Positions 1 to 64,000 of a stretch of 64,000 nt of DNA are shown here, in pieces. How positions within the stretch are numbered: the stretch's first letter is position 1; every line of letters begins with the position of its first letter. A program made the position numbers and the translations under genes. The notes beneath the pieces were generated by a model, which worked only from the letters and a program-made list of their open reading frames with translations, had not been told where the DNA came from and ran no database searches. Origin of the DNA: an uncultured Bacteroidales bacterium (GTDB lineage: Bacteria; Bacteroidota; Bacteroidia; Bacteroidales; JAIORY01); assembly GCA_964404485.1 (NCBI GenBank), contig CAYOKJ010000001.1, positions 10,064 through 74,063 of the forward strand, given 5' to 3'.

Positions 1-320
1 AAATTAACTTCATCGTATGAATAATACACATAACAAAGTTCTAAGCCATCATCAGTATCAAAAGTATGATTAGTAACATATTTTAAATCATAAAGATATT
101 GCCCATCAGGAACCTCAAGGTAAATGCTGGCATAGAGGGTATGGTCGAGATTATAAACTTTACACATATTGTTTAAATCATCCATTTCATAATATTTATA
201 ACCTTCGCCATCAATCAGTGTTATTGATGAACTATTATTATAAACTTGTTCAAGTTCTATCTGAGCTTGAATTGAAGTAAATGTTAAAATCGTAATAATT
301 AGAATTAATGCTTTTTTCAT
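1..320 (-). CDS. hypothetical secreted protein, N-terminal part only (gene runs off the left edge)
   Basis: My own translation of the minus strand from ATG at 320..318 gives MKKALILIITILTFTSIQAQIELEQVYNN..., open to position 1. N-terminus looks like a signal peptide. Absent from the ORF track because it is truncated. Confidence 0.5.
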   Translation of the reverse strand, partial: MKKALILIITILTFTSIQAQIELEQVYNNSSSITLIDGEGYKYYEMDDLNNMCKVYNLDHTLYASIYLEVPDGQYLYDLKYVTNHTFDTDDGLELCYVYYSYDEVN

Positions 321-438
321 TTTGAAGTAATATTTATTAATAATTAATTGTAAAATTATATTTTAGTTTACAAAGTACAGAAATTTAAAATTTTAAATAG
401 TTACAAAATTCAATATTTGTTTTATAAAATTCTATGGT

Positions 439-1467
439 CTATAAAAACATGTTTTTCTTAGTTCTTTTAATTTTATATTTGTTATAAACAAAAGCCATAA
501 AAGATATTAAAGCTAATATTACTAAAAACCAAAGTTCAGAGTAAAATAAGCTTTGTGTTCGATAAATAGCAGTTGCTATGTTTCCAATAATTATCCATTG
601 TAAAATATAAACCACAGTAATATTTCGACCCAAAAATCTGATATATTTATCAATGATATTTTTATGAATTTTATTGTAAAATTTGTTTGTGAACAAGACT
701 ATCGTCAACAAAAATGAAACTGCCCACAAAAAGAAAAATAAATTATGATGATAATATTCTGATAAATTAATGCTAATCTTAAATCCAAATAATATTCCGC
801 CAACAATAGCAATAACAGTAATACTAAGCATTAAAACATGAATTAAATTAATTTTGTTTGCATACATTTTCTTTGCATAAAAGAAAGCCACACCAATTAA
901 AGTGTATGAAAACCATGGAAACACAGGAAAATATGACCAATGATAAGTTCCCCAGAAAAATGCCTGCAGATATTTTATTGCCTGGTAATCAGTTTTAATA
1001 TCCTGCAAATACGAACCTATTAAAGCAATTAAAATTGCAATTGCAAAATATTGTAAAGATGTTTTTACACGCAATTTTATTAATAATGATAATAAAATTA
1101 AACTAAGTCCTGCAGAGGGCAAAATATCAACACTAAAAACATATGGCCATGGATTAATCTGAAATGTGCCATTTATTATTTTTATCAGAAGATGAAAGTT
1201 TAATCCAATGTTTAACAAAAAACCTATTATTATCAATTTTATTCCACGTATGGCAATATATGCTGAATTCTTTCCTGTATATATTATAAAGTATCCCATT
1301 AATGCCATAAATAAAGGAGCAACAGGAACACCTCCCAAAAACAATGATATTTTTCCCGGGATACTGTAATACACCTGTGATTTTGCAAATAATTCAGTTA
1401 TATGAATCTGCATCATAAAAAAGATTGCAACCCCTTTTAAAAAATCAGGTATGGGCTCTCGGTTCAT
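439..1467 (-). CDS. polytopic membrane protein, DUF1624 / heparan-alpha-glucosaminide N-acetyltransferase-like acyltransferase family
   Basis: 342 aa and about 10 hydrophobic helices. The N-terminal IPDFLKGVAIFFMMQIH resembles the D-x-x-RG...H start of the DUF1624 family. Confidence 0.55.
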   Translation of the reverse strand: MNREPIPDFLKGVAIFFMMQIHITELFAKSQVYYSIPGKISLFLGGVPVAPLFMALMGYFIIYTGKNSAYIAIRGIKLIIIGFLLNIGLNFHLLIKIINGTFQINPWPYVFSVDILPSAGLSLILLSLLIKLRVKTSLQYFAIAILIALIGSYLQDIKTDYQAIKYLQAFFWGTYHWSYFPVFPWFSYTLIGVAFFYAKKMYANKINLIHVLMLSITVIAIVGGILFGFKISINLSEYYHHNLFFFLWAVSFLLTIVLFTNKFYNKIHKNIIDKYIRFLGRNITVVYILQWIIIGNIATAIYRTQSLFYSELWFLVILALISFMAFVYNKYKIKRTKKNMFL

Positions 1468-1620
1468 TTATCTTTATTCAAGTTAATTATAAATTATTTT
1501 AAAATATAAACACTAAAATAACGCTAGATCATTTATTAAAGTTTATAATATTTTCGGAAAAGATTATAAAATTCGCTAAAATAATTGTTTAAAAACGAGA
1601 AAATTATTAGTAATGATTAA

Positions 1621-2220
1621 TTATTCACTAAGTTTTTCAAGTGGTATTCTTAAATGATAATTTTCTTTTTTATATTCGGAAACGGTTATTCCTGTGATAC
1701 TTTTAAATTGTGTTGAAAGATATTGAACACTACTATATTCCATTTGAAAAGCAATTTCGCTAAGTGTTAATTCATCATTTTCCAATAATTCTTTTACTTT
1801 TTCTATTTTATTAAGTATGATATATTTTTCAAGAGTTATATTCTCATAATTTGAAAAGACAGCTGATAAATGCTGATATGAATATGCCAGTTTATCAACA
1901 AGATAATCTGAATTTCGAATAATAGAACTTTTATATCCTGAGTAATGAATTAATTCGATAACAGCAATTTTAATTTTTTCAATTAGCTGTTGATCTTTAT
2001 CTTTAATTACAGGAAATCCAATAGTATTAAAAATATTAACAATTGCTTCCTCTTTAATTTTAGTTTCATCCCAGCTTAAGCGAACTTCACCAAGAATAAT
2101 ATGCCCAATTTCCACCTTAATATTTTGTAGTTGCAATCTAATAAGCTTAAAACAACATGAACTATTCATGTTTTTCAGATAAAAGATTTTAGTTTTTATG
2201 GTATTGGGTTTTTCGTTCAA
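1621..2220 (-). CDS. AraC family transcriptional regulator
   Basis: C-terminal AraC HTH (LTLSEIAFQMEYSSVQYLSTQFKSITGITVSEYKK). The N-terminal ~70 aa has a beta-alpha-beta-beta-alpha-beta (HMA-like) pattern with a degenerate metal motif (MNSSCC). TTG start. Confidence 0.8.
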   Translation of the reverse strand: MNEKPNTIKTKIFYLKNMNSSCCFKLIRLQLQNIKVEIGHIILGEVRLSWDETKIKEEAIVNIFNTIGFPVIKDKDQQLIEKIKIAVIELIHYSGYKSSIIRNSDYLVDKLAYSYQHLSAVFSNYENITLEKYIILNKIEKVKELLENDELTLSEIAFQMEYSSVQYLSTQFKSITGITVSEYKKENYHLRIPLEKLSE

Positions 2221-2293
2221 ATTCTTAATTATTTAATTACTAAATATTCAAAATTCAAAAAAAATAACGTTTAAAATATTTTTTATCAATCCT

Positions 2294-2926
2294 TTAAAAC
2301 TCAAAAATAACTCTTGCTATTAAAAATAAGCCGAAAAGAACCAAACCAACACCTGCTGCTTTATTAATAATATTCATAATTTTTGGGGTCAGGAATTTTT
2401 TAATTTTATAGGAGCCAAAGCATTTAAGAATATCGGTTAGTAAAACTGTGAGTAAAGTAGTGGCAAAAAACAACACAAGAAAAGAAACATCATCGCTATA
2501 TTTTGCAGTAACTCCAACAACAACTCCCATCCAAAAAATCCAAACAAAAGGATTAGCAATATTTAGAAAAAACCCTTTTAAAAAATATGTTATTGGGTTT
2601 GGTTTATTATGAAATTCCTTAGCATTTTCATCATGCATTTTAACTTTTCGGGTATAAGTAACAATCCCAAAAATAATAAGAATTGCCCCACTGGCTATTC
2701 CAAAAGCTAAATGATTAGCAGGTTCGTTAATAATGTTTATTGCCCCAAGGAAACTTAATGTTACTAATGTAACATCACTTAAAAATATACCTATTGCAAG
2801 AATAACTCCCGACCAGAATCCTCTGTGCATACTTGTTTGAATAATTGCAAAAAATGCAGGTCCAAAACCAAAAAATATTGCAAGAGTAAAACCAAGAATT
2901 ACGCCTTCATAAATTGGAGTTATCAT
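2294..2926 (-). CDS. LysE family translocator (amino-acid exporter)
   Basis: 210 aa with 5-6 TM helices and LysE/RhtB-like motifs (FGFGPAFF, NIANPFVWIFW). Confidence 0.8.
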   Translation of the reverse strand: MITPIYEGVILGFTLAIFFGFGPAFFAIIQTSMHRGFWSGVILAIGIFLSDVTLVTLSFLGAINIINEPANHLAFGIASGAILIIFGIVTYTRKVKMHDENAKEFHNKPNPITYFLKGFFLNIANPFVWIFWMGVVVGVTAKYSDDVSFLVLFFATTLLTVLLTDILKCFGSYKIKKFLTPKIMNIINKAAGVGLVLFGLFLIARVIFEF

Positions 2927-3060
2927 ATTTTTTTGTAAAAGTTATATTTTATTATTTACTAAAGAATGCCTAAAGTTTGGAGTGCCTAAAATGCCTAATC
3001 CCGATAGCTATCGGGATAGCTTTATGCCAAATTATTATAAAAATGGCAAGTATTTTATCA

Positions 3061-3094
3061 ACTTTAGTTCACTCTAAACTTTAGTTCACTCTAA
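3061..3094. repeat. perfect 17-bp tandem duplication (ACTTTAGTTCACTCTAA x2)
   Basis: Read directly: 3061-3077 equals 3078-3094. Lies immediately 3' of the GH3 stop codon on the minus strand. Confidence 0.9.
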
Positions 3095-3098
3095 GTAC

Positions 3099-4640
3099 TT
3101 ATTTATTCTCCTGATACTTCTCAAGATATTCTTCCCACTCAGTTAATTTTTCGTTTTTCATTACCCTTGGAAATTTGTTAGCTCCACCAACTTTTCCATG
3201 TTCTTCCATCCAATTATAAAAAACCTCTGATGGATATATTTCAACAAAAACTTCTTTAATTGCTTCTAATCTTTCTACTCTGTAATCATCATTGAGTATA
3301 TTCAGGTATTTATCAATTTTATTTCGAGCTACTTCAGGATCAATTTTATCATTAGTACCGAGAAACCATTTATGAGCAAATAAAGAATCATGACTTATAC
3401 CACCAACAGTAAACTCAGTAATTTCAACATTAAGCTCATCTTGTAGCATTTTTACTGCTCTATTCATATTTTCCTGTGAAAGATGCTCTCCACAAATACT
3501 CAAAAAATGTTTTGTTCGTCCGGTAATTATTATCTCGTAGTATTCTTTTGAAACAAATTTTATTGTATCACCAATTAAATACCGCCATGCTCCGGCACAT
3601 GTTGAAAGCATTACCGCATATTCTTTATTTTCTTCAACTTCGTCGATAGTAAACGTTTCAGGATTGCTTTTAATATTTCCTTCTGAATCAAAATTGTCAT
3701 CATTAAAAGGAACAAATTCATAAAATAAACCATTGTCAACCACAATTTGCATATTTCGATTATTTGGTTGCATCTGAAAAGCAATAAATCCTTCCGAAGC
3801 CAGATAAGACTCATTATAACGAATTGGTCTTGCCAATAATTTTTCGAAACTTTTGATGTATGGATCAAATGCTACACCACTATGAACATATACTGACAAA
3901 TTTGGCCAGATATCGTGAATAGTATCAACATTATAATATTCTATAATTTTTTCCATAATTATCTGTATCCATGCAGGAACTCCAACAATTACTCCAATAT
4001 CCCAGTTTTTGGCATTTTTAACAATTTCATCAAGTTTTGTTTGCCAATTACGTTCTTTCGAAATTCGCCTTCCTGGCTTATAAAAATGTTGAAACCAAAA
4101 TGGAATATTTCCAGCTGAGATACCAGAAAGATCACCTTCATAATAAGTTCCGTTATAATTCAAATGAGTGCTTCCTCCAATCATTAATATTCCTTTGTGA
4201 TAAAAATCTAATGGAAAATCATAGCGAACCATAGAAACCAATTGCCTGATGCTGGTTCTCTTAATTGCACGTATCATGTCTGAAGTTACGGGAATTTGTT
4301 TACTCGAAGCTTCTGATGTACCGGAAGTTAATGCAAAATATTTTACTTTGCCCGGCCAGCTAACGTAAGATTCACCGTTAAGTGCACGATACCACCAATT
4401 TTGAAACATTGAATTATAATCGAAAACAGGAACACTCTCTTTAAAAGCTTTTATCTTACAATCGCTGTTTAATATTTCATGGAACTTATAGTGTTCACCA
4501 AATGCAGTATATTGAGCTTTCCGGAGTAGTTTTATTAACACTTTTTCCTGAGCTTTAAAACTATTCTTTTTGCTCTTTTTTTCAATTGGGAAATTCCGCA
4601 ATTCGTAAGCTTTTTTTATTATCGACCCTATTATTGGCAT
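3099..4640 (-). CDS. GH3 auxin-responsive-promoter family protein (acyl-adenylate-forming enzyme superfamily)
   Basis: 513 aa. The N-terminus (...QEKVLIKLLRKAQYTAFGEHYKF) and TSGTS motif are typical of bacterial GH3 homologues common in Bacteroidota. Confidence 0.8.
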   Translation of the reverse strand: MPIIGSIIKKAYELRNFPIEKKSKKNSFKAQEKVLIKLLRKAQYTAFGEHYKFHEILNSDCKIKAFKESVPVFDYNSMFQNWWYRALNGESYVSWPGKVKYFALTSGTSEASSKQIPVTSDMIRAIKRTSIRQLVSMVRYDFPLDFYHKGILMIGGSTHLNYNGTYYEGDLSGISAGNIPFWFQHFYKPGRRISKERNWQTKLDEIVKNAKNWDIGVIVGVPAWIQIIMEKIIEYYNVDTIHDIWPNLSVYVHSGVAFDPYIKSFEKLLARPIRYNESYLASEGFIAFQMQPNNRNMQIVVDNGLFYEFVPFNDDNFDSEGNIKSNPETFTIDEVEENKEYAVMLSTCAGAWRYLIGDTIKFVSKEYYEIIITGRTKHFLSICGEHLSQENMNRAVKMLQDELNVEITEFTVGGISHDSLFAHKWFLGTNDKIDPEVARNKIDKYLNILNDDYRVERLEAIKEVFVEIYPSEVFYNWMEEHGKVGGANKFPRVMKNEKLTEWEEYLEKYQENK

Positions 4641-4767
4641 AAATTGACACTTGTTTTTTGGAAGGTGTAAATTTAATAAATTTTTAGTTATTTTTATATA
4701 TTAATATAGTTCTACTGAAATTTAAATGGTAACATTATTTTATGATTCAACTAATAAATTAATTTAT

Positions 4768-4807
4768 AATGATTAAATGATTGAATAATTAAATGATTAA
4801 ATGATTA
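4768..4807. repeat. octamer tandem array AATGATTA x5 (slightly degenerate)
   Basis: Units at 4768, 4776, 4784, 4792 and 4800. An inverted copy, CATTTAATCATTT, sits near 4888-4900. Located in the divergent GH3/EEP intergenic region. Confidence 0.8.
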
Positions 4808-4919
4808 AATCTTTGATAATAAATAGCTTAAAAATTATGACATTGGTTTTTTTCATTTGAAAACTTTTTTTATTTTAGCATTCTAACATTTAATCATTTT
4901 CGCATTTGTTAATACTTGT

Positions 4920-5996
4920 ATGAAAATAAAACTACTAAGATTTTTTAAATTTTTGGGAATAATTATTTCCGTTATTATTGTTTTGCTTGTAAGCTTTGTG
5001 GCTTATATTTCTATCACAGATTATAAGCCTGCCAAAATGGAAAATGTTTCGTTAAACGGAAATAAATCTGAAAACATTTCTATGCCGGAAGAACTTTCTT
5101 TTATTAGCTGGAATATTGGTTATTGCGGTCTTGGCGAAGATATGGATTTCTTTTATGAAGGCGGAAAAATGGTCAGACCTGATGAAAATAATTTTAATAA
5201 ATACCTTAACGGGATTGAAAAGGTTCTAAAATCAGTTGATAGTGTTGATTTTGTTCTTTTGCAGGAAGTTGATGAATATTCGAAAAGAAGTTATTACATT
5301 GATCAAACTAAAATATTATCTTCTATTTTTTCGGGATATACTTCAATAATGGTAAAAAATTACGATGTTAAGTTTGTCCCTGTCCCACTTACTTCACCCA
5401 TGGGAAGAGTGAAAGGAGGAATAATGACTTTGTCGAAATATAATCCAGCTGAAGCAATACGTTTTGCTTATCCATTAATTACTTCGTGGCCAAATAGCCT
5501 TTTTATGTTAGACAGATGTTTTCTGGTTTATAAATTTAAGCTTAAAAACAAAAAAGAATTAATTGTAGTTAATACACACAACTCGTTTTTTGTTAAAAAA
5601 GAAGGTCCAAGAAATGCCGAATTAAATGTCTTGAAAAATTACCTGCTCAAAGAATCGGCGAAAGGAAATTATATAATTTGCGGTGGCGACTGGAATCAAA
5701 ACCCACCAAACTTCGAAACTGATAAATTCTTATCGGGAGATGTTTTTGAAAAGACTTTTATGCAAATAAAAAAAGATTTTATGCCTGAAGATTGGACATG
5801 GGCGTATGATTCTGATTATCCGACTAACCGCAATGTTCAGTCTCCATATACAAAAGGCAAAACAAAAACCACGCTTATCGACTATTTTCTTACTTCACCA
5901 AATATTGAAGTATTGGAAGTAAAAACCATCCCGATTGATTTTGAATTTTCCGATCATCAACCGGTTTATATGAGGGTAAAAATGAGAATGGAATAA
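4920..5996 (+). CDS. endonuclease/exonuclease/phosphatase (EEP) family protein with an N-terminal membrane anchor
   Basis: 358 aa. N-terminal TM helix, then SWNIGYCG, LLQEVD, VNTH, GGDWN and SDHQP motifs typical of the EEP fold. Confidence 0.75.
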   Translation: MKIKLLRFFKFLGIIISVIIVLLVSFVAYISITDYKPAKMENVSLNGNKSENISMPEELSFISWNIGYCGLGEDMDFFYEGGKMVRPDENNFNKYLNGIEKVLKSVDSVDFVLLQEVDEYSKRSYYIDQTKILSSIFSGYTSIMVKNYDVKFVPVPLTSPMGRVKGGIMTLSKYNPAEAIRFAYPLITSWPNSLFMLDRCFLVYKFKLKNKKELIVVNTHNSFFVKKEGPRNAELNVLKNYLLKESAKGNYIICGGDWNQNPPNFETDKFLSGDVFEKTFMQIKKDFMPEDWTWAYDSDYPTNRNVQSPYTKGKTKTTLIDYFLTSPNIEVLEVKTIPIDFEFSDHQPVYMRVKMRME

Positions 5997-6015
5997 TGGA
6001 ATATCCACACGGATT

Positions 6016-6052
6016 CCCCCTTCCCAACCTTCCCCCAAAAGGGGAAGGAGTT
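6016..6052. repeat. GC-rich palindromic intergenic element, copy 1
   Basis: CCCCCTTCCCAACCTTCCCCCAAAAGGGGAAGGAGTT. An 8-bp stem (6028-6035 / 6041-6048). Shares its 5' 21 nt and 3' GAAGGAGTT with the inverted copy at 60164-60215. Confidence 0.8.
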
Positions 6053-6305
6053 ACATTGAGTAAGATTTCTAACTTATTGTTCTTCGTATTTCTTTGAATA
6101 ACATTTTTATTAATCTCTAATTCTATTTTATGTTTATTCGAGCATTCGCAGCTATTTATTTTATTTGCGGATTTTTGATGTCCTTTAAGGGAAGTTCTAA
6201 AAATAGTGAAGTTCGAGGCACAAGAAATTTTAACACCGGAGTCCGTACGGATGAGGATTTTAAAATTTTGAAGCAACGAAGAAATTTGCATTTTTAGAAC
6301 CTCCC

Positions 6306-7433
6306 TTAAACAAAAAACATCTCCGCAGCAATCCCATCAGCAAATAGCTTTCCATCTTCGCTTAAAACAAAAGAATTTTCGTTTTTAATCATCATTTTTT
6401 TTGCAAGATATTTTTCTGATGATTTAATAAAAAACTCCAAATATTTTTCTCCAAAATTATTTTTTATATGTCTGGTATCGCAACCCCAAATTGTTCGTAG
6501 TGCTGTTAAAACGTATTCGTTATATTGTTGGTCTTTTGTAAGAATTTCCTTTTCAAAAATAATATTATTGTTGTTTATTAATTCTATATATTTTGTGATA
6601 TTCGAAATATTCCACTGTCGTGAAATGCCATTAAAAGAATGAGCCGAAGGTCCAAATCCAAGGTAGTTTTTGCCAAGCCAGTAATTGGTGTTATGTTTAG
6701 AAAAATATCCTTTTTTGGCAAAATTTGAAATTTCGTAATGAATAAAATTATAATTTTTGCTTCTGTCAAGTAGAATTTTATACTGTTCAATACTTTTATT
6801 TTCATCGGGTTGACTGAGTTTTTGTTTTTTTATTTGATGATGAAGAATAGTTTTTCGTTCAACAGTAAGCGAGTAGGCGGAGAGATGTGGAATACGAAAA
6901 GAAAAAAACTTTTCAAGGTTTTGTTCCCACATTTTATTTGTTGAAGTAGGAATTCCATAAATAAGATCAATGGTTAAATTTTCGAAGCCTGAATCTTGCA
7001 GATACTTTAAGGCATTTTCGGCCTGGTCTGTATCATGAGTTCTGTCTAAATAATTTAAATCTTCTTGAAAAAAAGATTGTATTCCAATGCTAAGACGATT
7101 AACAGAAGATTTTTTTAGTTCATTTATTTTTTGTTTACTCAAATCATCAGGATTGCTTTCGAGAGTAATTTCAGGATTATTAATGATGTTGTAAAACTTA
7201 TGTAGCTGCTCAATAATTACTGAGATTTCTGAAACCGACAATAAAGAAGGTGTTCCTCCTCCAAAATAAATTGTGTTAATAAGTTCGTTTTTTAGATAAT
7301 CTCTTTGAGTTTCAATTTCAATTTTCAGAGACTCCAAAAAAGCATTTTTGTGTTTCAAAGAAGCTACAGAAAAGAAATTGCAATAATTGCATTTCTTTTT
7401 ACAGAACGGAATATGAATATAAATACCTGCCAT
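6306..7433 (-). CDS. hemW: radical SAM family heme chaperone HemW (oxygen-independent coproporphyrinogen oxidase-like)
   Basis: 375 aa. Starts MAGIYIHIPFCKKKCNYCNF (CxxxCxxC radical SAM motif). HemN_C-like C-terminus. Confidence 0.85.
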   Translation of the reverse strand: MAGIYIHIPFCKKKCNYCNFFSVASLKHKNAFLESLKIEIETQRDYLKNELINTIYFGGGTPSLLSVSEISVIIEQLHKFYNIINNPEITLESNPDDLSKQKINELKKSSVNRLSIGIQSFFQEDLNYLDRTHDTDQAENALKYLQDSGFENLTIDLIYGIPTSTNKMWEQNLEKFFSFRIPHLSAYSLTVERKTILHHQIKKQKLSQPDENKSIEQYKILLDRSKNYNFIHYEISNFAKKGYFSKHNTNYWLGKNYLGFGPSAHSFNGISRQWNISNITKYIELINNNNIIFEKEILTKDQQYNEYVLTALRTIWGCDTRHIKNNFGEKYLEFFIKSSEKYLAKKMMIKNENSFVLSEDGKLFADGIAAEMFFV

Positions 7434-7562
7434 TGTTTGTTTTTCAAAATTACATTTAATTTATGGATAGGAGCATTTAAAGTGACTTAAGATGAAGATG
7501 CCTTAAGTTTGGTAATTTGGAGTATTTTTGTGAAAATTTATAAAATCATCTACTCTCATTAA

Positions 7563-8956
7563 ATGAAAATAAAATCATCAATAGAAGAAATAATCCAAAA
7601 ACAAAGCGAATATTTTAAAACAGGAGTTACAAGACCTGTTTCTTTCAGAATCAGGCAATTAAAAATATTAAAAGAGCTGATTAAAGAAAATGAAAAAGCT
7701 ATTTCCGGGGCACTTTTTGCTGATTTCAAAAAATGTGAATTTGAAAGTTTTGCCACAGAAATTGGAATGGTTTTACTTGATATTTCTCATACAATCAAAC
7801 ATCTTAAAAAATGGGCAAGACCAAAACATATAAGAGCAAGCCTTGCAAATTTTCCAAGCAGCGATAGTATTCATTTCGATCCTTATGGAGTTTGTCTTAT
7901 TATTTCTCCATGGAATTATCCTTTTCAGTTATTGATTGGTCCAATGATTGGAGCTATTAGTGGCGGAAATACAATTGTTATTAAACCGTCAGAACTAACT
8001 CCCAACACAAGTAAGTTGATGAATGAAATTATTTCCGGCAACTTTAAAAAAGAATATATTTCTGTTGTTGAGGGTGGGGTAGAAGAAACAACTTTATTAC
8101 TTAAACAAAAATTTGATAAAATATTTTTTACAGGAAGTGTTTCTGTTGGAAGAATAGTTAATCAGGCAGCTGCAAAAAATCTTATTCCTGTTACTTTGGA
8201 ATTAGGAGGAAAAAGTCCGTGTATTGTTGACGAAACTGCAAAACTTAAACTAACTGCAAAAAGAATTGCCTGGGGAAAATTTCTTAATGCAGGACAAACC
8301 TGCATTGCTCCCGACTATATTTATATTCATGAAAATGTAAAAAACAGTTTATTGAACACCTTAAACAAGCAATAAAAAATCTTTATGGTGATGATCCGAA
8401 AAGATCAGAAGACTTTCCACGGATTATTAATGAAAGAAATTATAATCGTTTGTCAGAGATGATAAACCCGGATAAATTAATTATTGGAGGAGAAACCAGC
8501 AAAGATGAGCTGTACATTGCTCCAAGTGTTTTGACAAATGTAAGTTGGGAAGATAAAGTTATGGAAGATGAAATTTTCGGTCCTATATTACCTATGCTTT
8601 CTTTTAATAATCTTGAAGATGTTATCAACGAATTAAATAAACATCCTGAACCACTGGCGATGTATATTTTCAGTCATAATAAAAAGCAAGTTAAACAGCT
8701 TATAGAAAATACATCTTCGGGTGGTTTTTGTGTAAACGAAACTGTTTCGCATTTTGTAAATCTTAATATGCCTTTTGGTGGAGTTGGAAACAGCGGAATT
8801 GGAAATTATCATGGGAAGTATAGTTTCAGGTGTTTTACTCACGAGAAAAGTGTGTTAAAGAAATCTACTAAATTTGATCTTGCTTTGCGTTATCCACCAT
8901 ATAAAACCAAGGTAAAAATTTTACGAAGAGTTTATAAAATTTTACAGAGTTTATAA
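7563..8956 (+). pseudogene. aldehyde dehydrogenase (ALDH3-like) interrupted by a frameshift at an A6 run
   Basis: ORFs 7563..8375 and 8450..8956 are the two halves of one ALDH (LELGGKSP, AGQTCIAPDY, PFGGVGNSGIGNYHG). The +2 frame from 8348 continues FIEHLKQAIKNLYGDDPKRSEDFPRIINERNYNRLSEM. Confidence 0.8.
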
Positions 8957-8962
8957 AAGAAA

Positions 8963-8997
8963 AAGGCTTATGAAAAATATTTTCACAAGCCTTTTTT
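8963..8997. terminator. bidirectional rho-independent terminator between convergent genes
   Basis: A 14-bp stem (AAGGCTTATGAAAA / TTTTCACAAGCCTT, one mismatch) with a 3-nt loop. An A-run lies upstream and a T-run downstream. Confidence 0.6.
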
Positions 8998-9020
8998 CAT
9001 TATAAAAAATTATAAAATTA

Positions 9021-11036
9021 TTACAAAATAATAAACTTTTTCCTGACAATCACAGAATCATCTGTCAATATATTCAGAATGTAAACTCCACGAGTTAGAT
9101 TAGAAATATCCACAGCATTTCCTGAATAATTATCTTGTTTTAGCATCAATTTACCTTCAACGGTATAAATTGCAAGTTGTGCATTTTTAATACCTGTAAT
9201 ATAAAGTTGGTCTTTAACAGGATTTGGAAATAAATTAATAAGAGGCATTGGTTGTTGTTCCGTTGTTCCAGCAAAACCTGTGTAATTGATCAAATAAGTT
9301 TTTGTTGTAATTAAATCCTCGGCATACACAATGATATTTGCAGTTCCCGGTAATTGAAACGCCTGATTTATAATAGTTAGTGCACTATCATCCATAGTTT
9401 CAACCTGGATAACAGGTTCAACAACAACTCCCAATGGAAGTATTACATCGTATTGATAAATATCGGGATCAAAACCTTCAAGTGGTACTCCGTCAAGAGT
9501 AATTTCACTTAATCTTGCCTCTGAAGAATATATGATTCCATCATAACCATAATCAGTTTGCAACATTTCTTTAGATGAATAATCCTGAATTATTACAGCT
9601 ACCAGAAGATCATCATATTCTTCAACATTTGTTGAGGAAAGGTCATAATTATAAGTTAATTCAATCGGATTTTCATTTTCAAGATTCATACTGGCACCAC
9701 CGGCATCAGGAAACATTTTCATCATTACGTGATGGAATTCGGTTTCGCCATTAGAACCAACATTACCTGTTGTAATCTTTTCTAAAACAATAGTAAAAAT
9801 TCTTTTGGTTCCGTAAGTTTGAAAAGGTAAAATATTAGTTGTGATATCAATATCAGTTCCGTTTATCTCAAAAGATGATGCAATAAGAATATTTGATGTT
9901 AACTCACTTGCATTGTTAAATGCTGATTGTACTGCTGATGTATTTGTACCTACTTGCGAGCCATTACAGTATAAGTCGGGAACATAAGAAACCCCATAAT
10001 AGCTTTTTCTAACACCACCTTCGGCAGTATAATATATATCGCCTGAACCAGGCCAGTTCATTTGATATTTTACCAGTGTAATTTCATCTTCGTGAGTTTG
10101 ACACCATGGTACAAAGGAATTATTAAAACCGGTACATGGTCCACAAGTTGAACTTGTGAATTCTTCAAAGCAGGGTTTTTGTGGTATCGAATACGCAATT
10201 CGTTCAATGGTTTTTGTTAGTGTATCATTTTCTTGATTATCATCTGATATTCCATTTACACTATTAATCCACATTGTAACATCATAAGATCCGAAAGGAG
10301 ATACCCACATTTGGCCAAAATTGAACTCAAATCCATCAAGAAGCTCTAAAGACAGTCCTGTAAAAGTAGAATCATATACCATTCCGGTATAAGATTGCCA
10401 GGAAACACTTACTTCGTTAATAGTAGTTGCTCCTAAATTTTTTACTACTCCTATAACCTCTTCCGGACCGGAAACAGGACTCGGAATCATTATATTTGAC
10501 ATTTGACCATCAAGGTTTGGTGGATTAAACAATACAACATCATCAATATACCAATTATTAATATTTCCTAAATCTCCGGTAACATAAAAACAAAATCTAA
10601 ATTGATTAGTACCTACATTTTCATCAGCAATAATTATTTGAATTTCTTCAGGCCCCTGACTTGAGTTTGGAGAGATTTCCCAAACAGATTGCCATCCTGT
10701 AACGCCTTTTGTTGCAACACCAACAGCAGGACCAGAGCCAGAATTATCATCGTAATAATGTTTAAAAAGTAAAATTACTGTATCAACAGAGCTAAGGTCA
10801 ATAACTGGGGAGATTAATCTTGCAGTACTAGTAGAATTAAATCCTTCGAAACGGGCTTCAGGAGATGATCCGCCTGCATTTGCTGTATTACCGGAAGACC
10901 AACCTGTTCCAATTGGTAATGCAATCCAACCGTCAGGAGGAACTTGTCCACTACTAAAATCTTCAGAAAGATATGTTTGACTGAAAAGGGGTATGCTAAT
11001 CATTAGCACAATAAATAAACTTAAAAAATTTTTCAT
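9021..11036 (-). CDS. T9SS type A sorting domain-containing secreted protein with a central thioredoxin-like/Omp28-like CGPC region
   Basis: 671 aa. Signal peptide; N-terminal choice-of-anchor-like region (YLSEDFSSGQVPPDGW); central FEEFTSSTCGPCTGF...YYGVSYVPDLYCNG; C-terminal T9SS CTD (LFPNPVKDQLYI...GVYILNI). Confidence 0.75.
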   Translation of the reverse strand: MKNFLSLFIVLMISIPLFSQTYLSEDFSSGQVPPDGWIALPIGTGWSSGNTANAGGSSPEARFEGFNSTSTARLISPVIDLSSVDTVILLFKHYYDDNSGSGPAVGVATKGVTGWQSVWEISPNSSQGPEEIQIIIADENVGTNQFRFCFYVTGDLGNINNWYIDDVVLFNPPNLDGQMSNIMIPSPVSGPEEVIGVVKNLGATTINEVSVSWQSYTGMVYDSTFTGLSLELLDGFEFNFGQMWVSPFGSYDVTMWINSVNGISDDNQENDTLTKTIERIAYSIPQKPCFEEFTSSTCGPCTGFNNSFVPWCQTHEDEITLVKYQMNWPGSGDIYYTAEGGVRKSYYGVSYVPDLYCNGSQVGTNTSAVQSAFNNASELTSNILIASSFEINGTDIDITTNILPFQTYGTKRIFTIVLEKITTGNVGSNGETEFHHVMMKMFPDAGGASMNLENENPIELTYNYDLSSTNVEEYDDLLVAVIIQDYSSKEMLQTDYGYDGIIYSSEARLSEITLDGVPLEGFDPDIYQYDVILPLGVVVEPVIQVETMDDSALTIINQAFQLPGTANIIVYAEDLITTKTYLINYTGFAGTTEQQPMPLINLFPNPVKDQLYITGIKNAQLAIYTVEGKLMLKQDNYSGNAVDISNLTRGVYILNILTDDSVIVRKKFIIL

Positions 11037-11105
11037 AATATTTTAGTTTTTGTCTAATTTTAGCTACTAATGCAAACAAAAATAGAAACTATATTCATTT
11101 TTTCC

Positions 11106-11152
11106 AAAAAAAAAGGTCATTTAGAAAGATTATAAATATTTCTAAATGACCT
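11106..11152 (-). terminator. rho-independent terminator of the S46 peptidase gene
   Basis: Perfect 14-bp stem AGGTCATTTAGAAA (11114-11127) / TTTCTAAATGACCT (11139-11152), 11-nt loop. The A9 run on the plus strand is a U-run on the minus-strand transcript. Confidence 0.7.
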
Positions 11153-11179
11153 CAAAGAGATTATGAAAAAAAAATAATA

Positions 11180-13438
11180 TTATTCTACTTCCACAAGCTC
11201 AGAAGTTTCAACTTTTATTTCTTCTGTTTTTGTTTCTTCTGCTTTTAATTTTGAGTGTTTTTCTTTAACAATAGTTAGCTCATTAATAAGATTTTGAGCT
11301 CCGGCATATTTGTCGATAATAAAAAGCACATATCTAATATCAACACATATAGTCCTTTGAAGTTCTGGCTCAAAAGCAATATCCCCACTCATGGCTTCCC
11401 AGTTTCCATCAAAAGCAAGTCCGATTAATTCGCCATTAGCATTAATAACAGGGCTTCCTGAATTTCCACCTGTAATATCATTTGTAGTAAGGAAGCAAGT
11501 TACCAATTTTCCATCTTTAGCATAAGGACCATAATCTTTCTTTTGATAAAGTTCTTTGAGTTTTTTCTCAACTATGAATTCATCGTTTTCAGGATCTTCT
11601 TTTTCCATCACACCATCAATAGTTGTAACGTAATCATAATGAACAGCATCAGCAGGATAATAATCTTGGATTGAACCATAAGACAAGCGCATTGTTGAAT
11701 TTGCATCAGGATAATAAACTTTGTCCGGATTCATTTCTCTTAAACCAGCAACAAACAATCGATTACCTGAGGAAACCAGAGTTTGACTTGCACCATAGTT
11801 TCCACCAAACTTCATTAAAGTAGCAAATAATTCTTTTGATAAAATCATTGCAGGATCTTTTTTAAGCTTTTTATATTTGGGATTATCAAGAAATTCGTTA
11901 ACAACAGCCGTATTAGAAAGAACTGATTTTTCAAAAACATACTTAGCTAAATCTATAAAATTACCTTTAAATTTTGCAATCATTTTTCTGAGGTATTCCG
12001 GTTGCATTTCAACAGAAGTATTTTTACAATAAAGTTCAAGCATTGCAGCCATTACTTTCATGTCAGTTGGTTCATTATAATTTTTAAAATGTCCTTCTGT
12101 GCCTGCTTTTAATTTTTCAATAGCTTTATTTATTGCTTCTTCATTTTCTTTTTTATCTTCAAGAAGACCTAATAAACCATTAAATTGACGAGTATAAGAT
12201 AAAATTTCGGAGCCATTAATGGCAAAATTTGTATATATCAATGGTTTGAAATTCTCAGCCATTTGTTTGTATCCTTCGTTAATATCATTCAGAGCATTTC
12301 CATATTTAGCTTTTCTGTCAGTATCAGCATCAACCCATTTTGTAAAATTATTTTCAATAACTGTTTTTTTATCAAAAACTTTGAGTTTTTTTAAGCCTCT
12401 TGATTGTCCGATAAATAATTTCCATGCATTAGCAATTCCGGCATATTTGGAAGCATATTGAATTTTAACTTTTTTATCAACATCCATATCTTCTTTCCAG
12501 ATTTCAAGTTGAGTTCCAAAAACATCAATAAGGAAAGGATAAAAATTATTCAGTTTAAACTCAATTCCCGAAGAAGTAAGAAATCTTTCTGTTCCACCAG
12601 GATATCCCCAAATCATGGTAAAGTCATCTTTTTCAAAACCGGCAATAGAAATAGGTAAATGGTGTTTTGGTTTTAAGGGAATATTTTCTTTTGAATATTT
12701 TGCAGATGATCCATCCGGTGCAGAATAAACTCTGAAAATTGAAAAATCACCTGTATGACGAGGCCACATCCAGTTGTCGGTATCTCCACCGTATTTTCCA
12801 ACAGATGAAGGAGGAGCTCCTACAAAACGAACATCATCATAAGTTGTGTAAACAAACATATAATATTCATTTCCAGCAAAAAAACTTTTTACAACTGCAT
12901 TGTATTTTCCGTCTTCCGAAGCAATTTTTTCATATTTACCTTTAAGTTTTCCAACTATTTCAGATCTATCAGCTTCTGACATTGTATCTGATAAAAAGGG
13001 CATGATACTGTCGGTAAGATTTTCCATTCTGATAAGAAATGAAGCTGACATATTTTTATTTGGCAATTCTTCATCATGGGTTTCAGCCCAAAAACCATTG
13101 GTTAGATAATCATGCTCTACAGTACTGTGTTTTTGAATATAGCTAAAACCACAATGGTGATTGGTGAATAAAAGTCCTTGGTCAGAAACGATTTCTCCTG
13201 TACAGAAAAATCCTTGTGCACCTCCACCGGATAAACCAACAATAGCATCTTTAAGACTTGAGTTGTTTATGCTGTAAATTTCTTCAGCAGTAAGTTGCAA
13301 GCCCATTTTCTCCATGTCAGTATAATTCAGTCGCTCAACAAACATTGGCAACCACATCCCTTCATCAGGCGGATTAAAACCATAAGAATTAATTCCAATA
13401 ACAAAAAATGTTATCAATACAAATAAAAAAATTTTCAT
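11180..13438 (-). CDS. S46 family peptidase (dipeptidyl-peptidase 7-type)
   Basis: 752 aa. Signal peptide, DEGMWLP hallmark, TNHHCG (His), GGNSGSPV (Ser), and FDGNWE with Gly at Ser+18. Confidence 0.9.
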   Translation of the reverse strand: MKIFLFVLITFFVIGINSYGFNPPDEGMWLPMFVERLNYTDMEKMGLQLTAEEIYSINNSSLKDAIVGLSGGGAQGFFCTGEIVSDQGLLFTNHHCGFSYIQKHSTVEHDYLTNGFWAETHDEELPNKNMSASFLIRMENLTDSIMPFLSDTMSEADRSEIVGKLKGKYEKIASEDGKYNAVVKSFFAGNEYYMFVYTTYDDVRFVGAPPSSVGKYGGDTDNWMWPRHTGDFSIFRVYSAPDGSSAKYSKENIPLKPKHHLPISIAGFEKDDFTMIWGYPGGTERFLTSSGIEFKLNNFYPFLIDVFGTQLEIWKEDMDVDKKVKIQYASKYAGIANAWKLFIGQSRGLKKLKVFDKKTVIENNFTKWVDADTDRKAKYGNALNDINEGYKQMAENFKPLIYTNFAINGSEILSYTRQFNGLLGLLEDKKENEEAINKAIEKLKAGTEGHFKNYNEPTDMKVMAAMLELYCKNTSVEMQPEYLRKMIAKFKGNFIDLAKYVFEKSVLSNTAVVNEFLDNPKYKKLKKDPAMILSKELFATLMKFGGNYGASQTLVSSGNRLFVAGLREMNPDKVYYPDANSTMRLSYGSIQDYYPADAVHYDYVTTIDGVMEKEDPENDEFIVEKKLKELYQKKDYGPYAKDGKLVTCFLTTNDITGGNSGSPVINANGELIGLAFDGNWEAMSGDIAFEPELQRTICVDIRYVLFIIDKYAGAQNLINELTIVKEKHSKLKAEETKTEEIKVETSELVEVE

Positions 13439-13853
13439 TTCAATTTTGTTTTATGACCTCTATTTTGGGTCGATTTATAATTAATTTGTTTACAAAAATA
13501 AGAAACAAAATCCCGAAAATCATAAATTTGTTATGCTTTCAGGATTTTGCAAATTAAATTACACTATTGAACTTTTCTTATTTCAACCAACAAAATAAAC
13601 AGAAAAGAACTTCGCTGAAATATATTTAACCATACATATTAATTTTCTAAAATCGTGCCATAAAAACATATGACTTAAAATCACACAATTAAGAAGTATG
13701 CTTAAAATTTCAAGAGGTCTTATTTGTTCGATATCAAACAATGATTGTTCGGTAGCGAACGGCTAATTATATTTTGTGGCTGAATCTAAAATGTCATATT
13801 TTTAACAATTTAAAATTTTAGAATTCAGATTTAAAATTTATTTATTTTTCCAT

Positions 13854-13947
13854 CTCAAATCATTATTCGTTAATCGTTATTCTTTTTTTTAATTCTTTCT
13901 GAATTTCGAACTCCGAACACCGATTAACGATTTTTGATTTTTTTTCT
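13854..13947. repeat. intergenic repeat modules A (13854-13876) and B (13921-13947), shared in inverted orientation with 50812-50863
   Basis: Module A is CTCAAATCATTATTCGTTAATCG. Module B is CGATTAACGATTTTTGATTTTTTTTCT. Exact reverse complements occur at 50812-50834 and 50837-50863. Confidence 0.85.
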
Positions 13948-14104
13948 TAGTGAAATCCTATAACCCAAGAGTTTCAAGTCCCTGTTCGTAAATAATATCC
14001 ACAGGATAAAAATTTGCTCTTTTTGGTTTTACACCTCAACCCTCAACAGATAGTTTGTTATCTAAAAACTAATATTGCTTTTGGTGGTATATATTCCAAT
14101 ATTT

Positions 14105-15196
14105 TTAATTAGTTTGTTTAATCAAAGACTTAATTTTATCCTCTTTAGTTAGTCCTGATTTAATTTGAATGTTTATTCCATCAGAAAGACCGGTTTCTAC
14201 AAGTCGTTTTTCAAATTGTTGTGGGGCAACTTCCACTTCAACATAAGTTGTATCATCTTCAAATTTGAGCAAACTTTCTTTAATTGCAAGAACATTTTCG
14301 ACTTTTCCAAGTACAATATCTGCATTAGCACTATAACCCGCTCTGATAAATTCATCATCCTGTAACTTTACATTAGCTTTTATCTTGAATTGTATAGCTC
14401 CATTTTCTTCAACACCTTTTGGAGAAATATGTTCAAGAGTTGCATTAAATTTTACATTTTCAATTGCGCCAATTGTCATTATAAGGGGCATACCTTCTTT
14501 TATTTTTCCTACTTCGGTTTCATCAATATTTCCTTCAAATATCATATCACTCATATCGGCAACATTTGCAATTGTAGTTCCCGGATTAAAGGTGTTACTT
14601 TCGATAACGGAATTACCAATTTTTACCGGAACATCTAGCACCATTCCATCAATTGTTGAGCGAATTATTGTGTTTGTAGGTTTTTTTGAATCTTTTGTTT
14701 GACCTTCTTTTATCAAGGCAAGATTATCTTCAGAGGCATTTTTTTCTTCGATAGCAGTATTATATATCAGTTCAAATTCCTCAAGTTGAACTTTTGCAAT
14801 TACTTTATTATTGAATAATTCTTTTTGTCTTTCGAGATTTATTCTTGCATTTTTTAGATTAATCTTCGAACGTTTTAATCTTGATTCTGCATTGTTAAGA
14901 TTTACCATGTTTGGAATAATTTTAACTTTTGCTATCAGGTCGCCTTTTTTAACCATCTCACCTGCCTCAACATAAAGTTCCTGAATAATTCCCGATACTT
15001 GTGGTTTAATTTCAATTTCTTTTCTCGGATCTACCGATCCGGTAGCCACAGTCTTTTTTATAATAGTTGTTTCAAATGCCATCGTGGTATCATATAGCAC
15101 AGGCTTGGTTTTTGATTTATTGTATAAATAATAAATCGTGTAGCCGAATACTCCTATAATTATTACTCCGAAAAAAATCTTCAAAAATGTTTTCAT
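14105..15196 (-). CDS. efflux transporter periplasmic adaptor subunit (HlyD/MacA-like)
   Basis: 363 aa. N-terminal anchor, biotinyl-lipoyl-like hairpin (VSGIIQELYVEAGEMVKKGDLIAKV), a coiled coil and a beta-barrel domain. Last gene of the ABC efflux operon. Confidence 0.85.
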   Translation of the reverse strand: MKTFLKIFFGVIIIGVFGYTIYYLYNKSKTKPVLYDTTMAFETTIIKKTVATGSVDPRKEIEIKPQVSGIIQELYVEAGEMVKKGDLIAKVKIIPNMVNLNNAESRLKRSKINLKNARINLERQKELFNNKVIAKVQLEEFELIYNTAIEEKNASEDNLALIKEGQTKDSKKPTNTIIRSTIDGMVLDVPVKIGNSVIESNTFNPGTTIANVADMSDMIFEGNIDETEVGKIKEGMPLIMTIGAIENVKFNATLEHISPKGVEENGAIQFKIKANVKLQDDEFIRAGYSANADIVLGKVENVLAIKESLLKFEDDTTYVEVEVAPQQFEKRLVETGLSDGINIQIKSGLTKEDKIKSLIKQTN

Positions 15197-15303
15197 TTCT
15201 ATTGTTGTTTAAAATGTATATATTATTTTAATTATTCTGTTTTTTTAACTTTAGCCACATCCTCCCGAAAATCTTAAGGATTAGTTTACTTTAGGTCCTT
15301 ATT

Positions 15304-16572
15304 TTACTCATCATGCAGAGCCTGAACCGGTCTGATGCTTACTGCTCTTTTTGCAGGTATTAATCCTGCAAAAGCTCCTGAAACAATTAATACTATCAGG
15401 GCAGACATAGCAACATTAAAATTAACTTCAGGGTTCATAAACATTTCGGTATTTGCACCTGAAGTAATCAACAAATAATCTATCAGCTCGACTAATCCAA
15501 CACCAACAACTAATCCCACATATCCGGAAATTGTAGTAAGGAAAACGGATTCAATAATTATTTGTGAAATAATATTTACCGGAGTAGCTCCGATAGCTCT
15601 CATAATTCCAATTTCTTTGGTTCTTTCCTTTACAACAATAAGCATTATATTACTTACCCCGATAACTCCTGCCAACAAAGTTCCAATCCCGACTATCCAA
15701 ATTAATCCGTTAATACCTTTGAACAAGCCATTCATTTTAATAAATTCTTTTTCAACGTTAAAATGACCTACAGCTCTTGTATCTTCTTGCGCAATATTAT
15801 GCCGACTTTTTACCAATGCAATAACTTTTTCTTCAACATCGGTAACAGGAACATTGTCAATTGATGTAATTGCAAACCATCCAATAACATCACCGTAATT
15901 ATATGCTTGTTGCAAAGTTGTAAGTGGAATAAAAATTGAATTGGATTCTCTTTCAACATCCCGACCTGATTTTTTTGATCGGAAAACACCAACAACTTTA
16001 AAATATACTCCTTGTATTCTTATATATTCTCCAATGGGGTTTTCACTAGCTTTAAATAAAACATCACGAACACGGTCTCCAATAACGGCAATTTTTCTTT
16101 TTTCATTAATATCAAGAATATTTAAAAATCTTCCTTCTAATATTTTTACAGGATCGATTTCAAAAATATCAGGATAATCACCAAAAATATTAAAAGCTCC
16201 GGTTTCGGTTCCTCTCACAACATTATCTGCGCCTCTGAATCCGCCACCTTGAAGTCGTGGAGCAATATTTTTTATTTCGGGAATACTTGTTTTTAAAGCT
16301 TCAACATCATCATTTTTAAAATTATAATGTCGCCCTCTTGGTAAACCTTTGTAAGGAACAGTTGTTCTTTGTGTCCACATAAACATGCTATTGGTGGCCA
16401 TATCTCCCATTCCTTGCTTGACACCATTTTCTAATCCTTTTCCCGAACCCAGCATTATCACCAACATAAATATTCCCCAGAAAACGCCAAATGCAGTAAG
16501 AAATGTACGTAACTTATTTTTTTTAAGTACGGTAAAAATTTCCTGCCATTTATCTATATCAAAAATATTCAT
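15304..16572 (-). CDS. ABC transporter permease (MacB-type, FtsX domain)
   Basis: 422 aa. MacB periplasmic core domain plus C-terminal FtsX-like 3-TM bundle (VKERTKEIGIMRAIGAT). Confidence 0.85.
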   Translation of the reverse strand: MNIFDIDKWQEIFTVLKKNKLRTFLTAFGVFWGIFMLVIMLGSGKGLENGVKQGMGDMATNSMFMWTQRTTVPYKGLPRGRHYNFKNDDVEALKTSIPEIKNIAPRLQGGGFRGADNVVRGTETGAFNIFGDYPDIFEIDPVKILEGRFLNILDINEKRKIAVIGDRVRDVLFKASENPIGEYIRIQGVYFKVVGVFRSKKSGRDVERESNSIFIPLTTLQQAYNYGDVIGWFAITSIDNVPVTDVEEKVIALVKSRHNIAQEDTRAVGHFNVEKEFIKMNGLFKGINGLIWIVGIGTLLAGVIGVSNIMLIVVKERTKEIGIMRAIGATPVNIISQIIIESVFLTTISGYVGLVVGVGLVELIDYLLITSGANTEMFMNPEVNFNVAMSALIVLIVSGAFAGLIPAKRAVSIRPVQALHDE

Positions 16573-16649
16573 TAGTTTTTTTTATAATTAGTTTGATGAT
16601 TCTTGGTTTTCAAAACCTGAAACTTTAAATTTTAAGTTCCAAACTTTAT

Positions 16650-17885
16650 TTATTCATCTCTAAGTGCTTCAATTGGTTTAATACTTGCTGCTTTTCTTGC
16701 CGGGATAAATCCGGCAACAGCACCCGAAACTACCAAAAGAATGGTTGCACTAATTGCAACTCTTAAGTCAACACCGGGATTTTTAAAAAATGTATCTGAA
16801 TTTTCGAACATAGGCGAAATCAGCTCCATTAATCCAACTCCAAGCACTAAGCCTACATATCCTGCAAAAGCAGTAATTAATACAGACTCCTGGAGTATTA
16901 AACTGATTATTGAAAAAGGAGTTGCTCCCAAAGCTTTACGAACACCAATTTCTTTTGTCCGTTCTTTTACCACAATCATCATAATATTGCTTACACCAAC
17001 AATTCCGGCAATTATTGTTCCTGTTCCAATTATCCAGATAAACAATCTGATTGCGGCAAACAAATCAATAAACTGTTTATACTGTTCAACATTATTAAAA
17101 ATACTAACAGCTCTTAGATCTTCGGGATCAAAGTTATGACGCGCAGAAAGGTCATTTCTTACCTGGTCAACCATTCTGCGACTTTCTTCCACAGTTCCTT
17201 GCTGAGTGGTCATGTTAAAATTATTTATCTTGTTTCCATTATTAAAAACCACCTGTGCGGATGAAACTGGTAGATACACTCTTCGTTCATCGCGTTCGCC
17301 GCCAATATCGGAAAAAACTCCTACTACTTTAAACGGAATACCACTAACTTTAATGTATTTTCCCACTGCCGTCTCGTCTTTAAATAAAGCTTCCTTCACT
17401 ATTCTGCCAATAGTTGTTGACTTTCTATAATCTTCAATATCAAGATTATTTAAGAATCTTCCATTGATTATTTCCAAGTTTTCAACAAAGCCGTAATCGG
17501 GATGGCAACAAACGATATCGTAAGAGCCATATTCATTTTTATAAGATACTGTTGTATTTTGAAATATATTCAATCGTCCCGAAATATATTCAATTCCTTC
17601 AATATTATTTTTCGCTGATTCATAATCTTCATTTGTAAATTGTATTCTTCTTCCCGGTTTCATTCCTTTATAAGGAAGTGTAGTTTGACCCTGGGTTACC
17701 CAAATCCTGTTTACTGCATCACCCTGAAATTCGCTTTTTATTCCATTTTCGAGTCCATTACCTGATCCTAGCAAAACCATCAGCATAAAAATACCCCAAG
17801 CCACACTAAATCCCGTAAGAAAAGTTCTTAACTTATTTTTCCTGATAGTGTGGAAAATCTCCTGCCATTTATCCAGATCAAACAT
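16650..17885 (-). CDS. ABC transporter permease (MacB-type, FtsX domain)
   Basis: 411 aa. Paralogue of the preceding permease (VKERTKEIGVRKALGAT). Confidence 0.85.
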   Translation of the reverse strand: MFDLDKWQEIFHTIRKNKLRTFLTGFSVAWGIFMLMVLLGSGNGLENGIKSEFQGDAVNRIWVTQGQTTLPYKGMKPGRRIQFTNEDYESAKNNIEGIEYISGRLNIFQNTTVSYKNEYGSYDIVCCHPDYGFVENLEIINGRFLNNLDIEDYRKSTTIGRIVKEALFKDETAVGKYIKVSGIPFKVVGVFSDIGGERDERRVYLPVSSAQVVFNNGNKINNFNMTTQQGTVEESRRMVDQVRNDLSARHNFDPEDLRAVSIFNNVEQYKQFIDLFAAIRLFIWIIGTGTIIAGIVGVSNIMMIVVKERTKEIGVRKALGATPFSIISLILQESVLITAFAGYVGLVLGVGLMELISPMFENSDTFFKNPGVDLRVAISATILLVVSGAVAGFIPARKAASIKPIEALRDE

Positions 17886-17896
17886 CTATTCCCGAA

Positions 17897-18616
17897 TTAA
17901 TTTGTTGCAATATTCATTTCTTCAAGCCATTTTTTTCTGTCACCATTAGAAATATTTTTTTCGATAACTCCATCTTTTAATTTAATGATTCTGTCAGTCA
18001 TTGCGGCAATATCTCTTTCGTGAGTAACAATTATCATTGTCATTCCTTTTTTATTAACATCTTTCAAAACGTTCATAACTTCAATAGAAGTTTTTGAATC
18101 TAGCGCACCTGTGGGCTCATCGGCAAGAATAAGTTTTGGTTCAGAGATAAGTGCACGGGCAATTGCAAGACGTTGTTTTTGTCCACCTGAAAGCTCATTT
18201 GGAGTATGATCTGCCCATTCGCGTAATCCCATCATATCTAAATATTCAAGGGCAAGTTTATTTCTTTTACGACGACTGACTTTCTTATAATAAAGAGGAA
18301 GAGCAACATTTTCCATGGCATTTTTGAAAGGAATCAAATTAAAAGATTGGAAAACAAAACCAAGCATATTATTGCGGTAGTTAGCAGCCTTTGTTTCACT
18401 CAAATTTTTAATTAGTGTATTGTCGAGATAATAATCTCCTGCTTCATAAGTGTCGAGAATTCCAATAAGATTTAGAAGAGTGGATTTTCCAGAACCCGAT
18501 GAACCCATAATTGAAACTAATTCTCCCTGCTGAATTTTCAGATCAATACCTTTCAACACATGAAGACTATTTGTTCCGGTGTGATATGTTTTATTAATAT
18601 TATTTAATCTTATCAT
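17897..18616 (-). CDS. ABC transporter ATP-binding protein (MacB/LolD-type)
   Basis: Walker A GSSGSGKST, signature LSGGQKQR, Walker B ILADEPTGALD. Confidence 0.9.
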   Translation of the reverse strand: MIRLNNINKTYHTGTNSLHVLKGIDLKIQQGELVSIMGSSGSGKSTLLNLIGILDTYEAGDYYLDNTLIKNLSETKAANYRNNMLGFVFQSFNLIPFKNAMENVALPLYYKKVSRRKRNKLALEYLDMMGLREWADHTPNELSGGQKQRLAIARALISEPKLILADEPTGALDSKTSIEVMNVLKDVNKKGMTMIIVTHERDIAAMTDRIIKLKDGVIEKNISNGDRKKWLEEMNIATN

Positions 18617-18659
18617 TAGATAAATTTTTGAATGTACAATTCAATTTATAATTTGTTTA

Positions 18660-18786
18660 TTTTTACCACTTTCATGCCAAGTTTGGTTAAATGTTGATTG
18701 TTAAATACTTTCGATTTTTTTATGTTTCGATTTTTATTAGAAAATTGTTCGGTTTTTCTATAGTTGTGTGCGCAATCGTTCAATAA
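18660..18786 (-). promoter_or_regulatory. conserved upstream block A (homologous to 20838-20970) with a -24-like TGGCAT element
   Basis: Shares TTCATGCCA, TGTTCG(G)TTTTT and TTGTGTGC..AATCGT with block B at nearly equal spacing (93 vs 91 nt). Lies 45-170 nt upstream of the ABC ATPase start codon. Confidence 0.45.
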
Positions 18787-18818
18787 AAAACCCCACAAGA
18801 GCTTTGTCTCTCATGGGG
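18785..18818 (-). terminator. rho-independent terminator of the S9 peptidase gene
   Basis: The minus-strand transcript folds as CCCCATGAGAG-ACAAAG-CTCTTGTGGGG (5+4 bp stem with a 2-nt internal mismatch), followed by UUUUUUAUU. Confidence 0.6.
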
Positions 18819-18893
18819 TTTTAAATTTTTAGTTTTCAGTCCTCAGCTTTGAGTTTTACTGCAGACTGCAAATTTCATTTACTCTAAGTATTA

Positions 18894-20789
18894 TTATTTC
18901 AAATGTTTGTGGAGGAATTTTTCCATTGACCTGTAAAAGTCAAAGCGGTTTTCTTCGTTATGAAATCCATGGCCTTCGTTATCTTTTACCATGTATTCAA
19001 CTTCAACACCTCTTTTTTTAAGTGCATTAACAATTTGATCTGATTCATCAATATTTACTCTTGGATCATTTGCTCCTTGTGCAACAAATAGTGGAGCCAT
19101 AATTTTATCTGCGTTTAAGGCCGGAGAAGTTGCAGTAAATTGAATACTATCACTCTCGGGATTACCAACCATTTCATACATCATGTCGAGTAATGGTTTC
19201 CAGTATGGAGGTATTGTCTTCAAAAAAGAGAACATATTCGAAACTCCTACATAATCCACTCCTGCAGCATAAAGTGTTGGTGTTACGACTAATCCTTGCA
19301 AAACAGCATAACCACCGTAACTGCCACCATAAATAGCAATTTTGTCAGGATCAGCAACACCTTGCTGTATTAACCAGTAAACTCCATCGGTAATATCATT
19401 TTGCATATCAAGACCCCACTTTTTGAATGATGCTTGCCAGAATTTTTTCCCATAACCGGTTGATCCTCTAAAGTTCATTTGTAAAACAGCGTATCCACGA
19501 TTTGCAAGAAACTGAATCTCTGGGTTGAATCCCCAATTGTCGCGTGCCCAAGGTCCGCCATGAGGATTAATTACAACAGGGAGGTTTTTATGCTCAACGC
19601 CTTTGGGAAGCGTTAAATATCCATTGATTTCCATTCCATCACGAGCAGTATATTTTATTGGTTTCATACTTGCCATATCTTCTTCTTTTAACCAAGGGCT
19701 AACTTCATGAATTTTAGTAAGAACGTCCTTTGTTTTATCATAAAGATAATACGAGCCCAATGTTTTATCATTATGGGTTCTAATAATAAATTTATCTTCA
19801 TTTTTTGAATAATCACTTATACCTATTTCATAGTTTCCGAGTTCTTTTTCAAGTCTTTTAAGCAATCCCTCAAATTCTTTATCAAAGAACTTTCTTTGCA
19901 TTTTCCAAGAAGTATAATATGCTGACCACAATTTTTTATTTTTTCTGGAAAAAGAAAGCCTGTCAACATCATAATCAGTGTTTTCATACAACACTTCTAT
20001 TTCTTTACCATTAGCAATATCAAAAATTACTGCTGCTGTTTTATCCCTGCCGAGGTTTGAAGTAGCATAAATATTTTTATTGTCAAATGTAAAAAATTGA
20101 AGTCCTACTGATTCTTTAAAACTTGTTGTTAAAACAGCCTTAAATTCATCTTGTTCTGTTTCGCGATATAAAATTTGTGTATTAACACCATCAACAATTG
20201 CAAAAGCAACCCTAAGTTGTCCGGCATGGTCAGTCATCCAAGCCTGATAATTACCCGGATTTTCAGCAATCATTTTCATTTCGCCGGTTTTAATATTTAA
20301 GCGATATGCATCAAAAATCTGAGGGTTTCTTTTGTTAAGACCAATTATCATTTCATTTGGGATGTCAGGTAAATCATCAATTATCTGAGTTCTAACTTTA
20401 TCAAAACAAGTCAGGCATTTTAAATTTTTACCATTTGTGTTTACACCATATAATTGAAAGTTTTCATCACCACCGGTATCTTTCAAAAACATGATTCTTT
20501 TGTTATTAGCCCAGAAATATCCACTAATATCACGGTCTGTTTCGCTAGTAAGTCTTGTAGCTTTTGTTTTTCCAATTTTTTGAATAAAAACATTTAACCG
20601 ATCCTGGTAAGGTGCAAGAAAAGAATAATACTTTCCATCAGGTGAAATCTGATAAGCAGTTTTTTCAGGGTTTTTGAAAAAGTTTTCAAGTTTAACTTTT
20701 TCCTGTGCATTTGCTTTTTCTACAATGCAAAAAGATGCTGACGATGTAATAAATACTATCGCCAATAAAAATGATAATTTTTTGTTCAT
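18894..20789 (-). CDS. S9 family peptidase (prolyl oligopeptidase / dipeptidyl aminopeptidase-like)
   Basis: 631 aa. Signal peptide, N-terminal beta-propeller region, and a C-terminal alpha/beta hydrolase with GGSYGGY (Ser), D and NEGHGF (His). Confidence 0.85.
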   Translation of the reverse strand: MNKKLSFLLAIVFITSSASFCIVEKANAQEKVKLENFFKNPEKTAYQISPDGKYYSFLAPYQDRLNVFIQKIGKTKATRLTSETDRDISGYFWANNKRIMFLKDTGGDENFQLYGVNTNGKNLKCLTCFDKVRTQIIDDLPDIPNEMIIGLNKRNPQIFDAYRLNIKTGEMKMIAENPGNYQAWMTDHAGQLRVAFAIVDGVNTQILYRETEQDEFKAVLTTSFKESVGLQFFTFDNKNIYATSNLGRDKTAAVIFDIANGKEIEVLYENTDYDVDRLSFSRKNKKLWSAYYTSWKMQRKFFDKEFEGLLKRLEKELGNYEIGISDYSKNEDKFIIRTHNDKTLGSYYLYDKTKDVLTKIHEVSPWLKEEDMASMKPIKYTARDGMEINGYLTLPKGVEHKNLPVVINPHGGPWARDNWGFNPEIQFLANRGYAVLQMNFRGSTGYGKKFWQASFKKWGLDMQNDITDGVYWLIQQGVADPDKIAIYGGSYGGYAVLQGLVVTPTLYAAGVDYVGVSNMFSFLKTIPPYWKPLLDMMYEMVGNPESDSIQFTATSPALNADKIMAPLFVAQGANDPRVNIDESDQIVNALKKRGVEVEYMVKDNEGHGFHNEENRFDFYRSMEKFLHKHLK

Positions 20790-20837
20790 AGGTTTGGTTT
20801 TTAGTTATTTTTTCGAAATATTTTTTAATTAAGCTTT

Positions 20838-20970
20838 ATTATTTAACTATTTTCATGCCATAATTAATTACAAATTGGTTATCAAATATTTATTCTTAGA
20901 TGTTGTTTTATTTAAAAGATAATGTGTTCGTTTTTAATACAATTGTGTGCAAAATCGTGCAGCAGTAAAA
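20838..20970 (-). promoter_or_regulatory. conserved upstream block B (homologous to 18660-18786)
   Basis: Same motif series as block A. Lies 50-180 nt upstream of the S9 peptidase start, in the divergent region shared with the histidine kinase gene. Confidence 0.45.
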
Positions 20971-21091
20971 ATACAAATATTTCAAACAAAATAAAATAAT
21001 TCATAAAATAGCTCTTAAGACACGTCAAGGTGTGTGTTTACAAAAAAATCTTATAATTTTATTTATCTTTGGATTCTCAACATTTTATAAA

Positions 21092-22612
21092 ATGTCATTA
21101 AATTTTAATATCTATACAAAAAAAAGACGATGGAAATTGTTTCTGTTTGCTCTTGCAGTATTAATTGTTGCCGGCTCACTTTGGTACACAAATTTACTTG
21201 TCAGAAAGTTTGCCAAGGACGAAAGAAACAATGTTAAAATTTGGGTAAACGCTATTCAGCGAAAAGCTAAACTTGTAAAATATACCGATGAATTTTTTGA
21301 CCAAATAAGAACTGAAGAAAAAAGGCGGGCAGAAATACTTGCAGGTGCATATAATATTCTCGGGCAGGAAGACAATTCGATAAACCTTAGTTTTTCTATT
21401 GACATAATTGGAAAAAATACTACTATTCCAGTAATTATTACTGATGATAACAGAGAAATTACTAACTCTGTAAATTACATTTTTAAAACTCCAAACGACA
21501 GTCTTTTTACTCCTGACATCAGAAAAGAGTTTTTAGATTATCCTCCAATTGTTATCAATTATCTTGAGAACAAAAATCTATATTTATATTATAAAAAATC
21601 TATTCTTTTTGTTGAGCTACGCAATGTTCTCGATGATATTATACAATCGTTTTTATCCGAAGTTGTTACAAATTCGGCAAGTGTTCCGGTAATAGTTACC
21701 GATAGTTCGCGCAGGAATATTTTAACTTTCGGGAACATTGACTCTCTGAAAATGCAAGATTCTGTTTTTGTAAAAAGGATTCTGGAAACGATGAATTACG
21801 AAAACGATCCAATAATACTTGATCTTCCGGAACAAGGAATAGTTGATATTTTTTATATGGATTCTGCTTTGCTTACGCAGATAAAATATTATCCTATTAT
21901 TCAATTTTTTATTATTGGATTATTTCTTCTTATTGCATATTTTTTGTTTAGTATCGCCCGAAAGTCAGAGCAAAATCAGGTTTGGGTCGGAATGTCGAAA
22001 GAAACGGCACATCAGTTGGGAACGCCTTTATCCGCACTTATTGCATGGGTCGAACTTCTTAAACTTAAATACAAAAATGATGAGAATATTCCTGAAATGG
22101 AAAAAGATCTTGAACGGCTTGAAAATGTTACTGAACGTTTTTCAAAGATTGGCTCTTCGGCAAATTTAGAGAACATTGATATTATTAAAATTGTTTACGA
22201 CTCGATAGAATATTTTAAAAAACGTACATCCAAAAAGGTAAATTTTTTTATTAATCCTGAAAAAGAAATTAAAATTTTTGTTCCATTAAACAAGCTTCTT
22301 TTTGAATGGGTGATCGAAAACTTATGTAAAAATGCCGTTGATGCAATAGGTGGAAACGGAACAATAAAAATAAATATTTTTGAAGAAGGTAAAAAGATAA
22401 TTCTTGATTTTTCGGATACGGGAAAAGGAATATCCAAAAAACATTTTAAAAGTATATTTAACCCAGGTTTTACAAGTAAAAAGCGTGGCTGGGGACTTGG
22501 ATTATCATTATCAGAAAGAATTATTCAAATGTATCACTCAGGAAAAATTTATGTGCGATCTTCGGCTTTGGAGCAGGGTACTACTTTTAGGATTGTTTTG
22601 AAGAAATCATAA
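21092..22612 (+). CDS. sensor histidine kinase (orphan, two TM segments)
   Basis: H-box SKETAHQLGTPLSAL. HATPase N/G boxes (NLCKNAVDA, DTGKGI, GWGLGLS). The ORF track starts at GTG 21032; ATG 21092 (MSLNFNIYTKKRRWKLF...) is more likely. Confidence 0.8.
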   Translation: MSLNFNIYTKKRRWKLFLFALAVLIVAGSLWYTNLLVRKFAKDERNNVKIWVNAIQRKAKLVKYTDEFFDQIRTEEKRRAEILAGAYNILGQEDNSINLSFSIDIIGKNTTIPVIITDDNREITNSVNYIFKTPNDSLFTPDIRKEFLDYPPIVINYLENKNLYLYYKKSILFVELRNVLDDIIQSFLSEVVTNSASVPVIVTDSSRRNILTFGNIDSLKMQDSVFVKRILETMNYENDPIILDLPEQGIVDIFYMDSALLTQIKYYPIIQFFIIGLFLLIAYFLFSIARKSEQNQVWVGMSKETAHQLGTPLSALIAWVELLKLKYKNDENIPEMEKDLERLENVTERFSKIGSSANLENIDIIKIVYDSIEYFKKRTSKKVNFFINPEKEIKIFVPLNKLLFEWVIENLCKNAVDAIGGNGTIKINIFEEGKKIILDFSDTGKGISKKHFKSIFNPGFTSKKRGWGLGLSLSERIIQMYHSGKIYVRSSALEQGTTFRIVLKKS

Positions 22613-22720
22613 AATTAATAAAAACAAATAGTTGGTGTTTTAATAAACGAATTAACCAAAAACAGTAAAGAGCAAAAAAGTTAATTATAAAGAATTGTGG
22701 AAGTGGTTGTGGTAGAAATT

Positions 22721-25700
22721 TTAGTGATTGTGTTTTAGATCAAACCTGAAAAATAATGGTAAATAAAGAAACAGGACAATAATTGAAAATAATAAACCTC
22801 CGATAGAACCTACAGCCAAAGCAAACCAAAACACTTCGTTTTGCCCGTAAACAATAAAAGGGACTAATCCCAAAATTGTTGAAATAATTGTTAATAATAT
22901 TGGAACTATTTTATTATTGTACGCCTTTAAATACAATTTTAACTTAGAAATATTGTGGTTATTATGTACTTTACGTAAATTATTAAATTCGTTAGTTATA
23001 TAGATTGATGAATTTACAACTATTCCGCTTAACAGAATAAATGAAGCATATCCTCCCTGATCAAAATTATAATCGAAAAGATAGAAAGTTAAGAAAATAC
23101 CTATGAATGATAAGGGTATTATGGAGATTATTGCTAATGGCTGAATAAATGATTCAAATAAAATAGCACAAATAAAATATACCAAAATAATTATCAAGAA
23201 AATTAAATAATACTGCTTTTCATTATTGTCATTCCAAAAACTCCATGATCTTTGTTTAGCATAATATCCAAGTGGCAATTCATCTTTCATTTCATCTAAA
23301 ACACTTTTTAAATGCAAATTGCCAAACTTTGAACTACCAAGATAATTATATTTAACAATGCGTATATATTGCTGATTTTCCTTGTATATACTTGAGCTTG
23401 CTTGTTTTTTTTCTACCTCAGATAAATGTTCAAGTTTTATAGACCCATTTTTTGATACGGGAGAATGAAACATATTCCAAATATCAAATTCTGAACTTTG
23501 TTTAGAGAGTATCTTAATATTTTTATATTTTCCATCAATAATATATGATAGATCAGAATAATTTTGAAGAGATATTTTTTTTAGTTGAGCGTAAATTCCA
23601 TCAACACTTATTCCTTTTAAAGCAAGTTTATTTTTATCAATATCAATATTGTACTCATAAAGTTTTTCTCGTTTCCACCAATAATTTGATCCACTAATAT
23701 TTACTTTTTGCACTCTTGGATGCTTTAAAAGTTTTTCTTCAAATTTCTTTGCTTGTTCATAAAGCATATCATAATTATATCCATATAATACAATAGCATA
23801 ATTAATCATATCACTTGTGCCTGCGCGGCTCGAAAATCCTTTTCCAACACCATAAATATTCCAACTCATGCCCCCGAGATCAATACTTTTTGAAATCAAT
23901 TTGCTTTTCAAAATATAGGGAAATGCAGAATTTTCGAAATCCTTTTTAAAATATATGGTCATCTCTGAATTTTGACTACTATATATTTTTGTAATATATT
24001 GTTGAATTTCGTTGTATTGAGATATGTGACTTTCAATTTGTTTGAAAACCGAATTCATTTGTTTGGTAGTTGACCCTTTTGGCATTGAAGCTGAAACATA
24101 CAAAGCTGTCTTTTCCGGTTTTGAATAATATGATTGCTCGAAAACATAATAATTAAATAGCCGTAAAGTTCCACCAAGAAATTTATTTACCGAAGGTTTA
24201 AAATTCTCAATATACCATTCGCTACCAATAGTATTATTATATAATTCGGCATACCATTTATCTTCTTCAACTTTGTTTGGCAGTAAAAACACCGGAATAC
24301 CAAATGATAAAACAGCTATTGTTATTGCTGTTTTTTTATATCTGGATAAAAACACAATTATTTTTTCATAAAATTTAGTAAAATTTACTACTCTCTTTCT
24401 TCTTCTGGTTTTTAATTTCTTTTGTTGTTCCGAAAATTTGAAAAGATTCATTAGTGCAGGAATAAAAAACAAGGCAACCAATAATGATACCGACATATTA
24501 ACCATTATTATAACAGCAAAATCCCATAAATTCAACTTTATATTTTCAGGCAAAAAGAAAATAATAGATAATGCTGCAATAGTAGTTAAGGTAGATGCTA
24601 AGATAGCAAGAAAAACTTTTTTATTGTGTTGATGTTTTAAATGATCAATCATCACAATGCTATTGTCAATAATAATTCCTAATGATATTGTGATACCTGC
24701 TAATGAGTACAAATGGATTTCTATTCTGAAAAAATAATAAAGAGCAAAACAAATAGAAATATTAGAAAACAAACTGATAATTATTATTAAAACATATCGC
24801 AAATTACGGCTTATCAAAACAACAAACAACAATAGTATAATTATTGTAAAGAAAGTACGATAATAAATTTTTGATAATTCAGCTTTGATATATTCTGTTG
24901 TATCAGAACTTAATAAAATGGAATAGCCAGCTGGCAGATCATTTATTATATTTTGAATATTATCTTTAATTTTATTTGACAGAACCAAATTATTTATCCC
25001 TTTATTAGGATAAATAACAAGATAAATTGAGTTAAGACCGTTGATTCTAAAATATGAATCAGGGGTTTTTTCTTTGTATTTAATGTTTGTAATATCTGTA
25101 AGATATATAATTCTGTTGCCGGTTTTTTTTACAGGAATAGCTGACCAATTTATCTTTTCATCAACTTTATTTCTAAGAATAACTGATATTGATGATACAA
25201 AAGTATCCTTTGTATTAGCCTGATTTTCTATTTTGTATGCTGTGCCTAATGTTTGTTTATCAAAATATTGACGAATTGCTGTTAAAATATCATGATAATT
25301 TATTGAAAGATTTTGTATAATATTTTTGTCATAAGTTATTTGCCACTCAAAGTGAGACGAACCGTAAACTTCTATTTTATCAATACCATTTATTACAGAT
25401 AATTTCTTTTTAATGCTTTTTTCGGCATATTGTTGAATGAAATTTGGAGAAACAGGTCCATTTAAAGTATATGTTAATACCGGTTTTAATTCTGCATTAT
25501 CGGGACGATTGACCGAAATAACTGGATAGGATAATTCGACAGGTAATTTAGAATAAACCTGTCTGATAATTGAAGAAATCTCGAAACGAACAAAATCAAT
25601 ATCAGTATGTTTATCAAACGAAATTGTAATTTGTCCGTTGTTTTTTGACGATACAGAAGTTATTTTACTTATCCCTCTAACTTTGCTAAACAATCCTTCT

Positions 25701-25972
25701 AATTCGCTTGTAACCTCTTGCTCCAATATTTCGGGCGAAGCATTTTGCCAGTAATAGCTCACGGTAAGAGAAGGTAATGTTGATGAAGGATTTAACTGCA
25801 CCGACAATAGTGGAATAAATGATAATCCAAGCAAAACCAATGCAAAAAATATTATTGCTGTAGAAAAAGCCTTATTTGACTTTCGCATTGACCCATAAAT
25901 TATTTGATTATTATTTGCGTTAAGTTTATTCATTCTATTTGTAAAATTAATATAATTATTTACACATTGCAT
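22721..25972 (-). CDS. efflux RND transporter permease subunit (AcrB/HAE family), no cognate adaptor gene adjacent
   Basis: About 1080 aa with 12-TM AcrB-like architecture. The true start is probably internal (MRKSNKAFSTAIIFFALVLLG, about 25888). Divergent from the LytTR gene. Confidence 0.85.
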   Translation of the reverse strand: MQCVNNYINFTNRMNKLNANNNQIIYGSMRKSNKAFSTAIIFFALVLLGLSFIPLLSVQLNPSSTLPSLTVSYYWQNASPEILEQEVTSELEGLFSKVRGISKITSVSSKNNGQITISFDKHTDIDFVRFEISSIIRQVYSKLPVELSYPVISVNRPDNAELKPVLTYTLNGPVSPNFIQQYAEKSIKKKLSVINGIDKIEVYGSSHFEWQITYDKNIIQNLSINYHDILTAIRQYFDKQTLGTAYKIENQANTKDTFVSSISVILRNKVDEKINWSAIPVKKTGNRIIYLTDITNIKYKEKTPDSYFRINGLNSIYLVIYPNKGINNLVLSNKIKDNIQNIINDLPAGYSILLSSDTTEYIKAELSKIYYRTFFTIIILLLFVVLISRNLRYVLIIIISLFSNISICFALYYFFRIEIHLYSLAGITISLGIIIDNSIVMIDHLKHQHNKKVFLAILASTLTTIAALSIIFFLPENIKLNLWDFAVIIMVNMSVSLLVALFFIPALMNLFKFSEQQKKLKTRRRKRVVNFTKFYEKIIVFLSRYKKTAITIAVLSFGIPVFLLPNKVEEDKWYAELYNNTIGSEWYIENFKPSVNKFLGGTLRLFNYYVFEQSYYSKPEKTALYVSASMPKGSTTKQMNSVFKQIESHISQYNEIQQYITKIYSSQNSEMTIYFKKDFENSAFPYILKSKLISKSIDLGGMSWNIYGVGKGFSSRAGTSDMINYAIVLYGYNYDMLYEQAKKFEEKLLKHPRVQKVNISGSNYWWKREKLYEYNIDIDKNKLALKGISVDGIYAQLKKISLQNYSDLSYIIDGKYKNIKILSKQSSEFDIWNMFHSPVSKNGSIKLEHLSEVEKKQASSSIYKENQQYIRIVKYNYLGSSKFGNLHLKSVLDEMKDELPLGYYAKQRSWSFWNDNNEKQYYLIFLIIILVYFICAILFESFIQPLAIISIIPLSFIGIFLTFYLFDYNFDQGGYASFILLSGIVVNSSIYITNEFNNLRKVHNNHNISKLKLYLKAYNNKIVPILLTIISTILGLVPFIVYGQNEVFWFALAVGSIGGLLFSIIVLFLYLPLFFRFDLKHNH

Positions 25973-26114
25973 TCAGCTAATTATCAAAGTATAATGCTAT
26001 CCATAATTTAATTTGTTAATAAGTTAATAATATCTTTGTTGTTTAAAACGGTCACCTTTTTACAGTTTCCTCAATTAATATATATACCTGTATGTTAATT
26101 AAAAATATTTATTT

Positions 26115-26468
26115 ATGAAAAAACTACAAGTTACTACCCAAAATGGTTTTCAGTTTATTAATCCATTAACTATTTTATTTCTGAAAGCAAGCAATAATTA
26201 TACTGAAATTTTTTATACAGATAATAGTGATACACAACTAATTTGCAAAACTATAGGAAAAATTGAAAAATGTTTGCCAAGCGAATTATTTTTCAGATGC
26301 CACAGAACGTATATTATTAACATCAAGCAAATAACTGAGTTTAAATATTTGAATTGTGGTGGTATAATTACTTTAAAAAATAATCAGAAGATAAAACTTG
26401 CAAAACGAAAAAAGAAAATGTTCTTAGAAATTATCAAAAAAAATACATTTTCCCCGCTTACTCAGTAA
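26115..26468 (+). CDS. stand-alone LytTR family DNA-binding protein (no receiver domain)
   Basis: 117 aa. LytTR signature ...FFRCHRTYIINIKQI... Its last codons overlap the first 21-bp repeat unit of the downstream promoter. Confidence 0.85.
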   Translation: MKKLQVTTQNGFQFINPLTILFLKASNNYTEIFYTDNSDTQLICKTIGKIEKCLPSELFFRCHRTYIINIKQITEFKYLNCGGIITLKNNQKIKLAKRKKKMFLEIIKKNTFSPLTQ

Positions 26469-26517
26469 AACCGACCGCTCACTAAATAATCCGTACCGTT
26501 TACAAAAGACTTTCTTT
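26455..26517 (+). promoter_or_regulatory. 21-bp-phased direct repeats (2 good units plus 1 degenerate), candidate LytTR operator
   Basis: CGCTTACTCAGTAAAACCGAC (26455-75), CGCTCACTAAATAATCCGTAC (26476-96), then the degenerate CGTTTACAAAAGACTTTCTTT. Abuts the -33 region. Confidence 0.6.
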
Positions 26518-26521
26518 TTTG

Positions 26522-26553
26522 CTTGACAGGGAGACATTTATAATATAACTTTG
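26522..26553 (+). promoter_or_regulatory. Bacteroidetes-type promoter (-33 cTTG, 20-nt spacer, -7 TAACTTTG)
   Basis: TAACTTTG at 26546-26553 fits TAnnTTTG. TTG at 26523-26525. Start codon is 85 nt downstream. Confidence 0.55.
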
Positions 26554-26637
26554 CTATTAAAATAAATAATATTTCCAATTTAAAATCCAATACTATTTAT
26601 TATTCAAATTTTATTTATTAACTAAAAATTATGTATT

Positions 26638-26871
26638 ATGAAAAAGAAAACTATTAACAAATTATTTGTAGCAATATCTGTTACAATTTTTGGTATATTA
26701 CTTTTTTTTGCAACACCAAATAAATCTTATACTGCTGAGCCTACTACTTCAATATACCGTACATGTTGGAAATGGTGTGATCAACATTATGTTATTAGAT
26801 GTCGTCCTAACGGATCGGAATGTCTTGCTTCATGGCAAGATTTATGTAGTGATTCAACAAATGAACAATAG
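26638..26871 (+). CDS. small secreted Cys-rich peptide precursor 1 (77 aa; predicted 44-aa mature part with 5 Cys)
   Basis: MKKKTINKLFVAISVTIFGILLFFATPNKSYTA|EPTTSIYRTCWKWCDQHYVIRCRPNGSECLASWQDLCSDSTNEQ. Sec-type signal. First gene behind the conserved promoter. Confidence 0.6.
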   Translation: MKKKTINKLFVAISVTIFGILLFFATPNKSYTAEPTTSIYRTCWKWCDQHYVIRCRPNGSECLASWQDLCSDSTNEQ

Positions 26872-26878
26872 AACAATT

Positions 26879-26935
26879 ACCTGCTGTATTATGTAAAGTA
26901 TTGTAATATTAGAATACAAGTAGAAAACAGCAGGT
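26879..26935 (+). terminator. stem-loop after peptide gene 1 (candidate partial terminator/attenuator)
   Basis: ACCTGCTGT (26879-87) pairs with ACAGCAGGT (26927-35). An inner GTATT/AATAC stem is present. Followed by TATTTTG. Confidence 0.4.
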
Positions 26936-26956
26936 TATTTTGATAATAATAATAAT

Positions 26957-28180
26957 ATGTCAAAATACTTTTACCTTTTACTTACTTTATTAATCTTGAT
27001 GTTAATATCATGCAATGAAAAAGTTCACAATATAAAAGAGCAAAAATTTATAAAAAAAATATCAATTAACCCAACAAAAAATAATCTCTCAAAATTATCT
27101 GACATATTATCACAAAATTATAAAATAATTAGCTTGGAATCAAATGAAAATAGCCTAATTGGTAAAATTGATAAGATCGTTTTTTTAGATAGTAAAATTT
27201 TTATTTTAGATAAAGATAAAACAAAATCAATATTCATTTTTAATAATAATGGAAAATATGAATCAAAAATATCACGCTTTGGAGAAGGACCAAATCAATA
27301 TATCGAATTAGGTGATTTTTATATTGATAGTATTACAAAAACAGTAAATATTTTAAATACTTTTCCTGCTCGCTTGATGACATACGATTATCTTGGTAAT
27401 TTCCTTGCTGAAAAAAGAATTGCAGATTTTGCCTGCCAGATTGCCATCAACTCCGACAGCAATTTCTGTCTTTATTTGGGCAATAACATAACTTCTGAAA
27501 CAGTTTTTCATGACCTGATAATACAAAACAATAATAATGAAATTGTTGCTAAATATTTTCCTATTGACTCAGGTGATCAGTCAAAAGCTGTGATGATACC
27601 TTCCAATTTTTGTAGTTTTGGCGATTCCTTATCATTTATTCGTCCATTTTCCGACACAGTATTTGACATCACAACCAATGATATGAAAACTAAGTTCGTG
27701 TTTGATTTCGGAAAACACAATATGCCCAATGACTTCTTCAAAAACAAAAACTTAAGAAGCAATATACCACGCTTCTTTAATAAAGCCCAAAAGCTTATTA
27801 ACAAAAATCAATATGCATCCGATATTCAACCATATTACGAATCAGAGTTTCTTATTTACTTTTCATTTCTTTTTCAGAATAAAAAGAATTATTCATTTTA
27901 TTCAAAGAAGTCAAAGAAAGTATATCACACAAATTTAATTAGAAATGATATTATCCCCATTAAAATAAGTAAAGTTATAAAAGTGAAAAAAAAACAATTA
28001 ATTACAATTGTTGATGCATACGAATTTAAAAACGGAATTACGAATTTTTATAACGAATTAAATAAAACAAAGAAAAAGCATTTTTTTAAATCTAATTCTA
28101 AATTGGTTTTAACTGCCGTTAAAATAAAAAATACAGATAACCCAATCCTTATTGTTTACAACATAAAAGAATCGTTTTAA
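26957..28180 (+). CDS. 6-bladed beta-propeller lipoprotein (BF3164-like family)
   Basis: 407 aa. Lipobox LMLISC. The family-typical stretch KIFILDKDKTKSIFIFNNNGKYESKISRFGEGPNQY. Repeated beta-strand blades. Confidence 0.7.
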   Translation: MSKYFYLLLTLLILMLISCNEKVHNIKEQKFIKKISINPTKNNLSKLSDILSQNYKIISLESNENSLIGKIDKIVFLDSKIFILDKDKTKSIFIFNNNGKYESKISRFGEGPNQYIELGDFYIDSITKTVNILNTFPARLMTYDYLGNFLAEKRIADFACQIAINSDSNFCLYLGNNITSETVFHDLIIQNNNNEIVAKYFPIDSGDQSKAVMIPSNFCSFGDSLSFIRPFSDTVFDITTNDMKTKFVFDFGKHNMPNDFFKNKNLRSNIPRFFNKAQKLINKNQYASDIQPYYESEFLIYFSFLFQNKKNYSFYSKKSKKVYHTNLIRNDIIPIKISKVIKVKKKQLITIVDAYEFKNGITNFYNELNKTKKKHFFKSNSKLVLTAVKIKNTDNPILIVYNIKESF

Positions 28181-28186
28181 TAAAGC

Positions 28187-28816
28187 ATGTATAAAGATAA
28201 ATTAAAACAAATATCTATTCCGATTGCAATTATACTAATGGCTGCACTTATTTTGATATATTTTTATTTTAATAGTAAAATTGAAAGCTTTGAGCACAAT
28301 ATTTTTGTACTTGAAAAAAATGCTAAATCATATAAAAGCATGACTAACTCAATTCTACATTCCAATTACTTGCGAATAAAAAATGATGACCAGCCTTTCT
28401 CCCACAACATTTTTCTTTATAGTGATGATAATGATAGTATTACCTTTACAAATTTGATAAAGCAAAATAAAAAATTGCTGGTTTTCAGGTATTCCGAATT
28501 AAACTGCATGGCTTGTATTGACAAAGAAGTACTAAATTTAAAACAGTTCTTAAAAAACAGCAACGTGAAAATAATTATCATAGCAACCTATTCAAGCATG
28601 CGCGATTTATACTTATTTAAAAGGATAAACCAAATACCAAAAGCAAAAATTTATAACATTAAAAACCAACAAATGGGTCTTCCAATAGAAAAAAACAATA
28701 TCCCATATTATTTTGTTGCTGAAACTAATTTTGTAGCTGGAAAGTTTTTTGTGCCTAATAAATTATTCCCTGAATATTCTCAAAAATATTTATCAGAAAT
28801 TAATAAACTACCCTGA
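28187..28816 (+). CDS. membrane-anchored thioredoxin-fold protein with CxxC (CMAC)
   Basis: 209 aa. N-terminal signal-anchor helix. KKLLVFRYSELNCMACIDKE (beta1-CxxC-alpha1). A cis-Pro-like NIPYYFVAE follows later. Confidence 0.65.
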   Translation: MYKDKLKQISIPIAIILMAALILIYFYFNSKIESFEHNIFVLEKNAKSYKSMTNSILHSNYLRIKNDDQPFSHNIFLYSDDNDSITFTNLIKQNKKLLVFRYSELNCMACIDKEVLNLKQFLKNSNVKIIIIATYSSMRDLYLFKRINQIPKAKIYNIKNQQMGLPIEKNNIPYYFVAETNFVAGKFFVPNKLFPEYSQKYLSEINKLP

Positions 28817-28925
28817 GGCAGAGCCATAGGGGTATTAAATTGAGTTTGCTTTGCAAACATAATTGTTTTCGACCCAGAGGGTCGAGGAATTAAACCACGA
28901 ATGATTAAAAATAATACATTTTCCC

Positions 28926-28988
28926 CGCTTACTCAGTAAAACCGAAAGCTCACTTAGTAAAACCGACCGCTCACTAAATAATCCGTAC
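28926..28988 (+). promoter_or_regulatory. 21-bp-phased direct repeats (3 good units), candidate LytTR operator
   Basis: CGCTTACTCAGTAAAACCGAA (28926-46), AGCTCACTTAGTAAAACCGAC (28947-67), CGCTCACTAAATAATCCGTAC (28968-88). Confidence 0.6.
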
Positions 28989-29013
28989 CGTTTACAAAAG
29001 ACTTTCTTTTTTG

Positions 29014-29045
29014 CTTGACAGAGAGACATTTATAATATACCTTTG
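29014..29045 (+). promoter_or_regulatory. Bacteroidetes-type promoter (-33 cTTG, 20-nt spacer, -7 TACCTTTG)
   Basis: TACCTTTG at 29038-29045. TTG at 29015-29017. Same geometry as copy 1. Confidence 0.55.
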
Positions 29046-29129
29046 GTGTCAAAATAAATAATATTTTCAATTTAAAATACGATACTATTTATTATTCAAA
29101 TTTAATTTATTAACTAAAAATTATGTATT

Positions 29130-29354
29130 ATGAAAAAATTAACTGTATTTTTATCAATTGCTGTAAGTGTAATAATGTTTTTTGCCATTGCAGTAAATGT
29201 TTATGCCGAACCTCCTACTCAAGGTAGTGTTTTTGTTTCATCAAACGATTGTGAATATCAATTTGACGCCTATGATGTGAATGATAAATGTTTCTGTATG
29301 TGGAGTGGTATTGAGAATGAGTTCTGCTCATGTTGTAGTAGTAGTATCGATTGA
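29130..29354 (+). CDS. small secreted Cys-rich peptide precursor 2 (74 aa; predicted 48-aa acidic mature part with 6 Cys)
   Basis: MKKLTVFLSIAVSVIMFFAIAVNVYA|EPPTQGSVFVSSNDCEYQFDAYDVNDKCFCMWSGIENEFCSCCSSSID. Confidence 0.6.
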   Translation: MKKLTVFLSIAVSVIMFFAIAVNVYAEPPTQGSVFVSSNDCEYQFDAYDVNDKCFCMWSGIENEFCSCCSSSID

Positions 29355-29375
29355 TGAAATTTGAATTTTAACAAT

Positions 29376-29403
29376 AAGCCTTATGGCAATTGCCATAAGG
29401 CTT
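29376..29403 (+). terminator. perfect 28-nt palindrome after peptide gene 2 (candidate partial terminator/attenuator)
   Basis: AAGCCTTATGGCAATTGCCATAAGGCTT is its own reverse complement. Followed by AATTTTATATTTATT. It swallows the ORF-track ATG at 29383. Confidence 0.5.
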
Positions 29404-29418
29404 AATTTTATATTTATT

Positions 29419-30543
29419 ATGAAGAAGATTTTATTTGGATTATTATTAATACTGATTAGTTGCAATAATAAAAACAGTACAATACAAGAAAAACAACATA
29501 TTAAAGCAATCAGTAGAAATATTGATCAGGAGAGTTTGAAACTAGATGCTGAAGTTTCATTTGTGCAATTAGAAACTTCAAAGGAATGTCTTTTGGGGTA
29601 TATTATAAATATAGAAGTTACTGATGATTATATTTATATTTTGGATAGAAGTAGCTTTTTTGTTTTTACAAATAAAGGAAATTTTATAAAAAAGATTAAA
29701 AGAGGGAAAGGTCCAGGTGAATTAACCAGAGCAATAAATTTTAGTTTAGATTTAGCTCGAAATGAAATATATATAATAGAGATGGGCAATCTTTTACATA
29801 TATACAACAATCTTGCTGATTATAAAGAAACACATAAGTTGGATGGAAGTTTTATTGATGTTGTGAGAGTAGATGATGATAATTTTCTTTTATATACTGT
29901 GCTTCCACCAAAATATGAAGAATTTTTAATTTCAGTTTATAATAAAAAGAGTAAAAATATTACTAACAAATTCATTTCATCTAAAGATTTGTTAATGAAA
30001 GATTTGTCTATATTAACATATAATAATTTTTTTGTTAAAAACAGTGAAATATTCTTTTCAGCATCCAATTCAAGAAACATATATAAATACATAGGAAATG
30101 GCATGGAGACAACTTACTCAATTGATTTTAGGAATTTGGAACCACCTATATCATATTTTAGCATGTTTGATGATGTACGAAATTTCAAGAAAATGGTATA
30201 TAATGATGATTACGTTGGATTTTTAAATTATTGTTATGATCTTGGTAAGCTTGTGCTTTTTGGATTTAAATGTAAAGACTTTAACTGTGGGATTAAATAT
30301 AAAGATGAGAATATTATGTACATGAGTTCAGTTTCTGAACTATTTGATTTACCTCAAACACCTTCATTTGAAAGGCCTTATAATGCAAATGACAATCAAA
30401 TTCACTTTGTTTATTTTAATGATATTTTATTAAATGATAATTTACAAAAAAAAGAAGCGTTTTTAGAGATTGGCAATAAAATTATTCAAGTAAATGAAAA
30501 TAATAACCCAATTATTGTTACTCTCAAAATAAAAGAAAAGTAA
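29419..30543 (+). CDS. 6-bladed beta-propeller lipoprotein (BF3164-like family), paralogue 2
   Basis: Start moved to MKKILFGLLLILISC (lipobox). YIYILDRSSFFVFTNKGNFIKKIKRGKGPGEL matches the family G-x-GPGE motif. About 25% identical to 26957..28180 by eye. Confidence 0.7.
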   Translation: MKKILFGLLLILISCNNKNSTIQEKQHIKAISRNIDQESLKLDAEVSFVQLETSKECLLGYIINIEVTDDYIYILDRSSFFVFTNKGNFIKKIKRGKGPGELTRAINFSLDLARNEIYIIEMGNLLHIYNNLADYKETHKLDGSFIDVVRVDDDNFLLYTVLPPKYEEFLISVYNKKSKNITNKFISSKDLLMKDLSILTYNNFFVKNSEIFFSASNSRNIYKYIGNGMETTYSIDFRNLEPPISYFSMFDDVRNFKKMVYNDDYVGFLNYCYDLGKLVLFGFKCKDFNCGIKYKDENIMYMSSVSELFDLPQTPSFERPYNANDNQIHFVYFNDILLNDNLQKKEAFLEIGNKIIQVNENNNPIIVTLKIKEK

Positions 30544-30544
30544 T

Positions 30545-31168
30545 ATGAAACTTAAATGGAATATTTTTTATTTTATTTTATCAGCAATACTATTAAGTAT
30601 AATTTTAATTTTACTATATAATTTTAAAACAAAATTAGAAACAGAGTTTAATAAAAAATACTCCCAAATCAAAAATGAATGTGATTTAGTTCAAGATGTA
30701 TTAATGAATAATTTAACTAATTCAAATTCTAATATTGGATTTAGATTTAATGATGATATTATTGTAGAGGACACAGCTTGCAATAAGTTGAAGTTAATAA
30801 ATATAATCAATGGAGAAAATGTTTTAATATATAGAATATCAGACACACATTGTTCTACGTGTGACGTTGCTGGTATAAAAAGTTTGTTAAGAACCAACTC
30901 AAAAATACCTTATAATAAGATTATTATAATAGGATCTTTTTATAATACAAAATTGTTGAATTCTTATATTACTGCTAATAATATTAAATATAGGTCTTAT
31001 AATCTCAAACAAAGCATTAATATTAAAGCTGAGAAATTTAACTTCCCCTATTTCATTATAGTAAATAAAAATTTAGAAGTACTAAGTTGTTTTTTTCCCG
31101 AAAAGACAAAACCATATTTAACTGAGTATTTTTTTTCAGGAATAAAGCATTTATTAAATAATTATTAA
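30545..31168 (+). CDS. membrane-anchored thioredoxin-fold protein with CxxC (CSTC), paralogue 2
   Basis: 207 aa. N-terminal anchor helix, NVLIYRISDTHCSTCDVAG, and later FNFPYFIIVNKN. Begins 1 nt after the stop of the propeller gene. Confidence 0.65.
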   Translation: MKLKWNIFYFILSAILLSIILILLYNFKTKLETEFNKKYSQIKNECDLVQDVLMNNLTNSNSNIGFRFNDDIIVEDTACNKLKLINIINGENVLIYRISDTHCSTCDVAGIKSLLRTNSKIPYNKIIIIGSFYNTKLLNSYITANNIKYRSYNLKQSINIKAEKFNFPYFIIVNKNLEVLSCFFPEKTKPYLTEYFFSGIKHLLNNY

Positions 31169-31219
31169 AACTAATTTACATAATTAACGAAATAATAAAG
31201 CTACAATAGTTGTTTTGTT

Positions 31220-31254
31220 TTTGCATTTTAATATCTTTTTTATTTCTACCTTTG
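31220..31254 (+). promoter_or_regulatory. possible promoter of the adaptor-RND operon (-7 TACCTTTG)
   Basis: TACCTTTG at 31247-31254, 22 nt before ATG 31276. TTTG at 31220-31223, but the 23-nt spacer is longer than consensus. Confidence 0.35.
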
Positions 31255-31275
31255 TCTAAAATCCATACTCCTAAA

Positions 31276-32337
31276 ATGAAAATACTAAAATTCATTTCTT
31301 TTATCCTTGTTTTAATTTCTATCTCATGTACTAACAACAATAAGGATATTGAAGACAGCAAGATCGAAAACAAATCGAATGATGAAATACAAAAAGTTGA
31401 GATAGTTGAAGTATTTCCACAAGTTTTTTATAATCAAATAATAGCAAACGGTAAACTTTCGGCGGTTCAAAAAGCAGAAATTAAATTTAAAACCTCAGGA
31501 ACACTAAACAAGATATTAGTAAAAAACGGAGACAGAGTCAAAAAAAATCAAACAATTGCAGTTATTGAAAATACTACACAAAATTTAGAAATTGCATCAG
31601 CCAAAGATGCTTTGGATAATGCAAGAATTGAGTTAAACTCGTTAATTATCGGGTACGGTGGCAAGCAAAATGATACTTTAAGTGTACCTATTTATATTTA
31701 CGAAAATCTTAAAATTCAAAGCATGTATAATAGTACATTAAATTCTTTACAAAAAGCAAAACTTAATTTTTCTTATACAATTTGTAAAGTTCCATTTAAC
31801 GGAATAATAGGCAACTTATCTATAAAAAATCATAACTTTATTAATTCATCCGATGATTTTTGTACTATTATTAATGATAAATATTTTGAAGTCGAATATT
31901 CGATTATCGAAACAGAAGCACCTTATTTATCATTAAATCAAACTGTACAAATAATTCCTTTTTCAGATGAAAAATTAAAAATAGAAGGAAAAATATCTGA
32001 AATAAATCCTATGGTTGATGATGACGGTTTAATAAATATTAAAGCATTAATAAAAAATCCTGCAAATAATTTTCTTGATGGTATGAATGTTAAAGTAATT
32101 ATTAAAACACCGGTAAAAAATCAACTTGTTATACCAAAAGAAGCACTCGTACTAAGGTCTAACCGAGAAGTTGTTTTTACTTACAAAAACCAATTAGCAA
32201 AATGGAATTACGTAACAATTGCTTATGAAAACAGTAATACTTATGCCATTTTGGAAGGAATAAATGCCGGTGATTCGGTAATCTATAAAGGAAATTTGAA
32301 TCTGGCGCATGATGCTAAGGTCGTGCTTAATAAATAA
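31276..32337 (+). CDS. efflux RND transporter periplasmic adaptor subunit (lipoprotein)
   Basis: Start moved to MKILKFISFILVLISISC (lipobox). Lipoyl-like hairpin (TSGTLNKILVKNGDRVKKNQTIAVIE) and a beta-barrel C-terminus. Confidence 0.85.
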   Translation: MKILKFISFILVLISISCTNNNKDIEDSKIENKSNDEIQKVEIVEVFPQVFYNQIIANGKLSAVQKAEIKFKTSGTLNKILVKNGDRVKKNQTIAVIENTTQNLEIASAKDALDNARIELNSLIIGYGGKQNDTLSVPIYIYENLKIQSMYNSTLNSLQKAKLNFSYTICKVPFNGIIGNLSIKNHNFINSSDDFCTIINDKYFEVEYSIIETEAPYLSLNQTVQIIPFSDEKLKIEGKISEINPMVDDDGLINIKALIKNPANNFLDGMNVKVIIKTPVKNQLVIPKEALVLRSNREVVFTYKNQLAKWNYVTIAYENSNTYAILEGINAGDSVIYKGNLNLAHDAKVVLNK

Positions 32338-32343
32338 TTAATA

Positions 32344-35300
32344 GTGATTAAATTCCTCATACATCGTCCCATAGCAGTTATAATGACTCTTGTAGCATTA
32401 GTTACTCTTGGTGTGATTACTGCCTATAAATTACCCGTTTCCTTACTTCCTAATATTGATATTCCTGAAATTACAATACAAATAAATTATAAAAACACTT
32501 CGGCGAGAGAATTAGAAAATGCAGTTGTAAAACCCATACGCAACCAGTTACTTCAGTTAAATCATTTAAAAGATATTAAAAGTGAAACAAAAGATGGTTA
32601 TTCTATACTTAATTTAAAATTTGATTATAAAACAAATATCAATTATGCTTTTATCGAAACCAATGAAAAGATAGATGCATTAATGAGTTCTATGCCGAGA
32701 GAAATGGAACGTCCGAAAATTATAAAAGCTTGTGCTTCCGATATTCCGGTTTTTAAAATAAGTATTATTCCTAAGGACGAATATTGGTATAAAGAAAATG
32801 ATTTACTCAAATTAAGTGAATTGGCAGAATCAGTAATTAAGAAAAGAATTGAACAACTTGATGTTGTTGCAATGGTTGATATTAGCGGTTTACAATCAGC
32901 AGAACTTGCAATAATTCCAGACATAAAAAAAATACAAAATCTTAATATTGATTATTCTAAAATAGAAAATGCAATTTCAAATAATAATATTGATCTGGGA
33001 AACATTACAATTAAAAATGGACAATATCAATACAACATTAGATTCTCTTCCATTTTACAAACAAAAGAAGATATTGGCAATATTTATTTGAGTACCGAAA
33101 AAAAGCGTATTATTCAACTTAAAAATATTGCCGAGATAAAAGTTCGTCCTCAAAAACGAACCGGAATGTACTTATATGATAATAAGGAAGCCATTATTAT
33201 GTCGGTAATTAAACAAGCTGATGCACAAATGGCTCAGTTAAAGGAAAGCCTTGATAAATTAGTTGACGAATTTAACAATAATTATAACGAAATTGAATTT
33301 AAAGTCAGTCAGGACCAAACTCAATTACTAAAATTTTCAATTAACAACCTTAAACAAAGCTTATTATTTGGCGGACTTTTAGCCATGGTGATTATGTTTA
33401 TTTTTATGAGAGATTACAAATCACCATTTCTTATTATCATAAGCATTCCTGCTTCATTGATTATCAGCATGTTTTTTCTTTATTTATCAGGAATATCAAT
33501 TAATATTATTTCACTCTCGGGTTTAATTCTCGGTGTAGGAATGATGGTTGATAATTCAATAATTGTAATTGATAATATTAATCAATATCTTGATAAATCA
33601 TATTCTCTTAACAAAGCTTGCATTTTGGGTACAAACGAAATAATTCGTCCTTTGATAAGCTCTGTTTTAACAACTTGTGCGGTTTTTGTTCCCCTTGTTT
33701 CTTTGAGTGATATTTCGGGAGCTTTGTTTTACGATCAGGCAGTAACTATTGCAATTAGTTTAACTACTTCATTATTGGTTTCAATCATGATATTACCTGT
33801 TTTATTTCGCTTATTTTATATTAAAAACAAAAACAGTAACAATTATTTGCTTAGCAAAAGTTATAATTTATTCGACATTGAAAAGATTTATGAAAAAAGC
33901 ATAAATTTTATCTTTAAAAATAAACTTATTGTATTGTTACTTTTTGTTCTATTAATTCCGCTGGGTATTTTTTTATTCAAGAATATTAAAAAACAAAGTT
34001 TTCCTGATATTAAACAAACCGCTGTTATATTTAATATTGACTGGAATGAAAATATAAACCTTGATGAAAACAAAAAACGAATAATAAATCTGTTTGAACA
34101 AATTAATACTCCTGTGCTGTATAAAAATATATTGATAGGTGAACAGCAATTTTTACTAAATAAAGAACAAGAAAAAAGTCAATCTGAAGCATCTGTATTT
34201 ATAAAAACTAAATCAACAAAAAATATAAAAAATATAAAAAATGAAATCGATAGTTTATTAAAATCAAATTATCAAAATATTGAATTTTCTTTTCAATCTC
34301 CCAAAAATGTTTTTGAGCAATTATTTAAAAATGATGAATCCTCCTTTGTGGTAAAAATTCAAAGTATCAATAAAAATATCCCTCCTAAAATTAACAAAGT
34401 GAATAATTTTATTACTCAATTACAAGATAAACCTTATGCACAATCAATTAACGAAATACCAATAAAAAACAATTTAGTAATATCAATATTATCCGACAAA
34501 TTACTAATTTATAATGTTTCATATCAAACTTTAATTGATCAACTCAAATCATCTTTTAATGAAAATAAAATAGGATTATTAAAATCGAATAATAAATTTA
34601 TTCCCATTATTATAGGTGAAAAAAATAAAATTCTTTTTGATATTATTAAAAATGTAAAAATTAAAAATATTAATAATGAACTTATTCCAATCAGCTCGTT
34701 AATATCAATTTCAACAAGGTCGGATTATAAAACTATTATTGCCGATAAACAAAGCGAATACATTCCGGTAAATTTATTAGCTAATAATAATGCTAAGATG
34801 ATTGAAGAAGACATAAATAACATTCTTAAAAATAGCTCAGAATTAGAAGCCGATTTTTCAGGTAGTATTTTTCGTAACCGCGAACTTTTAAATGAATTAG
34901 AAATTGTATTATTAATATCCGTTTTATTATTATATTTTATTTTGGCTGCACAATTCGAATCATTAATTCAACCAATAATTGTATTACTTGAAATTTTATT
35001 TGATCTTTCGGGTGCATTAATAATGTTAATTATTTTTGGTAACTCATTAAATATCATGTCAGCTATTGGTATCATTGTAATGGGTGGAATAATAATAAAT
35101 GATTCGATATTAAAAGTTGACACAATAAACCAATTAAAACGTCAGGATATTCCTTTACTAAAAGCAATAAAGATTGGAGGAAAACGTAGATTAAAACCAA
35201 TTATTATGACTTCACTCACCACTATATTAGCTTTATTCCCTTTATTGTTTTCATCGGGTATTGGAGTCGAATTACAAATACCATTAGCTTTGGCAATTAT

Positions 35301-35379
35301 CGGTGGAATGACAATTGGTACAATCGTCAGTTTGTATTTTATTCCGATTGCCTATTGGTTTATTTATAAAAATTCATGA
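32344..35379 (+). CDS. efflux RND transporter permease subunit (AcrB/HAE family)
   Basis: 1011 aa. GTG start, MIKFLIHRPIAVIMTLVAL. 12-TM AcrB architecture. Confidence 0.9.
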   Translation: MIKFLIHRPIAVIMTLVALVTLGVITAYKLPVSLLPNIDIPEITIQINYKNTSARELENAVVKPIRNQLLQLNHLKDIKSETKDGYSILNLKFDYKTNINYAFIETNEKIDALMSSMPREMERPKIIKACASDIPVFKISIIPKDEYWYKENDLLKLSELAESVIKKRIEQLDVVAMVDISGLQSAELAIIPDIKKIQNLNIDYSKIENAISNNNIDLGNITIKNGQYQYNIRFSSILQTKEDIGNIYLSTEKKRIIQLKNIAEIKVRPQKRTGMYLYDNKEAIIMSVIKQADAQMAQLKESLDKLVDEFNNNYNEIEFKVSQDQTQLLKFSINNLKQSLLFGGLLAMVIMFIFMRDYKSPFLIIISIPASLIISMFFLYLSGISINIISLSGLILGVGMMVDNSIIVIDNINQYLDKSYSLNKACILGTNEIIRPLISSVLTTCAVFVPLVSLSDISGALFYDQAVTIAISLTTSLLVSIMILPVLFRLFYIKNKNSNNYLLSKSYNLFDIEKIYEKSINFIFKNKLIVLLLFVLLIPLGIFLFKNIKKQSFPDIKQTAVIFNIDWNENINLDENKKRIINLFEQINTPVLYKNILIGEQQFLLNKEQEKSQSEASVFIKTKSTKNIKNIKNEIDSLLKSNYQNIEFSFQSPKNVFEQLFKNDESSFVVKIQSINKNIPPKINKVNNFITQLQDKPYAQSINEIPIKNNLVISILSDKLLIYNVSYQTLIDQLKSSFNENKIGLLKSNNKFIPIIIGEKNKILFDIIKNVKIKNINNELIPISSLISISTRSDYKTIIADKQSEYIPVNLLANNNAKMIEEDINNILKNSSELEADFSGSIFRNRELLNELEIVLLISVLLLYFILAAQFESLIQPIIVLLEILFDLSGALIMLIIFGNSLNIMSAIGIIVMGGIIINDSILKVDTINQLKRQDIPLLKAIKIGGKRRLKPIIMTSLTTILALFPLLFSSGIGVELQIPLALAIIGGMTIGTIVSLYFIPIAYWFIYKNS

Positions 35380-35422
35380 TAAAACAATAAATGTAAAATT
35401 AGATTTAGCCTTGCCAAACACC

Positions 35423-36991
35423 CTAAAACGGGAAATCTTCCTCATCATTAAAATCTGCATCAATTTTTTTGATCACAGGTTTTTTTGCTGTTTTATGAAC
35501 CGGATTTCCTTCAACATAAATTGCCTTATAGGGTTCAACAGGACAGGCAAATTCACAAGCACCGCAACCAATACAAATTTCTGTATTTACCTCCGGCAAA
35601 AACAATCCTTTATGGGGTTTCATTGTTACTGCTTTGGTAGGGCAATGCTCAGAACAGGCACCGCAATCAGTACCATCGGTTTCAACAATACAATTTTCTT
35701 TTATAAATATAACTTTGCCAATCTGCGTTGTTTTTTTCTTTTCCCTATTAAGAGGTAATATTGCTCCTGTCGGACAAACTTCTCCACAAGCTGTACATTC
35801 AAAATTACAGTATTCTTTGTGATAATCCATTCGAGGTTGCATTATCCCTCCAAGGCCATATTCCAAAAACGAAGCTTGCAAAACCTGCGTAGGGCATGTA
35901 CTTATGCAAAGGTGACAAGCTGTACATAATTTTGTAAAATGCTCAAAACTTACTGAACCGGGTGGCGTGACAGGGTGTTTTTTTTGCTCAGGAATTTGTG
36001 AAAGTTTCAAATTTTGAAGATCTTTTTTATTTGTTGGAAAAGCCGAAATACCCAAAGTTAGCATCATTGAGTTTTTTATGAATTTTCTTTTAGGAATATC
36101 CGGTTTTTTCTCATCTTCTTTTTTGCTTCCCCTTTGTGATGAAAAAGAAAAATTTATACCATTTGAGGGACAAACTGAAATACAATCCAGGCATCCCACA
36201 CATTCTGAAAAATTAACTTTTTGCTCTTTAATATCAATACATCCAGTTTTACAACTTACAACACATTTTTGACAAGAATTACACAGGTCTTTATTAATAA
36301 TTATCTTAAAAAATGAAAACTTTGAAACTAGCCCAAGTAATGCTCCGACAGGACAAATGGTATTACAAAATAATCGTCCTTTTTTCAGAGACATCAAAAC
36401 AATAACTCCCAAAAAGAAAATAGAATAAAAAAAAGCAGGCAAATTAAAAGAACGATAATGAACAGGATATAAATAAAAACTATTGACTTTTTGTAAACTC
36501 AACGCAAGTAAATTATTTAAACTTACATAAACCGGTCGGAAAAGATTTGTAGATATCTTGCCAAAATTACTGAATGGGTCAAGCAAATTGATCAGTAATA
36601 CACTACCAAAAAAGAAAGCAAGAATCGTAATAGCAAGAATTGAGTACCTCAGCCAATTATAAGTTTTAGTCTTTGTAAACTTTTTTGTGATCTTAAGTTT
36701 CCTTGAAAAGAAAATAATTATATCCTGAAACGTGCCAAGTGGACAAATTGTTGAACAATAAATTCTTCCAAAAAAGATAGTTAAAACAAGTATGAAAATA
36801 AATCCGGCAGCAGCCAATCCACCAATACTGATAAATTTAATAAGAGAAGGAAAAAACTGAAGGTATAAAACCGAATCGTAAAATTTCTCCGGTAACAATC
36901 CGCTGATATCCAAAAAAAGACCAATTGTCAGGAAAAAGAAAATAAGAGAAACTACAACCCTGATTTTTTTCAGAATAACAAATTTCCTCAT
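35423..36991 (-). CDS. membrane-bound polyferredoxin (NapH/MauN-like CX3CP motifs plus six 4Fe-4S motifs)
   Basis: 522 aa. N-terminal TM helices carry CSTICPLG and CNTICPVG. Six CxxCxxCxxxC(P)-type motifs follow. Confidence 0.8.
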   Translation of the reverse strand: MRKFVILKKIRVVVSLIFFFLTIGLFLDISGLLPEKFYDSVLYLQFFPSLIKFISIGGLAAAGFIFILVLTIFFGRIYCSTICPLGTFQDIIIFFSRKLKITKKFTKTKTYNWLRYSILAITILAFFFGSVLLINLLDPFSNFGKISTNLFRPVYVSLNNLLALSLQKVNSFYLYPVHYRSFNLPAFFYSIFFLGVIVLMSLKKGRLFCNTICPVGALLGLVSKFSFFKIIINKDLCNSCQKCVVSCKTGCIDIKEQKVNFSECVGCLDCISVCPSNGINFSFSSQRGSKKEDEKKPDIPKRKFIKNSMMLTLGISAFPTNKKDLQNLKLSQIPEQKKHPVTPPGSVSFEHFTKLCTACHLCISTCPTQVLQASFLEYGLGGIMQPRMDYHKEYCNFECTACGEVCPTGAILPLNREKKKTTQIGKVIFIKENCIVETDGTDCGACSEHCPTKAVTMKPHKGLFLPEVNTEICIGCGACEFACPVEPYKAIYVEGNPVHKTAKKPVIKKIDADFNDEEDFPF

Positions 36992-36995
36992 CAGC

Positions 36996-37946
36996 TTACA
37001 TTTTTATCCTGTCGATATTTAATTTAGTTAAATCCATATTTCCCGCTCCGATGTTATGTGCAATTTGTATATGTCCAATATCTTCAGGTTCATGTCCGAA
37101 TATTTTCGCGGCGGCAGCATCAGCAGCAACCATATCAGTAGAAATTATCATTGATTTAAGTTCAACAACATCTTCTACTGAAACACCACGCGGACCATTT
37201 TGTTTCATAACTTTAGAAGCATCAACAATATTAAGGTCTGGTTTAATTTTTGATGCAAAATCAGCTATACACTGATTAAGATCGTTTTTATGCCAGAATT
37301 TTCTGTCCCACACAATTCCCATCAGGTTTTTCATGGAAATTGTCAGCTTTGTAGAGCCATGACTTTTAAGAACCGGAACATTAATAAATACATCCGAATC
37401 TAAAATCAGTTCATGAACCTTGGGATTTTTTAATTTTTCTGCTCCTGGTATTTCAACAGTACGATATTTGCTTTCGATATTTCCCGGAACTACCTTAGCA
37501 CCTGCATCTTTGGCTGCTTTTTCTATTCCGCTATTTTTATAACATTTATTCCATTTGTCACATGTATTATCAAAAACATAAACTTCTTTTGCACCGGCTT
37601 CAAGGCAACTTTTAATAATTTGTCCGATAAGTTTTGGGTTTGTGTTGGCAGCTCTTTCGGGTATGGCATCCCAACCAATGTTTGGTTTAACAACCACAGT
37701 TTGACCGGGAGAAACAAAATTTTTCATTCCTCCGAGAGAATTTATTCCAGTTTCAAACATCTCATAAGCTTCGCCACCTCTTATTGCAACAAGATCAAAA
37801 GGGTCTCCTTGTGGAAAATTATTCCCGCCAAGGAGATCGAAATATTTACTGAAAGTTAAAGCCGAGCCGACAACTGCTCCTGCACCAATACTTTTTATAA
37901 TAAATTCTCTTCGTTTCATAGAATTTTGATTTTTATAATATTTCAA
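36996..37946 (-). CDS. DUF362 domain-containing protein with a twin-arginine (Tat) signal
   Basis: MKRREFIIKSIGAGAVVGSALTF, so the start may be 37919. Its stop lies 4 nt before the polyferredoxin start, implying one operon. Confidence 0.7.
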   Translation of the reverse strand: MKYYKNQNSMKRREFIIKSIGAGAVVGSALTFSKYFDLLGGNNFPQGDPFDLVAIRGGEAYEMFETGINSLGGMKNFVSPGQTVVVKPNIGWDAIPERAANTNPKLIGQIIKSCLEAGAKEVYVFDNTCDKWNKCYKNSGIEKAAKDAGAKVVPGNIESKYRTVEIPGAEKLKNPKVHELILDSDVFINVPVLKSHGSTKLTISMKNLMGIVWDRKFWHKNDLNQCIADFASKIKPDLNIVDASKVMKQNGPRGVSVEDVVELKSMIISTDMVAADAAAAKIFGHEPEDIGHIQIAHNIGAGNMDLTKLNIDRIKM

Positions 37947-37961
37947 AAATACTATAACTGT

Positions 37962-40178
37962 TTATTTTTCACTCATTTCCATTTCTACCTCAAGAGGAAT
38001 TTCTGCTTTTATTGGTTCCGGTTTTTCACTCACAATAGTCATTTCATCAATCAAATTTTGAGCTCCGGCAAGCTTATCAATAATAAGCAAAACATAACGA
38101 ATATCAACATTAATAGTTCTTTGTAATTCCGGTTCAAATGCGATATCGCCACTCATGGCTTCCCAGTTTCCATCGAAAGCCAAACCAATAAGTTCACCGT
38201 TTCCATTAATAACCGGGCTTCCTGAATTACCACCGGTGATATCGTGGTTAGTTAAAAAACAAACCTTCATTACATCACCTTCGCCATATTTTCCGTAGTC
38301 TTTGTTTTTATAAATTTCTTTTAATTTTTCGGGAACGAGAAACTCAAATGTTGAAGGATCTTCTTTTTCCATAACACCGTCTAAAGTTGTGAAATAATTG
38401 AAATGAATAGCGTCGGCAGGATAATAATCCTGAACAGTTCCATAAGTCAAACGCATAGTGAAGTTTGCATCAGGATAAAAAGTTTTTTCAGGTTGCATTT
38501 CCATTAATCCGGCAAGAAACAATCTATTTCCTCTTTCGAGTAAATCTTGTGATTCGCTGCTTTTTTTGTACAACTTCCTATAGGTTGCAAAAAATGCTTT
38601 AACGGCTTTGGTAACCGGGTCTTTTTTAATTTTTTTCGCTTTAGGATTTTCTAAAAATTCATAAACATTCTCTTTACTTGCAAAAATTGATTTCTTAAAA
38701 ACCTTATCAGTATATTTATAAAAATCACCTTTATATTTATTTGCTAATTCTAAAAGAAATGCAGATTGTTGATCAAGAGGAACATTTTCGTGATACATCT
38801 TAAACATTTCGGCAAGTAATTTTTTATCGATTGGAGTATAATAATCTTTGAAATATTTATCGGTCGATTCTTTTAATGATTCTATTATTTCGACAACTTT
38901 TTCTTCATTTTGTTCTTTTTCTTCAAGAGCCTTTTGTAGTTTACCGAATTTCCTTGAAAACCCTAATATTTCGGGACCTCTGTAAACTGCCTCAATAAAA
39001 TACAAATTTGCAATATTGTAATCACCAATTATTTCATAAGCCTTTGCAATATCGGGAAGAGCCTCTCCATATTTATCTTTCCTTATTTGATTGGCATTTA
39101 CCCAGTCAGTAAATTTATTTTCAATTTCTGCTTTTTTATCATAAACTTTAAGTCTTTTTAAACCTTTGGTTTGCCCAATAAAATATTTCCAATAGTTTGA
39201 TATTCTTGCATATTTTGATGCATATTGAAGTCTTACAGCTTTATCAGCATTCATAAATTCTTTCATGATATCCAATTTCTTAGCACGAATATTTACAATA
39301 GTCATGTTTGATTGGTCAACTGCAAGTTTTACTCCGTGAGAAGTTAAATAACGATCTGTTCCTCCGGGGTAACCTAAAATCATTGCAAAGTCTCCTTTTT
39401 TGACACCTGCTGTTGAAACAGGGAGATAATGTTTCGGAGTAATTGGTACATTCTCTTTTGCATATTCTGCGGGCGATCCGTCTGGAGCACCATAAACTCT
39501 GAACATTGAAAAATCGCCTGTATGACGAGGCCACATCCAGTTGTCGGTATCCGAGCCAAATTTTCCAATAGCTTCGGGTGGTGCACCTACAAAACGAATA
39601 TCTTTGTATGTTTCATAAGCAAAAGTGTAATATTCATTTCCGTTGAAAAAACTTCTCACTGCAATCTGATAGTCATTATCTTTTTTGGCTGTTTCTTTAA
39701 TTTTTTTAATGTTTTGTTGAATTTTTTCACTTCTCTGTTCTTCCGTCATATTAGCTGTAACACTATCCAAAACCTGTTCTGTGGCAACTTCAATTTTTAT
39801 CAAAAACTTAACGGACAAACCTTCAATTGGAATTTCTTCATCTTTACTCATAGCCCAAAACCCATTTGTAAGCAAGTCGTTTTCAACTGTACTTACCGAT
39901 TGAATTGAACCATATCCACAATGATGATTTGTAATAAGAAGTCCTTCAGAAGAAATAATTTCTCCTGTACAACCGCCACCAAAGATCACAATTGCATCTT
40001 TTAAACTAGAATTATTAATACTGTATATTTCTTCAGGAGTTAGATTAAGTCCCATTTTTTGCATATCAGTATAATTCAAACGCTCAACAAGCATAGGTAT
40101 CCACATTCCCTCATCGGCTTTTACTTCCGGACGCAGACAAAACAATATTGCTGCAAAAACAATTATTAATTTTTTCAT
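37962..40178 (-). CDS. S46 family peptidase (dipeptidyl-peptidase 7-type), paralogue 2
   Basis: 738 aa. DEGMWIP, TNHHCGY, GGNSGSPV, and FDGNWE with Gly at Ser+18. Confidence 0.9.
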   Translation of the reverse strand: MKKLIIVFAAILFCLRPEVKADEGMWIPMLVERLNYTDMQKMGLNLTPEEIYSINNSSLKDAIVIFGGGCTGEIISSEGLLITNHHCGYGSIQSVSTVENDLLTNGFWAMSKDEEIPIEGLSVKFLIKIEVATEQVLDSVTANMTEEQRSEKIQQNIKKIKETAKKDNDYQIAVRSFFNGNEYYTFAYETYKDIRFVGAPPEAIGKFGSDTDNWMWPRHTGDFSMFRVYGAPDGSPAEYAKENVPITPKHYLPVSTAGVKKGDFAMILGYPGGTDRYLTSHGVKLAVDQSNMTIVNIRAKKLDIMKEFMNADKAVRLQYASKYARISNYWKYFIGQTKGLKRLKVYDKKAEIENKFTDWVNANQIRKDKYGEALPDIAKAYEIIGDYNIANLYFIEAVYRGPEILGFSRKFGKLQKALEEKEQNEEKVVEIIESLKESTDKYFKDYYTPIDKKLLAEMFKMYHENVPLDQQSAFLLELANKYKGDFYKYTDKVFKKSIFASKENVYEFLENPKAKKIKKDPVTKAVKAFFATYRKLYKKSSESQDLLERGNRLFLAGLMEMQPEKTFYPDANFTMRLTYGTVQDYYPADAIHFNYFTTLDGVMEKEDPSTFEFLVPEKLKEIYKNKDYGKYGEGDVMKVCFLTNHDITGGNSGSPVINGNGELIGLAFDGNWEAMSGDIAFEPELQRTINVDIRYVLLIIDKLAGAQNLIDEMTIVSEKPEPIKAEIPLEVEMEMSEK

Positions 40179-40228
40179 TTTTTTATTTTAATGTTTAGTT
40201 ATTATTTATTTGCTTTTTATTTGCTTTT

Positions 40229-41320
40229 TTAAATAAAATTTTCTCCCTTTTCAGATTTTACATCATTTACAATTTGGCGAATGTTTTGTTCGTCTTCTTT
40301 TTTACAGATCAAAAGAATATCTTCATTTTCAACAACAATATAATCTTTCAGTCCCTGAATAACGGCAAGCTTATTTTTGGGCATATTTATAACATTGTTT
40401 TTAGAATTGTACAACATTACATTTTTACCAATAATAGCATTTTCATTATTATCTTTATTCATGAGAGTATATAACGAGCCCCAAGTTCCAAGATCAGACC
40501 ACCCGAAAGCAGAAGCCAAAACCTGAACATTATCAGCTTTTTCCATTATTCCGTAATCAATAGAAATGTTTTTACAAACAGAATATGCTTTTTCAATAAA
40601 TGGAATTTCATTGTTTGTATTATATTTTGATATTCCTTCTTTAAAAATATCATTTACTTCTGGTAAATATTTATCAAATGCACTTAAAATACTTTTCAAC
40701 GACCAGATAAAAATTCCGGAATTCCACAGAAAATCACCGCTTTCGATGAAAGTTTTGGCAATTTCAAGATTTGGTTTCTCAGTAAAGGTTTTAACTTTTC
40801 TTATTCTTTTATCGTTTTTATATGTAAGAGCTTCATTAAATTGAATATACCCATAGCCAGTATCCGGACGACTTGGCGTTAATCCCAGAGTGAGCAACCA
40901 ATCGTTTTCAGTAACAGCAGCAAGAGCAGAATTTATTACTTCCACAAAAATATCTTCTTTAAGAATTATATGATCGGAAGGTGCAACAACTATTTTTGCA
41001 TTAGGATTCTTATCTAATATTTTATAATTGGCATAAGCAATACATGGGGCTGTATTTCGCAAGGTGGGTTCGCCAAGAACCTGTTCATTATTAATGCTAG
41101 GAAGCTGGTATTTTACAAGATCTCGATAAATTTCATTAGTTACAATATAAATATTTTCTTCAGGACAAATTTTTTTAAACCTGCTGAATGTTTGTTGAAG
41201 TAATGTTTCGCCTGTACCAAGAATATCAAGAAATTGCTTGGGTTGTGCTTTTTTGCTCATGGGCCAAAATCGTGAGCCAACACCTCCCGCCATTATAACA
41301 CAATAACGATCTTTATTCAT
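40229..41320 (-). CDS. mannose-1-phosphate guanylyltransferase (nucleotidyltransferase domain only)
   Basis: Start moved to MNKDRYCVIMAGGVGSRFWP (G-rich NTP-binding loop). The ORF-track TTG extension is hydrophobic junk. Confidence 0.8.
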   Translation of the reverse strand: MNKDRYCVIMAGGVGSRFWPMSKKAQPKQFLDILGTGETLLQQTFSRFKKICPEENIYIVTNEIYRDLVKYQLPSINNEQVLGEPTLRNTAPCIAYANYKILDKNPNAKIVVAPSDHIILKEDIFVEVINSALAAVTENDWLLTLGLTPSRPDTGYGYIQFNEALTYKNDKRIRKVKTFTEKPNLEIAKTFIESGDFLWNSGIFIWSLKSILSAFDKYLPEVNDIFKEGISKYNTNNEIPFIEKAYSVCKNISIDYGIMEKADNVQVLASAFGWSDLGTWGSLYTLMNKDNNENAIIGKNVMLYNSKNNVINMPKNKLAVIQGLKDYIVVENEDILLICKKEDEQNIRQIVNDVKSEKGENFI

Positions 41321-41482
41321 TTTTAGAGTATTTTTTCTGTTGATAAAAAGACAAAGGTATAAAACTAAATAATATTTAGTTGTAATCAAACAATTGATAT
41401 TAGTATTTAATAAATAGTAATTTTATAATCGTAAAATGAATACAACTTTTACAATGTTTTTTACGTCTGATATTTGACAACA

Positions 41483-42055
41483 ATGGACATTACTGAAAAT
41501 GAACTCATCAGGCTTTGCAAACGCAAGAATGCCTTAGCACAGAAATTGCTGTATAATACTTATCACAGCAGTTTATTGGGTATTTGTTTGCGCTATGGGA
41601 AAAGTAAAGCCGAAGCTGAAGATATTTTACAAATAGGCATGATAAGAATTTTTAAAAATATTGGTTCTTACTCAGGAAAAGGTTCGTTTGAAGGCTGGAT
41701 GAAACGTATAATAGTAAATACGGCTATTGACAATTTCAGAAAAAACAATAAGTTTTATTATCATCATGATATTGATGAAATTAACGGGGAACCCTATTTT
41801 ATTTCGGATATTTCTGATGATCTTGAAGTTAAAGATATTCTAAATACTGTTCAGCAACTGCCAAACGGCTATCGCATGGTTTTTAACCTATATGCAATTG
41901 AAGGTTATTCCCATAAAGAGATTTCCGGAATACTTGGTATTTCGGAAAACACTTCAAAAACACAGTTGCTCAAAGCCAGAAAAAGCTTAAGAAAAAAACT
42001 TTTGATATTAAACAAAATACCCTCTCATCAAATAAAAGTTGAAAATGAAAAATAA
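41483..42055 (+). CDS. RNA polymerase ECF-type sigma-70 factor
   Basis: Region 2 (DILQIGMIRIFKNI...W) and region 4 HTH (YSHKEISGILGISENTSKTQLLKARKSL). Confidence 0.85.
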   Translation: MDITENELIRLCKRKNALAQKLLYNTYHSSLLGICLRYGKSKAEAEDILQIGMIRIFKNIGSYSGKGSFEGWMKRIIVNTAIDNFRKNNKFYYHHDIDEINGEPYFISDISDDLEVKDILNTVQQLPNGYRMVFNLYAIEGYSHKEISGILGISENTSKTQLLKARKSLRKKLLILNKIPSHQIKVENEK

Positions 42056-43352
42056 ATTAAAAAACATTGACGGGTTTTATAAAAGCAAGCTTGAAAACTA
42101 TAAAGAGAAAGCCGAACAGGATGTTTGGGAAAAACTTAAATGGACTTTGTTTTGGATGCGTTATAAATTGATTATCAGTCTAAGTTTTATTGTTTTGCTA
42201 CTGGGTTTAAGCTCATTAATTTACATAAACATATTTAGCAGTTCGGAGCCTGCAACTAATAATTATACTTTGGATTACAATAAAACTGAGGTTGTTTTGA
42301 CAAAAAATTATAAAGAAAAAGAAGTACCGCAACATGAAAAAGAAGTTTCTTCAGAAGTACAAGATGAAACTATAGTTTATAAACAATTATCAAATAACAC
42401 TAATATTTCTGATTTTGCCCCTAACCCAACTATTATTAAAACAAAAAACGAAAATACTAAACCTGCTAATTCTAAACTGGAAAATCTAAGCACTACATTT
42501 GTAAATGAAAAACTACCAATGTCGAAAATGTCCAGCAAAGAATACAACAACAATATTACTGTAAAACCAAATAATAATTTGTTAGATAATAACTCTCATG
42601 CAAATATTTTAAACCACGTATTAAGGAATCAAAGGTTTTCAGTTAATGTTTTTGCAGGACCTGCTTTTTCACAGTCTGATATTTTAGGATATGACCCGGA
42701 ATATTTGGCATTTAGAAATTCAAATGAATCAGACAAATCGGGTTGGTCGTTGGGAGTTGATATGAGGTTTCACATAAAGAACTGGATAATCAGTACGGGC
42801 ATTAACTATTCTGTTTACAATCAAAGTCGCTCTTATAATTACAACTATCAAGAGTATTCTCCTGAAAACAGTTATTATCAATACGATACAAGCTGGGTAT
42901 GGATTTTTGACCCACCTAATTACGGAACACCATTGATAACAGACATCGACAGTAGTTGGGTAAAAGCTTATGATAATATTACCATCGACAATTCGGGATT
43001 AAACCAATTGAAATATTTTGAAATTCCGTTGTTAGTTGGATATAGATTTAATGCAAATATGTTTGTGCTGGAAATAAATACAGGTGTCTCAGCAGGTTTT
43101 TTAGTTTATTATAAAATTAAAGTGCCAGAGTTCACCAACAATAATGATATTGTATCAGCACAACAAATGAACTATACAATGTTCAACTTTGTTGCAAATG
43201 CTTCTTTTTATTATTATATCAACAGTAAAACCAGTTTATTTGTATCGCCATATTTTAAGCAAAACCTACAATCTGTTTTCAACGAAAGTTATCCTGTGAA
43301 ACAGCAATATAAAACTTATGGTTTAAATTTTGGTGTAAGTTTTCGGTTTTAG
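42045..43352 (+). CDS. putative anti-sigma-like membrane protein with a C-terminal outer-membrane beta-barrel-like domain
   Basis: Overlaps the sigma gene stop. About 35 aa cytoplasmic, then a TM helix (LIISLSFIVLLLGLSSLIYINIF), an N/K-rich linker, alternating beta-strand pattern, and an end of ...GLNFGVSFRF (OMP-like terminal Phe). Confidence 0.55.
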   Translation: MKNKLKNIDGFYKSKLENYKEKAEQDVWEKLKWTLFWMRYKLIISLSFIVLLLGLSSLIYINIFSSSEPATNNYTLDYNKTEVVLTKNYKEKEVPQHEKEVSSEVQDETIVYKQLSNNTNISDFAPNPTIIKTKNENTKPANSKLENLSTTFVNEKLPMSKMSSKEYNNNITVKPNNNLLDNNSHANILNHVLRNQRFSVNVFAGPAFSQSDILGYDPEYLAFRNSNESDKSGWSLGVDMRFHIKNWIISTGINYSVYNQSRSYNYNYQEYSPENSYYQYDTSWVWIFDPPNYGTPLITDIDSSWVKAYDNITIDNSGLNQLKYFEIPLLVGYRFNANMFVLEINTGVSAGFLVYYKIKVPEFTNNNDIVSAQQMNYTMFNFVANASFYYYINSKTSLFVSPYFKQNLQSVFNESYPVKQQYKTYGLNFGVSFRF

Positions 43353-43377
43353 TAACTTTGTTTTTAAAAAAAAAAGT

Positions 43378-43462
43378 CACAGATTCACAGACAGACTTAT
43401 GGAATATTCAAATTATATATATCCATTACAAAATGATTAATATTATAATCTGTGAATCTGTG
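43378..43462. repeat. 14-bp perfect inverted repeat with a 57-nt spacer
   Basis: CACAGATTCACAGA (43378-91) pairs with TCTGTGAATCTGTG (43449-62). Flanked by A10 upstream and ATTTTTATT downstream. Confidence 0.7.
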
Positions 43463-43524
43463 GCAATTTTTATTACACAATGTATTAATAAAGCCATAAA
43501 GAAACAATACACTTATCATAAAAC

Positions 43525-45351
43525 ATGAAGTCTTTTACAATTATAGGAATAATTTTTTTACTGACTGTTAACTGTTTCGGTCAGGAAAGAGCTATGGTTT
43601 GGTATTTTGGCGACCATTCAGGAATAGATTTCAAAAGTGGGGAACCACAAGTTTTGGTTGATGGAGTATTAAAAGCCGAGGCAGGTTGTGCAAGTATTTG
43701 CGACGAAAATGGGAATATTCTATTTTACACTAATGGAAATAAAGTCTGGAACAGAAATCACCAACTAATGGCCAACGGCGATACTTTAAATGGAAGCCAA
43801 CTTGTAAACCAAAACAGTGTGATTATCCCAAAACCTTTGTCGGATTCTATTTATTATCTATTTACCTTAAATGATTACGATACTTTGCGAGGATTCAATT
43901 ACTCGGTAATTAATATCAATTTGGAAGATGGTTTGGGTAAACTGGTGGAAAAAAACATTCCTATTTCGATTAACATTCTTGAGAAAATTACTGCTGTTGA
44001 ACATTGTAATGGGCAGGATTACTGGATAATTACTCATGGTTATAACAACGATTTTTATTCTTATTTGGTTACAGATGAAGAAGCAATATTTGACACAATT
44101 AAAAGCAATACCGGTTCTGAACCAAAGGCAGATATTGGCTATTTGAAAGTTTCTCCTGCTGCAAATAAAATTGTGATGCCGATAAACAATGTTGATATTT
44201 TAGCTGAAGTGTTCACTTTTAATAACCGTACTGGAGAAATAAATAATCCGGTTAAGGTATTTACAAAACATGAAAATACTTACTGCTTTGGTATTGAGTT
44301 TTCACCCGATGGAAATTTACTTTACATAAGTACAGGAGGTAAAAGTTATGATATTTGGCAATATAATTTAAGACAGCAAAACGAAGAACTATTTAACAGT
44401 TCGGCAATTCATATTTCAAGTGGGAACAATTTTGCAATGCAACTTGCGCCAAACAGCAGAATTTATATTGCCTGTGAAAACCGGCCTTACCTTAATGCTA
44501 TTAATAAACCCAATCAACTTGGTAAAGAATGTAACTATCAAGCTAAAGCTGTAAATTTTACCCAAAGCACTTCACTAATGGGATTACCAAATTTTATGCA
44601 GTCGTGGTTTTACAAGCCATCATTTGATTTTAAAAACACATGTTTTCAAGATTCCACACTCTTTACTTTTTATCAGTATGAGAATACCGATTCGTTAATA
44701 TGGGATTTTGGTGATGCTTCGAAAAACCATTCTTTGATAGAAGATGGATTTTCTGTTTTCCACCAATATAAAGAAACAGGTTTGTATAATGTTGAGTTAA
44801 AAATATTTCATTGCGATATTGTTGATACGGTAATAAAACAAGTGGAAATATTCCCTTATCCTGTATCAAAACTAATTTCTGATACAGTAATATGCAATAA
44901 CTGTTCGCTGGTACTTGATGCGGGTAGCGGCTTCGATTCTTATCTCTGGGATAATGGAAATGAAAGCAGGTTTTCAACTATTTACAATAGTGGAACCTAT
45001 TTTGTGGAAGTTGAAAAAAATGGTTGTTTTACAACAGATACTGTTTTTGTTAGAAATGAAAAAATAATTCTTAAACTACCCAATGCTTTTACACCCAACG
45101 GCGATGGGCTTAATGATGAGTTTAGGGTTATTAGCACTAATGATGTAGTTGATTTTAATATGTGGATATATAATCGCCACAGTGGGATTGTTTATCAAAG
45201 CAATAATATGTTTGAAGGGTGGGATGGAAAACATCTGGGGAAACCCTGCAATCAAGAAACATTTGTTTGGAACATTACTTTCAGTTATTACAACGAAATG
45301 GGAGAGTTAATTAATGAAGTCAAAAGAGGATTTGTAACTTTGATAAAGTAG
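43525..45351 (+). CDS. T9SS type B sorting domain (gliding-motility C-terminal domain) protein with a PKD-like domain
   Basis: C-terminal LPNAFTPNGDGLNDEF motif. PKD-like WDFGDASKN. Signal peptide. Confidence 0.8.
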   Translation: MKSFTIIGIIFLLTVNCFGQERAMVWYFGDHSGIDFKSGEPQVLVDGVLKAEAGCASICDENGNILFYTNGNKVWNRNHQLMANGDTLNGSQLVNQNSVIIPKPLSDSIYYLFTLNDYDTLRGFNYSVININLEDGLGKLVEKNIPISINILEKITAVEHCNGQDYWIITHGYNNDFYSYLVTDEEAIFDTIKSNTGSEPKADIGYLKVSPAANKIVMPINNVDILAEVFTFNNRTGEINNPVKVFTKHENTYCFGIEFSPDGNLLYISTGGKSYDIWQYNLRQQNEELFNSSAIHISSGNNFAMQLAPNSRIYIACENRPYLNAINKPNQLGKECNYQAKAVNFTQSTSLMGLPNFMQSWFYKPSFDFKNTCFQDSTLFTFYQYENTDSLIWDFGDASKNHSLIEDGFSVFHQYKETGLYNVELKIFHCDIVDTVIKQVEIFPYPVSKLISDTVICNNCSLVLDAGSGFDSYLWDNGNESRFSTIYNSGTYFVEVEKNGCFTTDTVFVRNEKIILKLPNAFTPNGDGLNDEFRVISTNDVVDFNMWIYNRHSGIVYQSNNMFEGWDGKHLGKPCNQETFVWNITFSYYNEMGELINEVKRGFVTLIK

Positions 45352-45465
45352 TGGTTAACAGTTTATCTATCTTAGTCGGACAACTAAACTCCCAATATTT
45401 CCGTCTTGCATTTGAAAGGCCTTTTTTTATTCACGGAATAATAACACTAATTTAAAATTACAATT

Positions 45466-47514
45466 ATGAAACACTTTTTACTTCTTTTTTTCGCACTTGT
45501 TATTAGCGGCTGTTTGTTGTCGCAAAATGCACCTGTTGCTGTTGACGATTATGTTGATGTTAATCTGGGTGATATAGTAACTGTTAATGTAATCGAAAAT
45601 GATTATCATCCGGATAGTTTATCTTTTAGTATATTTATGGCTGGTGGATCTGTTTCCTTCACTGACAGTACAATTACGTATGATATAAATTATGAATTAT
45701 ATTATAACCATACTGATACAATTGAATTTAACTATGTCATCAAAGATGAAAATGGAAATTATAATCCTGAATTTTCCAGAGCTATTGTTTTTATTATCAT
45801 AAAGGATAATAATTATTACGATTTTCTGGATCAGAACAATATTAGGGCAAAAGTTCAGGCAAGCGGCCTTCAGTTTCATAGAGAAGACCCATCAACAATG
45901 TATTACGACACTAGTTATTTTGAATTTCCAAAGGGAAGTGGGAAAAACACAATTTTTAATTCATCTTTATGGGTTGGTGGAAATGATGGATCGGGAGAAC
46001 TAAAATTGGCAGCAGAGCGTTATCGTCAATTTGGTTTGGATTATTGGCCAGGACCCTTAAGTATAAACGGCAGTAACTTAAGTATGGATACTTCTACGGT
46101 TATCAAATGGCAAAATGTTTGGAAACTAACCAAAGAAGAAGTGATCTATCACAAGCTTCATTGGTGGGAAGCAGCTTACGAACCTATTGAAAATATTGCT
46201 ACATGGCCTGCTCATGGTAATGTAGAATTAAATCAGGCAGAATATCTTGCTCCGTTTATTGATGTTGATGGCGACAGTATTTACAATCCAATGTCAGGTG
46301 ATTATCCGCTTATTCGTGGTGACCAGTGTATTTATTTTATTATTAATGATTTACGGCAACACACCGAAACTGGGGGAGAGGCACTTGGTCTTGAAATTCA
46401 CGGAATGGCTTATGAATTTTTTGATACGGAAACCGAAGCAATGAACAATACTGTATTTTATAGTTATAAAATATTCAACAGATCATCAAACACTTATTAT
46501 GATACATATATTGGTCTGTTTACTGATTTCGATATTGGTTTTGCATGGGATGATTTTGTAGGTTGTGATGTAGCAAGGGGTGCTTATTATGGTTATAACG
46601 GTGATTCAATTGATGGTAACGGAGAACCAGAATCGTATGGAGATTTTATTCCAGCACAGGGTATTGCTATACTTGGTGGCCCTATTATAGATGCAAACGG
46701 AGTAGATGATCCAACAGGTCAATGTGATGAAGGTATTAATGGTATTGGGTTTGGTGATGGAATAAAAGATAACGAACGCTATGGAATGAAGAAATTTCTG
46801 TATATGATAAATTCAAATGGCGTGCAGGGAGACCCACAAACAGCAGATGAATATTACGGATATTTGAATGGAATATGGCGAGATGGAACAGTTATGGAAT
46901 ATGGCGGAAATGGCCATGTAAGCAGTGGTGCTTATGGACCGGCAGCAAATTTCATGTTTCCCGGTTTAAGTGATCCTTGTTTCTGGGGAACCGGAGGCGA
47001 AGAGCCTTATGGTCCTGTTGACTGGACAGAAACTTCAACAGGAAATGAGCCTGGAGACCGCAGGGGATTGAGTGTTATGGGACCTTTTACATTCGAACCA
47101 GGAAGCATGGAAAGAGTTGACATTGCTTATGTTGGTGCATTCCCTGAAGAAGGAATAACAGCTGTTGAAAATCTTATGAACTATATTGACATAATAAAAA
47201 ATGAATATAAAAAAGATCCTACTTACTTCGGCTATCAATGGTTAGGTATTGAGGATAATAAAATAGAAACTGCGAATAATAAGTTAATTGCATATCCAAA
47301 CCCTGTAACCAACAAACTTACATTTATTTATGAAGGTACTGCTAATAAAGCAAGCTATAAATTAAGTGATATAATGGGAAAGATAATTTATACAGGAAAC
47401 ATAATCAAAAAAGAGCCACTTACTATTAATCTAACAAAACTGACCTCTGGTGTTTATGTTCTCACAGTAACTGACACAAAAATGATATATTCAGCAAAAG
47501 TGATTAAGAAATAA
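45466..47514 (+). CDS. T9SS type A sorting domain-containing secreted protein
   Basis: Signal peptide. N-terminal cadherin/Ig-like APVAVDDYVDV...ENDYHPD. C-terminal CTD AYPNPVTNKLTFIY...GVYVLTVTD. Confidence 0.8.
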   Translation: MKHFLLLFFALVISGCLLSQNAPVAVDDYVDVNLGDIVTVNVIENDYHPDSLSFSIFMAGGSVSFTDSTITYDINYELYYNHTDTIEFNYVIKDENGNYNPEFSRAIVFIIIKDNNYYDFLDQNNIRAKVQASGLQFHREDPSTMYYDTSYFEFPKGSGKNTIFNSSLWVGGNDGSGELKLAAERYRQFGLDYWPGPLSINGSNLSMDTSTVIKWQNVWKLTKEEVIYHKLHWWEAAYEPIENIATWPAHGNVELNQAEYLAPFIDVDGDSIYNPMSGDYPLIRGDQCIYFIINDLRQHTETGGEALGLEIHGMAYEFFDTETEAMNNTVFYSYKIFNRSSNTYYDTYIGLFTDFDIGFAWDDFVGCDVARGAYYGYNGDSIDGNGEPESYGDFIPAQGIAILGGPIIDANGVDDPTGQCDEGINGIGFGDGIKDNERYGMKKFLYMINSNGVQGDPQTADEYYGYLNGIWRDGTVMEYGGNGHVSSGAYGPAANFMFPGLSDPCFWGTGGEEPYGPVDWTETSTGNEPGDRRGLSVMGPFTFEPGSMERVDIAYVGAFPEEGITAVENLMNYIDIIKNEYKKDPTYFGYQWLGIEDNKIETANNKLIAYPNPVTNKLTFIYEGTANKASYKLSDIMGKIIYTGNIIKKEPLTINLTKLTSGVYVLTVTDTKMIYSAKVIKK

Positions 47515-47542
47515 TTCAATTAATTTTTCATTTTTACTAAAA

Positions 47543-47575
47543 CTCGTAGTTTTCAAACAGCTACGGGTTTTTTTT
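47543..47575 (+). terminator. rho-independent terminator
   Basis: CTCGTAG...CTACGGG stem (7 bp with one G-U pair), followed by T8 (47568-47575). Confidence 0.6.
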
Positions 47576-47686
47576 ATGTTTGAATAAAAAATCTGAAAAA
47601 ATCCTCTAAGAGCTTTTGAGTCTCTGGGGGGTTGCCATTACAAATTCACTGAAATCCTCCATATTTTAAAAATCCAAAGGACTTTA

Positions 47687-48295
47687 TTATTTCACCAAGA
47701 CAACATTTATAAGAGAGTTAACAAGATATGTTTTTTTGCTTGACATACAAACACATTTATATCGTTTTCTAAGTTTTTCTTTTTTCTTAAAAATTCTTCC
47801 ACTTGGAATTTGAAAAACAGAATTTAGTGGAATATCTTCTAAAACAAGCTGTCCGGGATTATCATCATATTTTTGCAAACATCTTGATAGCTCAAGATCA
47901 GAATCACATGTAGCTTTTGCATTTTTTAAATATTTTTTTAATGCTTTTTCAATATCCTCAGGAAAAATATTCTTATCTAAAAAATTATTCATTAAACAAT
48001 AAAACTCCGTTTTCCATTCAATGCCGTGGGGTTTGGCTTTTCTTTTGAATTTATTCCAAACCAATAAATGAGCAATCTCATGAATAAGTGTTATCAAAAA
48101 TGAATATTTATTTAAATCATGGTTGACAGAAATTCTGTGTTGTAAATTTTTTGTTGCCGGTCTGAAATCTCCTAATTTAGTTGTGCGTGATCTCGAAATT
48201 CTTAAATAAATTTTTTCTTTTACAATCCATTCAATAATTGTGTTAAGTGTTTTTTCGGGAAGATATTTTACTAAAATCTGTTTCTCTTGATCCAT
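47687..48295 (-). CDS. SprT-like zinc metalloprotease domain protein
   Basis: HEIAHLLV (HExxH) and RTTKLGDFRP. Start moved to ATG 48295 (MDQEKQILVKYLPE). Confidence 0.75.
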   Translation of the reverse strand: MDQEKQILVKYLPEKTLNTIIEWIVKEKIYLRISRSRTTKLGDFRPATKNLQHRISVNHDLNKYSFLITLIHEIAHLLVWNKFKRKAKPHGIEWKTEFYCLMNNFLDKNIFPEDIEKALKKYLKNAKATCDSDLELSRCLQKYDDNPGQLVLEDIPLNSVFQIPSGRIFKKKEKLRKRYKCVCMSSKKTYLVNSLINVVLVK

Positions 48296-48327
48296 TCTTA
48301 CTAATAAATTAGTGTTTGATAATAAAG

Positions 48328-48522
48328 TCAAACAATTCTAAACTCATAAACTATATATTCTTTTTGTGGATTAATATAACTCCATTTCGAACATTCAATA
48401 CATTTTTTTGATTTTCTTCTTTTATATGGATACCTTGAAGTTGAGCAAGATGAAAAGATCATTAATAATGCAAAAGCTAATATGGAAAACAAAAAGTAGT
48501 TTTTTTTCGTTATAATCATCAT
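48328..48522 (-). CDS. small hypothetical lipoprotein
   Basis: 64 aa. Signal plus lipobox (LLMIFSSC) and a basic tail. No recognisable family. Confidence 0.35.
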   Translation of the reverse strand: MMIITKKNYFLFSILAFALLMIFSSCSTSRYPYKRRKSKKCIECSKWSYINPQKEYIVYEFRIV

Positions 48523-48661
48523 ATTTTTATTGAAAATTGAAAATTTTATTAATTATATAACGTTATTTTATATTTATAATTTTGTTCAAAAAAGATATTT
48601 ACACAAAAGTAAAAAATTTATAAACATTTATTAAATTAGCAAAAAAATTACCAAGAGAAAA

Positions 48662-49396
48662 ATGATACGAAACATTGGTAAATATGTGACTTTATTGTCT
48701 GAAACCTTTAAAAGACCTGACAAAGGATCAGTCTTCAGGAAACAATTATTGCGTGAATTTAAAAATCTGGGATTAGATTCTCTCGGAATTGTTGCCATTA
48801 TTTCTGTTTTTATGGGTGCAGTTGTTGCACTTCAAACAGCATATAATATTGATAATCCTTTAATTCCATTAACAATGGTTGGATTTACAACACGGCAATC
48901 TATTATTTTAGAATTTTCTCCTACAATTATTAGCTTAATTCTTGCAGGAAAAGTTGGTTCCAGAATATCATCAGAGATAGGCACAATGAGAATTTCAGAA
49001 CAAATTGATGCATTAAAAATTATGGGAGTAAGTCCTGCAAATTATTTGCTTCTCCCAAAAATTTCAGCAGCAATGATTATTCATCCTGTGCTTATTATTT
49101 TCAGTATTGTAATTGGTTTATTTGGAGGATGGCTTGCATGTGCTATCACCGGAATTGTTACTCCAACCGATTATGTCATTGGTTTAAGAAGCTGGTTCGA
49201 AACATATACTGTTTTTTATGCTTTGATAAAAACTGCAGTATTTGCTTTTATTATTACTTCCGTTTCCGGTTATATGGGCTATTATACAAGTGGTGGTTCA
49301 CTTGAAGTTGGTGCGGCCAGCACAAAAGCTGTGGTTTACAGCAGTATTCTTATCATTTTTTTTAATTTAATTTTAACCCAAATGTTGTTATCATGA
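48662..49396 (+). CDS. MlaE-family ABC transporter permease
   Basis: 244 aa. MlaE/Ttg2B-like motifs (TRQSIILEFSPTIISLILAGKVGS...EIGTMRISEQIDAL). Confidence 0.85.
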   Translation: MIRNIGKYVTLLSETFKRPDKGSVFRKQLLREFKNLGLDSLGIVAIISVFMGAVVALQTAYNIDNPLIPLTMVGFTTRQSIILEFSPTIISLILAGKVGSRISSEIGTMRISEQIDALKIMGVSPANYLLLPKISAAMIIHPVLIIFSIVIGLFGGWLACAITGIVTPTDYVIGLRSWFETYTVFYALIKTAVFAFIITSVSGYMGYYTSGGSLEVGAASTKAVVYSSILIIFFNLILTQMLLS

Positions 49397-50136
49397 TTCA
49401 GGCAGTTAACATATCAAAATTCTTTGGGGAGACGGAAATACTGAATGATGTTTCGCTTACTTTCGAAAAAGGGAAAACCAACCTAATCATTGGACAGAGT
49501 GGTTCGGGCAAAACAGTTTTAATGAAATGCCTTGTTGGATTATATGATGTTAATGAAGGCAGTGTTGAATACGACGGTAGAAATATCTCGAAAATGTCTT
49601 TCAAAGAAAAAAAAGGAATAAGAAAAGAGCTTGGAATGCTGTTTCAGGGAGGAGCTTTGTTTGATTCTATTAATGTTGAAGAAAATATTATGTTTCCTCT
49701 TTCGATGTTTACAAACCAATCTTATGAAGAAAAACTCGAAAGAGTAAATTTCTGTCTTAAAAGAGTAAACCTCGAAAATGTAAACAATCTCCTTCCTTCG
49801 GAACTTAGTGGAGGAATGATGAAAAGAGTTGCCATTGCCAGAGCAATTTCTTTAAATCCAAAATATCTTTTTTGTGATGAACCAAATTCCGGTTTAGATC
49901 CTAAAACTGCTAATGTTATTGACAATCTAATTAGTGAGATCACTCAAGAATTTAAAACCACAACAATTATTAATACCCATGATATGAATTCGGTTTTAAA
50001 TATTGGTGATAACATTGCGTTTCTATACAAAGGTAAGCTTGAGTGGCAGGGAACAAAATCCGAAATATTAAAAACAAATAATAATAAATTGAATAGCTTT
50101 GTGTTTGCAACAGAATTAACTAAACGATTGAAGTAA
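49393..50136 (+). CDS. ABC transporter ATP-binding protein (MlaF-like)
   Basis: GQSGSGKT, LSGGMMKRVAIAR, LFCDEPNSGLD. 4-nt overlap with the permease gene. Confidence 0.85.
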   Translation: MIQAVNISKFFGETEILNDVSLTFEKGKTNLIIGQSGSGKTVLMKCLVGLYDVNEGSVEYDGRNISKMSFKEKKGIRKELGMLFQGGALFDSINVEENIMFPLSMFTNQSYEEKLERVNFCLKRVNLENVNNLLPSELSGGMMKRVAIARAISLNPKYLFCDEPNSGLDPKTANVIDNLISEITQEFKTTTIINTHDMNSVLNIGDNIAFLYKGKLEWQGTKSEILKTNNNKLNSFVFATELTKRLK

Positions 50137-50184
50137 AGAAACTTTAACTTTAGGTATTTTAAAAACTAAAATTTAATAAACATT

Positions 50185-50715
50185 ATGAATTTTCTGGATA
50201 TAATTTTTGCAGTTTTCTTTGTATGGTTTGCATACAATGGTTTTAAAAAAGGACTTATAATCGAAATAACTTCTCTTGCTGCCTTAATTCTTGGTATTTA
50301 TGTCAGTATAAATTTTTCATTTTACGCTGCTGATTTTCTCAATAATAATTTCGAAATTAACCCAAAATATATGTCAATTATTTCTTTTATGATCACCTTA
50401 ATTGTTGTGGTATTTTTGGTTTATATGGTTGGGAAGATTCTCGAAAAATTCATCGATATTATCATGTTAGGTTTTTTGAATAAATTGGCAGGCTCTGTTT
50501 TTGGAATAATAAAAGCTGCATTTATTTTAAGCGTGCTAATTTTTATTATTAATTATTTTGATGATAATAAATCTGTAATCACTGAGAAAAGCAGAAATAA
50601 CTCATTGCTTTATGAGCCAGTTTCTTCTTTTGCTCCTACAATAATTCCAAAATTAAACCTCGATAAATTAAAGGAAATAACAAAACCTATTCAGGAGGAG
50701 CTGGAAAATCTTTAG
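50185..50715 (+). CDS. CvpA family membrane protein
   Basis: 176 aa with 4 TM helices. N-terminus MNFLDIIFAVFFVWFAYNGFKKGLI is typical of CvpA. Confidence 0.75.
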   Translation: MNFLDIIFAVFFVWFAYNGFKKGLIIEITSLAALILGIYVSINFSFYAADFLNNNFEINPKYMSIISFMITLIVVVFLVYMVGKILEKFIDIIMLGFLNKLAGSVFGIIKAAFILSVLIFIINYFDDNKSVITEKSRNNSLLYEPVSSFAPTIIPKLNLDKLKEITKPIQEELENL

Positions 50716-50804
50716 AGGTTAAATACTAAAATTTTAGTATTTTTTTATCTGTATGAATTTTTATGTTTGGCTAAATAGCACTTATTTTTTTAAATATTTA
50801 ACTC

Positions 50805-50877
50805 CGAATATCGATTAACGAATAATGATTTGAGAAAGAAAAAAAATCAAAAATCGTTAATCGTTAATCGATATTCG
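50805..50877. repeat. 17-bp perfect inverted repeat enclosing inverted copies of repeat modules A and B
   Basis: CGAATATCGATTAACGA (50805-21) pairs with TCGTTAATCGATATTCG (50861-77). Modules at 50812-34 and 50837-63 equal the reverse complement of 13854-76 and 13921-47. Confidence 0.85.
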
Positions 50878-50940
50878 TTATTCATTTCTTTATTAAATTG
50901 TACACAGCTTTATAATATTGCTTCATTAATATTCACAAAA

Positions 50941-51000
50941 AACTACTAATAATTACAACAAATTACAATCAATTACTACTAATTACTACAATTAATCACT
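50941..51000. repeat. 10-bp-period tandem repeat AATTACWAYW (4 good units plus degenerate flanks)
   Basis: AATTACAACA, AATTACAATC, AATTACTACT, AATTACTACA at 50951-50990. Lies between the convergent cvpA-like and pgk genes. Confidence 0.8.
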
Positions 51001-51031
51001 GTTTAGTTTCACGCTTTGAATATTCCCAATT

Positions 51032-52222
51032 TTACTCCATTATCGCCTTCACTCCCGGAAGTTCTTTGCCTTCAATAAATTCAAGCATTGCACCACCACC
51101 TGTAGAAACATAACTGACTTTTTCTGATAAATTAAATTTGTTAATTGCTGCCACAGAATCACCTCCACCAATCAACGAATACGTTCCATTTTGAGTTGCT
51201 TCTGCAATATCTTCGGCAATAAATTTTGTTCCATCTTCAAAATTCGGCATTTCAAAAACACCCATTGGCCCATTCCAAAGTATGGTTTTTGAATTATGTA
51301 CAACTTCAGCAAATTGTTCTGATGTTTCCGGTCCTATATCTAAACCCATCCATCCTTCAGGAATGTCAAATGAATCACATGAGATTATTTGTGCATCATT
51401 TTGAAACTCATCAGCTGCAATAACATCTGTTGGTAGGTAAAAATTTACACCAAGTTTTTTTGCTTTTTCAATAGCACTTTTGGCAACTACCAAAAGTTCT
51501 TCTTCAATTAATGAATTACCAATATTTCCTCCTAATGCTTTTATAAAAGTAAACATCATACCACCTCCTATAATGATATTATCAACTTTGTTGAGCAACT
51601 GATTTATTATTTCAATTTTCCCGGAAACTTTTGCTCCGCCGAGGATTGCAGTAAAAGGTTTTTGTGGTTCGGATAATACTTTGTTTAAATTTTCTAATTC
51701 ATTTTCCATGATAAATCCAAATAGTTTATCATTTGGAAAAAACTTTGCAATTACTGCAGTGGAAGCATGTGCACGATGAGCTGTTCCAAAAGCATCATTA
51801 ATATAAACATCACCTAATCCGGCTAATTTTTTAGCAAATTCTTCATCTCCCTTTTTCTCTTCTTTATAAAAACGAAGATTTTCTAAAAGCAAAACTTCTC
51901 CTGTTTTTAAATTCGTTGCTAATTCAAAAGCTTTTTCTCCAATGCAATCATCGGCAAATTTTACATCAACACTTAGTTTTTCAGAAAGAAATTTAAGCAA
52001 ATGTTTTAATGAAAACTTATCTTCCGGACCATTTTTTGGTCTGCCAAGATGCGACATCAAAATAACTGAACCTTCGTCGTTAAGTACTTTTTTAATTGTA
52101 GGAATTGCAGCATTAATCCTTGTTGCATCAGTTATTTCAAATTTATCATTTAAGGGTACATTAAAATCTACTCTGATCAATGCCCTTTTATTCTTAAAAT
52201 TATATGTGTCAATTGTTTTCAT
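51032..52222 (-). CDS. pgk: phosphoglycerate kinase
   Basis: Start moved to [23 protein letters not shown]. Later motifs AHRAHAS and STGGGA. Confidence 0.95.
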
Positions 52223-52343
52223 AGTAAATGTTTTGTGAATTTCAGAAAAATCAAAATTAATAATATCAATCCGTTTTTTCTGTTTTATTTCCAAATTAAT
52301 TTGTATTGATTATTTTGTACTTTCGCCTGATAAAAACTTAATT

Positions 52344-53363
52344 ATGAAAAAAACAATCTATTTATTGTGTTTAACGGCAGCATTTATTCTTGTAGTACTG
52401 CCATCTTGTAACTATGAAAAACCGGCAGTTCCGAATTCATCAGGAAAAACGTCAGAAATGCTTATTATTACAAATAATAAAGCACAATGGAATTCACAGC
52501 TTGGAGATACAATAAAAGATTTTTTTGGTCAGTTGTGTGTTGGACTTCCACAACCCGAACCATTGTTTTTGATGGTAAATATTCCCGAAGATGCATTTAT
52601 TGAAATGTATCACAAACATCGTAATATTTTTATTGTTGATATTGATAATAAATTTAAAGAAACTCAGGTTGAAACAAAAAAAGATCTTTGGGCAATTCCA
52701 CAAAGAGTAATTAAAATTACTTCTCCTGATGTTAATTCCTTTTTTAAGAAATTTGGTGAAGATAAAAATGTATTTCTTGAGCTTTTCAACAGGGTTGAAA
52801 GAAGAAGGATAAACAAAGCATATCGATCAATTGCAGTTTCAAAAATCGAAAATAAACTTATAAAAACTTTTGGAATTTCATTAACTGTACCCGGCGGTTT
52901 TAATATTGCCAAATCTCATCCTGATTTTATTTGGTTACGCAGGGAAACCAAAAAAGAAAGTCAGGCAATTATGGTTTACAGCTTTGATTATAAAGATAAG
53001 TCTTCTTTCGAAATGAATAAAATTATTGCGAAAAGAAATTTTTTCACCAAGAAATTTATTCCCGGACCTACTAATAATTCTTATATGTGTGTTTCGGAAG
53101 ATGTAATTCTTCCGGTAGCAAATGAAATAAATTTTTTAAAAAATTATGCTATTGAAACCAGGGGTCTTTGGAGAGTTGAGGGAGACTTTATGGGTGGACC
53201 GTTTTTAAGTTACACTTTTGTAAACGAGAACACAAACAAAATCATTACAATTGATGCTTATGTTTATGCACCACGAACAATAAAAAGGGACTTAGTGCGA
53301 CAACTCGAAGCCATTTGTTATACAATGAAATTTGCAGAAAAAAATAATTCAACAAAAAAATAA
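52344..53363 (+). CDS. DUF4837-like lipoprotein
   Basis: 339 aa. Lipobox LPSC. GLPQPEPLF...HRNIFIV resembles my recollection of the DUF4837 family. Confidence 0.55.
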   Translation: MKKTIYLLCLTAAFILVVLPSCNYEKPAVPNSSGKTSEMLIITNNKAQWNSQLGDTIKDFFGQLCVGLPQPEPLFLMVNIPEDAFIEMYHKHRNIFIVDIDNKFKETQVETKKDLWAIPQRVIKITSPDVNSFFKKFGEDKNVFLELFNRVERRRINKAYRSIAVSKIENKLIKTFGISLTVPGGFNIAKSHPDFIWLRRETKKESQAIMVYSFDYKDKSSFEMNKIIAKRNFFTKKFIPGPTNNSYMCVSEDVILPVANEINFLKNYAIETRGLWRVEGDFMGGPFLSYTFVNENTNKIITIDAYVYAPRTIKRDLVRQLEAICYTMKFAEKNNSTKK

Positions 53364-53364
53364 A

Positions 53365-55107
53365 ATGAAAAATCATCTATCATATTTGAAAGTAAAAAAA
53401 TTATTTAGTTTATTAATGTTACTTTTAATGGCTATTATTTTTATCCCGACAAATACTTTTTCACAAATTAATAAATTCAAAGGAAGTGATAAAACCCAAT
53501 TACATCACGAAATACTTGATGATAATTATATTAACATTTCTCGTGAAAACGTTAAAACATCACCTGCATTCAGATATAAGGGCAAAAGTATTTTTACCAC
53601 TCAGGTTAATGTTGACGAAAATGGAGATAATATTGTTGGGGATGCAGCAAACGAACCTTCTATTGCCATCGATCCAACTAACCCGAACAGAATGGTAATA
53701 GGTTGGAGACAATTCGATGATGTTACTAATAATTTCCGACAAGCTGGTTATGGTTATTCTCTTGATGGAGGGCAAAACTGGACTTTCCCGGGAGTTATTG
53801 ATCCGGGGGTCTTTCGTTCTGATCCTGTTCTTGACTTCGATTCAGAAGGGAATTTTTATTATAACAGTCTTACATCTGATGCAAACAACAATATGACTTG
53901 CAAGGTGTACAAAATTGATGATGGCGGTATTGAATGGGATGACGGAGTTGAGGCACAAGGTGGCGATAAACAATGGATGAAAATTGACAGAACTGATGGA
54001 ATGGGGGCAGGGAATAATTATTCGTATTGGACACAATATTGGAGTTCTTGTTATCCGGGATGTTTTACACGTTCGGTAGATTTAGGTACCACTTTTGAAG
54101 ATTGTGTTGAAATTTCAGGTAATCCACATTGGGGGACTTTAGCAATAGGTCCGGAGGGAGAATTATATACTGCCGGTGCAGGTCAATATTCTGGAGTAAT
54201 TGTTACTAAATCAACTTTTGCACAAAATCCGACTTTTCCGGTTTCCTGGGATTTTGAATCACAAGTGGATTTGGATGGAGAAGTTGTCGGATGGGACATT
54301 GTTAACCCCGAAGGTTTACTTGGTCAGGTATGGATTGATGTTGACAAATCAGGTGGTCCCGGACATGGAAATGTTTATGTTGTTTCTTCCGTCGACAGAA
54401 ACTCTATTAATGATCCCAGCGATGTTATGTTTACAAAAAGTACTGATGGCGCAACTTCCTGGAGTTCTCCGCTAAGAATTAATAATGATTTTGCAACAAA
54501 TAATTATCAATGGTTTGGAACTATGTCGGTTGCTCCAAATGGACGTATTGATGTAATTTGGCTTGATACAAGAGAATCTCCTCAAGGAATTTATTTATCT
54601 GCCTTATATTATTCTTTTTCTATTGATCAGGGCGAAACATGGTCAGAAAACAAAAAACTTTCTGATGTATTTGATTCTCGTGTTGGTTGGCCAAACCAGG
54701 AAAAAATGGGCGATTATTACGATATGATCTCAGATAATGAAGGTGCTCATCTTGCATGGGCAAATACACTAAACGGCGAACAAGATGTTTATTACAGTTA
54801 TATTACCCCCGAGAATGTAGGAATCGATGACGTTAATAAAACCCAGAAACTTCTTTCTCTGGCAAGTTATCCAAATCCATTTGTTAAGGAAACAACCATT
54901 AGGTATAGATTACCCGAATCTGGTGCAGTTCAGATAATTATTTATGATATTTATGGAAAGAAAATAAAAACTCTTGTTGATAAAAATCAACAATCGGGAA
55001 TTTACAATATAGTATTTGATGCTAATAAACTTTCCAAAGGAATTTATTATTGTCATTTACAAACAGGAAATCATACCGAAACAATTTCTTTGGCGTTGAT
55101 TAAATAA
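53365..55107 (+). CDS. BNR/Asp-box (sialidase-like beta-propeller) protein with a T9SS type A sorting domain
   Basis: Start moved to ATG 53365. Three Asp-boxes (SLDGGQNW, STDGATSW, SIDQGETW). CTD ASYPNPFVKETTIRY...GIYYCHL. Confidence 0.75.
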   Translation: MKNHLSYLKVKKLFSLLMLLLMAIIFIPTNTFSQINKFKGSDKTQLHHEILDDNYINISRENVKTSPAFRYKGKSIFTTQVNVDENGDNIVGDAANEPSIAIDPTNPNRMVIGWRQFDDVTNNFRQAGYGYSLDGGQNWTFPGVIDPGVFRSDPVLDFDSEGNFYYNSLTSDANNNMTCKVYKIDDGGIEWDDGVEAQGGDKQWMKIDRTDGMGAGNNYSYWTQYWSSCYPGCFTRSVDLGTTFEDCVEISGNPHWGTLAIGPEGELYTAGAGQYSGVIVTKSTFAQNPTFPVSWDFESQVDLDGEVVGWDIVNPEGLLGQVWIDVDKSGGPGHGNVYVVSSVDRNSINDPSDVMFTKSTDGATSWSSPLRINNDFATNNYQWFGTMSVAPNGRIDVIWLDTRESPQGIYLSALYYSFSIDQGETWSENKKLSDVFDSRVGWPNQEKMGDYYDMISDNEGAHLAWANTLNGEQDVYYSYITPENVGIDDVNKTQKLLSLASYPNPFVKETTIRYRLPESGAVQIIIYDIYGKKIKTLVDKNQQSGIYNIVFDANKLSKGIYYCHLQTGNHTETISLALIK

Positions 55108-55151
55108 AAAAATAGATGAAAAGCATTTTGGGTTTTTAATCCTTTAATTCT

Positions 55152-55186
55152 AAACCTTTGTAAAACAATATGTTTTGCAGAGGTTT
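55152..55186. terminator. bidirectional hairpin between convergent genes
   Basis: AAACCTTTGTAAAACA-ATA-TGTTTTGCAGAGGTTT: a 16-bp stem with two C·U mismatches on the plus-strand RNA (A·G on the minus-strand RNA) that break it into 6+2+6 bp, which lowers confidence. Overlaps the stop codon of the minus-strand gene. Confidence 0.4.
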
Positions 55187-55596
55187 TATTCTTTAACATA
55201 AGTAACAATAAATTCTCCTACCGGAGTTTCGTTATTGCTTATAATTTTTCCGTTTACCAGCTTTCCCATAATTGTAGAATCTTTTGGGTTACAGCCATCA
55301 ATACGAATAAATATTTCATTGCTTTCAGTAGAAAAACTCCAAGTCCCGGAAAATGATCCACCACTTGTAATTACATCCATGGTATGATCTTTAAAATATT
55401 CAAAACTTATTGATTTTTGAATTTCAATTCCTTTGTTGATTTGCTCATTTGAAATTTTTGTTGTATCAATATTTGTCACAACTGTTTTGGCTTTCCATAC
55501 TCCCGGAATATTTTTTTCAGGAGAACCAGTGCATGAAATTATTAGTAATGAAATAATAAAAAGTGCTATTATTGATAAAATAAAATGCTTTTTCAT
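55186..55596 (-). CDS. lipocalin-like domain lipoprotein
   Basis: 136 aa. Lipobox LIISC, then GVWKAKT...; size and beta-rich pattern fit a lipocalin-like fold. Confidence 0.5.
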   Translation of the reverse strand: MKKHFILSIIALFIISLLIISCTGSPEKNIPGVWKAKTVVTNIDTTKISNEQINKGIEIQKSISFEYFKDHTMDVITSGGSFSGTWSFSTESNEIFIRIDGCNPKDSTIMGKLVNGKIISNNETPVGEFIVTYVKE

Positions 55597-55682
55597 TTGA
55601 GTTTTTTGTTTTTTTCTGACTACAAAAGTAATTAATCAAAAAAATTATCAAAAAAATATTTGTTAAATAAATATAAATGTTT

Positions 55683-55726
55683 TACTTTTGACCACTTGGT
55701 TAAACCAAATGATTAAACCACTTGGT
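55683..55726 (+). promoter_or_regulatory. -7 box TACTTTTG followed by two copies of ACCACTTGGT (candidate TetR operators)
   Basis: TACTTTTG at 55683-90. ACCACTTGGT at 55691-55700 and 55717-55726, each an ACCA/TGGT dyad. Just upstream of the TetR start. Confidence 0.5.
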
Positions 55727-55732
55727 AAAAAA

Positions 55733-56344
55733 ATGACATCAAAAAACAAAAATACTGAAGCTAAAATTTTAAAAGCGGCAAAAGAAGTTTTTATTATTAA
55801 AGGTCTTGAAGGTAGTCGTATGCAGGAAATAGCTGAAACTGCCGGAATAAATAAATCACTTCTCTATTATTATTATCGCACAAAAGAAAATTTATTTGAT
55901 GCGGTTTTTAAGGAAGCTTTTTTTAGTATTATTCCACGAATTGCAAAAATGTTTGATGCAGATATGCCAATTTTCAATAAAATTGAAATTTTCGTGAATT
56001 ATTATATTGATATGATTGTGTTGAATCCATATTTACCCGATTTTATTTTTCATGAAACAAACAGACATTCTGAAAAAGTAGTTCTTTTGTTGAAAGATGC
56101 CGGTCTAAATCCTATGATTATTATTGACAATTTTAATGATGAAATTAAAAAAGGAAATATTAAAGCAATTGATTCAAGACAATTGATAATAAATATTATT
56201 AGCATGTGTATTTTCCCTTTTGTATCCAAACCGGTAATAAAAGGATTGTTTTTCAATAACGATGAAGAAGAATTTAATGTTTTTATTGAGGAAAGAAAAA
56301 AACAAATTACAGATTTTATAATTAATGCAATTTCAATAAAATGA
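55733..56344 (+). CDS. TetR/AcrR family transcriptional regulator
   Basis: N-terminal HTH (ILKAAKEVFIIKGLEGSRMQEIAETAGINKSLLYYYY). Start moved from TTG 55688 to ATG 55733. Confidence 0.85.
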   Translation: MTSKNKNTEAKILKAAKEVFIIKGLEGSRMQEIAETAGINKSLLYYYYRTKENLFDAVFKEAFFSIIPRIAKMFDADMPIFNKIEIFVNYYIDMIVLNPYLPDFIFHETNRHSEKVVLLLKDAGLNPMIIIDNFNDEIKKGNIKAIDSRQLIINIISMCIFPFVSKPVIKGLFFNNDEEEFNVFIEERKKQITDFIINAISIK

Positions 56345-57612
56345 AGCGAGCAATTATTTTATTTACCGTATTGTTAATACATGTCTTTTCATTCGGGCAA
56401 AATATTAAAACAATAAATTTAAAGGAATGTTACAAAAGTGCGGTTGAAAATCATCCGGTTTATAAACAATTAGGTTTGTATTCAGCAACATATCAACTGG
56501 AGCAAAAAAACATTCAGGTAAATTATTTGCCTTCAATGTCATTAAACGGACAGGCAACTTATCAATCAGATGTTACCAAAATTCCTTTTCAACTTCCAAA
56601 TATGATTATTGAGGAAATGAGCAAAGATCAATACAAACTTACTTTTGATATTTCCCAAAACATCTATGATGGAGGCATTACAAAAAAACAAAAAAACATT
56701 AATGAAGTTGATTTTAAAATAAATAAACAAACCGTTGAAATAGAATTTTATAAATTAAAAGAAAGAATAAATCAGGTTTATTTCAATATTATTTATCTTA
56801 AAGAAAACAAAAAAATTCTTATTGTTTCTAAAAAAAATATTGAGTCAAAGCATAAAACAGCACAAGCGGCTGTTAATCATGGAACATTGCTTCAATCGGA
56901 TGTTGATGCCTTAAAAATTGGGCTGATAATCCTCGAACAAAAAATCACTGAGGTTGAAATAGGAATACAGCTTAGTATAAAAATTTTAAAAGAACTTACT
57001 TCTCTAGAAATAAATGAAAACACAATTTTTGATTTCCCTGAGATAGAAATTGCTCATCTTGAATTTCAAAATTTCAGACCGGAGTATCAATTATTAAATC
57101 TTCAACAAGAAAAAACAGCTGCATTAAAAGAAGTTGTTTCAGCAAAATTATTGCCTCGCATAGCTGCTTTCGGAAAAACCGGTTTTGGAAGACCTGGTTT
57201 TGATATGCTTTCAAACGAATTTGATTTTTTCTATTTCGTTGGTGCCCAAATTAGCTGGAGCCCATTTAATTGGAGCAAAAGTAAAAGAGAAAAAGAAATT
57301 TTTAATCTCAGAAACGAGATTATAAATACACAAAAAAATGCCTTTGATAAAAATCTTAAAATCGGTCTGGAGCAAAATAAATATGAAATTATAAAATACA
57401 AAGAGCTGATTAAAAAAGATATCGAAATTATTGAACTAAGAAAGAAAATAACAAAAACAGCATCAGCAAAATTTGATAACGGAGTTCTTACGTCATCAGA
57501 ATATATTGAAGAAGTAAATGCCGAAACACAGGCACAGCTAAACTTTCAAACTCACAAAATTCAAATGCTGATGGCAAAAATTAATTATTTAACAAGTATT
57601 GGAAAATTATAA
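56341..57612 (+). CDS. TolC family outer membrane efflux protein
   Basis: 423 aa. Signal peptide and two coiled-coil/beta repeats typical of OEP/TolC. 4-nt overlap with the TetR gene. Confidence 0.85.
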   Translation: MKRAIILFTVLLIHVFSFGQNIKTINLKECYKSAVENHPVYKQLGLYSATYQLEQKNIQVNYLPSMSLNGQATYQSDVTKIPFQLPNMIIEEMSKDQYKLTFDISQNIYDGGITKKQKNINEVDFKINKQTVEIEFYKLKERINQVYFNIIYLKENKKILIVSKKNIESKHKTAQAAVNHGTLLQSDVDALKIGLIILEQKITEVEIGIQLSIKILKELTSLEINENTIFDFPEIEIAHLEFQNFRPEYQLLNLQQEKTAALKEVVSAKLLPRIAAFGKTGFGRPGFDMLSNEFDFFYFVGAQISWSPFNWSKSKREKEIFNLRNEIINTQKNAFDKNLKIGLEQNKYEIIKYKELIKKDIEIIELRKKITKTASAKFDNGVLTSSEYIEEVNAETQAQLNFQTHKIQMLMAKINYLTSIGKL

Positions 57613-57645
57613 ATTAATAATAATAAAATAAACAAACCAAAACAC

Positions 57646-58524
57646 ATGAAAAAATATATATACGGGTTGATTTTGCTTTCTTTCTTTGCTTGCAATAGCA
57701 ACAATAACAGATCAGATGCGTACGGGAATTTTGAATCAACAGAAATTACGGTTTCTTCAGAAGCCAATGGTAAGATTCTTAATTTTAACATTATTGAAGG
57801 TCAAAAAATAGATAAAGGTTGCCTTGTTGGTATTATTGATACTATTGACCTTGTTTTGAAAAAAGATCTATTATTAAAAAGTCAAAAAGCTATAGCTTCA
57901 AAAAAACTTGATATTGCTGCACAAATTGATGTTCTTCTTCAACAGAAAAAAAACACTTTTATAAACAAAGAGAGACTGAAAAATCTTTTTAATGAAAATG
58001 CTGCAACACAAAAACAACTTGATGATATTAATGGTGCAATAAATCTTATTAACAAAAAAGTTGAAGCAGTAAAAGTTAAAACAATTAGCATTAATGACGA
58101 AATTAGTATACTCGACAAACAAATAGCCCAGATAAATCAGTCAATAGAAAAATGCTTTATTAATAATCCGGTAAGTGGAACCGTTTTATCAAAATATGTA
58201 AACGCCGGAGAAATTGCAATGTTTGGAAAACCGCTGTACAAAATTGCAGATTTAAGAGAATTGAAATTAAAAGTTTTTGTTAGCGGCGATCAGCTTCCGG
58301 AAATTAAATTAGGGCAAAAAGTTGAAGTTCTTGTTGATAAAGACAAGAAAACGAATAACATATTACAAGGAACAATCAGTTGGATATCTTCTTCAGCTGA
58401 GTTTACGCCAAAAACAATTCAAACAAAAAAAGAAAGAGTAAACTTAGTTTATGCAGTTAAGATTCTTGTAAAAAATAATGGTTCACTAAAAATTGGTATG
58501 CCGGGTGAAGTTAATTTCAAATAA
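57646..58524 (+). CDS. HlyD family secretion protein / periplasmic adaptor (YbhG-like lipoprotein)
   Basis: Lipobox FFAC, a long coiled coil, and a C-terminal EFTPKTIQTKKERVNLVYAVKI motif typical of YbhG-like adaptors. Confidence 0.85.
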   Translation: MKKYIYGLILLSFFACNSNNNRSDAYGNFESTEITVSSEANGKILNFNIIEGQKIDKGCLVGIIDTIDLVLKKDLLLKSQKAIASKKLDIAAQIDVLLQQKKNTFINKERLKNLFNENAATQKQLDDINGAINLINKKVEAVKVKTISINDEISILDKQIAQINQSIEKCFINNPVSGTVLSKYVNAGEIAMFGKPLYKIADLRELKLKVFVSGDQLPEIKLGQKVEVLVDKDKKTNNILQGTISWISSSAEFTPKTIQTKKERVNLVYAVKILVKNNGSLKIGMPGEVNFK

Positions 58525-58572
58525 TTTTTATAATATAGCAAGCTAAATTTATTATAAACCAAAATAAAGAAG

Positions 58573-59046
58573 ATGAAAAAACTAAGTTTATTAATTTTAA
58601 TTATGGCATTGGGAATATTTGCAGGAAAAACAGTGTCAGCACAAGAATTTAAAGCTAATGATGTTTTAGGAATTTGGCTTAACGACGATAAGGATGCCCA
58701 GATAAATATTTATCAAGAAGGTGATAATTATTTTGGGAAAATTGTTTGGTTAAAAAATCCTATTGACGAAGAAACCGGCAAACCCAAAACAGATGATGAA
58801 AATCCTGATGAGAGTTTACGTAATACTCCAACTTTGGGATTAGTTATTCTAAAGAATTTTGAGTTTGACGAAGATGAATGGAATGACGGAACAATTTATG
58901 ATCCCAAAAGCGGAAAAACTTATAGCTGTTATATGATTTTTCGTGATGGAAAAGAAAAGTTAAAAATCAGGGGTTATATCGGGATTTCTCTTTTAGGAAG
59001 AACAAGCTATTGGACCAAAGAGAAAGAGCAGAATAAAATGAATTGA
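58573..59046 (+). CDS. DUF2147 domain-containing periplasmic protein
   Basis: GIWLNDDKDAQINIY..YFGKIVWL...NPDESLRN.P.LGL..L......W.DGTIYDPKSGKTYSC...L.IRGYIG...GRTSYWTK. Confidence 0.75.
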   Translation: MKKLSLLILIMALGIFAGKTVSAQEFKANDVLGIWLNDDKDAQINIYQEGDNYFGKIVWLKNPIDEETGKPKTDDENPDESLRNTPTLGLVILKNFEFDEDEWNDGTIYDPKSGKTYSCYMIFRDGKEKLKIRGYIGISLLGRTSYWTKEKEQNKMN

Positions 59047-59142
59047 TGGATTAATGGTGCAGCAAAACATAATGCTTGCGAGATGAAGCTAGCCCGTACG
59101 GCCAACGGAAGTCCGTTTGGATGGGAATGAAACATAGATTTG

Positions 59143-60051
59143 ATGAAAGAGCTATCGATATTAGTAAACAATATCAGTAAAAACTTTAATAGCCAGCAGG
59201 CCCTTGATGATATTTCAATTTCAATAAAAAAAAAGGAATTGTTTGGATTTATTGGGCCTGATGGTGCAGGTAAAACAACTTTATTCAGGATACTTACAAC
59301 TTTGTTAAAACCTAATAATGGAACTGCAACAGTTGAAGGTTTCGATGTAGTTAAAAACTATAAAGAAATTCGAAAAATATCGGGTTATATGCCCGGGAGA
59401 TTTTCTTTGTATTTTGATCTCACTGTTGAAGAAAACTTAAATTTTTATGCCAGTATTTTTAAAACTTCCGTTGAAGAAAATTATCATTTAATTAAAGACG
59501 TTTATCAACAAATCGAGCCTTATAAAAAACGGCTGGCAAGAAATCTTTCAGGCGGGATGAAACAAAAACTGGCTCTTTCTTGTGCCTTAATTCATCAACC
59601 GAAAGTTTTGTTTCTGGATGAACCAACCACCGGCGTTGATGCTGTTTCCAGAAAAGAATTTTGGGAAATGTTAAAATCCCTTAAAGAAAAAGGAATTACA
59701 ATTTTGGTTTCTACTCCTTATATGGATGAGGCTGTTTTATGCGACAGAGTTGCTTTAATGCAAAAAGGAAAAATTTTAAGTGTTGATACACCACAAAGTA
59801 TTATTGATGGTTTCGAAAAACCCATACTTTCGATAAAAACAAACCGAATGTATGAACTAATTTATGATTTAAGAGATTTAAAAAATGCTTTGTCTGTTTT
59901 TCGCTTTGGGCAATGTGTTCATTATTGCTCAATTTTACCTGAACACGATATTAAAGAAATTACAGAATATCTTAAATCAAAAGGGCACAAAAATATTGAA
60001 ATAGAAAAAATTGAACCGGATATCGAAGATTGTTTTATGGATATGATGTAA
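59143..60051 (+). CDS. ABC transporter ATP-binding protein (YbhF N-half-like)
   Basis: GPDGAGKTT, LSGGMKQKLAL, LFLDEPTTGVD. Confidence 0.9.
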   Translation: MKELSILVNNISKNFNSQQALDDISISIKKKELFGFIGPDGAGKTTLFRILTTLLKPNNGTATVEGFDVVKNYKEIRKISGYMPGRFSLYFDLTVEENLNFYASIFKTSVEENYHLIKDVYQQIEPYKKRLARNLSGGMKQKLALSCALIHQPKVLFLDEPTTGVDAVSRKEFWEMLKSLKEKGITILVSTPYMDEAVLCDRVALMQKGKILSVDTPQSIIDGFEKPILSIKTNRMYELIYDLRDLKNALSVFRFGQCVHYCSILPEHDIKEITEYLKSKGHKNIEIEKIEPDIEDCFMDMM

Positions 60052-60163
60052 AAGTTGAAAGCAGAGAACAGAAATAATGTAGTTTGCTTATAAAAGGATT
60101 ATTGGATTTTAATTGCAAATTCAAAAATAAAAAAAGCAATAAAATAAAAAATTAGGAAAGCCA

Positions 60164-60215
60164 AACTCCTTCCTCCCGAATGCTTTCGGGGTTTGAGGGA
60201 AGGTTGGGATGGGGG
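60164..60215. repeat. GC-rich palindromic intergenic element, copy 2 (inverted relative to 6016-6052)
   Basis: The reverse complement reads CCCCCATCCCAACCTTCCCTC...GGAAGGAGTT. It has an inner CCGAA-TGCT-TTCGG hairpin. Lies between the two ATPase genes. Confidence 0.8.
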
Positions 60216-60223
60216 TTATTAAA

Positions 60224-60955
60224 ATGAATCAAACTGAAAATATAATAGAAGTAAAAAACCTGGTTAAAAAATTTGGGCAATTTGTTGCAAACGATAATTT
60301 GAACTTTGAAGTTAAGCAGGGTGAAATATTTGGATTTTTGGGTGCGAACGGAGCAGGAAAAACTACAGCTATTAAAATATTATGCGGACTGTGGAGACCT
60401 ACTTCAGGTGAGATAAATGTTGCAGGTTATGATGTTTATAAACAAACCAATGAAATAAAAAAACACATTGGTTATATGAGCCAGAAATTTTCAATGTATG
60501 AGGATTTAACCATTAAAGAGAATTTTCGATTTTATGGAGGTATTTATGGATTGTCTTCTTTACAGATCAAAAAAAAGACAAAAGAATTATTACAAAGACT
60601 GGGACTTGAAGAATCGCAAAATAAATTGTTAAGTGCTATTCCTCTTGGGTGGAAACAAAAACTAGCTTTTTCAGTTGCAATTATGCATGAACCTCAAATT
60701 GTGTTTTTGGATGAACCAACAGGTGGTGTTGATCCGATTACAAGGCGACAATTTTGGGATTTGATATATGAAACAGCAAATTCAGGAATTACGGTTTTTG
60801 TTACAACACATTACATGGATGAAGCGGAATATTGCAACAGAGTATCAATAATGGTGGATGGCAAAATAGAAGCACTTGATACACCTGCAAAGCTTAAAAA
60901 AGAGTTTAAAGTAAACTCAATGAATGATGTGTTTTTGAAATTGGCAAGAAAATAA
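60224..60955 (+). CDS. ABC transporter ATP-binding protein (YbhF C-half-like)
   Basis: GANGAGKTT, Walker B VFLDEPTGGVD. Start moved to MNQTENIIEVKNL, because the ORF-track ATG 60209 lies inside the repeat element. Confidence 0.9.
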   Translation: MNQTENIIEVKNLVKKFGQFVANDNLNFEVKQGEIFGFLGANGAGKTTAIKILCGLWRPTSGEINVAGYDVYKQTNEIKKHIGYMSQKFSMYEDLTIKENFRFYGGIYGLSSLQIKKKTKELLQRLGLEESQNKLLSAIPLGWKQKLAFSVAIMHEPQIVFLDEPTGGVDPITRRQFWDLIYETANSGITVFVTTHYMDEAEYCNRVSIMVDGKIEALDTPAKLKKEFKVNSMNDVFLKLARK

Positions 60956-61004
60956 ATGGGTGATTAAGCGAAAATATTTATTACTTGGTTGAGTAGGCAA
61001 TAGA

Positions 61005-61084
61005 CAGTAAAGCAGTAAAACAGTAAAGCAGTGAAACAGTAAAATAGTAAAACAGTGAAACAGTAAAACAGTGAAACAGTAAAA
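61005..61084. repeat. ten tandem copies of the octamer CAGTRAAR ending 2 nt before a start codon
   Basis: Units at 61005, 13, 21, 29, 37, 45, 53, 61, 69 and 77: CAGTAAAG, CAGTAAAA, CAGTAAAG, CAGTGAAA, CAGTAAAA, TAGTAAAA, CAGTGAAA, CAGTAAAA, CAGTGAAA, CAGTAAAA. Confidence 0.9.
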
Positions 61085-61086
61085 CA

Positions 61087-62193
61087 ATGAAATTATTTTG
61101 GGCATTTGTTAGGAAAGAATTTTATCATATTTTTCGTGATAAGCAGACTCTATTAATATTGTTTGGCTTACCGATTGCCCTTATTATGATTTTTGGATAC
61201 GTTGTAAGTAATGAAATAAAAGATGTAAAAATTGCAATATTTGATCAATCTAAAGATGGCACAACACAAAAAATCACTAATAAAATATTAAGCTCAGGAT
61301 ATTTTATTTTAGATATGGATATTGATAATGCTAATGAAATTGAGGCTGTATTTAAAAAAGGGAAAGTGCGTGAGCTTGTAATTTTTGAACCTGACTTCGA
61401 ACATAAACTTAACAAAAATGGTATAGCTAATATCCAAATAATTGCTGATGCTTCAGATGCTAATACTGCTAATTTGGTTGTGAACTACACAAAAGCCATA
61501 ATTTATAATTATCTGAGTGAATTAAATATCAACAAAAAACTACCACTTCAAATCGAGCCGCAGGTCAGAATGATTTACAACGAAGAACTTAAAAGTTCGT
61601 ATATGTTTGTCCCCGGCACAATGGCTTTGATTTTAATGTTGGTTTCGGCAATAATGACTTCTATTTCAATTGCCAGAGAAAAAGAACTTGGAACAATGGA
61701 AGTACTTTTGGTTTCGCCATTAAAACCAATCTTAATTATTTTAGGAAAAGTAACTCCTTATGTTGTTCTTTCCTTCATAAATACTATTACAATTATATTG
61801 TTGGGTTATTTTGTTTTTGGGGTTCCCGTAAAGGGAAGTATTTTATTATTAATCGGCGAATGTATGTTGTTCATTCTTATGGCTCTTTCGCTTGGTATTT
61901 TGATTTCTACTATTAGCAAAACACAGGAAACAGCAATGTTTGTTTCGATGTTTGCTTTATTATTGCCTACAATACTTTTATCAGGATTTATATTTCCTAT
62001 AAAAAACATGCCTGATATTTTGCAGTGGTTAAGTTATATTGTTCCACCAAGATATTTCATTAATATTATTAAAAATATAATGTTAAAAGGAACCGGAATA
62101 TTATTTGTTTGGAAAGAGACTCTTATCCTTTTCGGGATGATGTCATTTTTTATTTTGTTGAGTGTTAGAAAATTTAAAATCAGATTGGAATAA
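61087..62193 (+). CDS. ABC-2 type transporter permease (YbhS/YbhR-like)
   Basis: 368 aa. One N-terminal TM, a large periplasmic loop and five C-terminal TM helices. ABC-2 family pattern. Confidence 0.85.
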   Translation: MKLFWAFVRKEFYHIFRDKQTLLILFGLPIALIMIFGYVVSNEIKDVKIAIFDQSKDGTTQKITNKILSSGYFILDMDIDNANEIEAVFKKGKVRELVIFEPDFEHKLNKNGIANIQIIADASDANTANLVVNYTKAIIYNYLSELNINKKLPLQIEPQVRMIYNEELKSSYMFVPGTMALILMLVSAIMTSISIAREKELGTMEVLLVSPLKPILIILGKVTPYVVLSFINTITIILLGYFVFGVPVKGSILLLIGECMLFILMALSLGILISTISKTQETAMFVSMFALLLPTILLSGFIFPIKNMPDILQWLSYIVPPRYFINIIKNIMLKGTGILFVWKETLILFGMMSFFILLSVRKFKIRLE

Positions 62194-62196
62194 TAT

Positions 62197-63315
62197 ATGC
62201 GGACGATTTTATACATATTACAAAAAGAATTTATCCAGATTTTTAGGAACAAAACAATGTTACCAATAATTTTTATTGTTCCTATTATTCAGTTGATAGT
62301 GCTTGTTTATGCTGCTACTCTTGAAATGCAGGATATTGATACTTATATTGTTGATAAGGATCAAACAATTACTTCAAGGGAATTAATAAATAAATTCAGA
62401 GGTTCACCTTTTTTTAAAATTCAGGAAAGTTCTTTTTCGATGAAAGATGCCAACGATGCTTTAGAAGAAAATCGTGCAGATATAATAATTAATATTCCTT
62501 CGGGTTTCGAGCGAAAACTTTTTAAAGAAAATCAATCGGAACTGCAACTTCTTATAAATGCTATTAACGGAACTGCTGCAGGACTTACAAATGTTTATGC
62601 AACTTTTGTAATCTTAGATTTTAATAAAAATATTATTGCTGAGAATATTAATATTATTCCTCTCGTACAAACAAAACAAATAAATGTTTCATCATCATTT
62701 TGGTATAATCCCGAGTTGAATTATAAAATATATATGCTTCCGGGAATTCTCGTAATCCTGGTAACCATTATCGCGATGTTTCTAACAGCACTTAATCTTG
62801 TAAGAGAAAAAGAACTGGAAACCATTGAGCAGATAAATGTTACGCCAATACAAAAATATCAGTTTATTATCGGTAAGCTTTTACCATTTTTAATAATAGC
62901 GCTTTTTGAACTTGCATTTGGTCTTATCATTGGAAAAATATTGTTTGATATACCCATGGTTGGAAATATGTTTCTTTTATTTGGTTTTGCCACTATTTAT
63001 TTGTTTGCGGTTCTGGGTTTAGGATTATTTATTTCAACAGCATCAAGTAGTCAGCAACAAGTTATGTTTATTGCATTCTTTTTTATGATTACATTTATTA
63101 TGATGAGTGGAATTTTTACCCCTATAGAAAGCATGCCCGAATGGGCACAAACTGTAAATATTATTAATCCTTTTGCTTATTTTATGAAGGTGAACAGGAT
63201 GATTTTGTTAAAAGGTTCTGATTTTTTTGATTTGAAAACCGAATTTATTTCTATGACTGTTTATGCTATAGCTGCTTTGAGTCTTGCTGTTTGGAAATAT
63301 AGAAAAGTTGCATAA
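62197..63315 (+). CDS. ABC-2 type transporter permease (YbhS/YbhR-like)
   Basis: 372 aa. Paralogue of the preceding gene. Confidence 0.85.
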   Translation: MRTILYILQKEFIQIFRNKTMLPIIFIVPIIQLIVLVYAATLEMQDIDTYIVDKDQTITSRELINKFRGSPFFKIQESSFSMKDANDALEENRADIIINIPSGFERKLFKENQSELQLLINAINGTAAGLTNVYATFVILDFNKNIIAENINIIPLVQTKQINVSSSFWYNPELNYKIYMLPGILVILVTIIAMFLTALNLVREKELETIEQINVTPIQKYQFIIGKLLPFLIIALFELAFGLIIGKILFDIPMVGNMFLLFGFATIYLFAVLGLGLFISTASSSQQQVMFIAFFFMITFIMMSGIFTPIESMPEWAQTVNIINPFAYFMKVNRMILLKGSDFFDLKTEFISMTVYAIAALSLAVWKYRKVA

Positions 63316-63460
63316 AAAACAATTAGCCCTTAAAATCCTTAATGTATTATTGGTGAAGTCTTAAAATTAGTGTTCAGACACTAAAGCACGGTTTTTATAT
63401 TTCTATGTTTAGAGTCAATGGGCTGAATAAATCAGGTGAAACAATTATAAGATGTTCGTT

Positions 63461-63500
63461 AAGGCAGATGCTTTACAAAGTTAAAGGCACATGCTTTACA
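63461..63500. repeat. 23-bp-period direct repeat AAGGCA(G/C)ATGCTTTACA x2
   Basis: 63461-63477 and 63484-63500 match at 16 of 17 positions. Located in a noncoding stretch that looks more GC-rich than the window average. Confidence 0.8.
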
Positions 63501-63593
63501 CTAAATTAATGCTTAGCCTAGTTGATTTTTCGAGTCGGCAAAAAAGCGGTGGCAGGTGTGAATCGCAAATGTGTTTGGCTGTTAGGGCTAGCA

Positions 63594-64000
63594 TCATTCT
63601 TTAAAACCTGCAACTTTCAATTTCTCTAAGTAAATTCTAATGTTTTTCTCATGAAAGTCATTTATTTTTTTTAAACCATAGGCAAAATCTGACAAGTAAC
63701 TTCTTTGTTTTAATGAAAATATTTTAACTCTTGATTCCCAATCAACCATTTTCAAAATTAGTTGCTCATTAATCTTTATGTCTGATTTTGAATTAGACTC
63801 CCAATTACTTTCTATTTCTGATTGATTCGGTTCTAATAATTCAGATGCTTCATGAACTACTATTTCCAATATTGTAATCCCTTTCGCTCTTAAGTGCTCA
63901 CTTATACTTATATTTTTCTTTATTGAGACTGATAAATTAAGAGCAATATCTTGAAGATATTGACTTAATAGACCAGTCTTTGCCCCCCAACGTTCAATTA
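63594..64000 (-). CDS. hypothetical protein, C-terminal part only (gene runs off the right edge)
   Basis: The frame of the 63594..63869 ORF stays open to 64000: ...IERWGAKTGLLSQYLQDIALNLSVSIKKNISISEHLRAKGITILEIVVHEAS... The listed TTG start is therefore internal. No family recognised. Confidence 0.5.
   Translation of the reverse strand, partial: IERWGAKTGLLSQYLQDIALNLSVSIKKNISISEHLRAKGITILEIVVHEASELLEPNQSEIESNWESNSKSDIKINEQLILKMVDWESRVKIFSLKQRSYLSDFAYGLKKINDFHEKNIRIYLEKLKVAGFKE

What the first reader, a model, noticed from the sequence alone, without database searches (positions are those of the whole stretch)
26432..29132. Regulatory block ~95% identical between the two cassettes while the genes it drives have diverged to ~25-30% aa identity; copy 2 carries a fossil of the LytTR gene 3' end
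Seen in sequence: 26432-26640 and 28903-29132 align with 9 mismatches over ~165 nt by my count, plus one 21-nt unit indel. The shared block runs from the last codons and stop of the LytTR gene (ACATTTTCCCCGCTTACTCAGTAA), through the repeats, promoter and an ~80-nt AT-rich 5'UTR, to ATGAAAAA of the peptide genes. Copy 2 therefore contains a piece of LytTR coding sequence with no LytTR gene attached. That marks a segmental duplication of the whole unit. Downstream of the ATG the peptides become unalignable within ~25 codons, and the propeller and Trx paralogues are only distantly similar.
Inference: either strong purifying selection or gene conversion acts on the control region while the payload diversifies, or different payloads were recruited behind a portable promoter module. 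Two direct repeats 2471 bp apart would also allow recombinational loss or amplification of cassette 1.
Basis: partly seen in the sequence, partly recalled or inferred. Interest (0 to 1): 0.8.

Follow-up and report, generated by a model that had tools for sequence, protein, structure and literature searches.

The report
Copied LytTR promoter before two cassettes
Two old, very different three-gene peptide cassettes in a Bacteroidota genome sit behind nearly identical copies of one regulator-binding promoter block, and comparison with relatives points to recent copying between the two sites rather than to conservation alone.

Summary
Window 26442-26645 and 28913-29137 differ by 9 substitutions in 203 nt (95.6%) plus one 21-nt unit. 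The genes behind them are 26-30% identical in protein, and their third codon positions are at the composition background.

The block is a LytTR-type promoter module. It has 9-bp direct repeats ACCG[CT]T[CT]AC at an exact 21-nt phase, a TTGACA-N17-TAACTTTG promoter, an unstructured AU-rich leader and a conserved start region. A stand-alone 117-aa LytTR gene lies next to it.

Each cassette encodes a Sec-signal Cys-rich peptide, a DUF5128 lipoprotein and a membrane-anchored TlpA/ResA-like thioredoxin-fold protein. The array lies next to RND efflux genes.

Both payloads have orthologues in another species, so the tandem array is old. The blocks are species-specific: window versus a type-A relative gives 37 'concerted' sites against 1 'orthologous' site. 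Selection alone is therefore rejected, and ectopic gene conversion or re-copying is the best fit.

Seven genomes show the same pattern, with at least five block types, and the first cassette slot varies between species.

The 'LytTR fossil' is mainly the first operator repeat, which the LytTR reading frame overlaps in this lineage. No deletion variants were found. This is a new variant of a known kind, of moderate interest.

The parts
22721..25972 (-). Divergent RND (AcrB-type) transporter gene on the left flank of the array
   Evidence: ORF. Called as PF00873 ACR_tran in the identical contigs. The same left flank is present in L086, L091 and L082.
26115..26468 (+). Stand-alone LytTR DNA-binding protein (117 aa, no receiver domain). 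Its last codons overlap the first operator repeat.
   Evidence: PF04397, E = 2e-18, residues 14-107. Relatives are 76% (L011) and 52% (L086) identical.
26442..26645 (+). Regulatory block, copy 1, with three operator repeats
26453..26503 (+). Operator of copy 1: 9-mers CCCGCTTAC (26453), ACCGCTCAC (26474) and ACCGTTTAC (26495), spaced exactly 21 nt apart
   Evidence: The paired pattern is absent from shuffled window sequence.
26523..26553 (+). Putative promoter of copy 1: TTGACA (26523-26528), 17 nt, then TAACTTTG (26546-26553, fits the Bacteroidetes -7 motif TAnnTTTG)
   Evidence: Read from the sequence. The transcription start is not mapped. The E. coli-type scan did not list it because the second hexamer matches only 3 of 6.
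26560..26637 (+). AU-rich, unstructured 5' leader. It ends in the start region TTAACTAAAAATTATGTATTATGAAAAA (26618-26645), which is conserved across species.
   Evidence: Fold z-score +0.9. The start region is shared with L091, L081, L088 and L086.
26638..26871 (+). Peptide 1: Sec-type signal sequence plus a mature part of about 44 aa with 5 Cys
   Evidence: No Pfam or NCBIfam hit.
26879..26935 (+). Hairpin after peptide 1 (likely attenuator or terminator)
   Evidence: Fold z-score -2.6.
26957..28180 (+). DUF5128 six-bladed beta-propeller lipoprotein 1 (lipobox LISC)
   Evidence: PF17170, E = 2.5e-42. Orthologue in L081 at 43% identity.
28187..28816 (+). Membrane-anchored CxxC protein 1 (thioredoxin-like)
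   Evidence: 27% identical to CxxC protein 2, with the CxxC motif and family columns conserved. Orthologue in L081 at 40%.
28817..28912 (+). Spacer with short GC-rich hairpins and no homology elsewhere. Its last ~21 nt (about 28892-28912) show the weak similarity to the LytTR 3' end, and no LytTR-derived sequence is detectable further upstream.
28913..29137 (+). Regulatory block, copy 2, with four operator units
28924..28995 (+). Operator of copy 2: CCCGCTTAC (28924), degenerate AAAGCTCAC (28945), ACCGCTCAC (28966) and ACCGTTTAC (28987). The extra 21 nt lie between 11-nt direct repeats AGTAAAACCGA (28935, 28956).
29015..29045 (+). Putative promoter of copy 2: TTGACA, 17 nt, then TACCTTTG
29130..29354 (+). 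Peptide 2: signal sequence plus a 6-Cys mature peptide of the conserved family CEYQF...C[FWY]C[ILMV]W[CNS]G[IV]E..[FT]C.C
29375..29404 (+). Strong terminator-like hairpin after peptide 2
   Evidence: Fold z-score -5.5.
29419..30543 (+). DUF5128 lipoprotein 2, a member of the conserved 'last cassette' clade
   Evidence: PF17170, E = 7e-29. Tree. 64% identical to L081.
30545..31168 (+). Membrane-anchored TlpA/ResA-like thioredoxin-fold CxxC protein 2
   Evidence: AlphaFold2 model with pLDDT 86.5. Foldseek matches to ResA, TlpA and Bacteroides thiol-disulfide oxidoreductases at probability 1.0.
31210..35379 (+). RND adaptor (membrane-fusion protein) and RND pump directly after cassette 2
   Evidence: TIGR01730, E = 3.6e-48. 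ACR_tran. The same linkage is present in L086, L088, L093 and L095.

Best explanation
The block is the operator and promoter module of the adjacent stand-alone LytTR regulator. The protein is expected to bind the 9-bp direct repeats ACCG[CT]T[CT]AC, spaced 21 bp apart, with three units in copy 1 and four in copy 2. The last repeat ends 19 nt upstream of TTGACA-N17-TA(A/C)CTTTG. Binding would switch on both cassettes together.

Each cassette makes a Sec-exported Cys-rich peptide. Its gene is followed by a hairpin, then by a DUF5128 lipoprotein gene and a membrane-anchored thioredoxin-like oxidoreductase gene. The oxidoreductase probably handles the peptide's disulfides. The neighbouring RND system probably exports the peptide or protects against it.

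The two payloads are ancient paralogues. The near-identity of the blocks comes from recent ectopic homologous recombination between the two promoter regions, that is, gene conversion or re-copying of the regulator-proximal module in front of cassette 2. Selection on the operator repeats and on the translation start region adds to this, and those conserved segments also serve as homology anchors.

After the last homogenisation, copy 1 probably lost one 21-nt unit by slippage between the 11-nt repeats AGTAAAACCGA, and nine substitutions accumulated in the promoter-to-leader part.

Shown here: the sequence anatomy, the domain and fold assignments, the orthology of the payloads, and the species-specific identity of the blocks. 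Inferred: DNA binding and activation by LytTR, the recombination mechanism and its direction, and the roles of the peptide, propeller, thioredoxin-like protein and RND system.
For: 1. Operator geometry. The 9-mers sit at an exact +21 phase and end 19-20 nt before a -35-like hexamer in the window, L086 and L091; the truncated L011 contig shows only the +21 phasing. The pattern occurs only in the two blocks of the window and is absent from shuffles. A LytTR domain protein is adjacent. Published LytTR sites are 9-bp repeats separated by 12 bp, for example BrsR ACCACTTAT-12 bp-ACCGCTTAT (PMC6193735).

2. The same repeat pair occurs in 69 genome stretches, almost all from Bacteroidota, against roughly 5 expected from information content (my estimate). 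14 of these have a LytTR ORF within 8 kb, and in L037 and L069 a stand-alone LytTR gene lies directly upstream, as in the window.

3. The payloads are old. Window versus L081: propeller 1 43%, CxxC 1 40%, propeller 2 64%, CxxC 2 67%, against 26-33% for paralogues. The cassette-2 clade is shared by five species.

4. The blocks are young and species-specific. Window versus L081 blocks are 51-54% identical, against a shuffle background of 49.2 +/- 2.3. Window versus L086 (same module type, LytTR 52% identical) gives 37 sites where both copies share a species-specific base against 1 site that follows position. Over the repeat stretch held by the L011 contig the window copies are identical, but they are only 80-85% identical to L011.

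5. Exchange between copies in a relative. Strains L081 and L082 differ at 24 alignment columns in about 4.2 kb, and 23 of these lie in the two blocks. In the upstream ~95 nt of the block there are no fixed differences between the copies, and some polymorphisms are shared between them. In the downstream ~90 nt there are only fixed differences between the copies.

6. The pattern recurs in seven genomes, with paralogue identity of 22-28% and upstream-region identity of 46-86% over 140-200 nt, with homogenised cores of 80-98%.

7. The leader shows no RNA structure and there is no Rfam hit, so a structured RNA is not what keeps it identical.
Against: - No binding, transcription-start or expression data exist for this system.
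- The window population is clonal (99.9-100%), so ongoing conversion cannot be seen in this species.
- The strain evidence rests on two short-read metagenome contigs of another species, where paralogous repeats might be mis-assembled.
- The distance from the last repeat to the -35 hexamer (19 nt) is longer than the 4-11 bp reported for LytTR regulatory systems.
- Gene conversion cannot be told apart from acquisition of cassette 1 by single-crossover integration at the block, which would also leave two direct copies.
- The 0/86 against 9/117 split could reflect selection on the operator rather than a second, younger conversion tract.
- Only 64 kb of the genome is visible, so further copies and other donors are unknown.
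Confidence: 0.6

Rival explanations
1. The repeats are a scar of cassette acquisition. Cassette 1 entered as a circular or linear DNA that carried its own copy of the block and integrated by homologous recombination at the resident block. This leaves two direct copies flanking the insert, and the copies are similar because the donor was a close relative.
For: - The slot next to the regulator holds different payloads in different species.
- Duplicated flank fragments lie at the junctions: a fossil of the RND adaptor 5' end before block 2 in L086 (81% over 219 nt) and a duplicated RND 5' end plus LytTR gene in L091.
- The homology between copies ends after ATGAAAAA in the window, L081/L082 and L091; in L086 and L088 the start region reads ATGAAGAAA and differs between copies.
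- IS elements lie inside the array in L088.
Against: - The window and L081 share the same cassette-1 type but have unrelated block types, so payload and block do not travel together. A replacement or conversion step is still needed.
- No variants lacking cassette 1 were found in 44 contig look-ups.
- No circle junctions could be sought with these tools.
Confidence: 0.2
2. Both copies date from the original duplication and have been kept nearly unchanged by strong purifying selection on every part of the control region.
For: - The operator repeats, the -35/-7 elements and the start region are plausibly constrained.
- None of the 9 mismatches hits a 9-mer, TTGACA, or a defined base of TAnnTTTG.
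Against: - Orthologous blocks in species with the same payloads are at random-level identity.
- Site patterns are 37 to 1 in favour of copies within a genome being each other's closest relatives.
- The leader is unstructured and AU-rich with no Rfam hit.
- In L081 and L082 the block is the most variable part of the locus, not the least.
Confidence: 0.04
3. The block is a mobile or dispersed intergenic repeat (MITE-like, or a general promoter cassette) that inserted independently upstream of both peptide genes.
For: The 30-nt operator core is found at many unrelated loci in Bacteroidota, including 13 contigs of one Daejeonella genome assembly.
Against: - Only the ~30-40-nt operator is shared at those loci, not the 200-nt block.
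- There are no terminal inverted repeats or target duplications around the block.
- Only two copies occur in 64 kb.
- Copy 1 is continuous with the LytTR gene.
Confidence: 0.03

Closest known systems
LytTR-family operators of peptide and bacteriocin regulons in Firmicutes (AgrA, ComE, BlpR, PlnC/D; HdrR/BrsR of Streptococcus mutans)
   Same: - 9-bp direct repeats separated by 12 bp, placed upstream of the -35 element.
- Several operons in one locus carry the same repeats.
- The targets are small secreted peptides with accessory genes.
- The core sequence even resembles BrsR's ACCGCTTAT (PMC6193735).
   Different: - The host is a Bacteroidota member.
- The regulator is a 117-aa LytTR domain alone, with no receiver domain, cognate HPK10-type kinase or membrane inhibitor gene.
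- The peptides have Sec signal sequences rather than double-glycine leaders, and there is no C39 ABC exporter.
- There are three to four repeats rather than two.
- The last repeat lies 19 nt from the -35 hexamer.
- Identity between the copies covers the whole ~200 nt, not only the repeats.
Streptococcus pneumoniae blp locus (bacteriocin/immunity region)
   Same: - The core regulatory and transport genes are conserved.
- The set of peptide cassettes behind promoters carrying BlpR-binding motifs is variable and mosaic, with evidence of recombination (PMC4517551).
   Different: - The cassette content here is a peptide, a DUF5128 lipoprotein and a thioredoxin-like protein.
- RND efflux genes take the place of an ABC exporter.
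- Promoter homogenisation within a genome was quantified here. It is not reported in the passages of that paper that I read.
Concerted evolution of duplicated bacterial sequences by gene conversion (rrn operons, tufA/tufB; my own knowledge)
   Same: Copies within a genome are more alike than orthologues between species. In the L081/L082 comparison, polymorphisms are shared between the copies and no fixed differences separate them.
   Different: Here the homogenised tract is a short non-coding control region, and the adjacent coding sequences escape homogenisation completely.
Integron cassette arrays
   Same: Tandem cassettes are separated by a recurring sequence element, and cassette content varies between strains or species.
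   Different: - There is no integrase and no attC-like imperfect inverted repeat.
- Each cassette carries its own promoter.
- The recurring element is a transcription-factor operator.

Membership tests
LytTR-type operator/promoter | Direct repeats of about 9 bp separated by about 12 bp (21-bp period) | tested here: met
   The 9-mers are at 26453, 26474 and 26495, and at 28924, (28945), 28966 and 28987. The spacing is exactly +21. The geometry is as in PMC6193735.
LytTR-type operator/promoter | [quoted passage not shown] | tested here: inconclusive
   The last repeat ends 19 nt before TTGACA. Reported systems have 4-11 bp. The transcription start is not mapped.
LytTR-type operator/promoter | A LytTR-domain regulator that binds the repeats | not testable with these tools
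   A PF04397 protein is encoded directly upstream. The co-occurrence recurs in L086, L091, L037 and L069. Binding itself needs a gel-shift or DAP-seq experiment.
LytTR regulatory system (LRS, HdrRM/BrsRM type) | Stand-alone LytTR regulator without a receiver domain | tested here: met
   The protein is 117 aa and only PF04397 matches, over residues 14-107.
LytTR regulatory system (LRS, HdrRM/BrsRM type) | Co-transcribed downstream gene for a transmembrane inhibitor of the regulator | tested here: not met
   The next gene is the 77-aa secreted peptide precursor, which has its own operator and promoter. No multi-pass membrane protein gene lies next to the regulator.
LytTR regulatory system (LRS, HdrRM/BrsRM type) | Direct repeats upstream of the regulator's own operon (positive autoregulation) | tested here: not met
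   A pattern search with up to 2 mismatches finds the repeat pair only in the two blocks and not upstream of 26115.
Class II bacteriocin / pheromone three-component regulon (blp, pln, spp type) | Double-glycine leader peptides, a C39-peptidase ABC exporter, and a histidine kinase plus LytTR response regulator pair | tested here: not met
   The peptides have Sec-type signal sequences. The flanking transport genes are RND and adaptor. The regulator lacks a receiver domain. The only nearby kinase (21032-22612) is of HisKA type and is separated by the RND gene.
NVEALA (PF14055) peptide family | Match to the Pfam model | tested here: not met
   Neither peptide has a Pfam hit at E <= 0.1 that belongs to this family.
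TlpA/ResA-like thioredoxin-fold thiol-disulfide oxidoreductase | Thioredoxin fold with a CxxC motif at the start of helix 1, plus a membrane anchor | tested here: met
   The model has pLDDT 86.5, a long N-terminal helix covering residues 2-61, and CxxC at residues 103-106. Foldseek probability is 1.0 to ResA, TlpA and Bacteroides oxidoreductases, with target-normalised TM scores of about 0.5-0.68. There is no sequence-level Pfam or PDB hit. Redox activity was not tested.
Integron cassette array | Integrase gene and attC imperfect inverted repeats between cassettes | tested here: not met
   Only AT-rich, low-complexity inverted matches were found in and around the blocks. No recombinase gene lies in the locus.
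Concerted evolution by gene conversion | Paralogous copies within a genome are closer to each other than to positional orthologues, with polymorphisms shared between copies | tested here: met
   37 against 1 site patterns for the window versus L086. In L081/L082 polymorphisms are shared between copies and there are no fixed differences in the upstream zone of the block. Caveat: the strain evidence rests on two metagenome contigs.

The most novel reading that the evidence does not exclude
The promoter blocks, together with the translation start region (TTAAC..AAAA..TGT[AT]ATGAA[AG]AA), which is kept even between unrelated block types, may act as homology anchors of an integrase-free cassette-exchange system in Bacteroidota. 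In this reading, units of peptide, propeller and thioredoxin-like genes are swapped, excised or inserted by ordinary homologous recombination at these anchors. A lineage could then change the payload in the regulator-proximal slot, or replace the whole regulatory module, while keeping all cassettes co-regulated. This would be an evolvable 'plug-in' array for secreted disulfide-rich peptides.
Probability: 0.15. Interest if true: 0.75.

Novelty: new variant of a known kind. Interest (0 to 1): 0.5.

Why it matters
- **A testable operator.** The work gives a concrete operator, ACCG[CT]T[CT]AC at a 21-bp period, for stand-alone LytTR regulators in Bacteroidota. LytTR proteins are very numerous in this phylum (my own knowledge), and my literature searches found no defined binding sites for them there. 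The same motif marks dozens of loci in other Bacteroidota genomes.
- **A case of promoter homogenisation.** A short control region is homogenised between ancient paralogous operons, and the same pattern recurs in seven genomes with different block sequences. This shows that co-regulation of tandem cassettes can be maintained by recombination rather than by conservation.
- **An unstudied gene family.** It draws attention to a large cassette family: a Cys-rich secreted peptide, a DUF5128 lipoprotein and a TlpA-like protein, next to RND efflux genes. The thioredoxin-like protein alone has at least 1270 clusters (at 50% identity) with E <= 1e-10. Full-text searches for DUF5128 and NVEALA found no paper.

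Tried and rejected
- **Metagenome scans.** Both scans found nothing: a lineage-specific DNA pattern and a LytTR protein alignment. That collection evidently lacks this species.
- **LytTR homologue search.** It returned only one relative, on a 929-nt contig.
- **Database searches with no result.** Rfam gave no hit on the window or on five related loci. A PDB sequence-profile search for the CxxC protein gave none. Full-text searches for DUF5128 and NVEALA found no paper.
- **Structured RNA in the leader.** Rejected, because the leaders fold no better than shuffled sequence.
- **MITE or attC reading.** Rejected, because there are no meaningful inverted repeats.
- **Further LytTR remnants upstream of copy 2.** Beyond the ~21 nt of weak similarity at its 3' end, the 96-nt spacer has no detectable similarity to LytTR or to any related locus.
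- **Deletion or amplification variants.** None were found among 23 contigs carrying the LytTR protein and 21 contigs carrying peptide 2. Several contigs break inside the blocks, as expected for repeats.
- **Strain variation in the window species, L086 and L088.** The populations are clonal, so they give no information.
- **E. coli-type promoter scan.** It was no better than shuffles and did not list the block promoter.

Full report
**1. Observation.**
The two stretches exist as described. MAFFT and an exact count give 9 substitutions in 203 aligned nt (95.6%) between 26443-26645 and 28914-29137, plus one 21-nt unit present only in copy 2. Perfect identity begins at 26442/28913. Weaker similarity (17 of 21) reaches about 21 nt further into the LytTR reading frame. 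The homology stops abruptly after ATGAAAAA. All nine substitutions lie downstream of TTGACA (0/86 against 9/117, Fisher p = 0.011).

By global alignment the downstream genes are 29.9% (peptides), 25.8% (DUF5128 proteins) and 26.8% (CxxC proteins) identical. Third-codon identity is 47.8%, 41.1% and 33.3%, against 33-37% expected from composition (BLASTP). The first refutation condition, that non-coding identity is no higher than synonymous identity, is therefore clearly not met.

Contigs from independent assemblies of several metagenomes are 99.9-100% identical to the window. The 8 that span both blocks carry the same nine differences. The structure is real and fixed in the sampled population.

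**2. Anatomy of the block.**
- It contains 9-mers CCCGCTTAC, ACCGCTCAC and ACCGTTTAC at an exact 21-nt phase. Copy 2 has a fourth, degenerate unit, AAAGCTCAC.
- The last 9-mer ends 19 nt before TTGACA. After 17 nt comes TAACTTTG (copy 1) or TACCTTTG (copy 2). This fits the Bacteroidetes -7 motif TAnnTTTG (established knowledge: Bayley et al. 2000). It is a poor E. coli -10 element, as expected for an activator-dependent promoter.
- None of the nine mismatches touches a 9-mer, TTGACA, or a defined base of the -7 motif.
- The ~75-nt leader is AU-rich and less structured than shuffled sequence (z +0.9 and +1.7). Each peptide gene is followed by a significant hairpin (z -2.6 and -5.5). There are no Rfam matches.
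- The gene directly upstream of copy 1 encodes a 117-aa protein that is a LytTR DNA-binding domain and nothing else (PF04397, E = 2e-18).
- Nine-bp repeats separated by 12 bp are the published signature of LytTR binding sites. The BrsR site ACCACTTAT-12 bp-ACCGCTTAT is even similar in sequence (PMC6193735).

**3. The payloads.**
Each cassette encodes three products.
- A 74-77-aa precursor with a Sec-type signal sequence and a mature part with 5 or 6 Cys.
- A DUF5128 six-bladed beta-propeller with a lipobox.
- A ~208-aa protein with an N-terminal membrane helix and a CxxC motif. It has no Pfam or PDB sequence hit. Its AlphaFold2 model (pLDDT 86.5) matches ResA, TlpA and Bacteroides thiol-disulfide oxidoreductases at Foldseek probability 1.0.

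This thioredoxin-like family is large, with at least 1270 clusters (at 50% identity) at E <= 1e-10. The array lies between a divergent RND gene and an adaptor-RND pair, and the same linkage is seen in the relatives.

**4. Relatives.**
Genomic contexts of homologues gave the following loci.
- **L011.** LytTR 76% identical. Four operator units follow the gene, and the contig then ends.
- **L086/L087.** LytTR 52% identical, with the same module type. Slot 1 holds a 63-aa peptide, a DUF4221 protein and a 151-aa protein. A fossil of the adaptor 5' end comes next, followed by block 2 and the conserved cassette 2.
- **L091.** A different LytTR lineage (27% identical), present twice. One copy lies in front of a cassette with no Pfam hits and the other in front of cassette 2.
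- **L081/L082/L083 and L088-L090.** No adjacent LytTR gene and an unrelated 'type B' block, but the same tandem cassettes.
- **L084 and L092.** Further block types.

Window and L081 cassettes are orthologous pair by pair: propeller 1 43%, CxxC 1 40%, propeller 2 64%, CxxC 2 67%, peptide 2 46%, against 26-33% for paralogues. The two-cassette array therefore predates the split of these species. In a tree of the propellers, cassette 2 forms a tight clade in five species, while the slot-1 proteins are scattered.

**5.
If both copies had simply been conserved since the old duplication, orthologous blocks should also be conserved between species. They are not.
- Window versus L081 blocks are 51-54% identical, against 49.2 +/- 2.3 for shuffles.
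- The cleaner test uses L086, which has the same module type. Of 158 ungapped four-way columns, 37 show a base shared by both copies of one species and different in the other species. Only 1 follows position.
- Over the repeat stretch held by the L011 contig the window copies are identical, yet they are only 80-85% identical to L011.

Purifying selection alone is therefore rejected. The copies within each genome share a recent ancestor.

Direct signs of exchange come from two strains of the L081 species. Of 24 differing columns in about 4.2 kb, 23 lie in the two blocks. In the upstream ~95 nt of the block there is no fixed difference between the copies. Several polymorphisms are shared or swapped between the copies. 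For example, both L082 copies read TGTACATTG where the L081 copies read TGTATAGTG and TGCATACTG. In the downstream ~90 nt there are only fixed differences between the copies and no strain polymorphism. This is the classical signature of gene conversion confined to a tract. The caveat is that it rests on two short-read contigs.

The window shows the same two zones: identical operator, 92% identical promoter-leader.

**6. Generality.**
Seven genomes carry tandem cassettes whose propellers are 22-28% identical, yet the core of each upstream block is 80-98% identical between copies (46-86% over the whole 140-200 nt upstream region). These are the window, L081, L086, L088, L091, L084 and L092. The block sequences fall into at least five types that share at most the operator repeat geometry. 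The one element shared across types is the start region (window TTAACTAAAAATTATGTATTATGAAAAA, L091 TTAACTAAAAATTTATGTTATGAAAAA, and similar in L081, L088 and L086).

Regulatory modules and payloads are re-assorted between species.
- The window and L081 share both payloads but not the module.
- The window and L086 share the module but not payload 1.
- L091 couples cassette 2 to a different LytTR.

The 'portable module, different payloads' idea therefore holds at the level of the family. For this window, however, the payloads themselves are old residents.

**7. The 'fossil'.**
In frame, copy 2 reads ..MIKNNTFSPLTQ* against the LytTR tail ..IIKKNTFSPLTQ*, so the sequence identity is real. However, the stretch TTTTCCCCGCTTACTCAG is the first operator unit.
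- In L086 the homologous unit lies after the LytTR stop codon and is present in both copies.
- In L011 a 1-nt difference changes the reading frame and the protein tail (..FFPAY*), while the DNA motif is kept.

The DNA, not the protein tail, is what is conserved. In the window/L011 lineage the LytTR reading frame simply runs into the module. Beyond those ~21 nt of weak similarity, nothing upstream in the 96-nt spacer resembles LytTR or anything else. L091 shows that a complete second LytTR gene can precede cassette 2. A deleted second gene therefore remains possible but is not required.

The 21-nt difference lies between 11-nt direct repeats AGTAAAACCGA. L011 has four units after LytTR. The four-unit state of copy 2 is therefore probably ancestral, and copy 1 probably lost a unit by slippage. 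L091 shows the same kind of unit-number difference, 2 against 3.

**8. The operator elsewhere.**
The second refutation condition was that the block is a general intergenic repeat. This is met only for the ~30-nt operator core. The pattern ACCGYTYACT-N11-ACCRTTYAC occurs in 69 stretches of the species-representative genome collection, against roughly 5 expected from its information content (my estimate). Nearly all are from Bacteroidota, and 13 are contigs of one Daejeonella genome assembly. The sites usually lie upstream of genes for secreted proteins. Fourteen loci have a LytTR ORF within 8 kb. In L037 and L069 a stand-alone LytTR gene ends right at the repeats, as in the window. The full ~200-nt block is not shared with any of these loci.

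**9. Mechanism.**
- **Shown.** The anatomy, the domain and fold assignments, the orthology of the payloads, the species-specific identity of the blocks, and the two-zone pattern.
- **Inferred.** LytTR binds the repeats and activates both promoters. The hairpin after each peptide gene sets a high ratio of peptide to accessory transcripts. The thioredoxin-like protein forms or isomerises the peptide's disulfides in the periplasm. The RND system exports the peptide or confers tolerance. Homogenisation occurs by RecA-type ectopic recombination anchored in the selected operator and start-region segments.
- **Not distinguishable here.** Conversion versus single-crossover integration of a cassette that carries a block, which would also create the direct repeats.

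No deletion or amplification variants were seen in 44 contig look-ups. Consensus assemblies would hide rare ones.

**10. Comparison and verdict.**
The system works like the LytTR-controlled peptide regulons of Firmicutes and like the mosaic blp locus (PMC6193735, PMC4517551). It is not a member of the LytTR regulatory system class, because it has no inhibitor gene and no autoregulatory repeats. It is not a member of the double-glycine bacteriocin systems. It is not an integron.

It is a new variant of known kinds: a LytTR operator combined with concerted evolution. The setting, an unstudied Bacteroidota cassette family, is itself uncharacterised. Interest is moderate.

Noticed in passing
L012-L080 (genome-contig hits), e.g. 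L013, L014, L017, L019, L023, L038, L043, L045, L052, L059, L066, L075, L077: The pair ACCGTTYAC-N12-ACCGTTYAC, often within the near-identical 40-mer TTTACCGTTTACTAAATAATACCTACCGTTTACTCATTT, lies upstream of many unrelated genes. It occurs in 13 contigs of one Daejeonella genome assembly and in Pedobacter, Sphingobacteriales, Chitinophagales and Saprospiraceae. It looks like a large LytTR regulon motif in Bacteroidota.
   Followed up: partly
L081 946-1035 and 3467-3557 versus L082: Two strains with otherwise identical cassettes (1 difference in about 4 kb) differ at 23 columns inside the two promoter blocks. The differences include the length of a poly-T tract (10-13 T) just upstream of the putative promoter, which could also act as a phase-variable spacer.
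   Followed up: partly
L086 8183-8401 versus 10771-10989: A non-functional copy of the 5' end of the RND adaptor gene (81% identical over 219 nt) lies just upstream of block 2. It marks an older segmental duplication or recombination whose right end lay inside the adaptor gene.
   Followed up: partly
L091 4007-4799 versus 7808-8578: The duplicated module here includes the 5' end of the divergent RND gene, the whole LytTR gene (76% aa identity), the operator (2 against 3 units) and the start region (42 nt, 98%). Identity is highest at the LytTR 3' end (90-97%).
   Followed up: partly
L088 2749-3765 and 5827-7155: An IS110-family transposase gene lies between the two cassettes. An IS4-type (DDE_Tnp_1) element has truncated the thioredoxin-like gene of cassette 2 in a widely sampled species (77 index blocks).
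   Followed up: no
L081 1122-1347 and L082 930-1155: The orthologue of peptide 1 is split by a +1 frameshift between the signal sequence and the Cys-rich part, in both strains. It is either a pseudogene or a case of recoding.
   Followed up: no
L081 20-922 versus L082 1-693: The left flank of the array differs between the two strains. One has a YhcG/DUF1016 nuclease gene and the other has the divergent RND gene, and the junction lies exactly at the start of block 1.
   Followed up: partly
window 60990-61101: About 14 tandem copies of an 8-nt unit (AGTAAAAC / AGTGAAAC) lie immediately upstream of an ATG at about 61088. This is a possible slipped-strand, phase-variable region.
   Followed up: no
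window 11180-13438 (-) and 37962-40178 (-): Two S46 (DPP7/DPP11-type) dipeptidyl-peptidase paralogues are 74-79% identical in DNA and lie 26.8 kb apart. They look like ordinary paralogues. A T9SS-sorted protein (Por_Secre_tail) lies at 9021-11036.
   Followed up: partly
L069 1-471 (- strand): A stand-alone LytTR gene followed by three 21-nt-spaced ACCGTTCAC repeats drives a peptide that starts MKKKNLTSKLQLKKEVV. By recall only, this resembles the Bacteroidetes double-glycine bacteriocin-type leader. If so, the same regulator-operator design would serve a different peptide class.
   Followed up: no
L093 7759-8496: A type I signal peptidase (S26) gene sits inside a three-cassette array in a Bacteroidales genome assembly. 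This is consistent with Sec-dependent processing of the cassette peptides.
   Followed up: no

Follow-up and report, generated by a model that had tools for sequence, protein, structure and literature searches.

Bacteroidetocins are 42-aa toxins of Bacteroidetes that contain four cysteines, belong to class IIf and depend on a thiol oxidoreductase encoded alongside them, since Bacteroides have no general disulfide machinery (PMC6671954). Their antibacterial activity is directed at Bacteroidales, with BamA as the target. Peptide 1, the predicted product of a small gene of an uncultured Bacteroidales bacterium, resembles them by description, not by sequence comparison, in the length of its mature part (about 42–44 aa), in having four cysteines (invariant ones in its family) and in a co-encoded thiol oxidoreductase. 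Bacteroidetocins, however, carry a 15-aa double-glycine leader, whereas peptide 1 begins with a 33-aa Sec-type signal that has no GG motif. Bacteroidetocin systems also include a 5-TM protein and an ABC transporter whose peptidase domain is of the C39 type; both are absent among the neighbours of peptide 1, which instead encode a LytTR protein, a DUF5128 propeller lipoprotein, a CxxC protein and a membrane-fusion protein (MFP) with an RND pump.

Sec-dependent class II bacteriocins of Gram-positive bacteria, such as enterocin P and lactococcin 972, are unmodified small peptides with an ordinary signal peptide and with accessory or immunity genes immediately downstream. Peptide 1 shares with them the presumed use of the general Sec pathway, the ordinary signal peptide and the accessory genes that follow directly, but its host is a diderm with an outer membrane to cross, its accessory genes are different ones and there is no sequence relationship. 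The heat-stable enterotoxins STa and STb of E. coli are made as Sec prepeptides, receive their disulfides in the periplasm from DsbA and leave through tripartite efflux systems (TolC, with MacAB for STb). The route that we propose for peptide 1, Sec export followed by oxidation through a thioredoxin fold and passage through an efflux pump, would be similar, the link to an RND pump being here a recurrent neighbourhood only. STa and STb depend on housekeeping DsbA, lack a partner of propeller type and act on animal cells, whereas the peptide 1 cassette encodes a presumably dedicated enzyme and a propeller. Here we describe peptide 1 as a Sec-exported peptide that is oxidised in the periplasm and secreted, encoded in a three-gene “payload plus helpers” cassette of Bacteroidota; we hold this reading, deduced from sequence, with moderate confidence, and within it favour a bacteriocin-like role over a possible role as a signal.

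Results and Discussion

The ORF of peptide 1 lies at 26638–26871 on the forward strand of the window, by which we mean the whole stretch of 64,000 nucleotides that was analysed, and gives the 77-aa translation quoted in a preliminary description of this DNA. It divides into a Sec-type signal peptide read from the sequence (26638–26736, +; MKKKTINK, a 17-residue hydrophobic core and TPNKSYTA) and a predicted mature tail of 44 aa, EPTTSIYRTCWKWCDQHYVIRCRPNGSECLASWQDLCSDSTNEQ (26737–26868, +), for which homologues, their alignment, column counts and a pN below pS speak. The tail contains five cysteines, at positions 10, 14, 22, 29 and 37, together with three tryptophans and two tyrosines, in line with the cysteine count and the Trp-richness given earlier. 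It had also been called basic, which does not hold: four K+R face six D+E, the calculated pI is 4.95 and the net charge is about −2 at pH 7. Residues 8–23 form its sole locally basic part, and its acidic C-terminal tail of 7 aa is not exceeded in length by any in the family. Cysteine makes up 0.87 % of the residues in the window's 46 long ORFs, and against this background the probability of at least five cysteines in 44 aa is 4e-5. The DNA of peptide 1 is 100 % identical in ten independent metagenome contigs, so its sequence is no assembly quirk; as these copies show no synonymous variation, the codon-level evidence was taken from distant homologues.

That such a frame could be a chance opening in AT-rich intergenic DNA, its cysteines meaningless, might be suspected from a k-mer-seeded protein search, which returned peptide 1 alone, and from the lack of a curated family match. 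The former was superseded by an exhaustive HMMER search, in which six small homologues came up with E-values of 4e-7 to 6e-4, and a profile search enlarged the family to about 20 small homologues of 56–93 aa. They share the core W-K-x-C…V-I-R-C…C-Y-A-S-W-Q-[DE]-L-C, with C47, C55, C62, C70, A64, W66 and Q67 invariant in the alignment, and identity reaches 58 % in the core against 25 % in the signal region. The conserved part of the precursor is thus a C-terminal core of about 30–40 residues with four invariant cysteines. The value of pN (0.21–0.51) stays below that of pS (0.53–0.83) in 21 of 21 pairs, so that a finding named beforehand as fatal to the gene, a frame that is not conserved as coding, did not materialise. 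Together with the conserved synteny and the cysteine density, the invariant Cys, Trp and Gln residues of the homologues refute the chance frame, to which we assign next to no probability. The ORF is a real gene, and its predicted product is an exported Cys-rich peptide of a previously undescribed Bacteroidota family.

Three long repeat proteins (P0005–P0007) that also scored well in the HMMER search were rejected as unrelated: they match one 18-residue stretch (VWKWCHSHHVILCEH…), and their scores are the sums of 5, 12 and 32 repeat stretches. A metagenome scan with the family profile yielded two short contigs only, both already represented. Neither peptide 1 nor any of the 20 family members had a Pfam match at E≤0.1. 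This includes the model of NVEALA (PF14055), a group of small proteins that are probably frequent neighbours of Bacteroides propeller lipoproteins. In Pfam, NCBIfam, PADLOC, PDB sequences and Rfam, neither the peptides nor the control regions matched anything meaningful; weak matches to DUF6520 and to a Cxxx repeat lay far under their cut-offs. The PADLOC anti-phage defence models matched none of the seven cassette proteins.

The alignment also bears on how the cysteines may pair. In mature peptide 1 the family-invariant residues are C14, C22, C29 and C37, which fits the two-disulfide core that had been suggested. C10, the first cysteine of CWKWC, corresponds to a cysteine in 0 of 19 homologues; the CxxxC highlighted in the preliminary description is therefore not a family-wide motif. 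Most family members have six cysteines by way of a co-varying extra pair, the additional positions C1 and C4 being occupied together in 13 sequences, singly in one (C1) and none (C4), and both empty in six (Fisher p=2e-4). Since C10 is private to peptide 1 and the usual extra cysteines are paired elsewhere, the odd thiol appears as a lineage-specific addition: read from the alignment, C10 is a recent, one-off gain, which would leave one thiol of peptide 1 unpaired. An AF2 model of the mature peptide reached a pLDDT of 58, too poor for a fold search or for disulfide topology, and the topology proposed here is accordingly taken from covariation only. By pinpointing C10 as the odd cysteine, the family alignment poses a precise question for mutational and MS work.

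Cleavage at SYTA↓EP is plausible though noncanonical, with Tyr at −3, and the precursor may alternatively be cut one residue upstream, at SYT↓AEP. Tyr at this position is unusual and unfavourable for signal peptidase I. BLASTP aligns peptides 1 and 2, the latter from a second cassette of the window, from the signal peptide to the EPT junction and nothing further, as had been noticed before. The A↓EP junction itself, however, is not the conserved feature it was taken for: most homologues read AxA↓D/G/N/Q, with A↓[DE]P confined to about four sequences, so that the homologue junctions give no pointer to the processing beyond signal peptidase that had been proposed. The unfavourable Tyr, along with a long hydrophobic core of about 17–18 residues, would also suit an uncleaved signal anchor, by which peptide 1 would stay tethered to the membrane and face the periplasm, where it might, for instance, regulate the CxxC protein or the RND pump or act as their redox substrate. 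We regard this as quite improbable: the homologue precursors show n-, h- and c-regions that close with a canonical AxA at the matching alignment position in most cases, an N-terminal region conserved at 25 % is typical of cleaved signals, and a number of homologue loci contain an additional gene for an S26 signal peptidase.

Upstream of peptide 1, a stand-alone LytTR DNA-binding protein of 117 aa without a receiver domain is encoded at 26115–26468 (+; Pfam PF04397, E=2e-18, residues 14–107); NCBIfam gave weak partial matches only, to the C-terminal parts of BtsR, LytR and AgrA. Its final codons are overlapped by the first of three 9-bp direct repeats (CCGCTTACT, CCGCTCACT and CCGTTTACA; 26454–26504, +), whose 12-bp spacers give a 21-bp period and which we predict to be a LytTR-type operator. 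A putative Bacteroidota-type promoter follows at 26518–26553 (+), called by sequence reading and a motif scan, with TTTG/TTG at about 26518–26525 and a perfect −7 box TAnnTTTG (TAACTTTG) at 26546–26553, after which comes an AT-rich leader of about 80 nt. TAnnTTTG-type boxes are the consensus of Bacteroides promoters. Most of this region recurs further downstream, 26456–26652 and 28948–29144 being 93–94 % identical. The second control region (28925–29045, +) holds four 9-bp repeats (28925–28996) and the −7 box TACCTTTG (29038–29045), and it includes a remnant of the LytTR gene, its final 13 codons, at 28898–28936. A search with the repeat pattern found five overlapping matches in the window, all of them within the two control regions, against none expected in 100 shuffles.

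Repeats of 9 bp that are separated by 12 bp and lie upstream of a promoter are a hallmark of LytTR control, and LytTR proteins, stand-alone ones included, bind such repeats and drive bacteriocin genes (PMC6193735). By the published definition of a LytTR promoter, namely at least two 9-bp direct repeats 12 (11–13) bp apart immediately ahead of the promoter, with a LytTR gene nearby (PMC6193735), the sequence of both control regions qualifies, with three and four repeats, respectively, and the LytTR gene close by. The HdrRM and BrsRM systems of Streptococcus mutans likewise combine a receiver-less LytTR protein with direct repeats that lie 12 bp apart just ahead of the promoter, and control genes for small secreted peptides, there bacteriocins (PMC6193735); they differ in that the window has no adjacent membrane inhibitor protein, belongs to another phylum and uses another promoter type, and in that binding is here a prediction. 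The LytTR protein is the presumed regulator of both cassettes on these sequence features. The homologue loci have no LytTR gene and a different 5' element; LytTR control is thus specific to this genome, which counts against our favoured reading.

LytTR regulators classically act in peptide quorum-sensing circuits (PMC6193735), and peptide 1 could accordingly be imagined as an extracellular, pheromone-like signal that feeds back directly or indirectly on the LytTR promoters, with the propeller as periplasmic receptor or processing scaffold. Its acidic rather than cationic character would suit this role, and in distant loci the peptide core is 55–61 % conserved against 25–30 % for the helper proteins, as expected for a ligand whose conserved receptor lies elsewhere. 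The LytTR protein, though, has neither receiver nor sensor domain, its gene is not accompanied by one for a membrane partner or a cognate kinase, the homologue loci do without any LytTR, and tandem arrays of unrelated payloads (locus L032) resemble an arsenal more than a signalling system. On balance we consider such a circuit unlikely.

Between the peptide 1 and propeller genes lies a stem-loop (26879–26942, +) with a 9-bp outer stem, ACCUGCUGU/ACAGCAGGU, followed by UAUUUUG; its RNA fold has −18.6 kcal/mol (z=−2.7). Of 11 cassettes examined, 10 have a counterpart behind the peptide gene, and the element is, by its sequence, probably a leaky terminator or attenuator. The next gene (26957–28180, +) encodes a six-bladed beta-propeller lipoprotein of the DUF5128 family with the lipobox LISC (Pfam PF17170, E=2.5e-42). 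It and a second propeller of the window are clear members of the DUF5128/TolB-like propeller lipoproteins (PF17170; PDB 4RAA), scoring 145.7 and 101.2 bits where the gathering threshold is 22.9; the PDB relative 4RAA is annotated as a ‘putative exported protein’. On comparison, the propellers displayed no obvious catalytic or binding signature. Two enzymatic roles were considered and rejected, both on the lack of conserved catalytic residues: that of a glutaminyl cyclase, as the N-terminal residues of the peptides are not consistently Q/E, and that of an amidating lyase, as their C-termini have no terminal Gly. The literature held nothing functional on DUF5128, NVEALA, BF3164, DUF4934, DUF4221 or combinations of propeller, thioredoxin and peptide.

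The third gene (28187–28816, +) encodes an extracytoplasmic protein of thioredoxin fold, anchored in the inner membrane by an N-terminal TM helix that is evident from the sequence; it carries the CxxC motif CMAC (codons 28505–28516) and the conserved cis-Pro motif NIPYY. In its AF2 model (pLDDT 74) the CxxC lies at the N-terminus of helix 108–123, and Foldseek placed ResA, TlpA and CcmG on top, at a probability of 1.0. With these it shares the N-terminal membrane anchor, the N-terminal beta-hairpin of the thioredoxin fold, the cis-Pro loop and a CxxC with which helix 1 begins. Pfam, its Redoxin, AhpC-TSA and Thioredoxin models included, and NCBIfam gave no match, and among 12 cassette homologues the CxxC is the only invariant feature, IP[YF] being present in ten; judged by the model, the protein is of TlpA/ResA/CcmG type at the level of the fold only. 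The CxxC partner postulated in the preliminary description is thus indeed co-encoded, and peptide 1, with its four invariant cysteines, has a ResA/TlpA-fold CxxC protein two genes downstream, as in systems that pair about four cysteines with a co-encoded thiol oxidoreductase. Classical ResA, TlpA and CcmG reduce apocytochromes or Cu-site proteins, whereas the presumed substrate here is the neighbouring peptide; that such proteins are classically reductases weighs against the oxidation step as we propose it.

In all homologue loci the peptide gene precedes one for a DUF5128 protein, and the full order of peptide, DUF5128 and a CxxC protein of about 200 aa is found in L023–25, L026–28, L034–35, L036 and L011; the third gene is truncated in L029 and L032/33. 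L016, L017, L032 and the second cassette of the window are built alike but encode unrelated Cys-rich prepeptides. Several homologue loci also carry an S26 signal-peptidase gene of their own. A genome scan with the propeller alignment added seven distant loci, with the full cassette in only two, and not all members of the DUF5128 family lie within such cassettes. The trees of peptides and helpers are incongruent, which weakens a strict pairing of toxin and immunity.

The second cassette of the window is paralogous to the first. Peptide 2 (29130–29354, +) is an unrelated Cys-rich prepeptide with six cysteines and a net charge of −8, followed by a terminator-like hairpin with a 13-bp stem (29375–29404, +; −24.7 kcal/mol, z=−6.1). 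The second DUF5128 propeller lipoprotein (29419–30543, +; Pfam PF17170, E=8e-29) is 29 % identical to the first and probably starts at the MKKILFGLLLILISC methionine at 29419 and not at 29383. The second membrane-anchored thioredoxin-like protein (30545–31168, +) has CSTC as its CxxC and is, by alignment, 30 % identical to the first.

In methylamine dehydrogenase, a Cys/Trp-rich light chain joins a propeller heavy chain and a thioredoxin-like MauD. By analogy, peptide 1 might never be released but serve as a small subunit or tight partner of the propeller, with the CxxC protein for assembly. The gene order, the obligatory co-occurrence of a small Cys/Trp-rich protein with a beta-propeller and a TlpA-like protein, and one Trp and one Gln that are invariant in the core would fit. 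We nevertheless give this little credence: in 10 of 11 cassettes a terminator-like hairpin parts the peptide gene from that of the propeller, which argues against a 1:1 stoichiometry, the same slot holds peptides of unrelated sequence, the peptide and propeller trees disagree, and the DUF5128 propeller has six blades, not seven. Pfam gave no match to amine-dehydrogenase subunits, light or heavy chain, in peptide, propeller or neighbours, and its scan of the neighbours revealed no MauG-, MauE- or radical-SAM-type maturase. That scan likewise detected no RiPP modifying enzyme (radical SAM, YcaO, LanB/C/M) in the cluster; disulfide formation alone is insufficient to define a RiPP.

Directly downstream of the second cassette, Pfam identifies an HlyD-type MFP, a lipoprotein, and an AcrB-type RND pump (31210–35379, +). 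In L023/L024 and L014, too, the cassette is succeeded by this MFP (+RND), so that the arrangement recurs in three independent loci, but the RND link is present in only about three of the eight loci with enough downstream sequence, a point against our favoured reading. Tentatively, the pump may be an exporter for the peptide or serve self-protection.

For the secreted, oxidised peptide that we favour, these elements suggest the following course. The LytTR protein would activate both cassette promoters, and the hairpin would yield peptide mRNA in excess over read-through transcripts of the helper genes. Sec would export the precursor, to be cut near SYTA↓EP by a type-I signal peptidase, and in the periplasm the CxxC protein would form or proof-read two disulfides among C14, C22, C29 and C37. 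The propeller lipoprotein would bind the peptide as escort, as chaperone or for self-protection, and the adjacent MFP/RND pump may carry the peptide across the envelope or keep it out. The product would be a secreted, protease-resistant, disulfide-rich peptide that most likely acts between bacteria or against them. A cationic character, common among membrane-active bacteriocins, is not found in acidic peptide 1, which weighs against a bacteriocin.

Conclusion

Beyond this locus, the cassette of Cys-rich prepeptide, hairpin, DUF5128 propeller lipoprotein and TlpA-like CxxC protein could conceivably represent a widespread modular system of Bacteroidota for hypervariable, Sec-exported, disulfide-knotted peptides, a new class of diderm bacteriocins or signals whose payloads are swapped at conserved 5' control elements; this wider proposal is more speculative, and we put it forward as a possibility that may well fail. 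The 5' elements are LytTR boxes in the cassettes of the window; elsewhere they consist of a hairpin and a very short conserved leader ORF.

Bacteroidota encode numerous paralogues of six-bladed-propeller lipoproteins as well as orphan thioredoxin-like proteins, all without an assigned function, and to our knowledge the phylum has so far yielded few peptide toxins or signals. If the cassette couples these helpers to hypervariable, disulfide-rich, Sec-exported peptides, the propeller and thioredoxin-like families would gain a testable role, which would be the first function for the large DUF5128/TolB-like families of propeller lipoproteins. It would also mean a second route to bacteroidetocin-like molecules, independent of ABC transporters, and provide small, probably protease-stable peptide scaffolds from bacteria of anoxic environments.

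Results and Discussion

A small plus-strand ORF of the window (26638-26871), peptide 1, encodes the 77-aa product given in the preliminary description and has the layout of a secreted precursor: a charged MKKKTINK N-terminus is followed by a hydrophobic core of ~17 residues and a c-region ending in SYTA, and the predicted mature peptide (26737-26868, +) comprises 44 residues with three Trp and, as had been claimed, five Cys (mature positions 10, 14, 22, 29 and 37). At the background Cys frequency of 0.87 % in 46 long ORFs of the window, at least five Cys in 44 residues are expected with P = 4e-5. The mature peptide had also been called basic, but it is acidic, with a pI of 4.95 and a net charge of ~-2. 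Its proposed lack of similarity to peptide 2, a second Cys-rich small ORF (29130-29354, +), agrees with BLASTP, where the alignment is confined to the signal peptide, up to "EPT". The exact protein is recorded on 22 contigs and the DNA is identical in the 10 retrieved, so that the fifth Cys is no sequencing error.

A word-seeded protein search with peptide 1 gave no match besides the query itself; an exhaustive HMMER search against 1.84 billion representatives recovered six small homologues (56-81 aa, E 4e-7 to 6e-4, 40-51 % identity), and a profile search led to a family of ~20 members of 56-93 aa. All members carry a signal peptide, mostly with a canonical AxA end, which speaks against a rival reading in which peptide 1 stays uncleaved as a membrane anchor and the hydrophobic core would hold it in place. 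Common to all is the C-terminal core W-K-x-C-x(3-6)-V-I-R-C-x(5-8)-C-Y-A-S-W-Q-[DE]-L-C, in which C47, C55, C62, C70, A64, W66 and Q67 (precursor numbering) never vary and I53 and R54 hardly do. Mean pairwise identity across the family is 58 % in the core versus 25 % in the signal region, and among the seven loci with DNA pN (0.21-0.51) is below pS (0.53-0.83, synonymous sites saturated) in 21 of 21 pairs. A chance ORF, the rival explanation on which the preliminary description was to be given up, would not be conserved as coding; as the opposite is observed, peptide 1 is a real gene. Its product has a signal-peptide architecture. Three long repeat proteins (P0005-P0007, 322-3041 aa) also scored highly, because they hold many copies of a VWKWCHSHHVILCEH-like motif; its resemblance to the WKWC…VIRC stretch is superficial only, and we judged them unrelated to peptide 1.

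In the window, an AcrB-type RND gene (22721-25972, minus strand) and a stand-alone LytTR protein gene (26115-26468, +) precede peptide 1, which is followed by a stem-loop with a U-run (26879-26942), the gene of a DUF5128 six-bladed-propeller lipoprotein (26957-28180, E=2.5e-42) and that of a CMAC-containing protein of 209 aa, anchored by an N-terminal membrane helix (28187-28816), for which Pfam and NCBIfam gave no match. We call this unit a cassette. Cassette 2 consists of peptide 2 (six Cys, unrelated core), a hairpin with a 13-bp stem and its own DUF5128 and CxxC protein genes; its proteins are only ~30 % identical to those of cassette 1. A HlyD-type adaptor and an RND pump are encoded at 31210-35379 (+). 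The mechanical ORF start of the second propeller, 29383, falls inside the peptide 2 terminator hairpin, and a start at 29419, where the lipoprotein signal MKKILFGLLLILISC begins, is more likely. A short out-of-frame ORF, ATG TAT TAT GAA AAA GAA AAC TAT TAA (within 26631-26657), overlaps the peptide 1 start codon, and its ATGTATTATGAAAAA start region recurs at cassette 2 (29123-29149).

The AF2 model of the 209-aa protein (pLDDT 74, globular part 80-89) places the CxxC after a beta-strand, where the first long helix begins, and also contains an N-terminal beta-hairpin. Its best PDB matches in Foldseek are ResA, TlpA, CcmG, DsbE/DsbF-like proteins and peroxiredoxins (probability 1.0, target-normalised TM-score ~0.55-0.66). 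When 12 cassette CxxC homologues were aligned, the two Cys of the CxxC were the sole invariant residues, and a cis-Pro motif IP[YF] was present in 10. The modelled thioredoxin-like fold and the invariant CxxC thus argue that the third protein is, by predicted fold, an extracytoplasmic thiol-disulfide oxidoreductase.

The same arrangement recurs on other contigs (L0xx). A DUF5128 gene lies 3' of the peptide gene in every peptide 1 homologue locus with a retrieved contig, and a TM-CxxC gene of ~195-205 aa (mostly C-M-P-C) comes next wherever contig and gene are intact (L023-25, L026-28, L034-35, L036); it is truncated in L029 and L032/33. The nearest relatives of the window CxxC protein (43-45 % identity) occur in this arrangement in L011-L013, and unrelated Cys-rich prepeptides occupy the same layout in L016 (eight Cys), L017 (four Cys), window cassette 2 and L032, the latter with two further cassettes of eight and six Cys. 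In 10 of the 11 cassettes examined, a strong hairpin lies between the peptide gene and that of the propeller. The synteny of peptide, DUF5128 and CxxC genes is obligatory. It would also suit a rival explanation in which peptide 1 is a small subunit of the propeller, a reading against which the unrelated prepeptides in the same layout speak. The compared propellers have no His, Asp, Ser or Cys in common that would hint at an active site. Searches of Pfam, NCBIfam, PADLOC and PDB sequences gave no curated family for the peptides or CxxC proteins, and we found no functional literature on DUF5128-type propellers or such cassettes, our coverage being incomplete and earlier descriptions possible.

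Further genes accompany some cassettes. A Peptidase_S26 (signal-peptidase-I) gene adjoins the cassette in L026 (7423-8211), L027, L028, L034 (2753-3796) and L033 (1548-1739) and may encode a dedicated leader peptidase; tblastn found no S26 homologue in the 64-kb window. In three independent loci, namely the window, L023/24 and L014, cassettes are accompanied by an MFP, in part together with an RND pump. These efflux components, AcrB-type pump and HlyD-type adaptor lipoprotein, flank the cassettes or lie 3' of them (outside the window: L024 2335-3396, L023 10177-10617, L014 5783-7773), and a Pfam scan of the neighbouring genes showed no outer-membrane factor gene. Other genes near homologue cassettes (L023 3637-5167 and 5339-5856; L026/L027 2615-4262) include fragments of Rhs/YD-repeat toxins, each followed by a small gene, as well as a PadR regulator and its membrane partner (found in L018, too), a nucleotidyltransferase/HepT pair and a Bro-N protein, and the surroundings of these cassettes look like an accessory, conflict-type gene neighbourhood.

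The four invariant Cys of the family are C14, C22, C29 and C37 of mature peptide 1. Two additional Cys are found in 13 members: C1, located eight residues ahead of C14, and C4, within "R-C-x-C"; P0028 alone has C1 without C4 and instead has its C5 position doubled to "CC", none has only C4 and six have neither (Fisher p = 2e-4, relatedness ignored). This co-occurrence suggests an accessory third disulfide, C1-C4, in the members having both. Four members carry the core Cys alone and have Pro or some other residue in place of C4; peptide 1 follows this 4-Cys pattern ("RCRP") apart from one extra Cys, C10. The CxxxC noted previously in CWKWC is therefore present in peptide 1 but no family motif, as no other member has Cys in the C10 column, which makes the unpaired thiol a lineage-specific addition. 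This thiol may be free, link two peptides into a dimer or be resolved by the CxxC protein; an odd Cys count in the mature part occurs otherwise only in P0012. The odd cysteine is real, yet peripheral to the biology of the family. An AF2 model of peptide 1 (20-sequence alignment) has four short strands at low confidence (pLDDT 58).

Comparing the window with the 6-Cys group, identity is 55-61 % for the peptide core versus 25-30 % for the propellers and 26-29 % for the CxxC proteins, and helper identity is no higher than to cassettes with unrelated peptides. The window helper proteins are nearest to those of L011, whose peptide can barely be aligned to peptide 1. This could reflect transfer of the peptide gene from one cassette to another, or a much higher rate of evolution in the helper proteins than in the peptide; on neither reading would peptide and helpers co-evolve strictly one to one.

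Both window peptide genes are preceded by 190-230 nt that are 93-94 % identical between the cassettes (26427-26652 and 28898-29144). The cassette 2 copy has one 21-bp repeat unit more and still contains a remnant of the final 13 LytTR codons, the remnant pointing to a control region copied or converted as a block, by duplication or gene conversion. Direct 9-bp repeats CCGYTYACW with 12-bp spacers, three before peptide 1 and four before peptide 2, have classic LytTR operator geometry and form a putative operator; they were found nowhere else in the window, and chance alone would yield none. A motif scan placed a perfect TAnnTTTG, which we take to be the Bacteroidota -7 box consensus, downstream of the cassette 1 repeats (26546-26553), and an Rfam search of the control region matched no family. 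LytTR regulators that lack a receiver domain and control bacteriocin genes likewise act through repeats with 12-bp spacing (PMC6193735). Antisense ORFs of 37 aa (26424-26537, -) and 64 aa (28835-29029, -) lie inside the duplicated regions, and some metagenome contigs (e.g. L002 6514-6708) have the longer one annotated as a gene. Both resemble by-products of conserved regulatory DNA more than genes.

Related loci, but not the window, have another, conserved element before each cassette, ~85-130 nt ahead of the point where the prepeptide starts: a tiny ORF of 19-29 codons, M-K-G-K-x-H…F-[RK]-[LI]-Q-[FK]-W-stop, with synonymous differences between loci and its stop codon in the 5' arm of a GC-rich hairpin, GTAGCTCCCC-TTTC-GGGGAGC (L023 ~7870-7960; L033 ~2260-2350, ~3960-4021; L026 ~5000-5090; L034 ~500-600; L016 ~3460-3540; L032 36-53, 1730-1747, 4208-4225). 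It also precedes cassettes with unrelated peptides, had no match in Rfam and might exert control as a leader peptide or by an arrest-type mechanism. In L032 (1538-1741) and L033 (3812-4015) a TlpA-like gene cut to 67 codons is fused in frame to the leader-ORF tail of the next cassette, …KGKTHIKLLPHTFRLQFW*, which suggests that cassettes recombine at this 5' element.

Conclusion

The closest functional precedent is that of the bacteroidetocins, 42-aa, 4-Cys Bacteroidetes toxins that require a co-encoded thiol oxidoreductase because Bacteroides are without general disulfide machinery (PMC6671954), although their defining GG leader, ABC/C39 exporter and 5-TM protein are absent from the peptide 1 system. 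The latter belongs to a type already known, in which a dedicated oxidoreductase accompanies a ribosomal secreted peptide stabilised by disulfides. We give somewhat better than even chances to the following course: the precursor would be exported by Sec and cleaved near SYTA|EP, two disulfides would be made in the periplasm by, or under editing of, the CxxC protein of the cassette, and the propeller lipoprotein would handle the peptide before its release, possibly via the adjacent MFP/RND pump. A rival reading assigns peptide 1 to signalling as such, a role that the favoured course also accommodates, since its end product would be a stable secreted peptide acting in interbacterial antagonism or signalling.

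Follow-up and report, generated by a model that had tools for sequence, protein, structure and literature searches.

The open reading frame of peptide 2 appears to be a real gene for an exported, Cys-rich peptide that is functionally tied to the propeller lipoprotein and the thioredoxin-like protein encoded downstream of it, a reading to which we give a probability of about 0.95. The window, by which we mean the whole stretch of 64,000 nucleotides that was analysed, carries two such cassettes in tandem, together with a LytTR-type regulator gene and genes for an RND adaptor and pump (Table 1). On comparative sequence evidence the peptide 2 frame is a real conserved gene, the conservation of its genomic slot and the dN/dS ratios being decisive, and it represents a rare, undescribed family.

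Table 1. Coordinates of the peptide cassettes and neighbouring features in the 64-kb window.
Feature	Position	Strand	Basis or remarks
Stand-alone LytTR regulator, 117 aa, without receiver domain	26115..26468	(+)	Pfam PF04397, E 2e-18, residues 14-107
Three 9-bp direct repeats, 21-nt phase, upstream of peptide 1	26453..26503	(+)	CCCGCTTAC, ACCGCTCAC, ACCGTTTAC
Peptide 1 precursor, 77 aa	26638..26871	(+)	predicted mature form 44 aa, 5 Cys
Stem-loop then U-rich tract, intergenic (peptide 1 to propeller)	26879..26935	(+)	dG -18.6 kcal/mol, z -2.6
Cassette 1 DUF5128/NHL-type six-bladed beta-propeller lipoprotein, lipobox LISC	26957..28180	(+)	Pfam DUF5128, E 2.5e-42
Cassette 1 membrane-anchored thioredoxin-like protein, CxxC = CMAC	28187..28816	(+)	invariant CxxC and cis-Pro in alignments
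Relic of the LytTR gene 3′ end (...NTFSPLTQ, stop)	28900..28940	(+)	repeat families, alignment
Four 9-bp direct repeats, 21-nt phase, ahead of peptide 2	28924..28995	(+)	candidate LytTR boxes
Bacteroidetes-type promoter	29014..29045	(+)	-33-like CTTG 29014-29017; -7 box TACCTTTG 29038-29045
Peptide 2 precursor, 74 aa	29130..29354	(+)	ATG start; homologues in slot, purifying selection
Signal peptide of peptide 2	29130-29207	(+)	MKKLTVFLSIAVSVIMFFAIAVNVYA; Sec-type, predicted
Predicted mature peptide 2, 48 aa	29208-29351	(+)	stop codon 29352-29354
Terminator or attenuator, peptide 2	29375..29414	(+)	dG -24 kcal/mol, z -6.1
Cassette 2 DUF5128/NHL-type six-bladed beta-propeller lipoprotein (MKKILFGLLLILISC...)	29419..30543	(+)	Pfam PF17170
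Cassette 2 membrane-anchored thioredoxin-like oxidoreductase, CxxC = CSTC	30545..31168	(+)	N-terminal TM helix, cis-Pro
RND periplasmic adaptor	31273..32337	(+)	TIGR01730 RND_mfp, E 2.8e-48; start uncertain, TTG 31210 or ATG 31273
RND inner-membrane pump	32344..35379	(+)	Pfam ACR_tran, E 1.4e-171

The length of the peptide 2 frame is not significant in itself, because about 21 random ORFs of that length are expected in the AT-rich (30% GC) 64-kb window. That expectation would suit a chance ORF, a reading that the comparative data have effectively refuted. According to the original prediction, the gene would fall if orthologous loci lacked a small ORF at this position; homologues were found to fill the same slot in eight other lineages, which brings the family to nine members. 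All nine immediately precede a DUF5128 gene, only the opening codons of which are present where a contig stops short, and wherever the contig extends far enough the next gene encodes a ~200-aa protein with a transmembrane segment and a CxxC motif. The shared pattern is CxC-[MVL]-W-[NS]-G-[IV]...CxC, with four invariant cysteines, of which C3 and C4 stay invariant after addition of the sequences from loci L036 and L037. Comparison of peptide 2 with a 77%-identical variant gave a dN/dS of 0.31 overall and of 0.06 in the Cys core, ratios that rest on small counts. This conserved Cys framework, like the promoter and terminator that the ORF has of its own, is foreign to a chance frame. Cysteine accounts for 6 of the 48 residues of the predicted mature peptide, whereas in long ORFs of the window it makes up 0.86% (P about 4e-6). 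In the orthologous locus L035 the peptide slot holds only a decayed relic, which implies that loss of the peptide need not entail loss of the propeller and thioredoxin-like genes.

A word-indexed protein search returned only peptide 2 itself and the 77% variant, and made the peptide look like an orphan, a view that the full HMMER scan overturned. Candidates P0017, P0020, P0021 and P0023 from that scan were discarded as repetitive junk, and the 90-aa form of P0002 proved to be a read-through of a TGA stop, the true ORF ending in GDDID. A scan of metagenome contigs with the family alignment returned only the contig already known; the ten metagenome contigs that carry the locus are all 99.97–100% identical and so give no population-level signal. 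Searches of Pfam, NCBIfam, the PDB and Rfam with peptide 2, and a PDB sequence search with the family profile, found no match. Sub-threshold Pfam matches (E > 0.005) to Conotoxin and Myticin-prepro, which are families of Cys-rich pre-pro-peptides, were disregarded as compositional, and an AlphaFold2 model of the mature peptide built from five sequences (pLDDT 53) was unusable. PADLOC models of anti-phage defence systems matched none of five cassette proteins at E ≤ 0.01.

Peptide 2 had been described from its sequence as a strongly acidic mature peptide of 48 aa with six cysteines in CxC and CxCC clusters, a tail rich in Asp and Glu with a single Lys, and a Ser-rich end, and this description is confirmed throughout. 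After the predicted VYA/EPP junction there are nine Asp or Glu residues and one Lys, for a net charge of about -8; the cysteines are arranged as C...CFC...CSCC, and the C terminus reads SSSID. Charge is not conserved in the family, however, the net charge of P0019 being only -1.7. The precursor opens with MKK, followed by a hydrophobic core of 19 residues and then by VYA, so that n-, h- and c-regions are present, with Val at -3 and Ala at -1 in keeping with the -3/-1 rule on inspection. An Ala can likewise be placed by inspection at -1 in most of the nine members, and small residues at -1 and -3 with an A/EP junction are conserved in several families. At 19 residues the hydrophobic core is long for a signal, and an uncleaved membrane anchor is possible. 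Inspection of the leader revealed no GG motif, and positions 26000–35400 contain no ABC/C39 gene and no domain of a RiPP-modifying enzyme (radical SAM, YcaO, LanM and similar), a thiol oxidoreductase and a propeller being all that is present in its place.

The Cys counts are even in eight of the nine family members, and two homologues have lost cysteines in pairs, C1 together with C6 in P0018 and C2 together with C5 in L037. These paired losses lead to the prediction of a nested ladder, C1–C6, C2–C5 and C3–C4, which in the precursor numbering of peptide 2 would correspond to disulfides C41–C69, C54–C68 and C56–C66. The even-number pattern is broken by L037 and by peptide 1, which have five cysteines each. 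Because the counts are mostly even and the losses pairwise, disulfides are favored over metal binding.

The cassette 2 propeller scores 101 bits against DUF5128 (cut-off 22.9, E 7e-29) and probably starts at 29419, since a start at 29383, the one called mechanically, lies within the preceding hairpin. A sequence search of the PDB with the single propeller sequence found nothing. A profile of 16 homologues matches PDB entry 4raa (E 6e-34) and, with E values from 1e-22 to 1e-10, NHL repeats in TRIM2/3/71, Brat and Thin; NHLRC2 is not among its PDB matches. The start codon of the thioredoxin-like gene lies 1 nt past the propeller stop. In the AlphaFold2 model of its product (pLDDT 89), C103 and C106 stand immediately before helix 104–115 and P168 stands before strand 169–173, and the top Foldseek matches in the PDB are ResA, TlpA, Sco-like and Bacteroides thiol-disulfide oxidoreductases, with E about 1e-6. 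The CxxC motif and the Pro are invariant in 13 thioredoxin-like sequences. No thioredoxin sequence model in Pfam or NCBIfam matches the protein, and a thioredoxin-like profile finds only a marginal match in the PDB, to 3tdg (E 0.25). Judged by the predicted model, the TlpA/ResA class of thioredoxin fold is the closest. Proteins of this class are often reductases, and the fold does not tell the redox direction; no partner for re-oxidizing or re-reducing the protein is evident.

Propellers beside peptide-2-family genes share 35–73% identity with one another and at most 22% with any other propeller. The cassette 1 propeller is 22% identical to that of cassette 2 and 34% identical to the propellers beside peptide-1-like genes. 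Thioredoxin-like clades split as the propellers do. The clades of both proteins track the peptide family, a pattern of co-diversification.

The candidate LytTR boxes ahead of peptide 2 start at 28924 (CCCGCTTAC), 28945 (AAAGCTCAC), 28966 (ACCGCTCAC) and 28987 (ACCGTTTAC), with 12-bp spacers, and the one at 28945 arose from an internal 21-nt duplication. Those ahead of peptide 1 start at 26453, 26474 and 26495, also with 12-bp spacers, the first of them contained in the terminal part of the LytTR ORF. Both sets agree with the consensus published for LytTR direct repeats, of which ACCGCTTAT-12 bp-ACCACTTAC is an example (PMC6193735). Six exact motif matches occur in the window, all in the two upstream regions, a count that is circular in that the motif was derived from these sites. 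The LytTR protein is a candidate activator of both peptide promoters, and orthologues of it stand at the corresponding place in L026 and L037, where the arrangement of direct repeat, 18 nt, CTTG, 20–21 nt and TAnnTTTG is found as well. Putative LytTR control is seen in only three of the lineages (the window, L026 and L037); L029 and L034 have other upstream regions. No repeats precede the LytTR gene itself (25973–26114), and the gene next to it is that of peptide 1 and not a membrane inhibitor gene. A histidine kinase gene lies nearby, at 21032–22612.

The promoter of peptide 2 was assigned by the consensus of Bacteroides promoters, and transcription would start near 29050, some 80 nt ahead of the start codon. 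An alignment of the window with L026 and L014 shows no variation in the TAnnTTTG box. A sigma-70 promoter was rejected, TTGACA and TATAAT being only 10 nt apart. The conserved 5′ UTR has no significant fold and is not a known RNA element, Rfam having no match within 25900–31500. The hairpin that follows the peptide consists of a perfect 13-bp stem and a 4-nt loop (29375–29404), followed by AUUUUAUAUU, and is identical in L014; in 13 of the 14 cassettes examined a similar hairpin comes after the small ORF.

The original prediction held that two near-identical control regions make chemically very different products, opposite in charge, and that this pattern fits either a diversified repertoire or a pair of basic and acidic peptides. 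The control regions are indeed near-identical: 26456–26652 and 28948–29144 share 93% identity over 197 nt (94.2% over 190 nt by BLAST), and a relic of the end of the LytTR gene was evidently carried along in the duplication of the promoter region ahead of peptide 2. The opposition of charge does not hold, since predicted mature peptide 1 (EPTT...NEQ), with six acidic and four basic residues, is itself acidic (net about -2, pI about 5). Peptide 1 is homologous to 73-aa peptides of L029 (BLASTP E 4e-11) and shares four conserved cysteines with them; this four-Cys family is common to L029 and L011 and distinct from that of peptide 2. A two-component toxin with peptides 1 and 2 as its halves would gain from the duplicated control region in common, by which the two are probably co-expressed. 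Such a toxin is nevertheless very improbable, because peptide 1 is not basic, each peptide has an accessory pair of its own, and the cassettes assort independently, with L026, L031, L034, L036 and L037 having a peptide-2-type cassette without a peptide-1-type one. A peptide-1-type partner stands beside peptide-2-family cassettes in two of the seven loci with enough flank, and the others have different partners or none. Related genomes carry differing combinations of tandem cassettes, and here unrelated peptide families share one duplicated control region; the notion of a diversified repertoire, in this case of secreted effectors, is supported by these comparisons.

The features described above suggest a pathway which, taken as a whole from LytTR activation to release of an extracellular effector, we consider an even bet. 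LytTR would bind the four phased repeats and activate the promoter composed of CTTG, 20 nt and TACCTTTG, and the three-gene cassette would supply peptide cargo, then an NHL/DUF5128 propeller lipoprotein, then a membrane-anchored TlpA/ResA-like CxxC protein. The hairpin would stop most transcripts after the peptide stop codon, read-through giving smaller amounts of propeller and thioredoxin-like mRNA. Sec would export the 74-aa precursor, which would be cut after VYA26, and the thioredoxin-like protein of the cassette might then catalyze or proof-read formation of the Cys ladder. The propeller may act as a peptide-specific binding partner, either a specificity or escort factor or a self-protection protein. 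A downstream propeller that co-diversifies with the peptide could also have a role in immunity. The RND pump is a candidate for expelling folded peptide 2, and with its adaptor would probably push the peptide from the periplasm; the adaptor is syntenic in L023, L026, L031 and L035, and the pump adjoins the cassette in most peptide-2-family loci. Once outside the cell, peptide 2 would serve as an effector, most likely as an antagonist of the bacteriocin type.

The peptide 2 locus, with its constant gene order, resembles a bacteriocin-like system of a new kind in Bacteroidota. An antibacterial end function is a tentative proposal that we would not bet on at even odds. Membrane-active bacteriocins are mostly cationic, and peptide 2 at -8 is atypical, which counts against a bacteriocin-like role. 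A broader scheme, in which the split NHL propeller and thioredoxin form a peptide-specific oxidative folding machine for a hitherto unrecognized, Bacteroidota-wide class of Sec-exported disulfide-ladder peptides, with peptide-1, peptide-2 and NVEALA sub-families each co-evolving with its own pair and exiting by RND pumps, is speculative and on balance rather unlikely.

Peptide 2 might instead stay in the periplasm, where it would be a subunit of the propeller/thioredoxin-like complex, its regulator or a mimic of its substrate, with a part in, for instance, the sensing of redox state or envelope stress; a signal left uncleaved could hold it in the membrane. The long hydrophobic segment would suit such a resident partner, as would its strict one-to-one linkage to, and co-diversification with, the propeller/thioredoxin-like pair; the locus contains no gene for an outer-membrane channel, and related Bacteroidales cassettes encode longer proteins (145–161 aa) with an N-terminal hydrophobic segment. 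We regard this as unlikely, given the conserved small residues at -1/-3 and the A/EP junction in several families, the dedicated S26 signal peptidase genes that adjoin cassettes in L016, L020, L022 and L035, a hairpin that implies a large excess of peptide over its partners, and tandem arrays of different peptides that resemble a repertoire more than a housekeeping complex. It is also conceivable, but quite unlikely, that peptide 2 binds metal in the periplasm, kept reduced by a TlpA-like reductase, and passes it to RND efflux as CusF serves CusCBA. The CxC and CxCC clusters and many carboxylates of the peptide are compatible with this role; in the structural class nearest the thioredoxin-like protein, TlpA, ResA and Sco-type members reduce Cys ahead of metal loading; and the adjoining RND adaptor gives a sub-threshold match (E 6e-21) to the CzcB/NccB family. 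The pump, however, finds its best NCBIfam match in the multidrug RND_permease_2, ahead of CusA/CzcA; the paired loss of cysteines agrees with a ladder of nested disulfides; carboxylates vary in number across the family, as P0019 illustrates; and peptide 2 has neither His nor Met metal motifs. A co-diversifying, peptide-specific propeller would be unexpected for a generic metal buffer, and no metallothionein or metallochaperone family among the Pfam and NCBIfam HMMs matches peptide 2.

The LytTR-type promoter with its phased direct repeats raises the prospect of a pheromone-like signaling peptide that feeds back on the LytTR circuit, as the induction peptides of Gram-positive class II bacteriocins do. 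The nearby histidine kinase gene and the one control region common to two different peptides would accord with it. We nonetheless judge a pheromone decidedly improbable: the LytTR protein lacks a receiver domain, no repeats precede its gene, L029 and L034 keep the peptide cassette without LytTR, and a dedicated propeller and oxidoreductase for each peptide are foreign to known pheromone systems.

The preferred reading, an exported peptide with its own accessory pair, can be set beside several known systems. Bacteroidetocins (class IIf) resemble peptide 2 in being ribosomal peptides of Bacteroidota, about 40–48 aa long, with an even number of cysteines and diverse members across genomes (PMC6671954). 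Their loci carry a dedicated thiol oxidoreductase, thought to form the disulfides, because Bacteroides are without the general disulfide machinery (PMC6671954); here the adjoining protein of ResA/TlpA-like fold would be its counterpart. Bacteroidetocins have a 15-aa GG leader, a C39-peptidase ABC transporter and a 5-TM protein, whereas peptide 2 has a Sec-type signal, with neither GG motif nor ABC/C39 gene; in their place the locus has an RND pump and a lipoprotein with an NHL propeller, the peptide is strongly anionic, and there is no sequence similarity. The GG leader and the C39-peptidase ABC transporter also set peptide 2 apart from other class II GG-leader bacteriocins and from class II microcins. 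A classical signal peptide with a signal-peptidase-I site and no leader is found in the Sec-dependent bacteriocins of the enterocin P and divergicin A type, in which a cognate immunity gene directly follows.

Mature STII of E. coli is 48 aa long, the same length as mature peptide 2. STII is exported by Sec, oxidized in the periplasm and expelled by a tripartite pump (PMC5985334), and the heat-stable toxins STII/STb and STa are like peptide 2 in that their precursors, some 70 aa long, bear a Sec signal and, as is proposed for peptide 2, in forming disulfides in the periplasm and in crossing the outer membrane by a tripartite efflux pump that takes up periplasmic substrates (PMC5985334). These toxins use the general DsbA and the ABC-type MacAB-TolC, in contrast to the cassette oxidoreductase and RND pump with no linked outer-membrane factor that are proposed for peptide 2, to which they have no sequence relationship.

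In four loci (L022, L018, L017 and L020) the gene order is the same as here: a small protein with a hydrophobic N terminus and C-terminal Cys, a hairpin, a DUF5128 lipoprotein and a TM-CxxC protein. This is the NVEALA/DUF5128-type order, and NVEALA proteins (PF14055) are associated with DUF5128 propellers in Bacteroidales. The L022 peptide scores 20.2 bits against the NVEALA HMM (cut-off 27). Peptides 1 and 2 give no match to that model even at E ≤ 10, nor do the other eight members of the peptide-2 family; peptides 1 and 2 differ in having a plain signal peptide, without the ~20-residue spacer and the NVEALA motif. A full-text literature search for NVEALA, DUF5128, BF3164 and DUF4934 found nothing relevant and no function for NVEALA.

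Known LytTR regulatory systems share with the present locus a stand-alone LytTR protein, ACCGCTTAC-like 9-bp repeats separated by 12 bp just upstream of the promoter, and small secreted peptides (PMC6193735). The locus departs from them in having three or four repeats in place of two, 18 nt instead of about 10 nt to the promoter element (PMC6193735), a Bacteroidetes-type promoter, and neither a paired membrane-inhibitor gene nor autoregulatory repeats.

In NHLRC2 and SOQ1, thioredoxin-like and NHL domains occur in that order in a single polypeptide, and the joint cleft in NHLRC2 is thought to bind a partner (PMC6107167). The cassette likewise combines a thioredoxin-like protein with a six-bladed NHL propeller, both facing an extracytoplasmic or lumenal compartment. 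It differs in that each is encoded by a gene of its own, the propeller gene coming first and being translationally coupled to the next, in that the motif is CSTC or CMAC and not CC(I/V)NC, and in that a candidate substrate is encoded next door. The cassette would be a tractable bacterial model for cooperation between thioredoxin-like and NHL domains, and, if the folding-machine proposal were true, would provide the first natural substrate type for the thioredoxin-NHL architecture of human NHLRC2 and plant SOQ1. A function would follow for DUF5128 lipoproteins as well, and perhaps for NVEALA proteins.

Few Gram-negative routes to small disulfide-rich secreted peptides are known. General disulfide machinery is largely lacking in Bacteroidota, as stated for Bacteroides (PMC6671954). 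Distantly related cassettes were found in metagenome-derived genomes of Bacteroidales, Dysgonomonas, Tannerella and Chitinophagaceae (taxa as given in database records). The bundling of a peptide with a propeller and a private oxidoreductase, the recurrent tandem arrays and this wide spread suggest an unexplored reservoir of secreted effectors, possibly antimicrobials.

Protegrin, a cationic beta-hairpin peptide of animals, about 18 aa long, has a CxC...CxC ladder closed by a 4-residue turn. Peptide 2 shares the CxC...CxC pattern and, by prediction, the nested outer–outer and inner–inner pairing in antiparallel register; it differs in being anionic, in its 9-residue loop, and in a third putative disulfide, C1–C6, of the predicted connectivity.

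The open reading frame of peptide 2 is present exactly as originally predicted. It encodes 74 residues, MKKLTVFLSIAVSVIMFFAIAVNVYAEPPTQGSVFVSSNDCEYQFDAYDVNDKCFCMWSGIENEFCSCCSSSID, and a cut after VYA26 would leave the anticipated 48 residues, with nine Asp/Glu, one Lys, a net charge of about −8, and six cysteines arranged as C, CxC, and CxCC. The length of the ORF is not significant in itself: chance would produce about 21 ORFs of this size in a window of 30% GC. Cysteine, however, makes up 6 of the 48 mature residues, versus 0.86% in the long ORFs of the window (P ~4e-6), and comparison with other genomes indicates that peptide 2 is a real, conserved gene and no orphan.

A word-indexed search with peptide 2 returned only itself and one 77%-identical variant, whose apparent length of 90 residues was rejected because it results from TGA read-through; the true ORF ends at GDDID-stop. 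When 1.84 billion representative proteins were scanned in full with HMMER, using the 48 mature residues as the query, three genuine small homologues emerged (proteins P0018, P0019, and P0022), and four more members, from the homologous loci L023, L026, L036, and L037, were found as gene neighbors of the cassette's thioredoxin-like protein. All nine sequences share an MKK-hydrophobic N terminus, a variable linker of 5–14 residues, and the core C-[EQ]-Y-x-F...C-x-C-[MVL]-W-[NS]-G-[IV]-x3-4-C-x-C-(x0-2)-C. Comparison with the 77% variant gives, on small counts, an overall dN/dS of 0.31 and a value of 0.06 for the 29-codon cysteine core. None of the nine matches a Pfam or NCBIfam model, and a PDB search with the family profile yielded nothing. 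At one orthologous locus (L035), in a Bacteroidales genome from a metagenome (GCA_016342555.1), there is no intact small ORF between the S26 signal peptidase and DUF5128 genes; the slot holds a start-less relic, NLNYEDVCSCSSSQFPDHCSCCNTSTL-stop, then a hairpin, and looks like a decayed peptide-2-like gene.

The cysteines, numbered C1 to C6 along the chain, suggest how the peptide might be cross-linked. Their number is even (4, 6, or 8) in eight of nine members. C1 and C6 are jointly absent in P0018, as are C2 and C5 in the L037 peptide, and C3 and C4 are invariant. The simplest reading of this co-loss would be a nested ladder, C1–C6, C2–C5, and C3–C4. In mature numbering, C2 and C5 (28 + 42) and C3 and C4 (30 + 40) both sum to 70, the register expected of two antiparallel strands. 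The AlphaFold2 model of the peptide (pLDDT 53) is too poor for use, and the ladder connectivity is one that we infer.

The three-gene context is constant. A DUF5128 lipoprotein gene directly follows the peptide gene in all nine lineages and is followed, where the contig extends, by a gene for a protein of ~200 residues that has a TM helix at its N terminus and whose CxxC is invariant. The start of the propeller gene at 29383, a mechanical ORF call, is disfavored because the segment that it adds (29383–29418) runs through the terminator hairpin; the ATG at 29419, which opens the putative lipoprotein signal MKKILFGLLLILISC, appears more plausible. A profile of 16 propeller sequences matches the uncharacterized PDB entry 4raa (E 6e-34) and the NHL repeats of TRIM2/3/71, Brat, and Thin (E 1e-22 to 1e-10). 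The third protein has no sequence-level family match in Pfam or NCBIfam. Its model (13 sequences, pLDDT 89) displays a long N-terminal helix and a thioredoxin fold, with CxxC at a helix N terminus and a cis-Pro; its Foldseek neighbors are ResA, TlpA, Sco-like proteins, and Bacteroides thiol-disulfide oxidoreductases (E ~1e-6). Among 14 cassettes inspected at different loci, 13 have a stem-loop comparable to that of peptide 2 after the small ORF, a placement that would be typical where a structural peptide is made in excess of its accessory proteins. In L023, as in L024 and L025, an IS (DDE_Tnp_1) element lies between the DUF5128 and thioredoxin-like genes, and the L023 thioredoxin-like ORF (P0009) is shortened at its N terminus to 183 residues; the cassette may thus be inactivated in this lineage.

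Coordinates of features in the window and in homologous loci (L handles)
Feature	Location	Strand	Remarks
Sensor histidine kinase gene	21032-22612		upstream flank
Divergent RND-type pump gene	22721-25972		1083 aa
Stand-alone LytTR protein gene	26115-26468	+	117 aa
197-nt repeat	26456-26652; 28948-29144		93% identity
Peptide-1 family members	window 26638-26871; L029 10165-10386, 11704-11925; L011 414-623
Relic of last LytTR codons	28900-28940		ahead of peptide 2
Peptide 2	29130-29354	+
Hairpin between peptide 2 and propeller genes	29375-29414		perfect 13-bp stem and U tract; dG -24 kcal/mol, z -6.1
Cassette-2 propeller lipoprotein gene	29419-30543	+	Pfam DUF5128, E 7e-29; lipobox LISC
Cassette-2 thioredoxin-like protein gene	30545-31168	+	AlphaFold2 model and Foldseek
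RND adaptor and pump	31273-35379		downstream of cassette 2
L026 slot-1 cassette	1169-3064		63-aa two-Cys acidic peptide, DUF4221 protein, 151-aa lipoprotein with CxxC (CEGC)
IS element	L023 3647-5552
Relic slot	L035 2496-2851
Repeated upstream regions	L029 5761-6000, 8100-8351, 9933-10164; L034 5571-6000, 8004-8542
S26 genes	L016 9311-10108; L020 9675-10022; L022 6424-7317; L035 1759-2496
A/EP junctions	window 26736-26744, 29205-29213; L026 1247-1255; L037 2646-2654

The three genes co-vary. Propellers beside peptide-2-family genes are 35–73% identical among themselves and at most 22% identical to any other, the cassette-1 propeller of the window included; the thioredoxin-like proteins split likewise (44–78% within versus 19–23% between groups). 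Peptide 1 is a member of a second family, in which four cysteines are conserved (...C-x7-RC-x6-C-x7-C), and is homologous to two 73-residue peptides of L029 (BLASTP E 4e-11); its fifth cysteine (RTCWKWC) occurs in the window copy only, and its propeller groups with those of L029 and L011 at 32–34%. Tandem combinations differ among related genomes, with three to four cassettes in L029 and two to three in L034. In the syntenic relative L026, a DUF4221-type cassette occupies slot 1, after the LytTR gene. Distant thioredoxin-like homologues, in Bacteroidales, Dysgonomonas, Tannerella, and Chitinophagaceae genomes from metagenomes, are likewise mostly encoded behind a DUF5128 gene; a small or medium ORF that contains cysteine is often present upstream, and one such ORF is a sub-threshold NVEALA match.

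The original prediction offered two readings of the paired cassettes, and these observations support a diversified repertoire. The other, a basic plus an acidic pair, finds no support: peptide 1 had been thought opposite in charge, but its predicted mature form carries a net charge of about −2 and hence is not basic. Metal binding by peptide 2 is a minority alternative to the secreted, disulfide-bonded peptide that we favor.

The near identity of the two control regions was correctly noted. Both copies contain 9-bp direct repeats at a 21-nt phase (CCCGCTTAC, ACCGCTCAC, and ACCGTTTAC), and an internal 21-nt tandem duplication (within 28900–28953) has given the peptide-2 copy an additional fourth repeat, which is degenerate. 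The last repeat is followed by 18 nt, CTTG, 20 nt, and TACCTTTG (29038–29045), which we take to be a Bacteroidetes-type −33/−7 promoter. The same promoter spacing is conserved in L026 and L037, each with other repeat sequences and its own LytTR gene. In sequence and in their 12-bp spacing, the window repeats agree with the LytTR direct-repeat consensus from the literature (PMC6193735), and the LytTR protein would bind them. Because a relic of the last LytTR codons precedes peptide 2, the cassette-2 control region is a duplicate of the LytTR 3′ end and promoter. LytTR control is not universal; the L029 and L034 cassettes are preceded by other repeated upstream sequences. Where the LytTR gene is absent, each small-peptide gene still lies behind a locus-specific, near-identical region of ~120–200 nt; in L029 and L034 a long, conserved 5′ leader forms part of this region, a sign that leader RNAs or other shared regulators may be involved.

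It is possible to envisage a pathway in which peptide 2 would be exported by Sec and cut between A26 and E27, its three disulfides made or proofread by the cassette's thioredoxin-like protein (the model implies no redox direction), with the propeller as a peptide-specific binding partner, and would leave through the RND pump for an extracellular, probably antagonistic role. There are precedents: bacteroidetocin loci encode a thiol oxidoreductase of their own (PMC6671954), STII takes the Sec route, is oxidized in the periplasm, and exits by a tripartite pump (PMC5985334), and thioredoxin-like and NHL domains jointly form one cleft in NHLRC2/SOQ1 (PMC6107167). The weak points of this scheme are the long hydrophobic core of the signal, the strongly anionic peptide, the odd cysteine number in two peptides, and the pump, to which no outer-membrane factor gene is linked at the locus. 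In its workings the system most resembles a bacteriocin locus that depends on Sec, is under LytTR control, and has a disulfide enzyme of its own. No GG leader, C39 transporter, or RiPP enzyme was found at the peptide-2 locus, and the cassette matches neither the NVEALA model nor defense-system models, which places it outside any described family. A full-text literature search gave no description of it. That it represents a broader, unrecognized class seems rather unlikely.

An A/EP junction after a hydrophobic segment is common to unrelated peptide families (YTA/EPT, VYA/EPP, VKA/EPD, and AKA/EPP) and may reflect a common processing requirement. S26 signal peptidase I genes lie beside propeller/thioredoxin-like cassettes in four Bacteroidales loci, identified by a Pfam match in L035 and by an SM-x-P motif read by eye in L016, L020, and L022; this hints at dedicated cleavage of small proteins. 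The S26 motif was sought in the window and not found. An RND pump adjoins the cassette in most peptide-2-family loci, and that of the window scores highest as a generic multidrug type. The upstream flank carries a sensor histidine kinase gene and a second, divergently oriented RND-type gene, the latter syntenic in L026 and L029.
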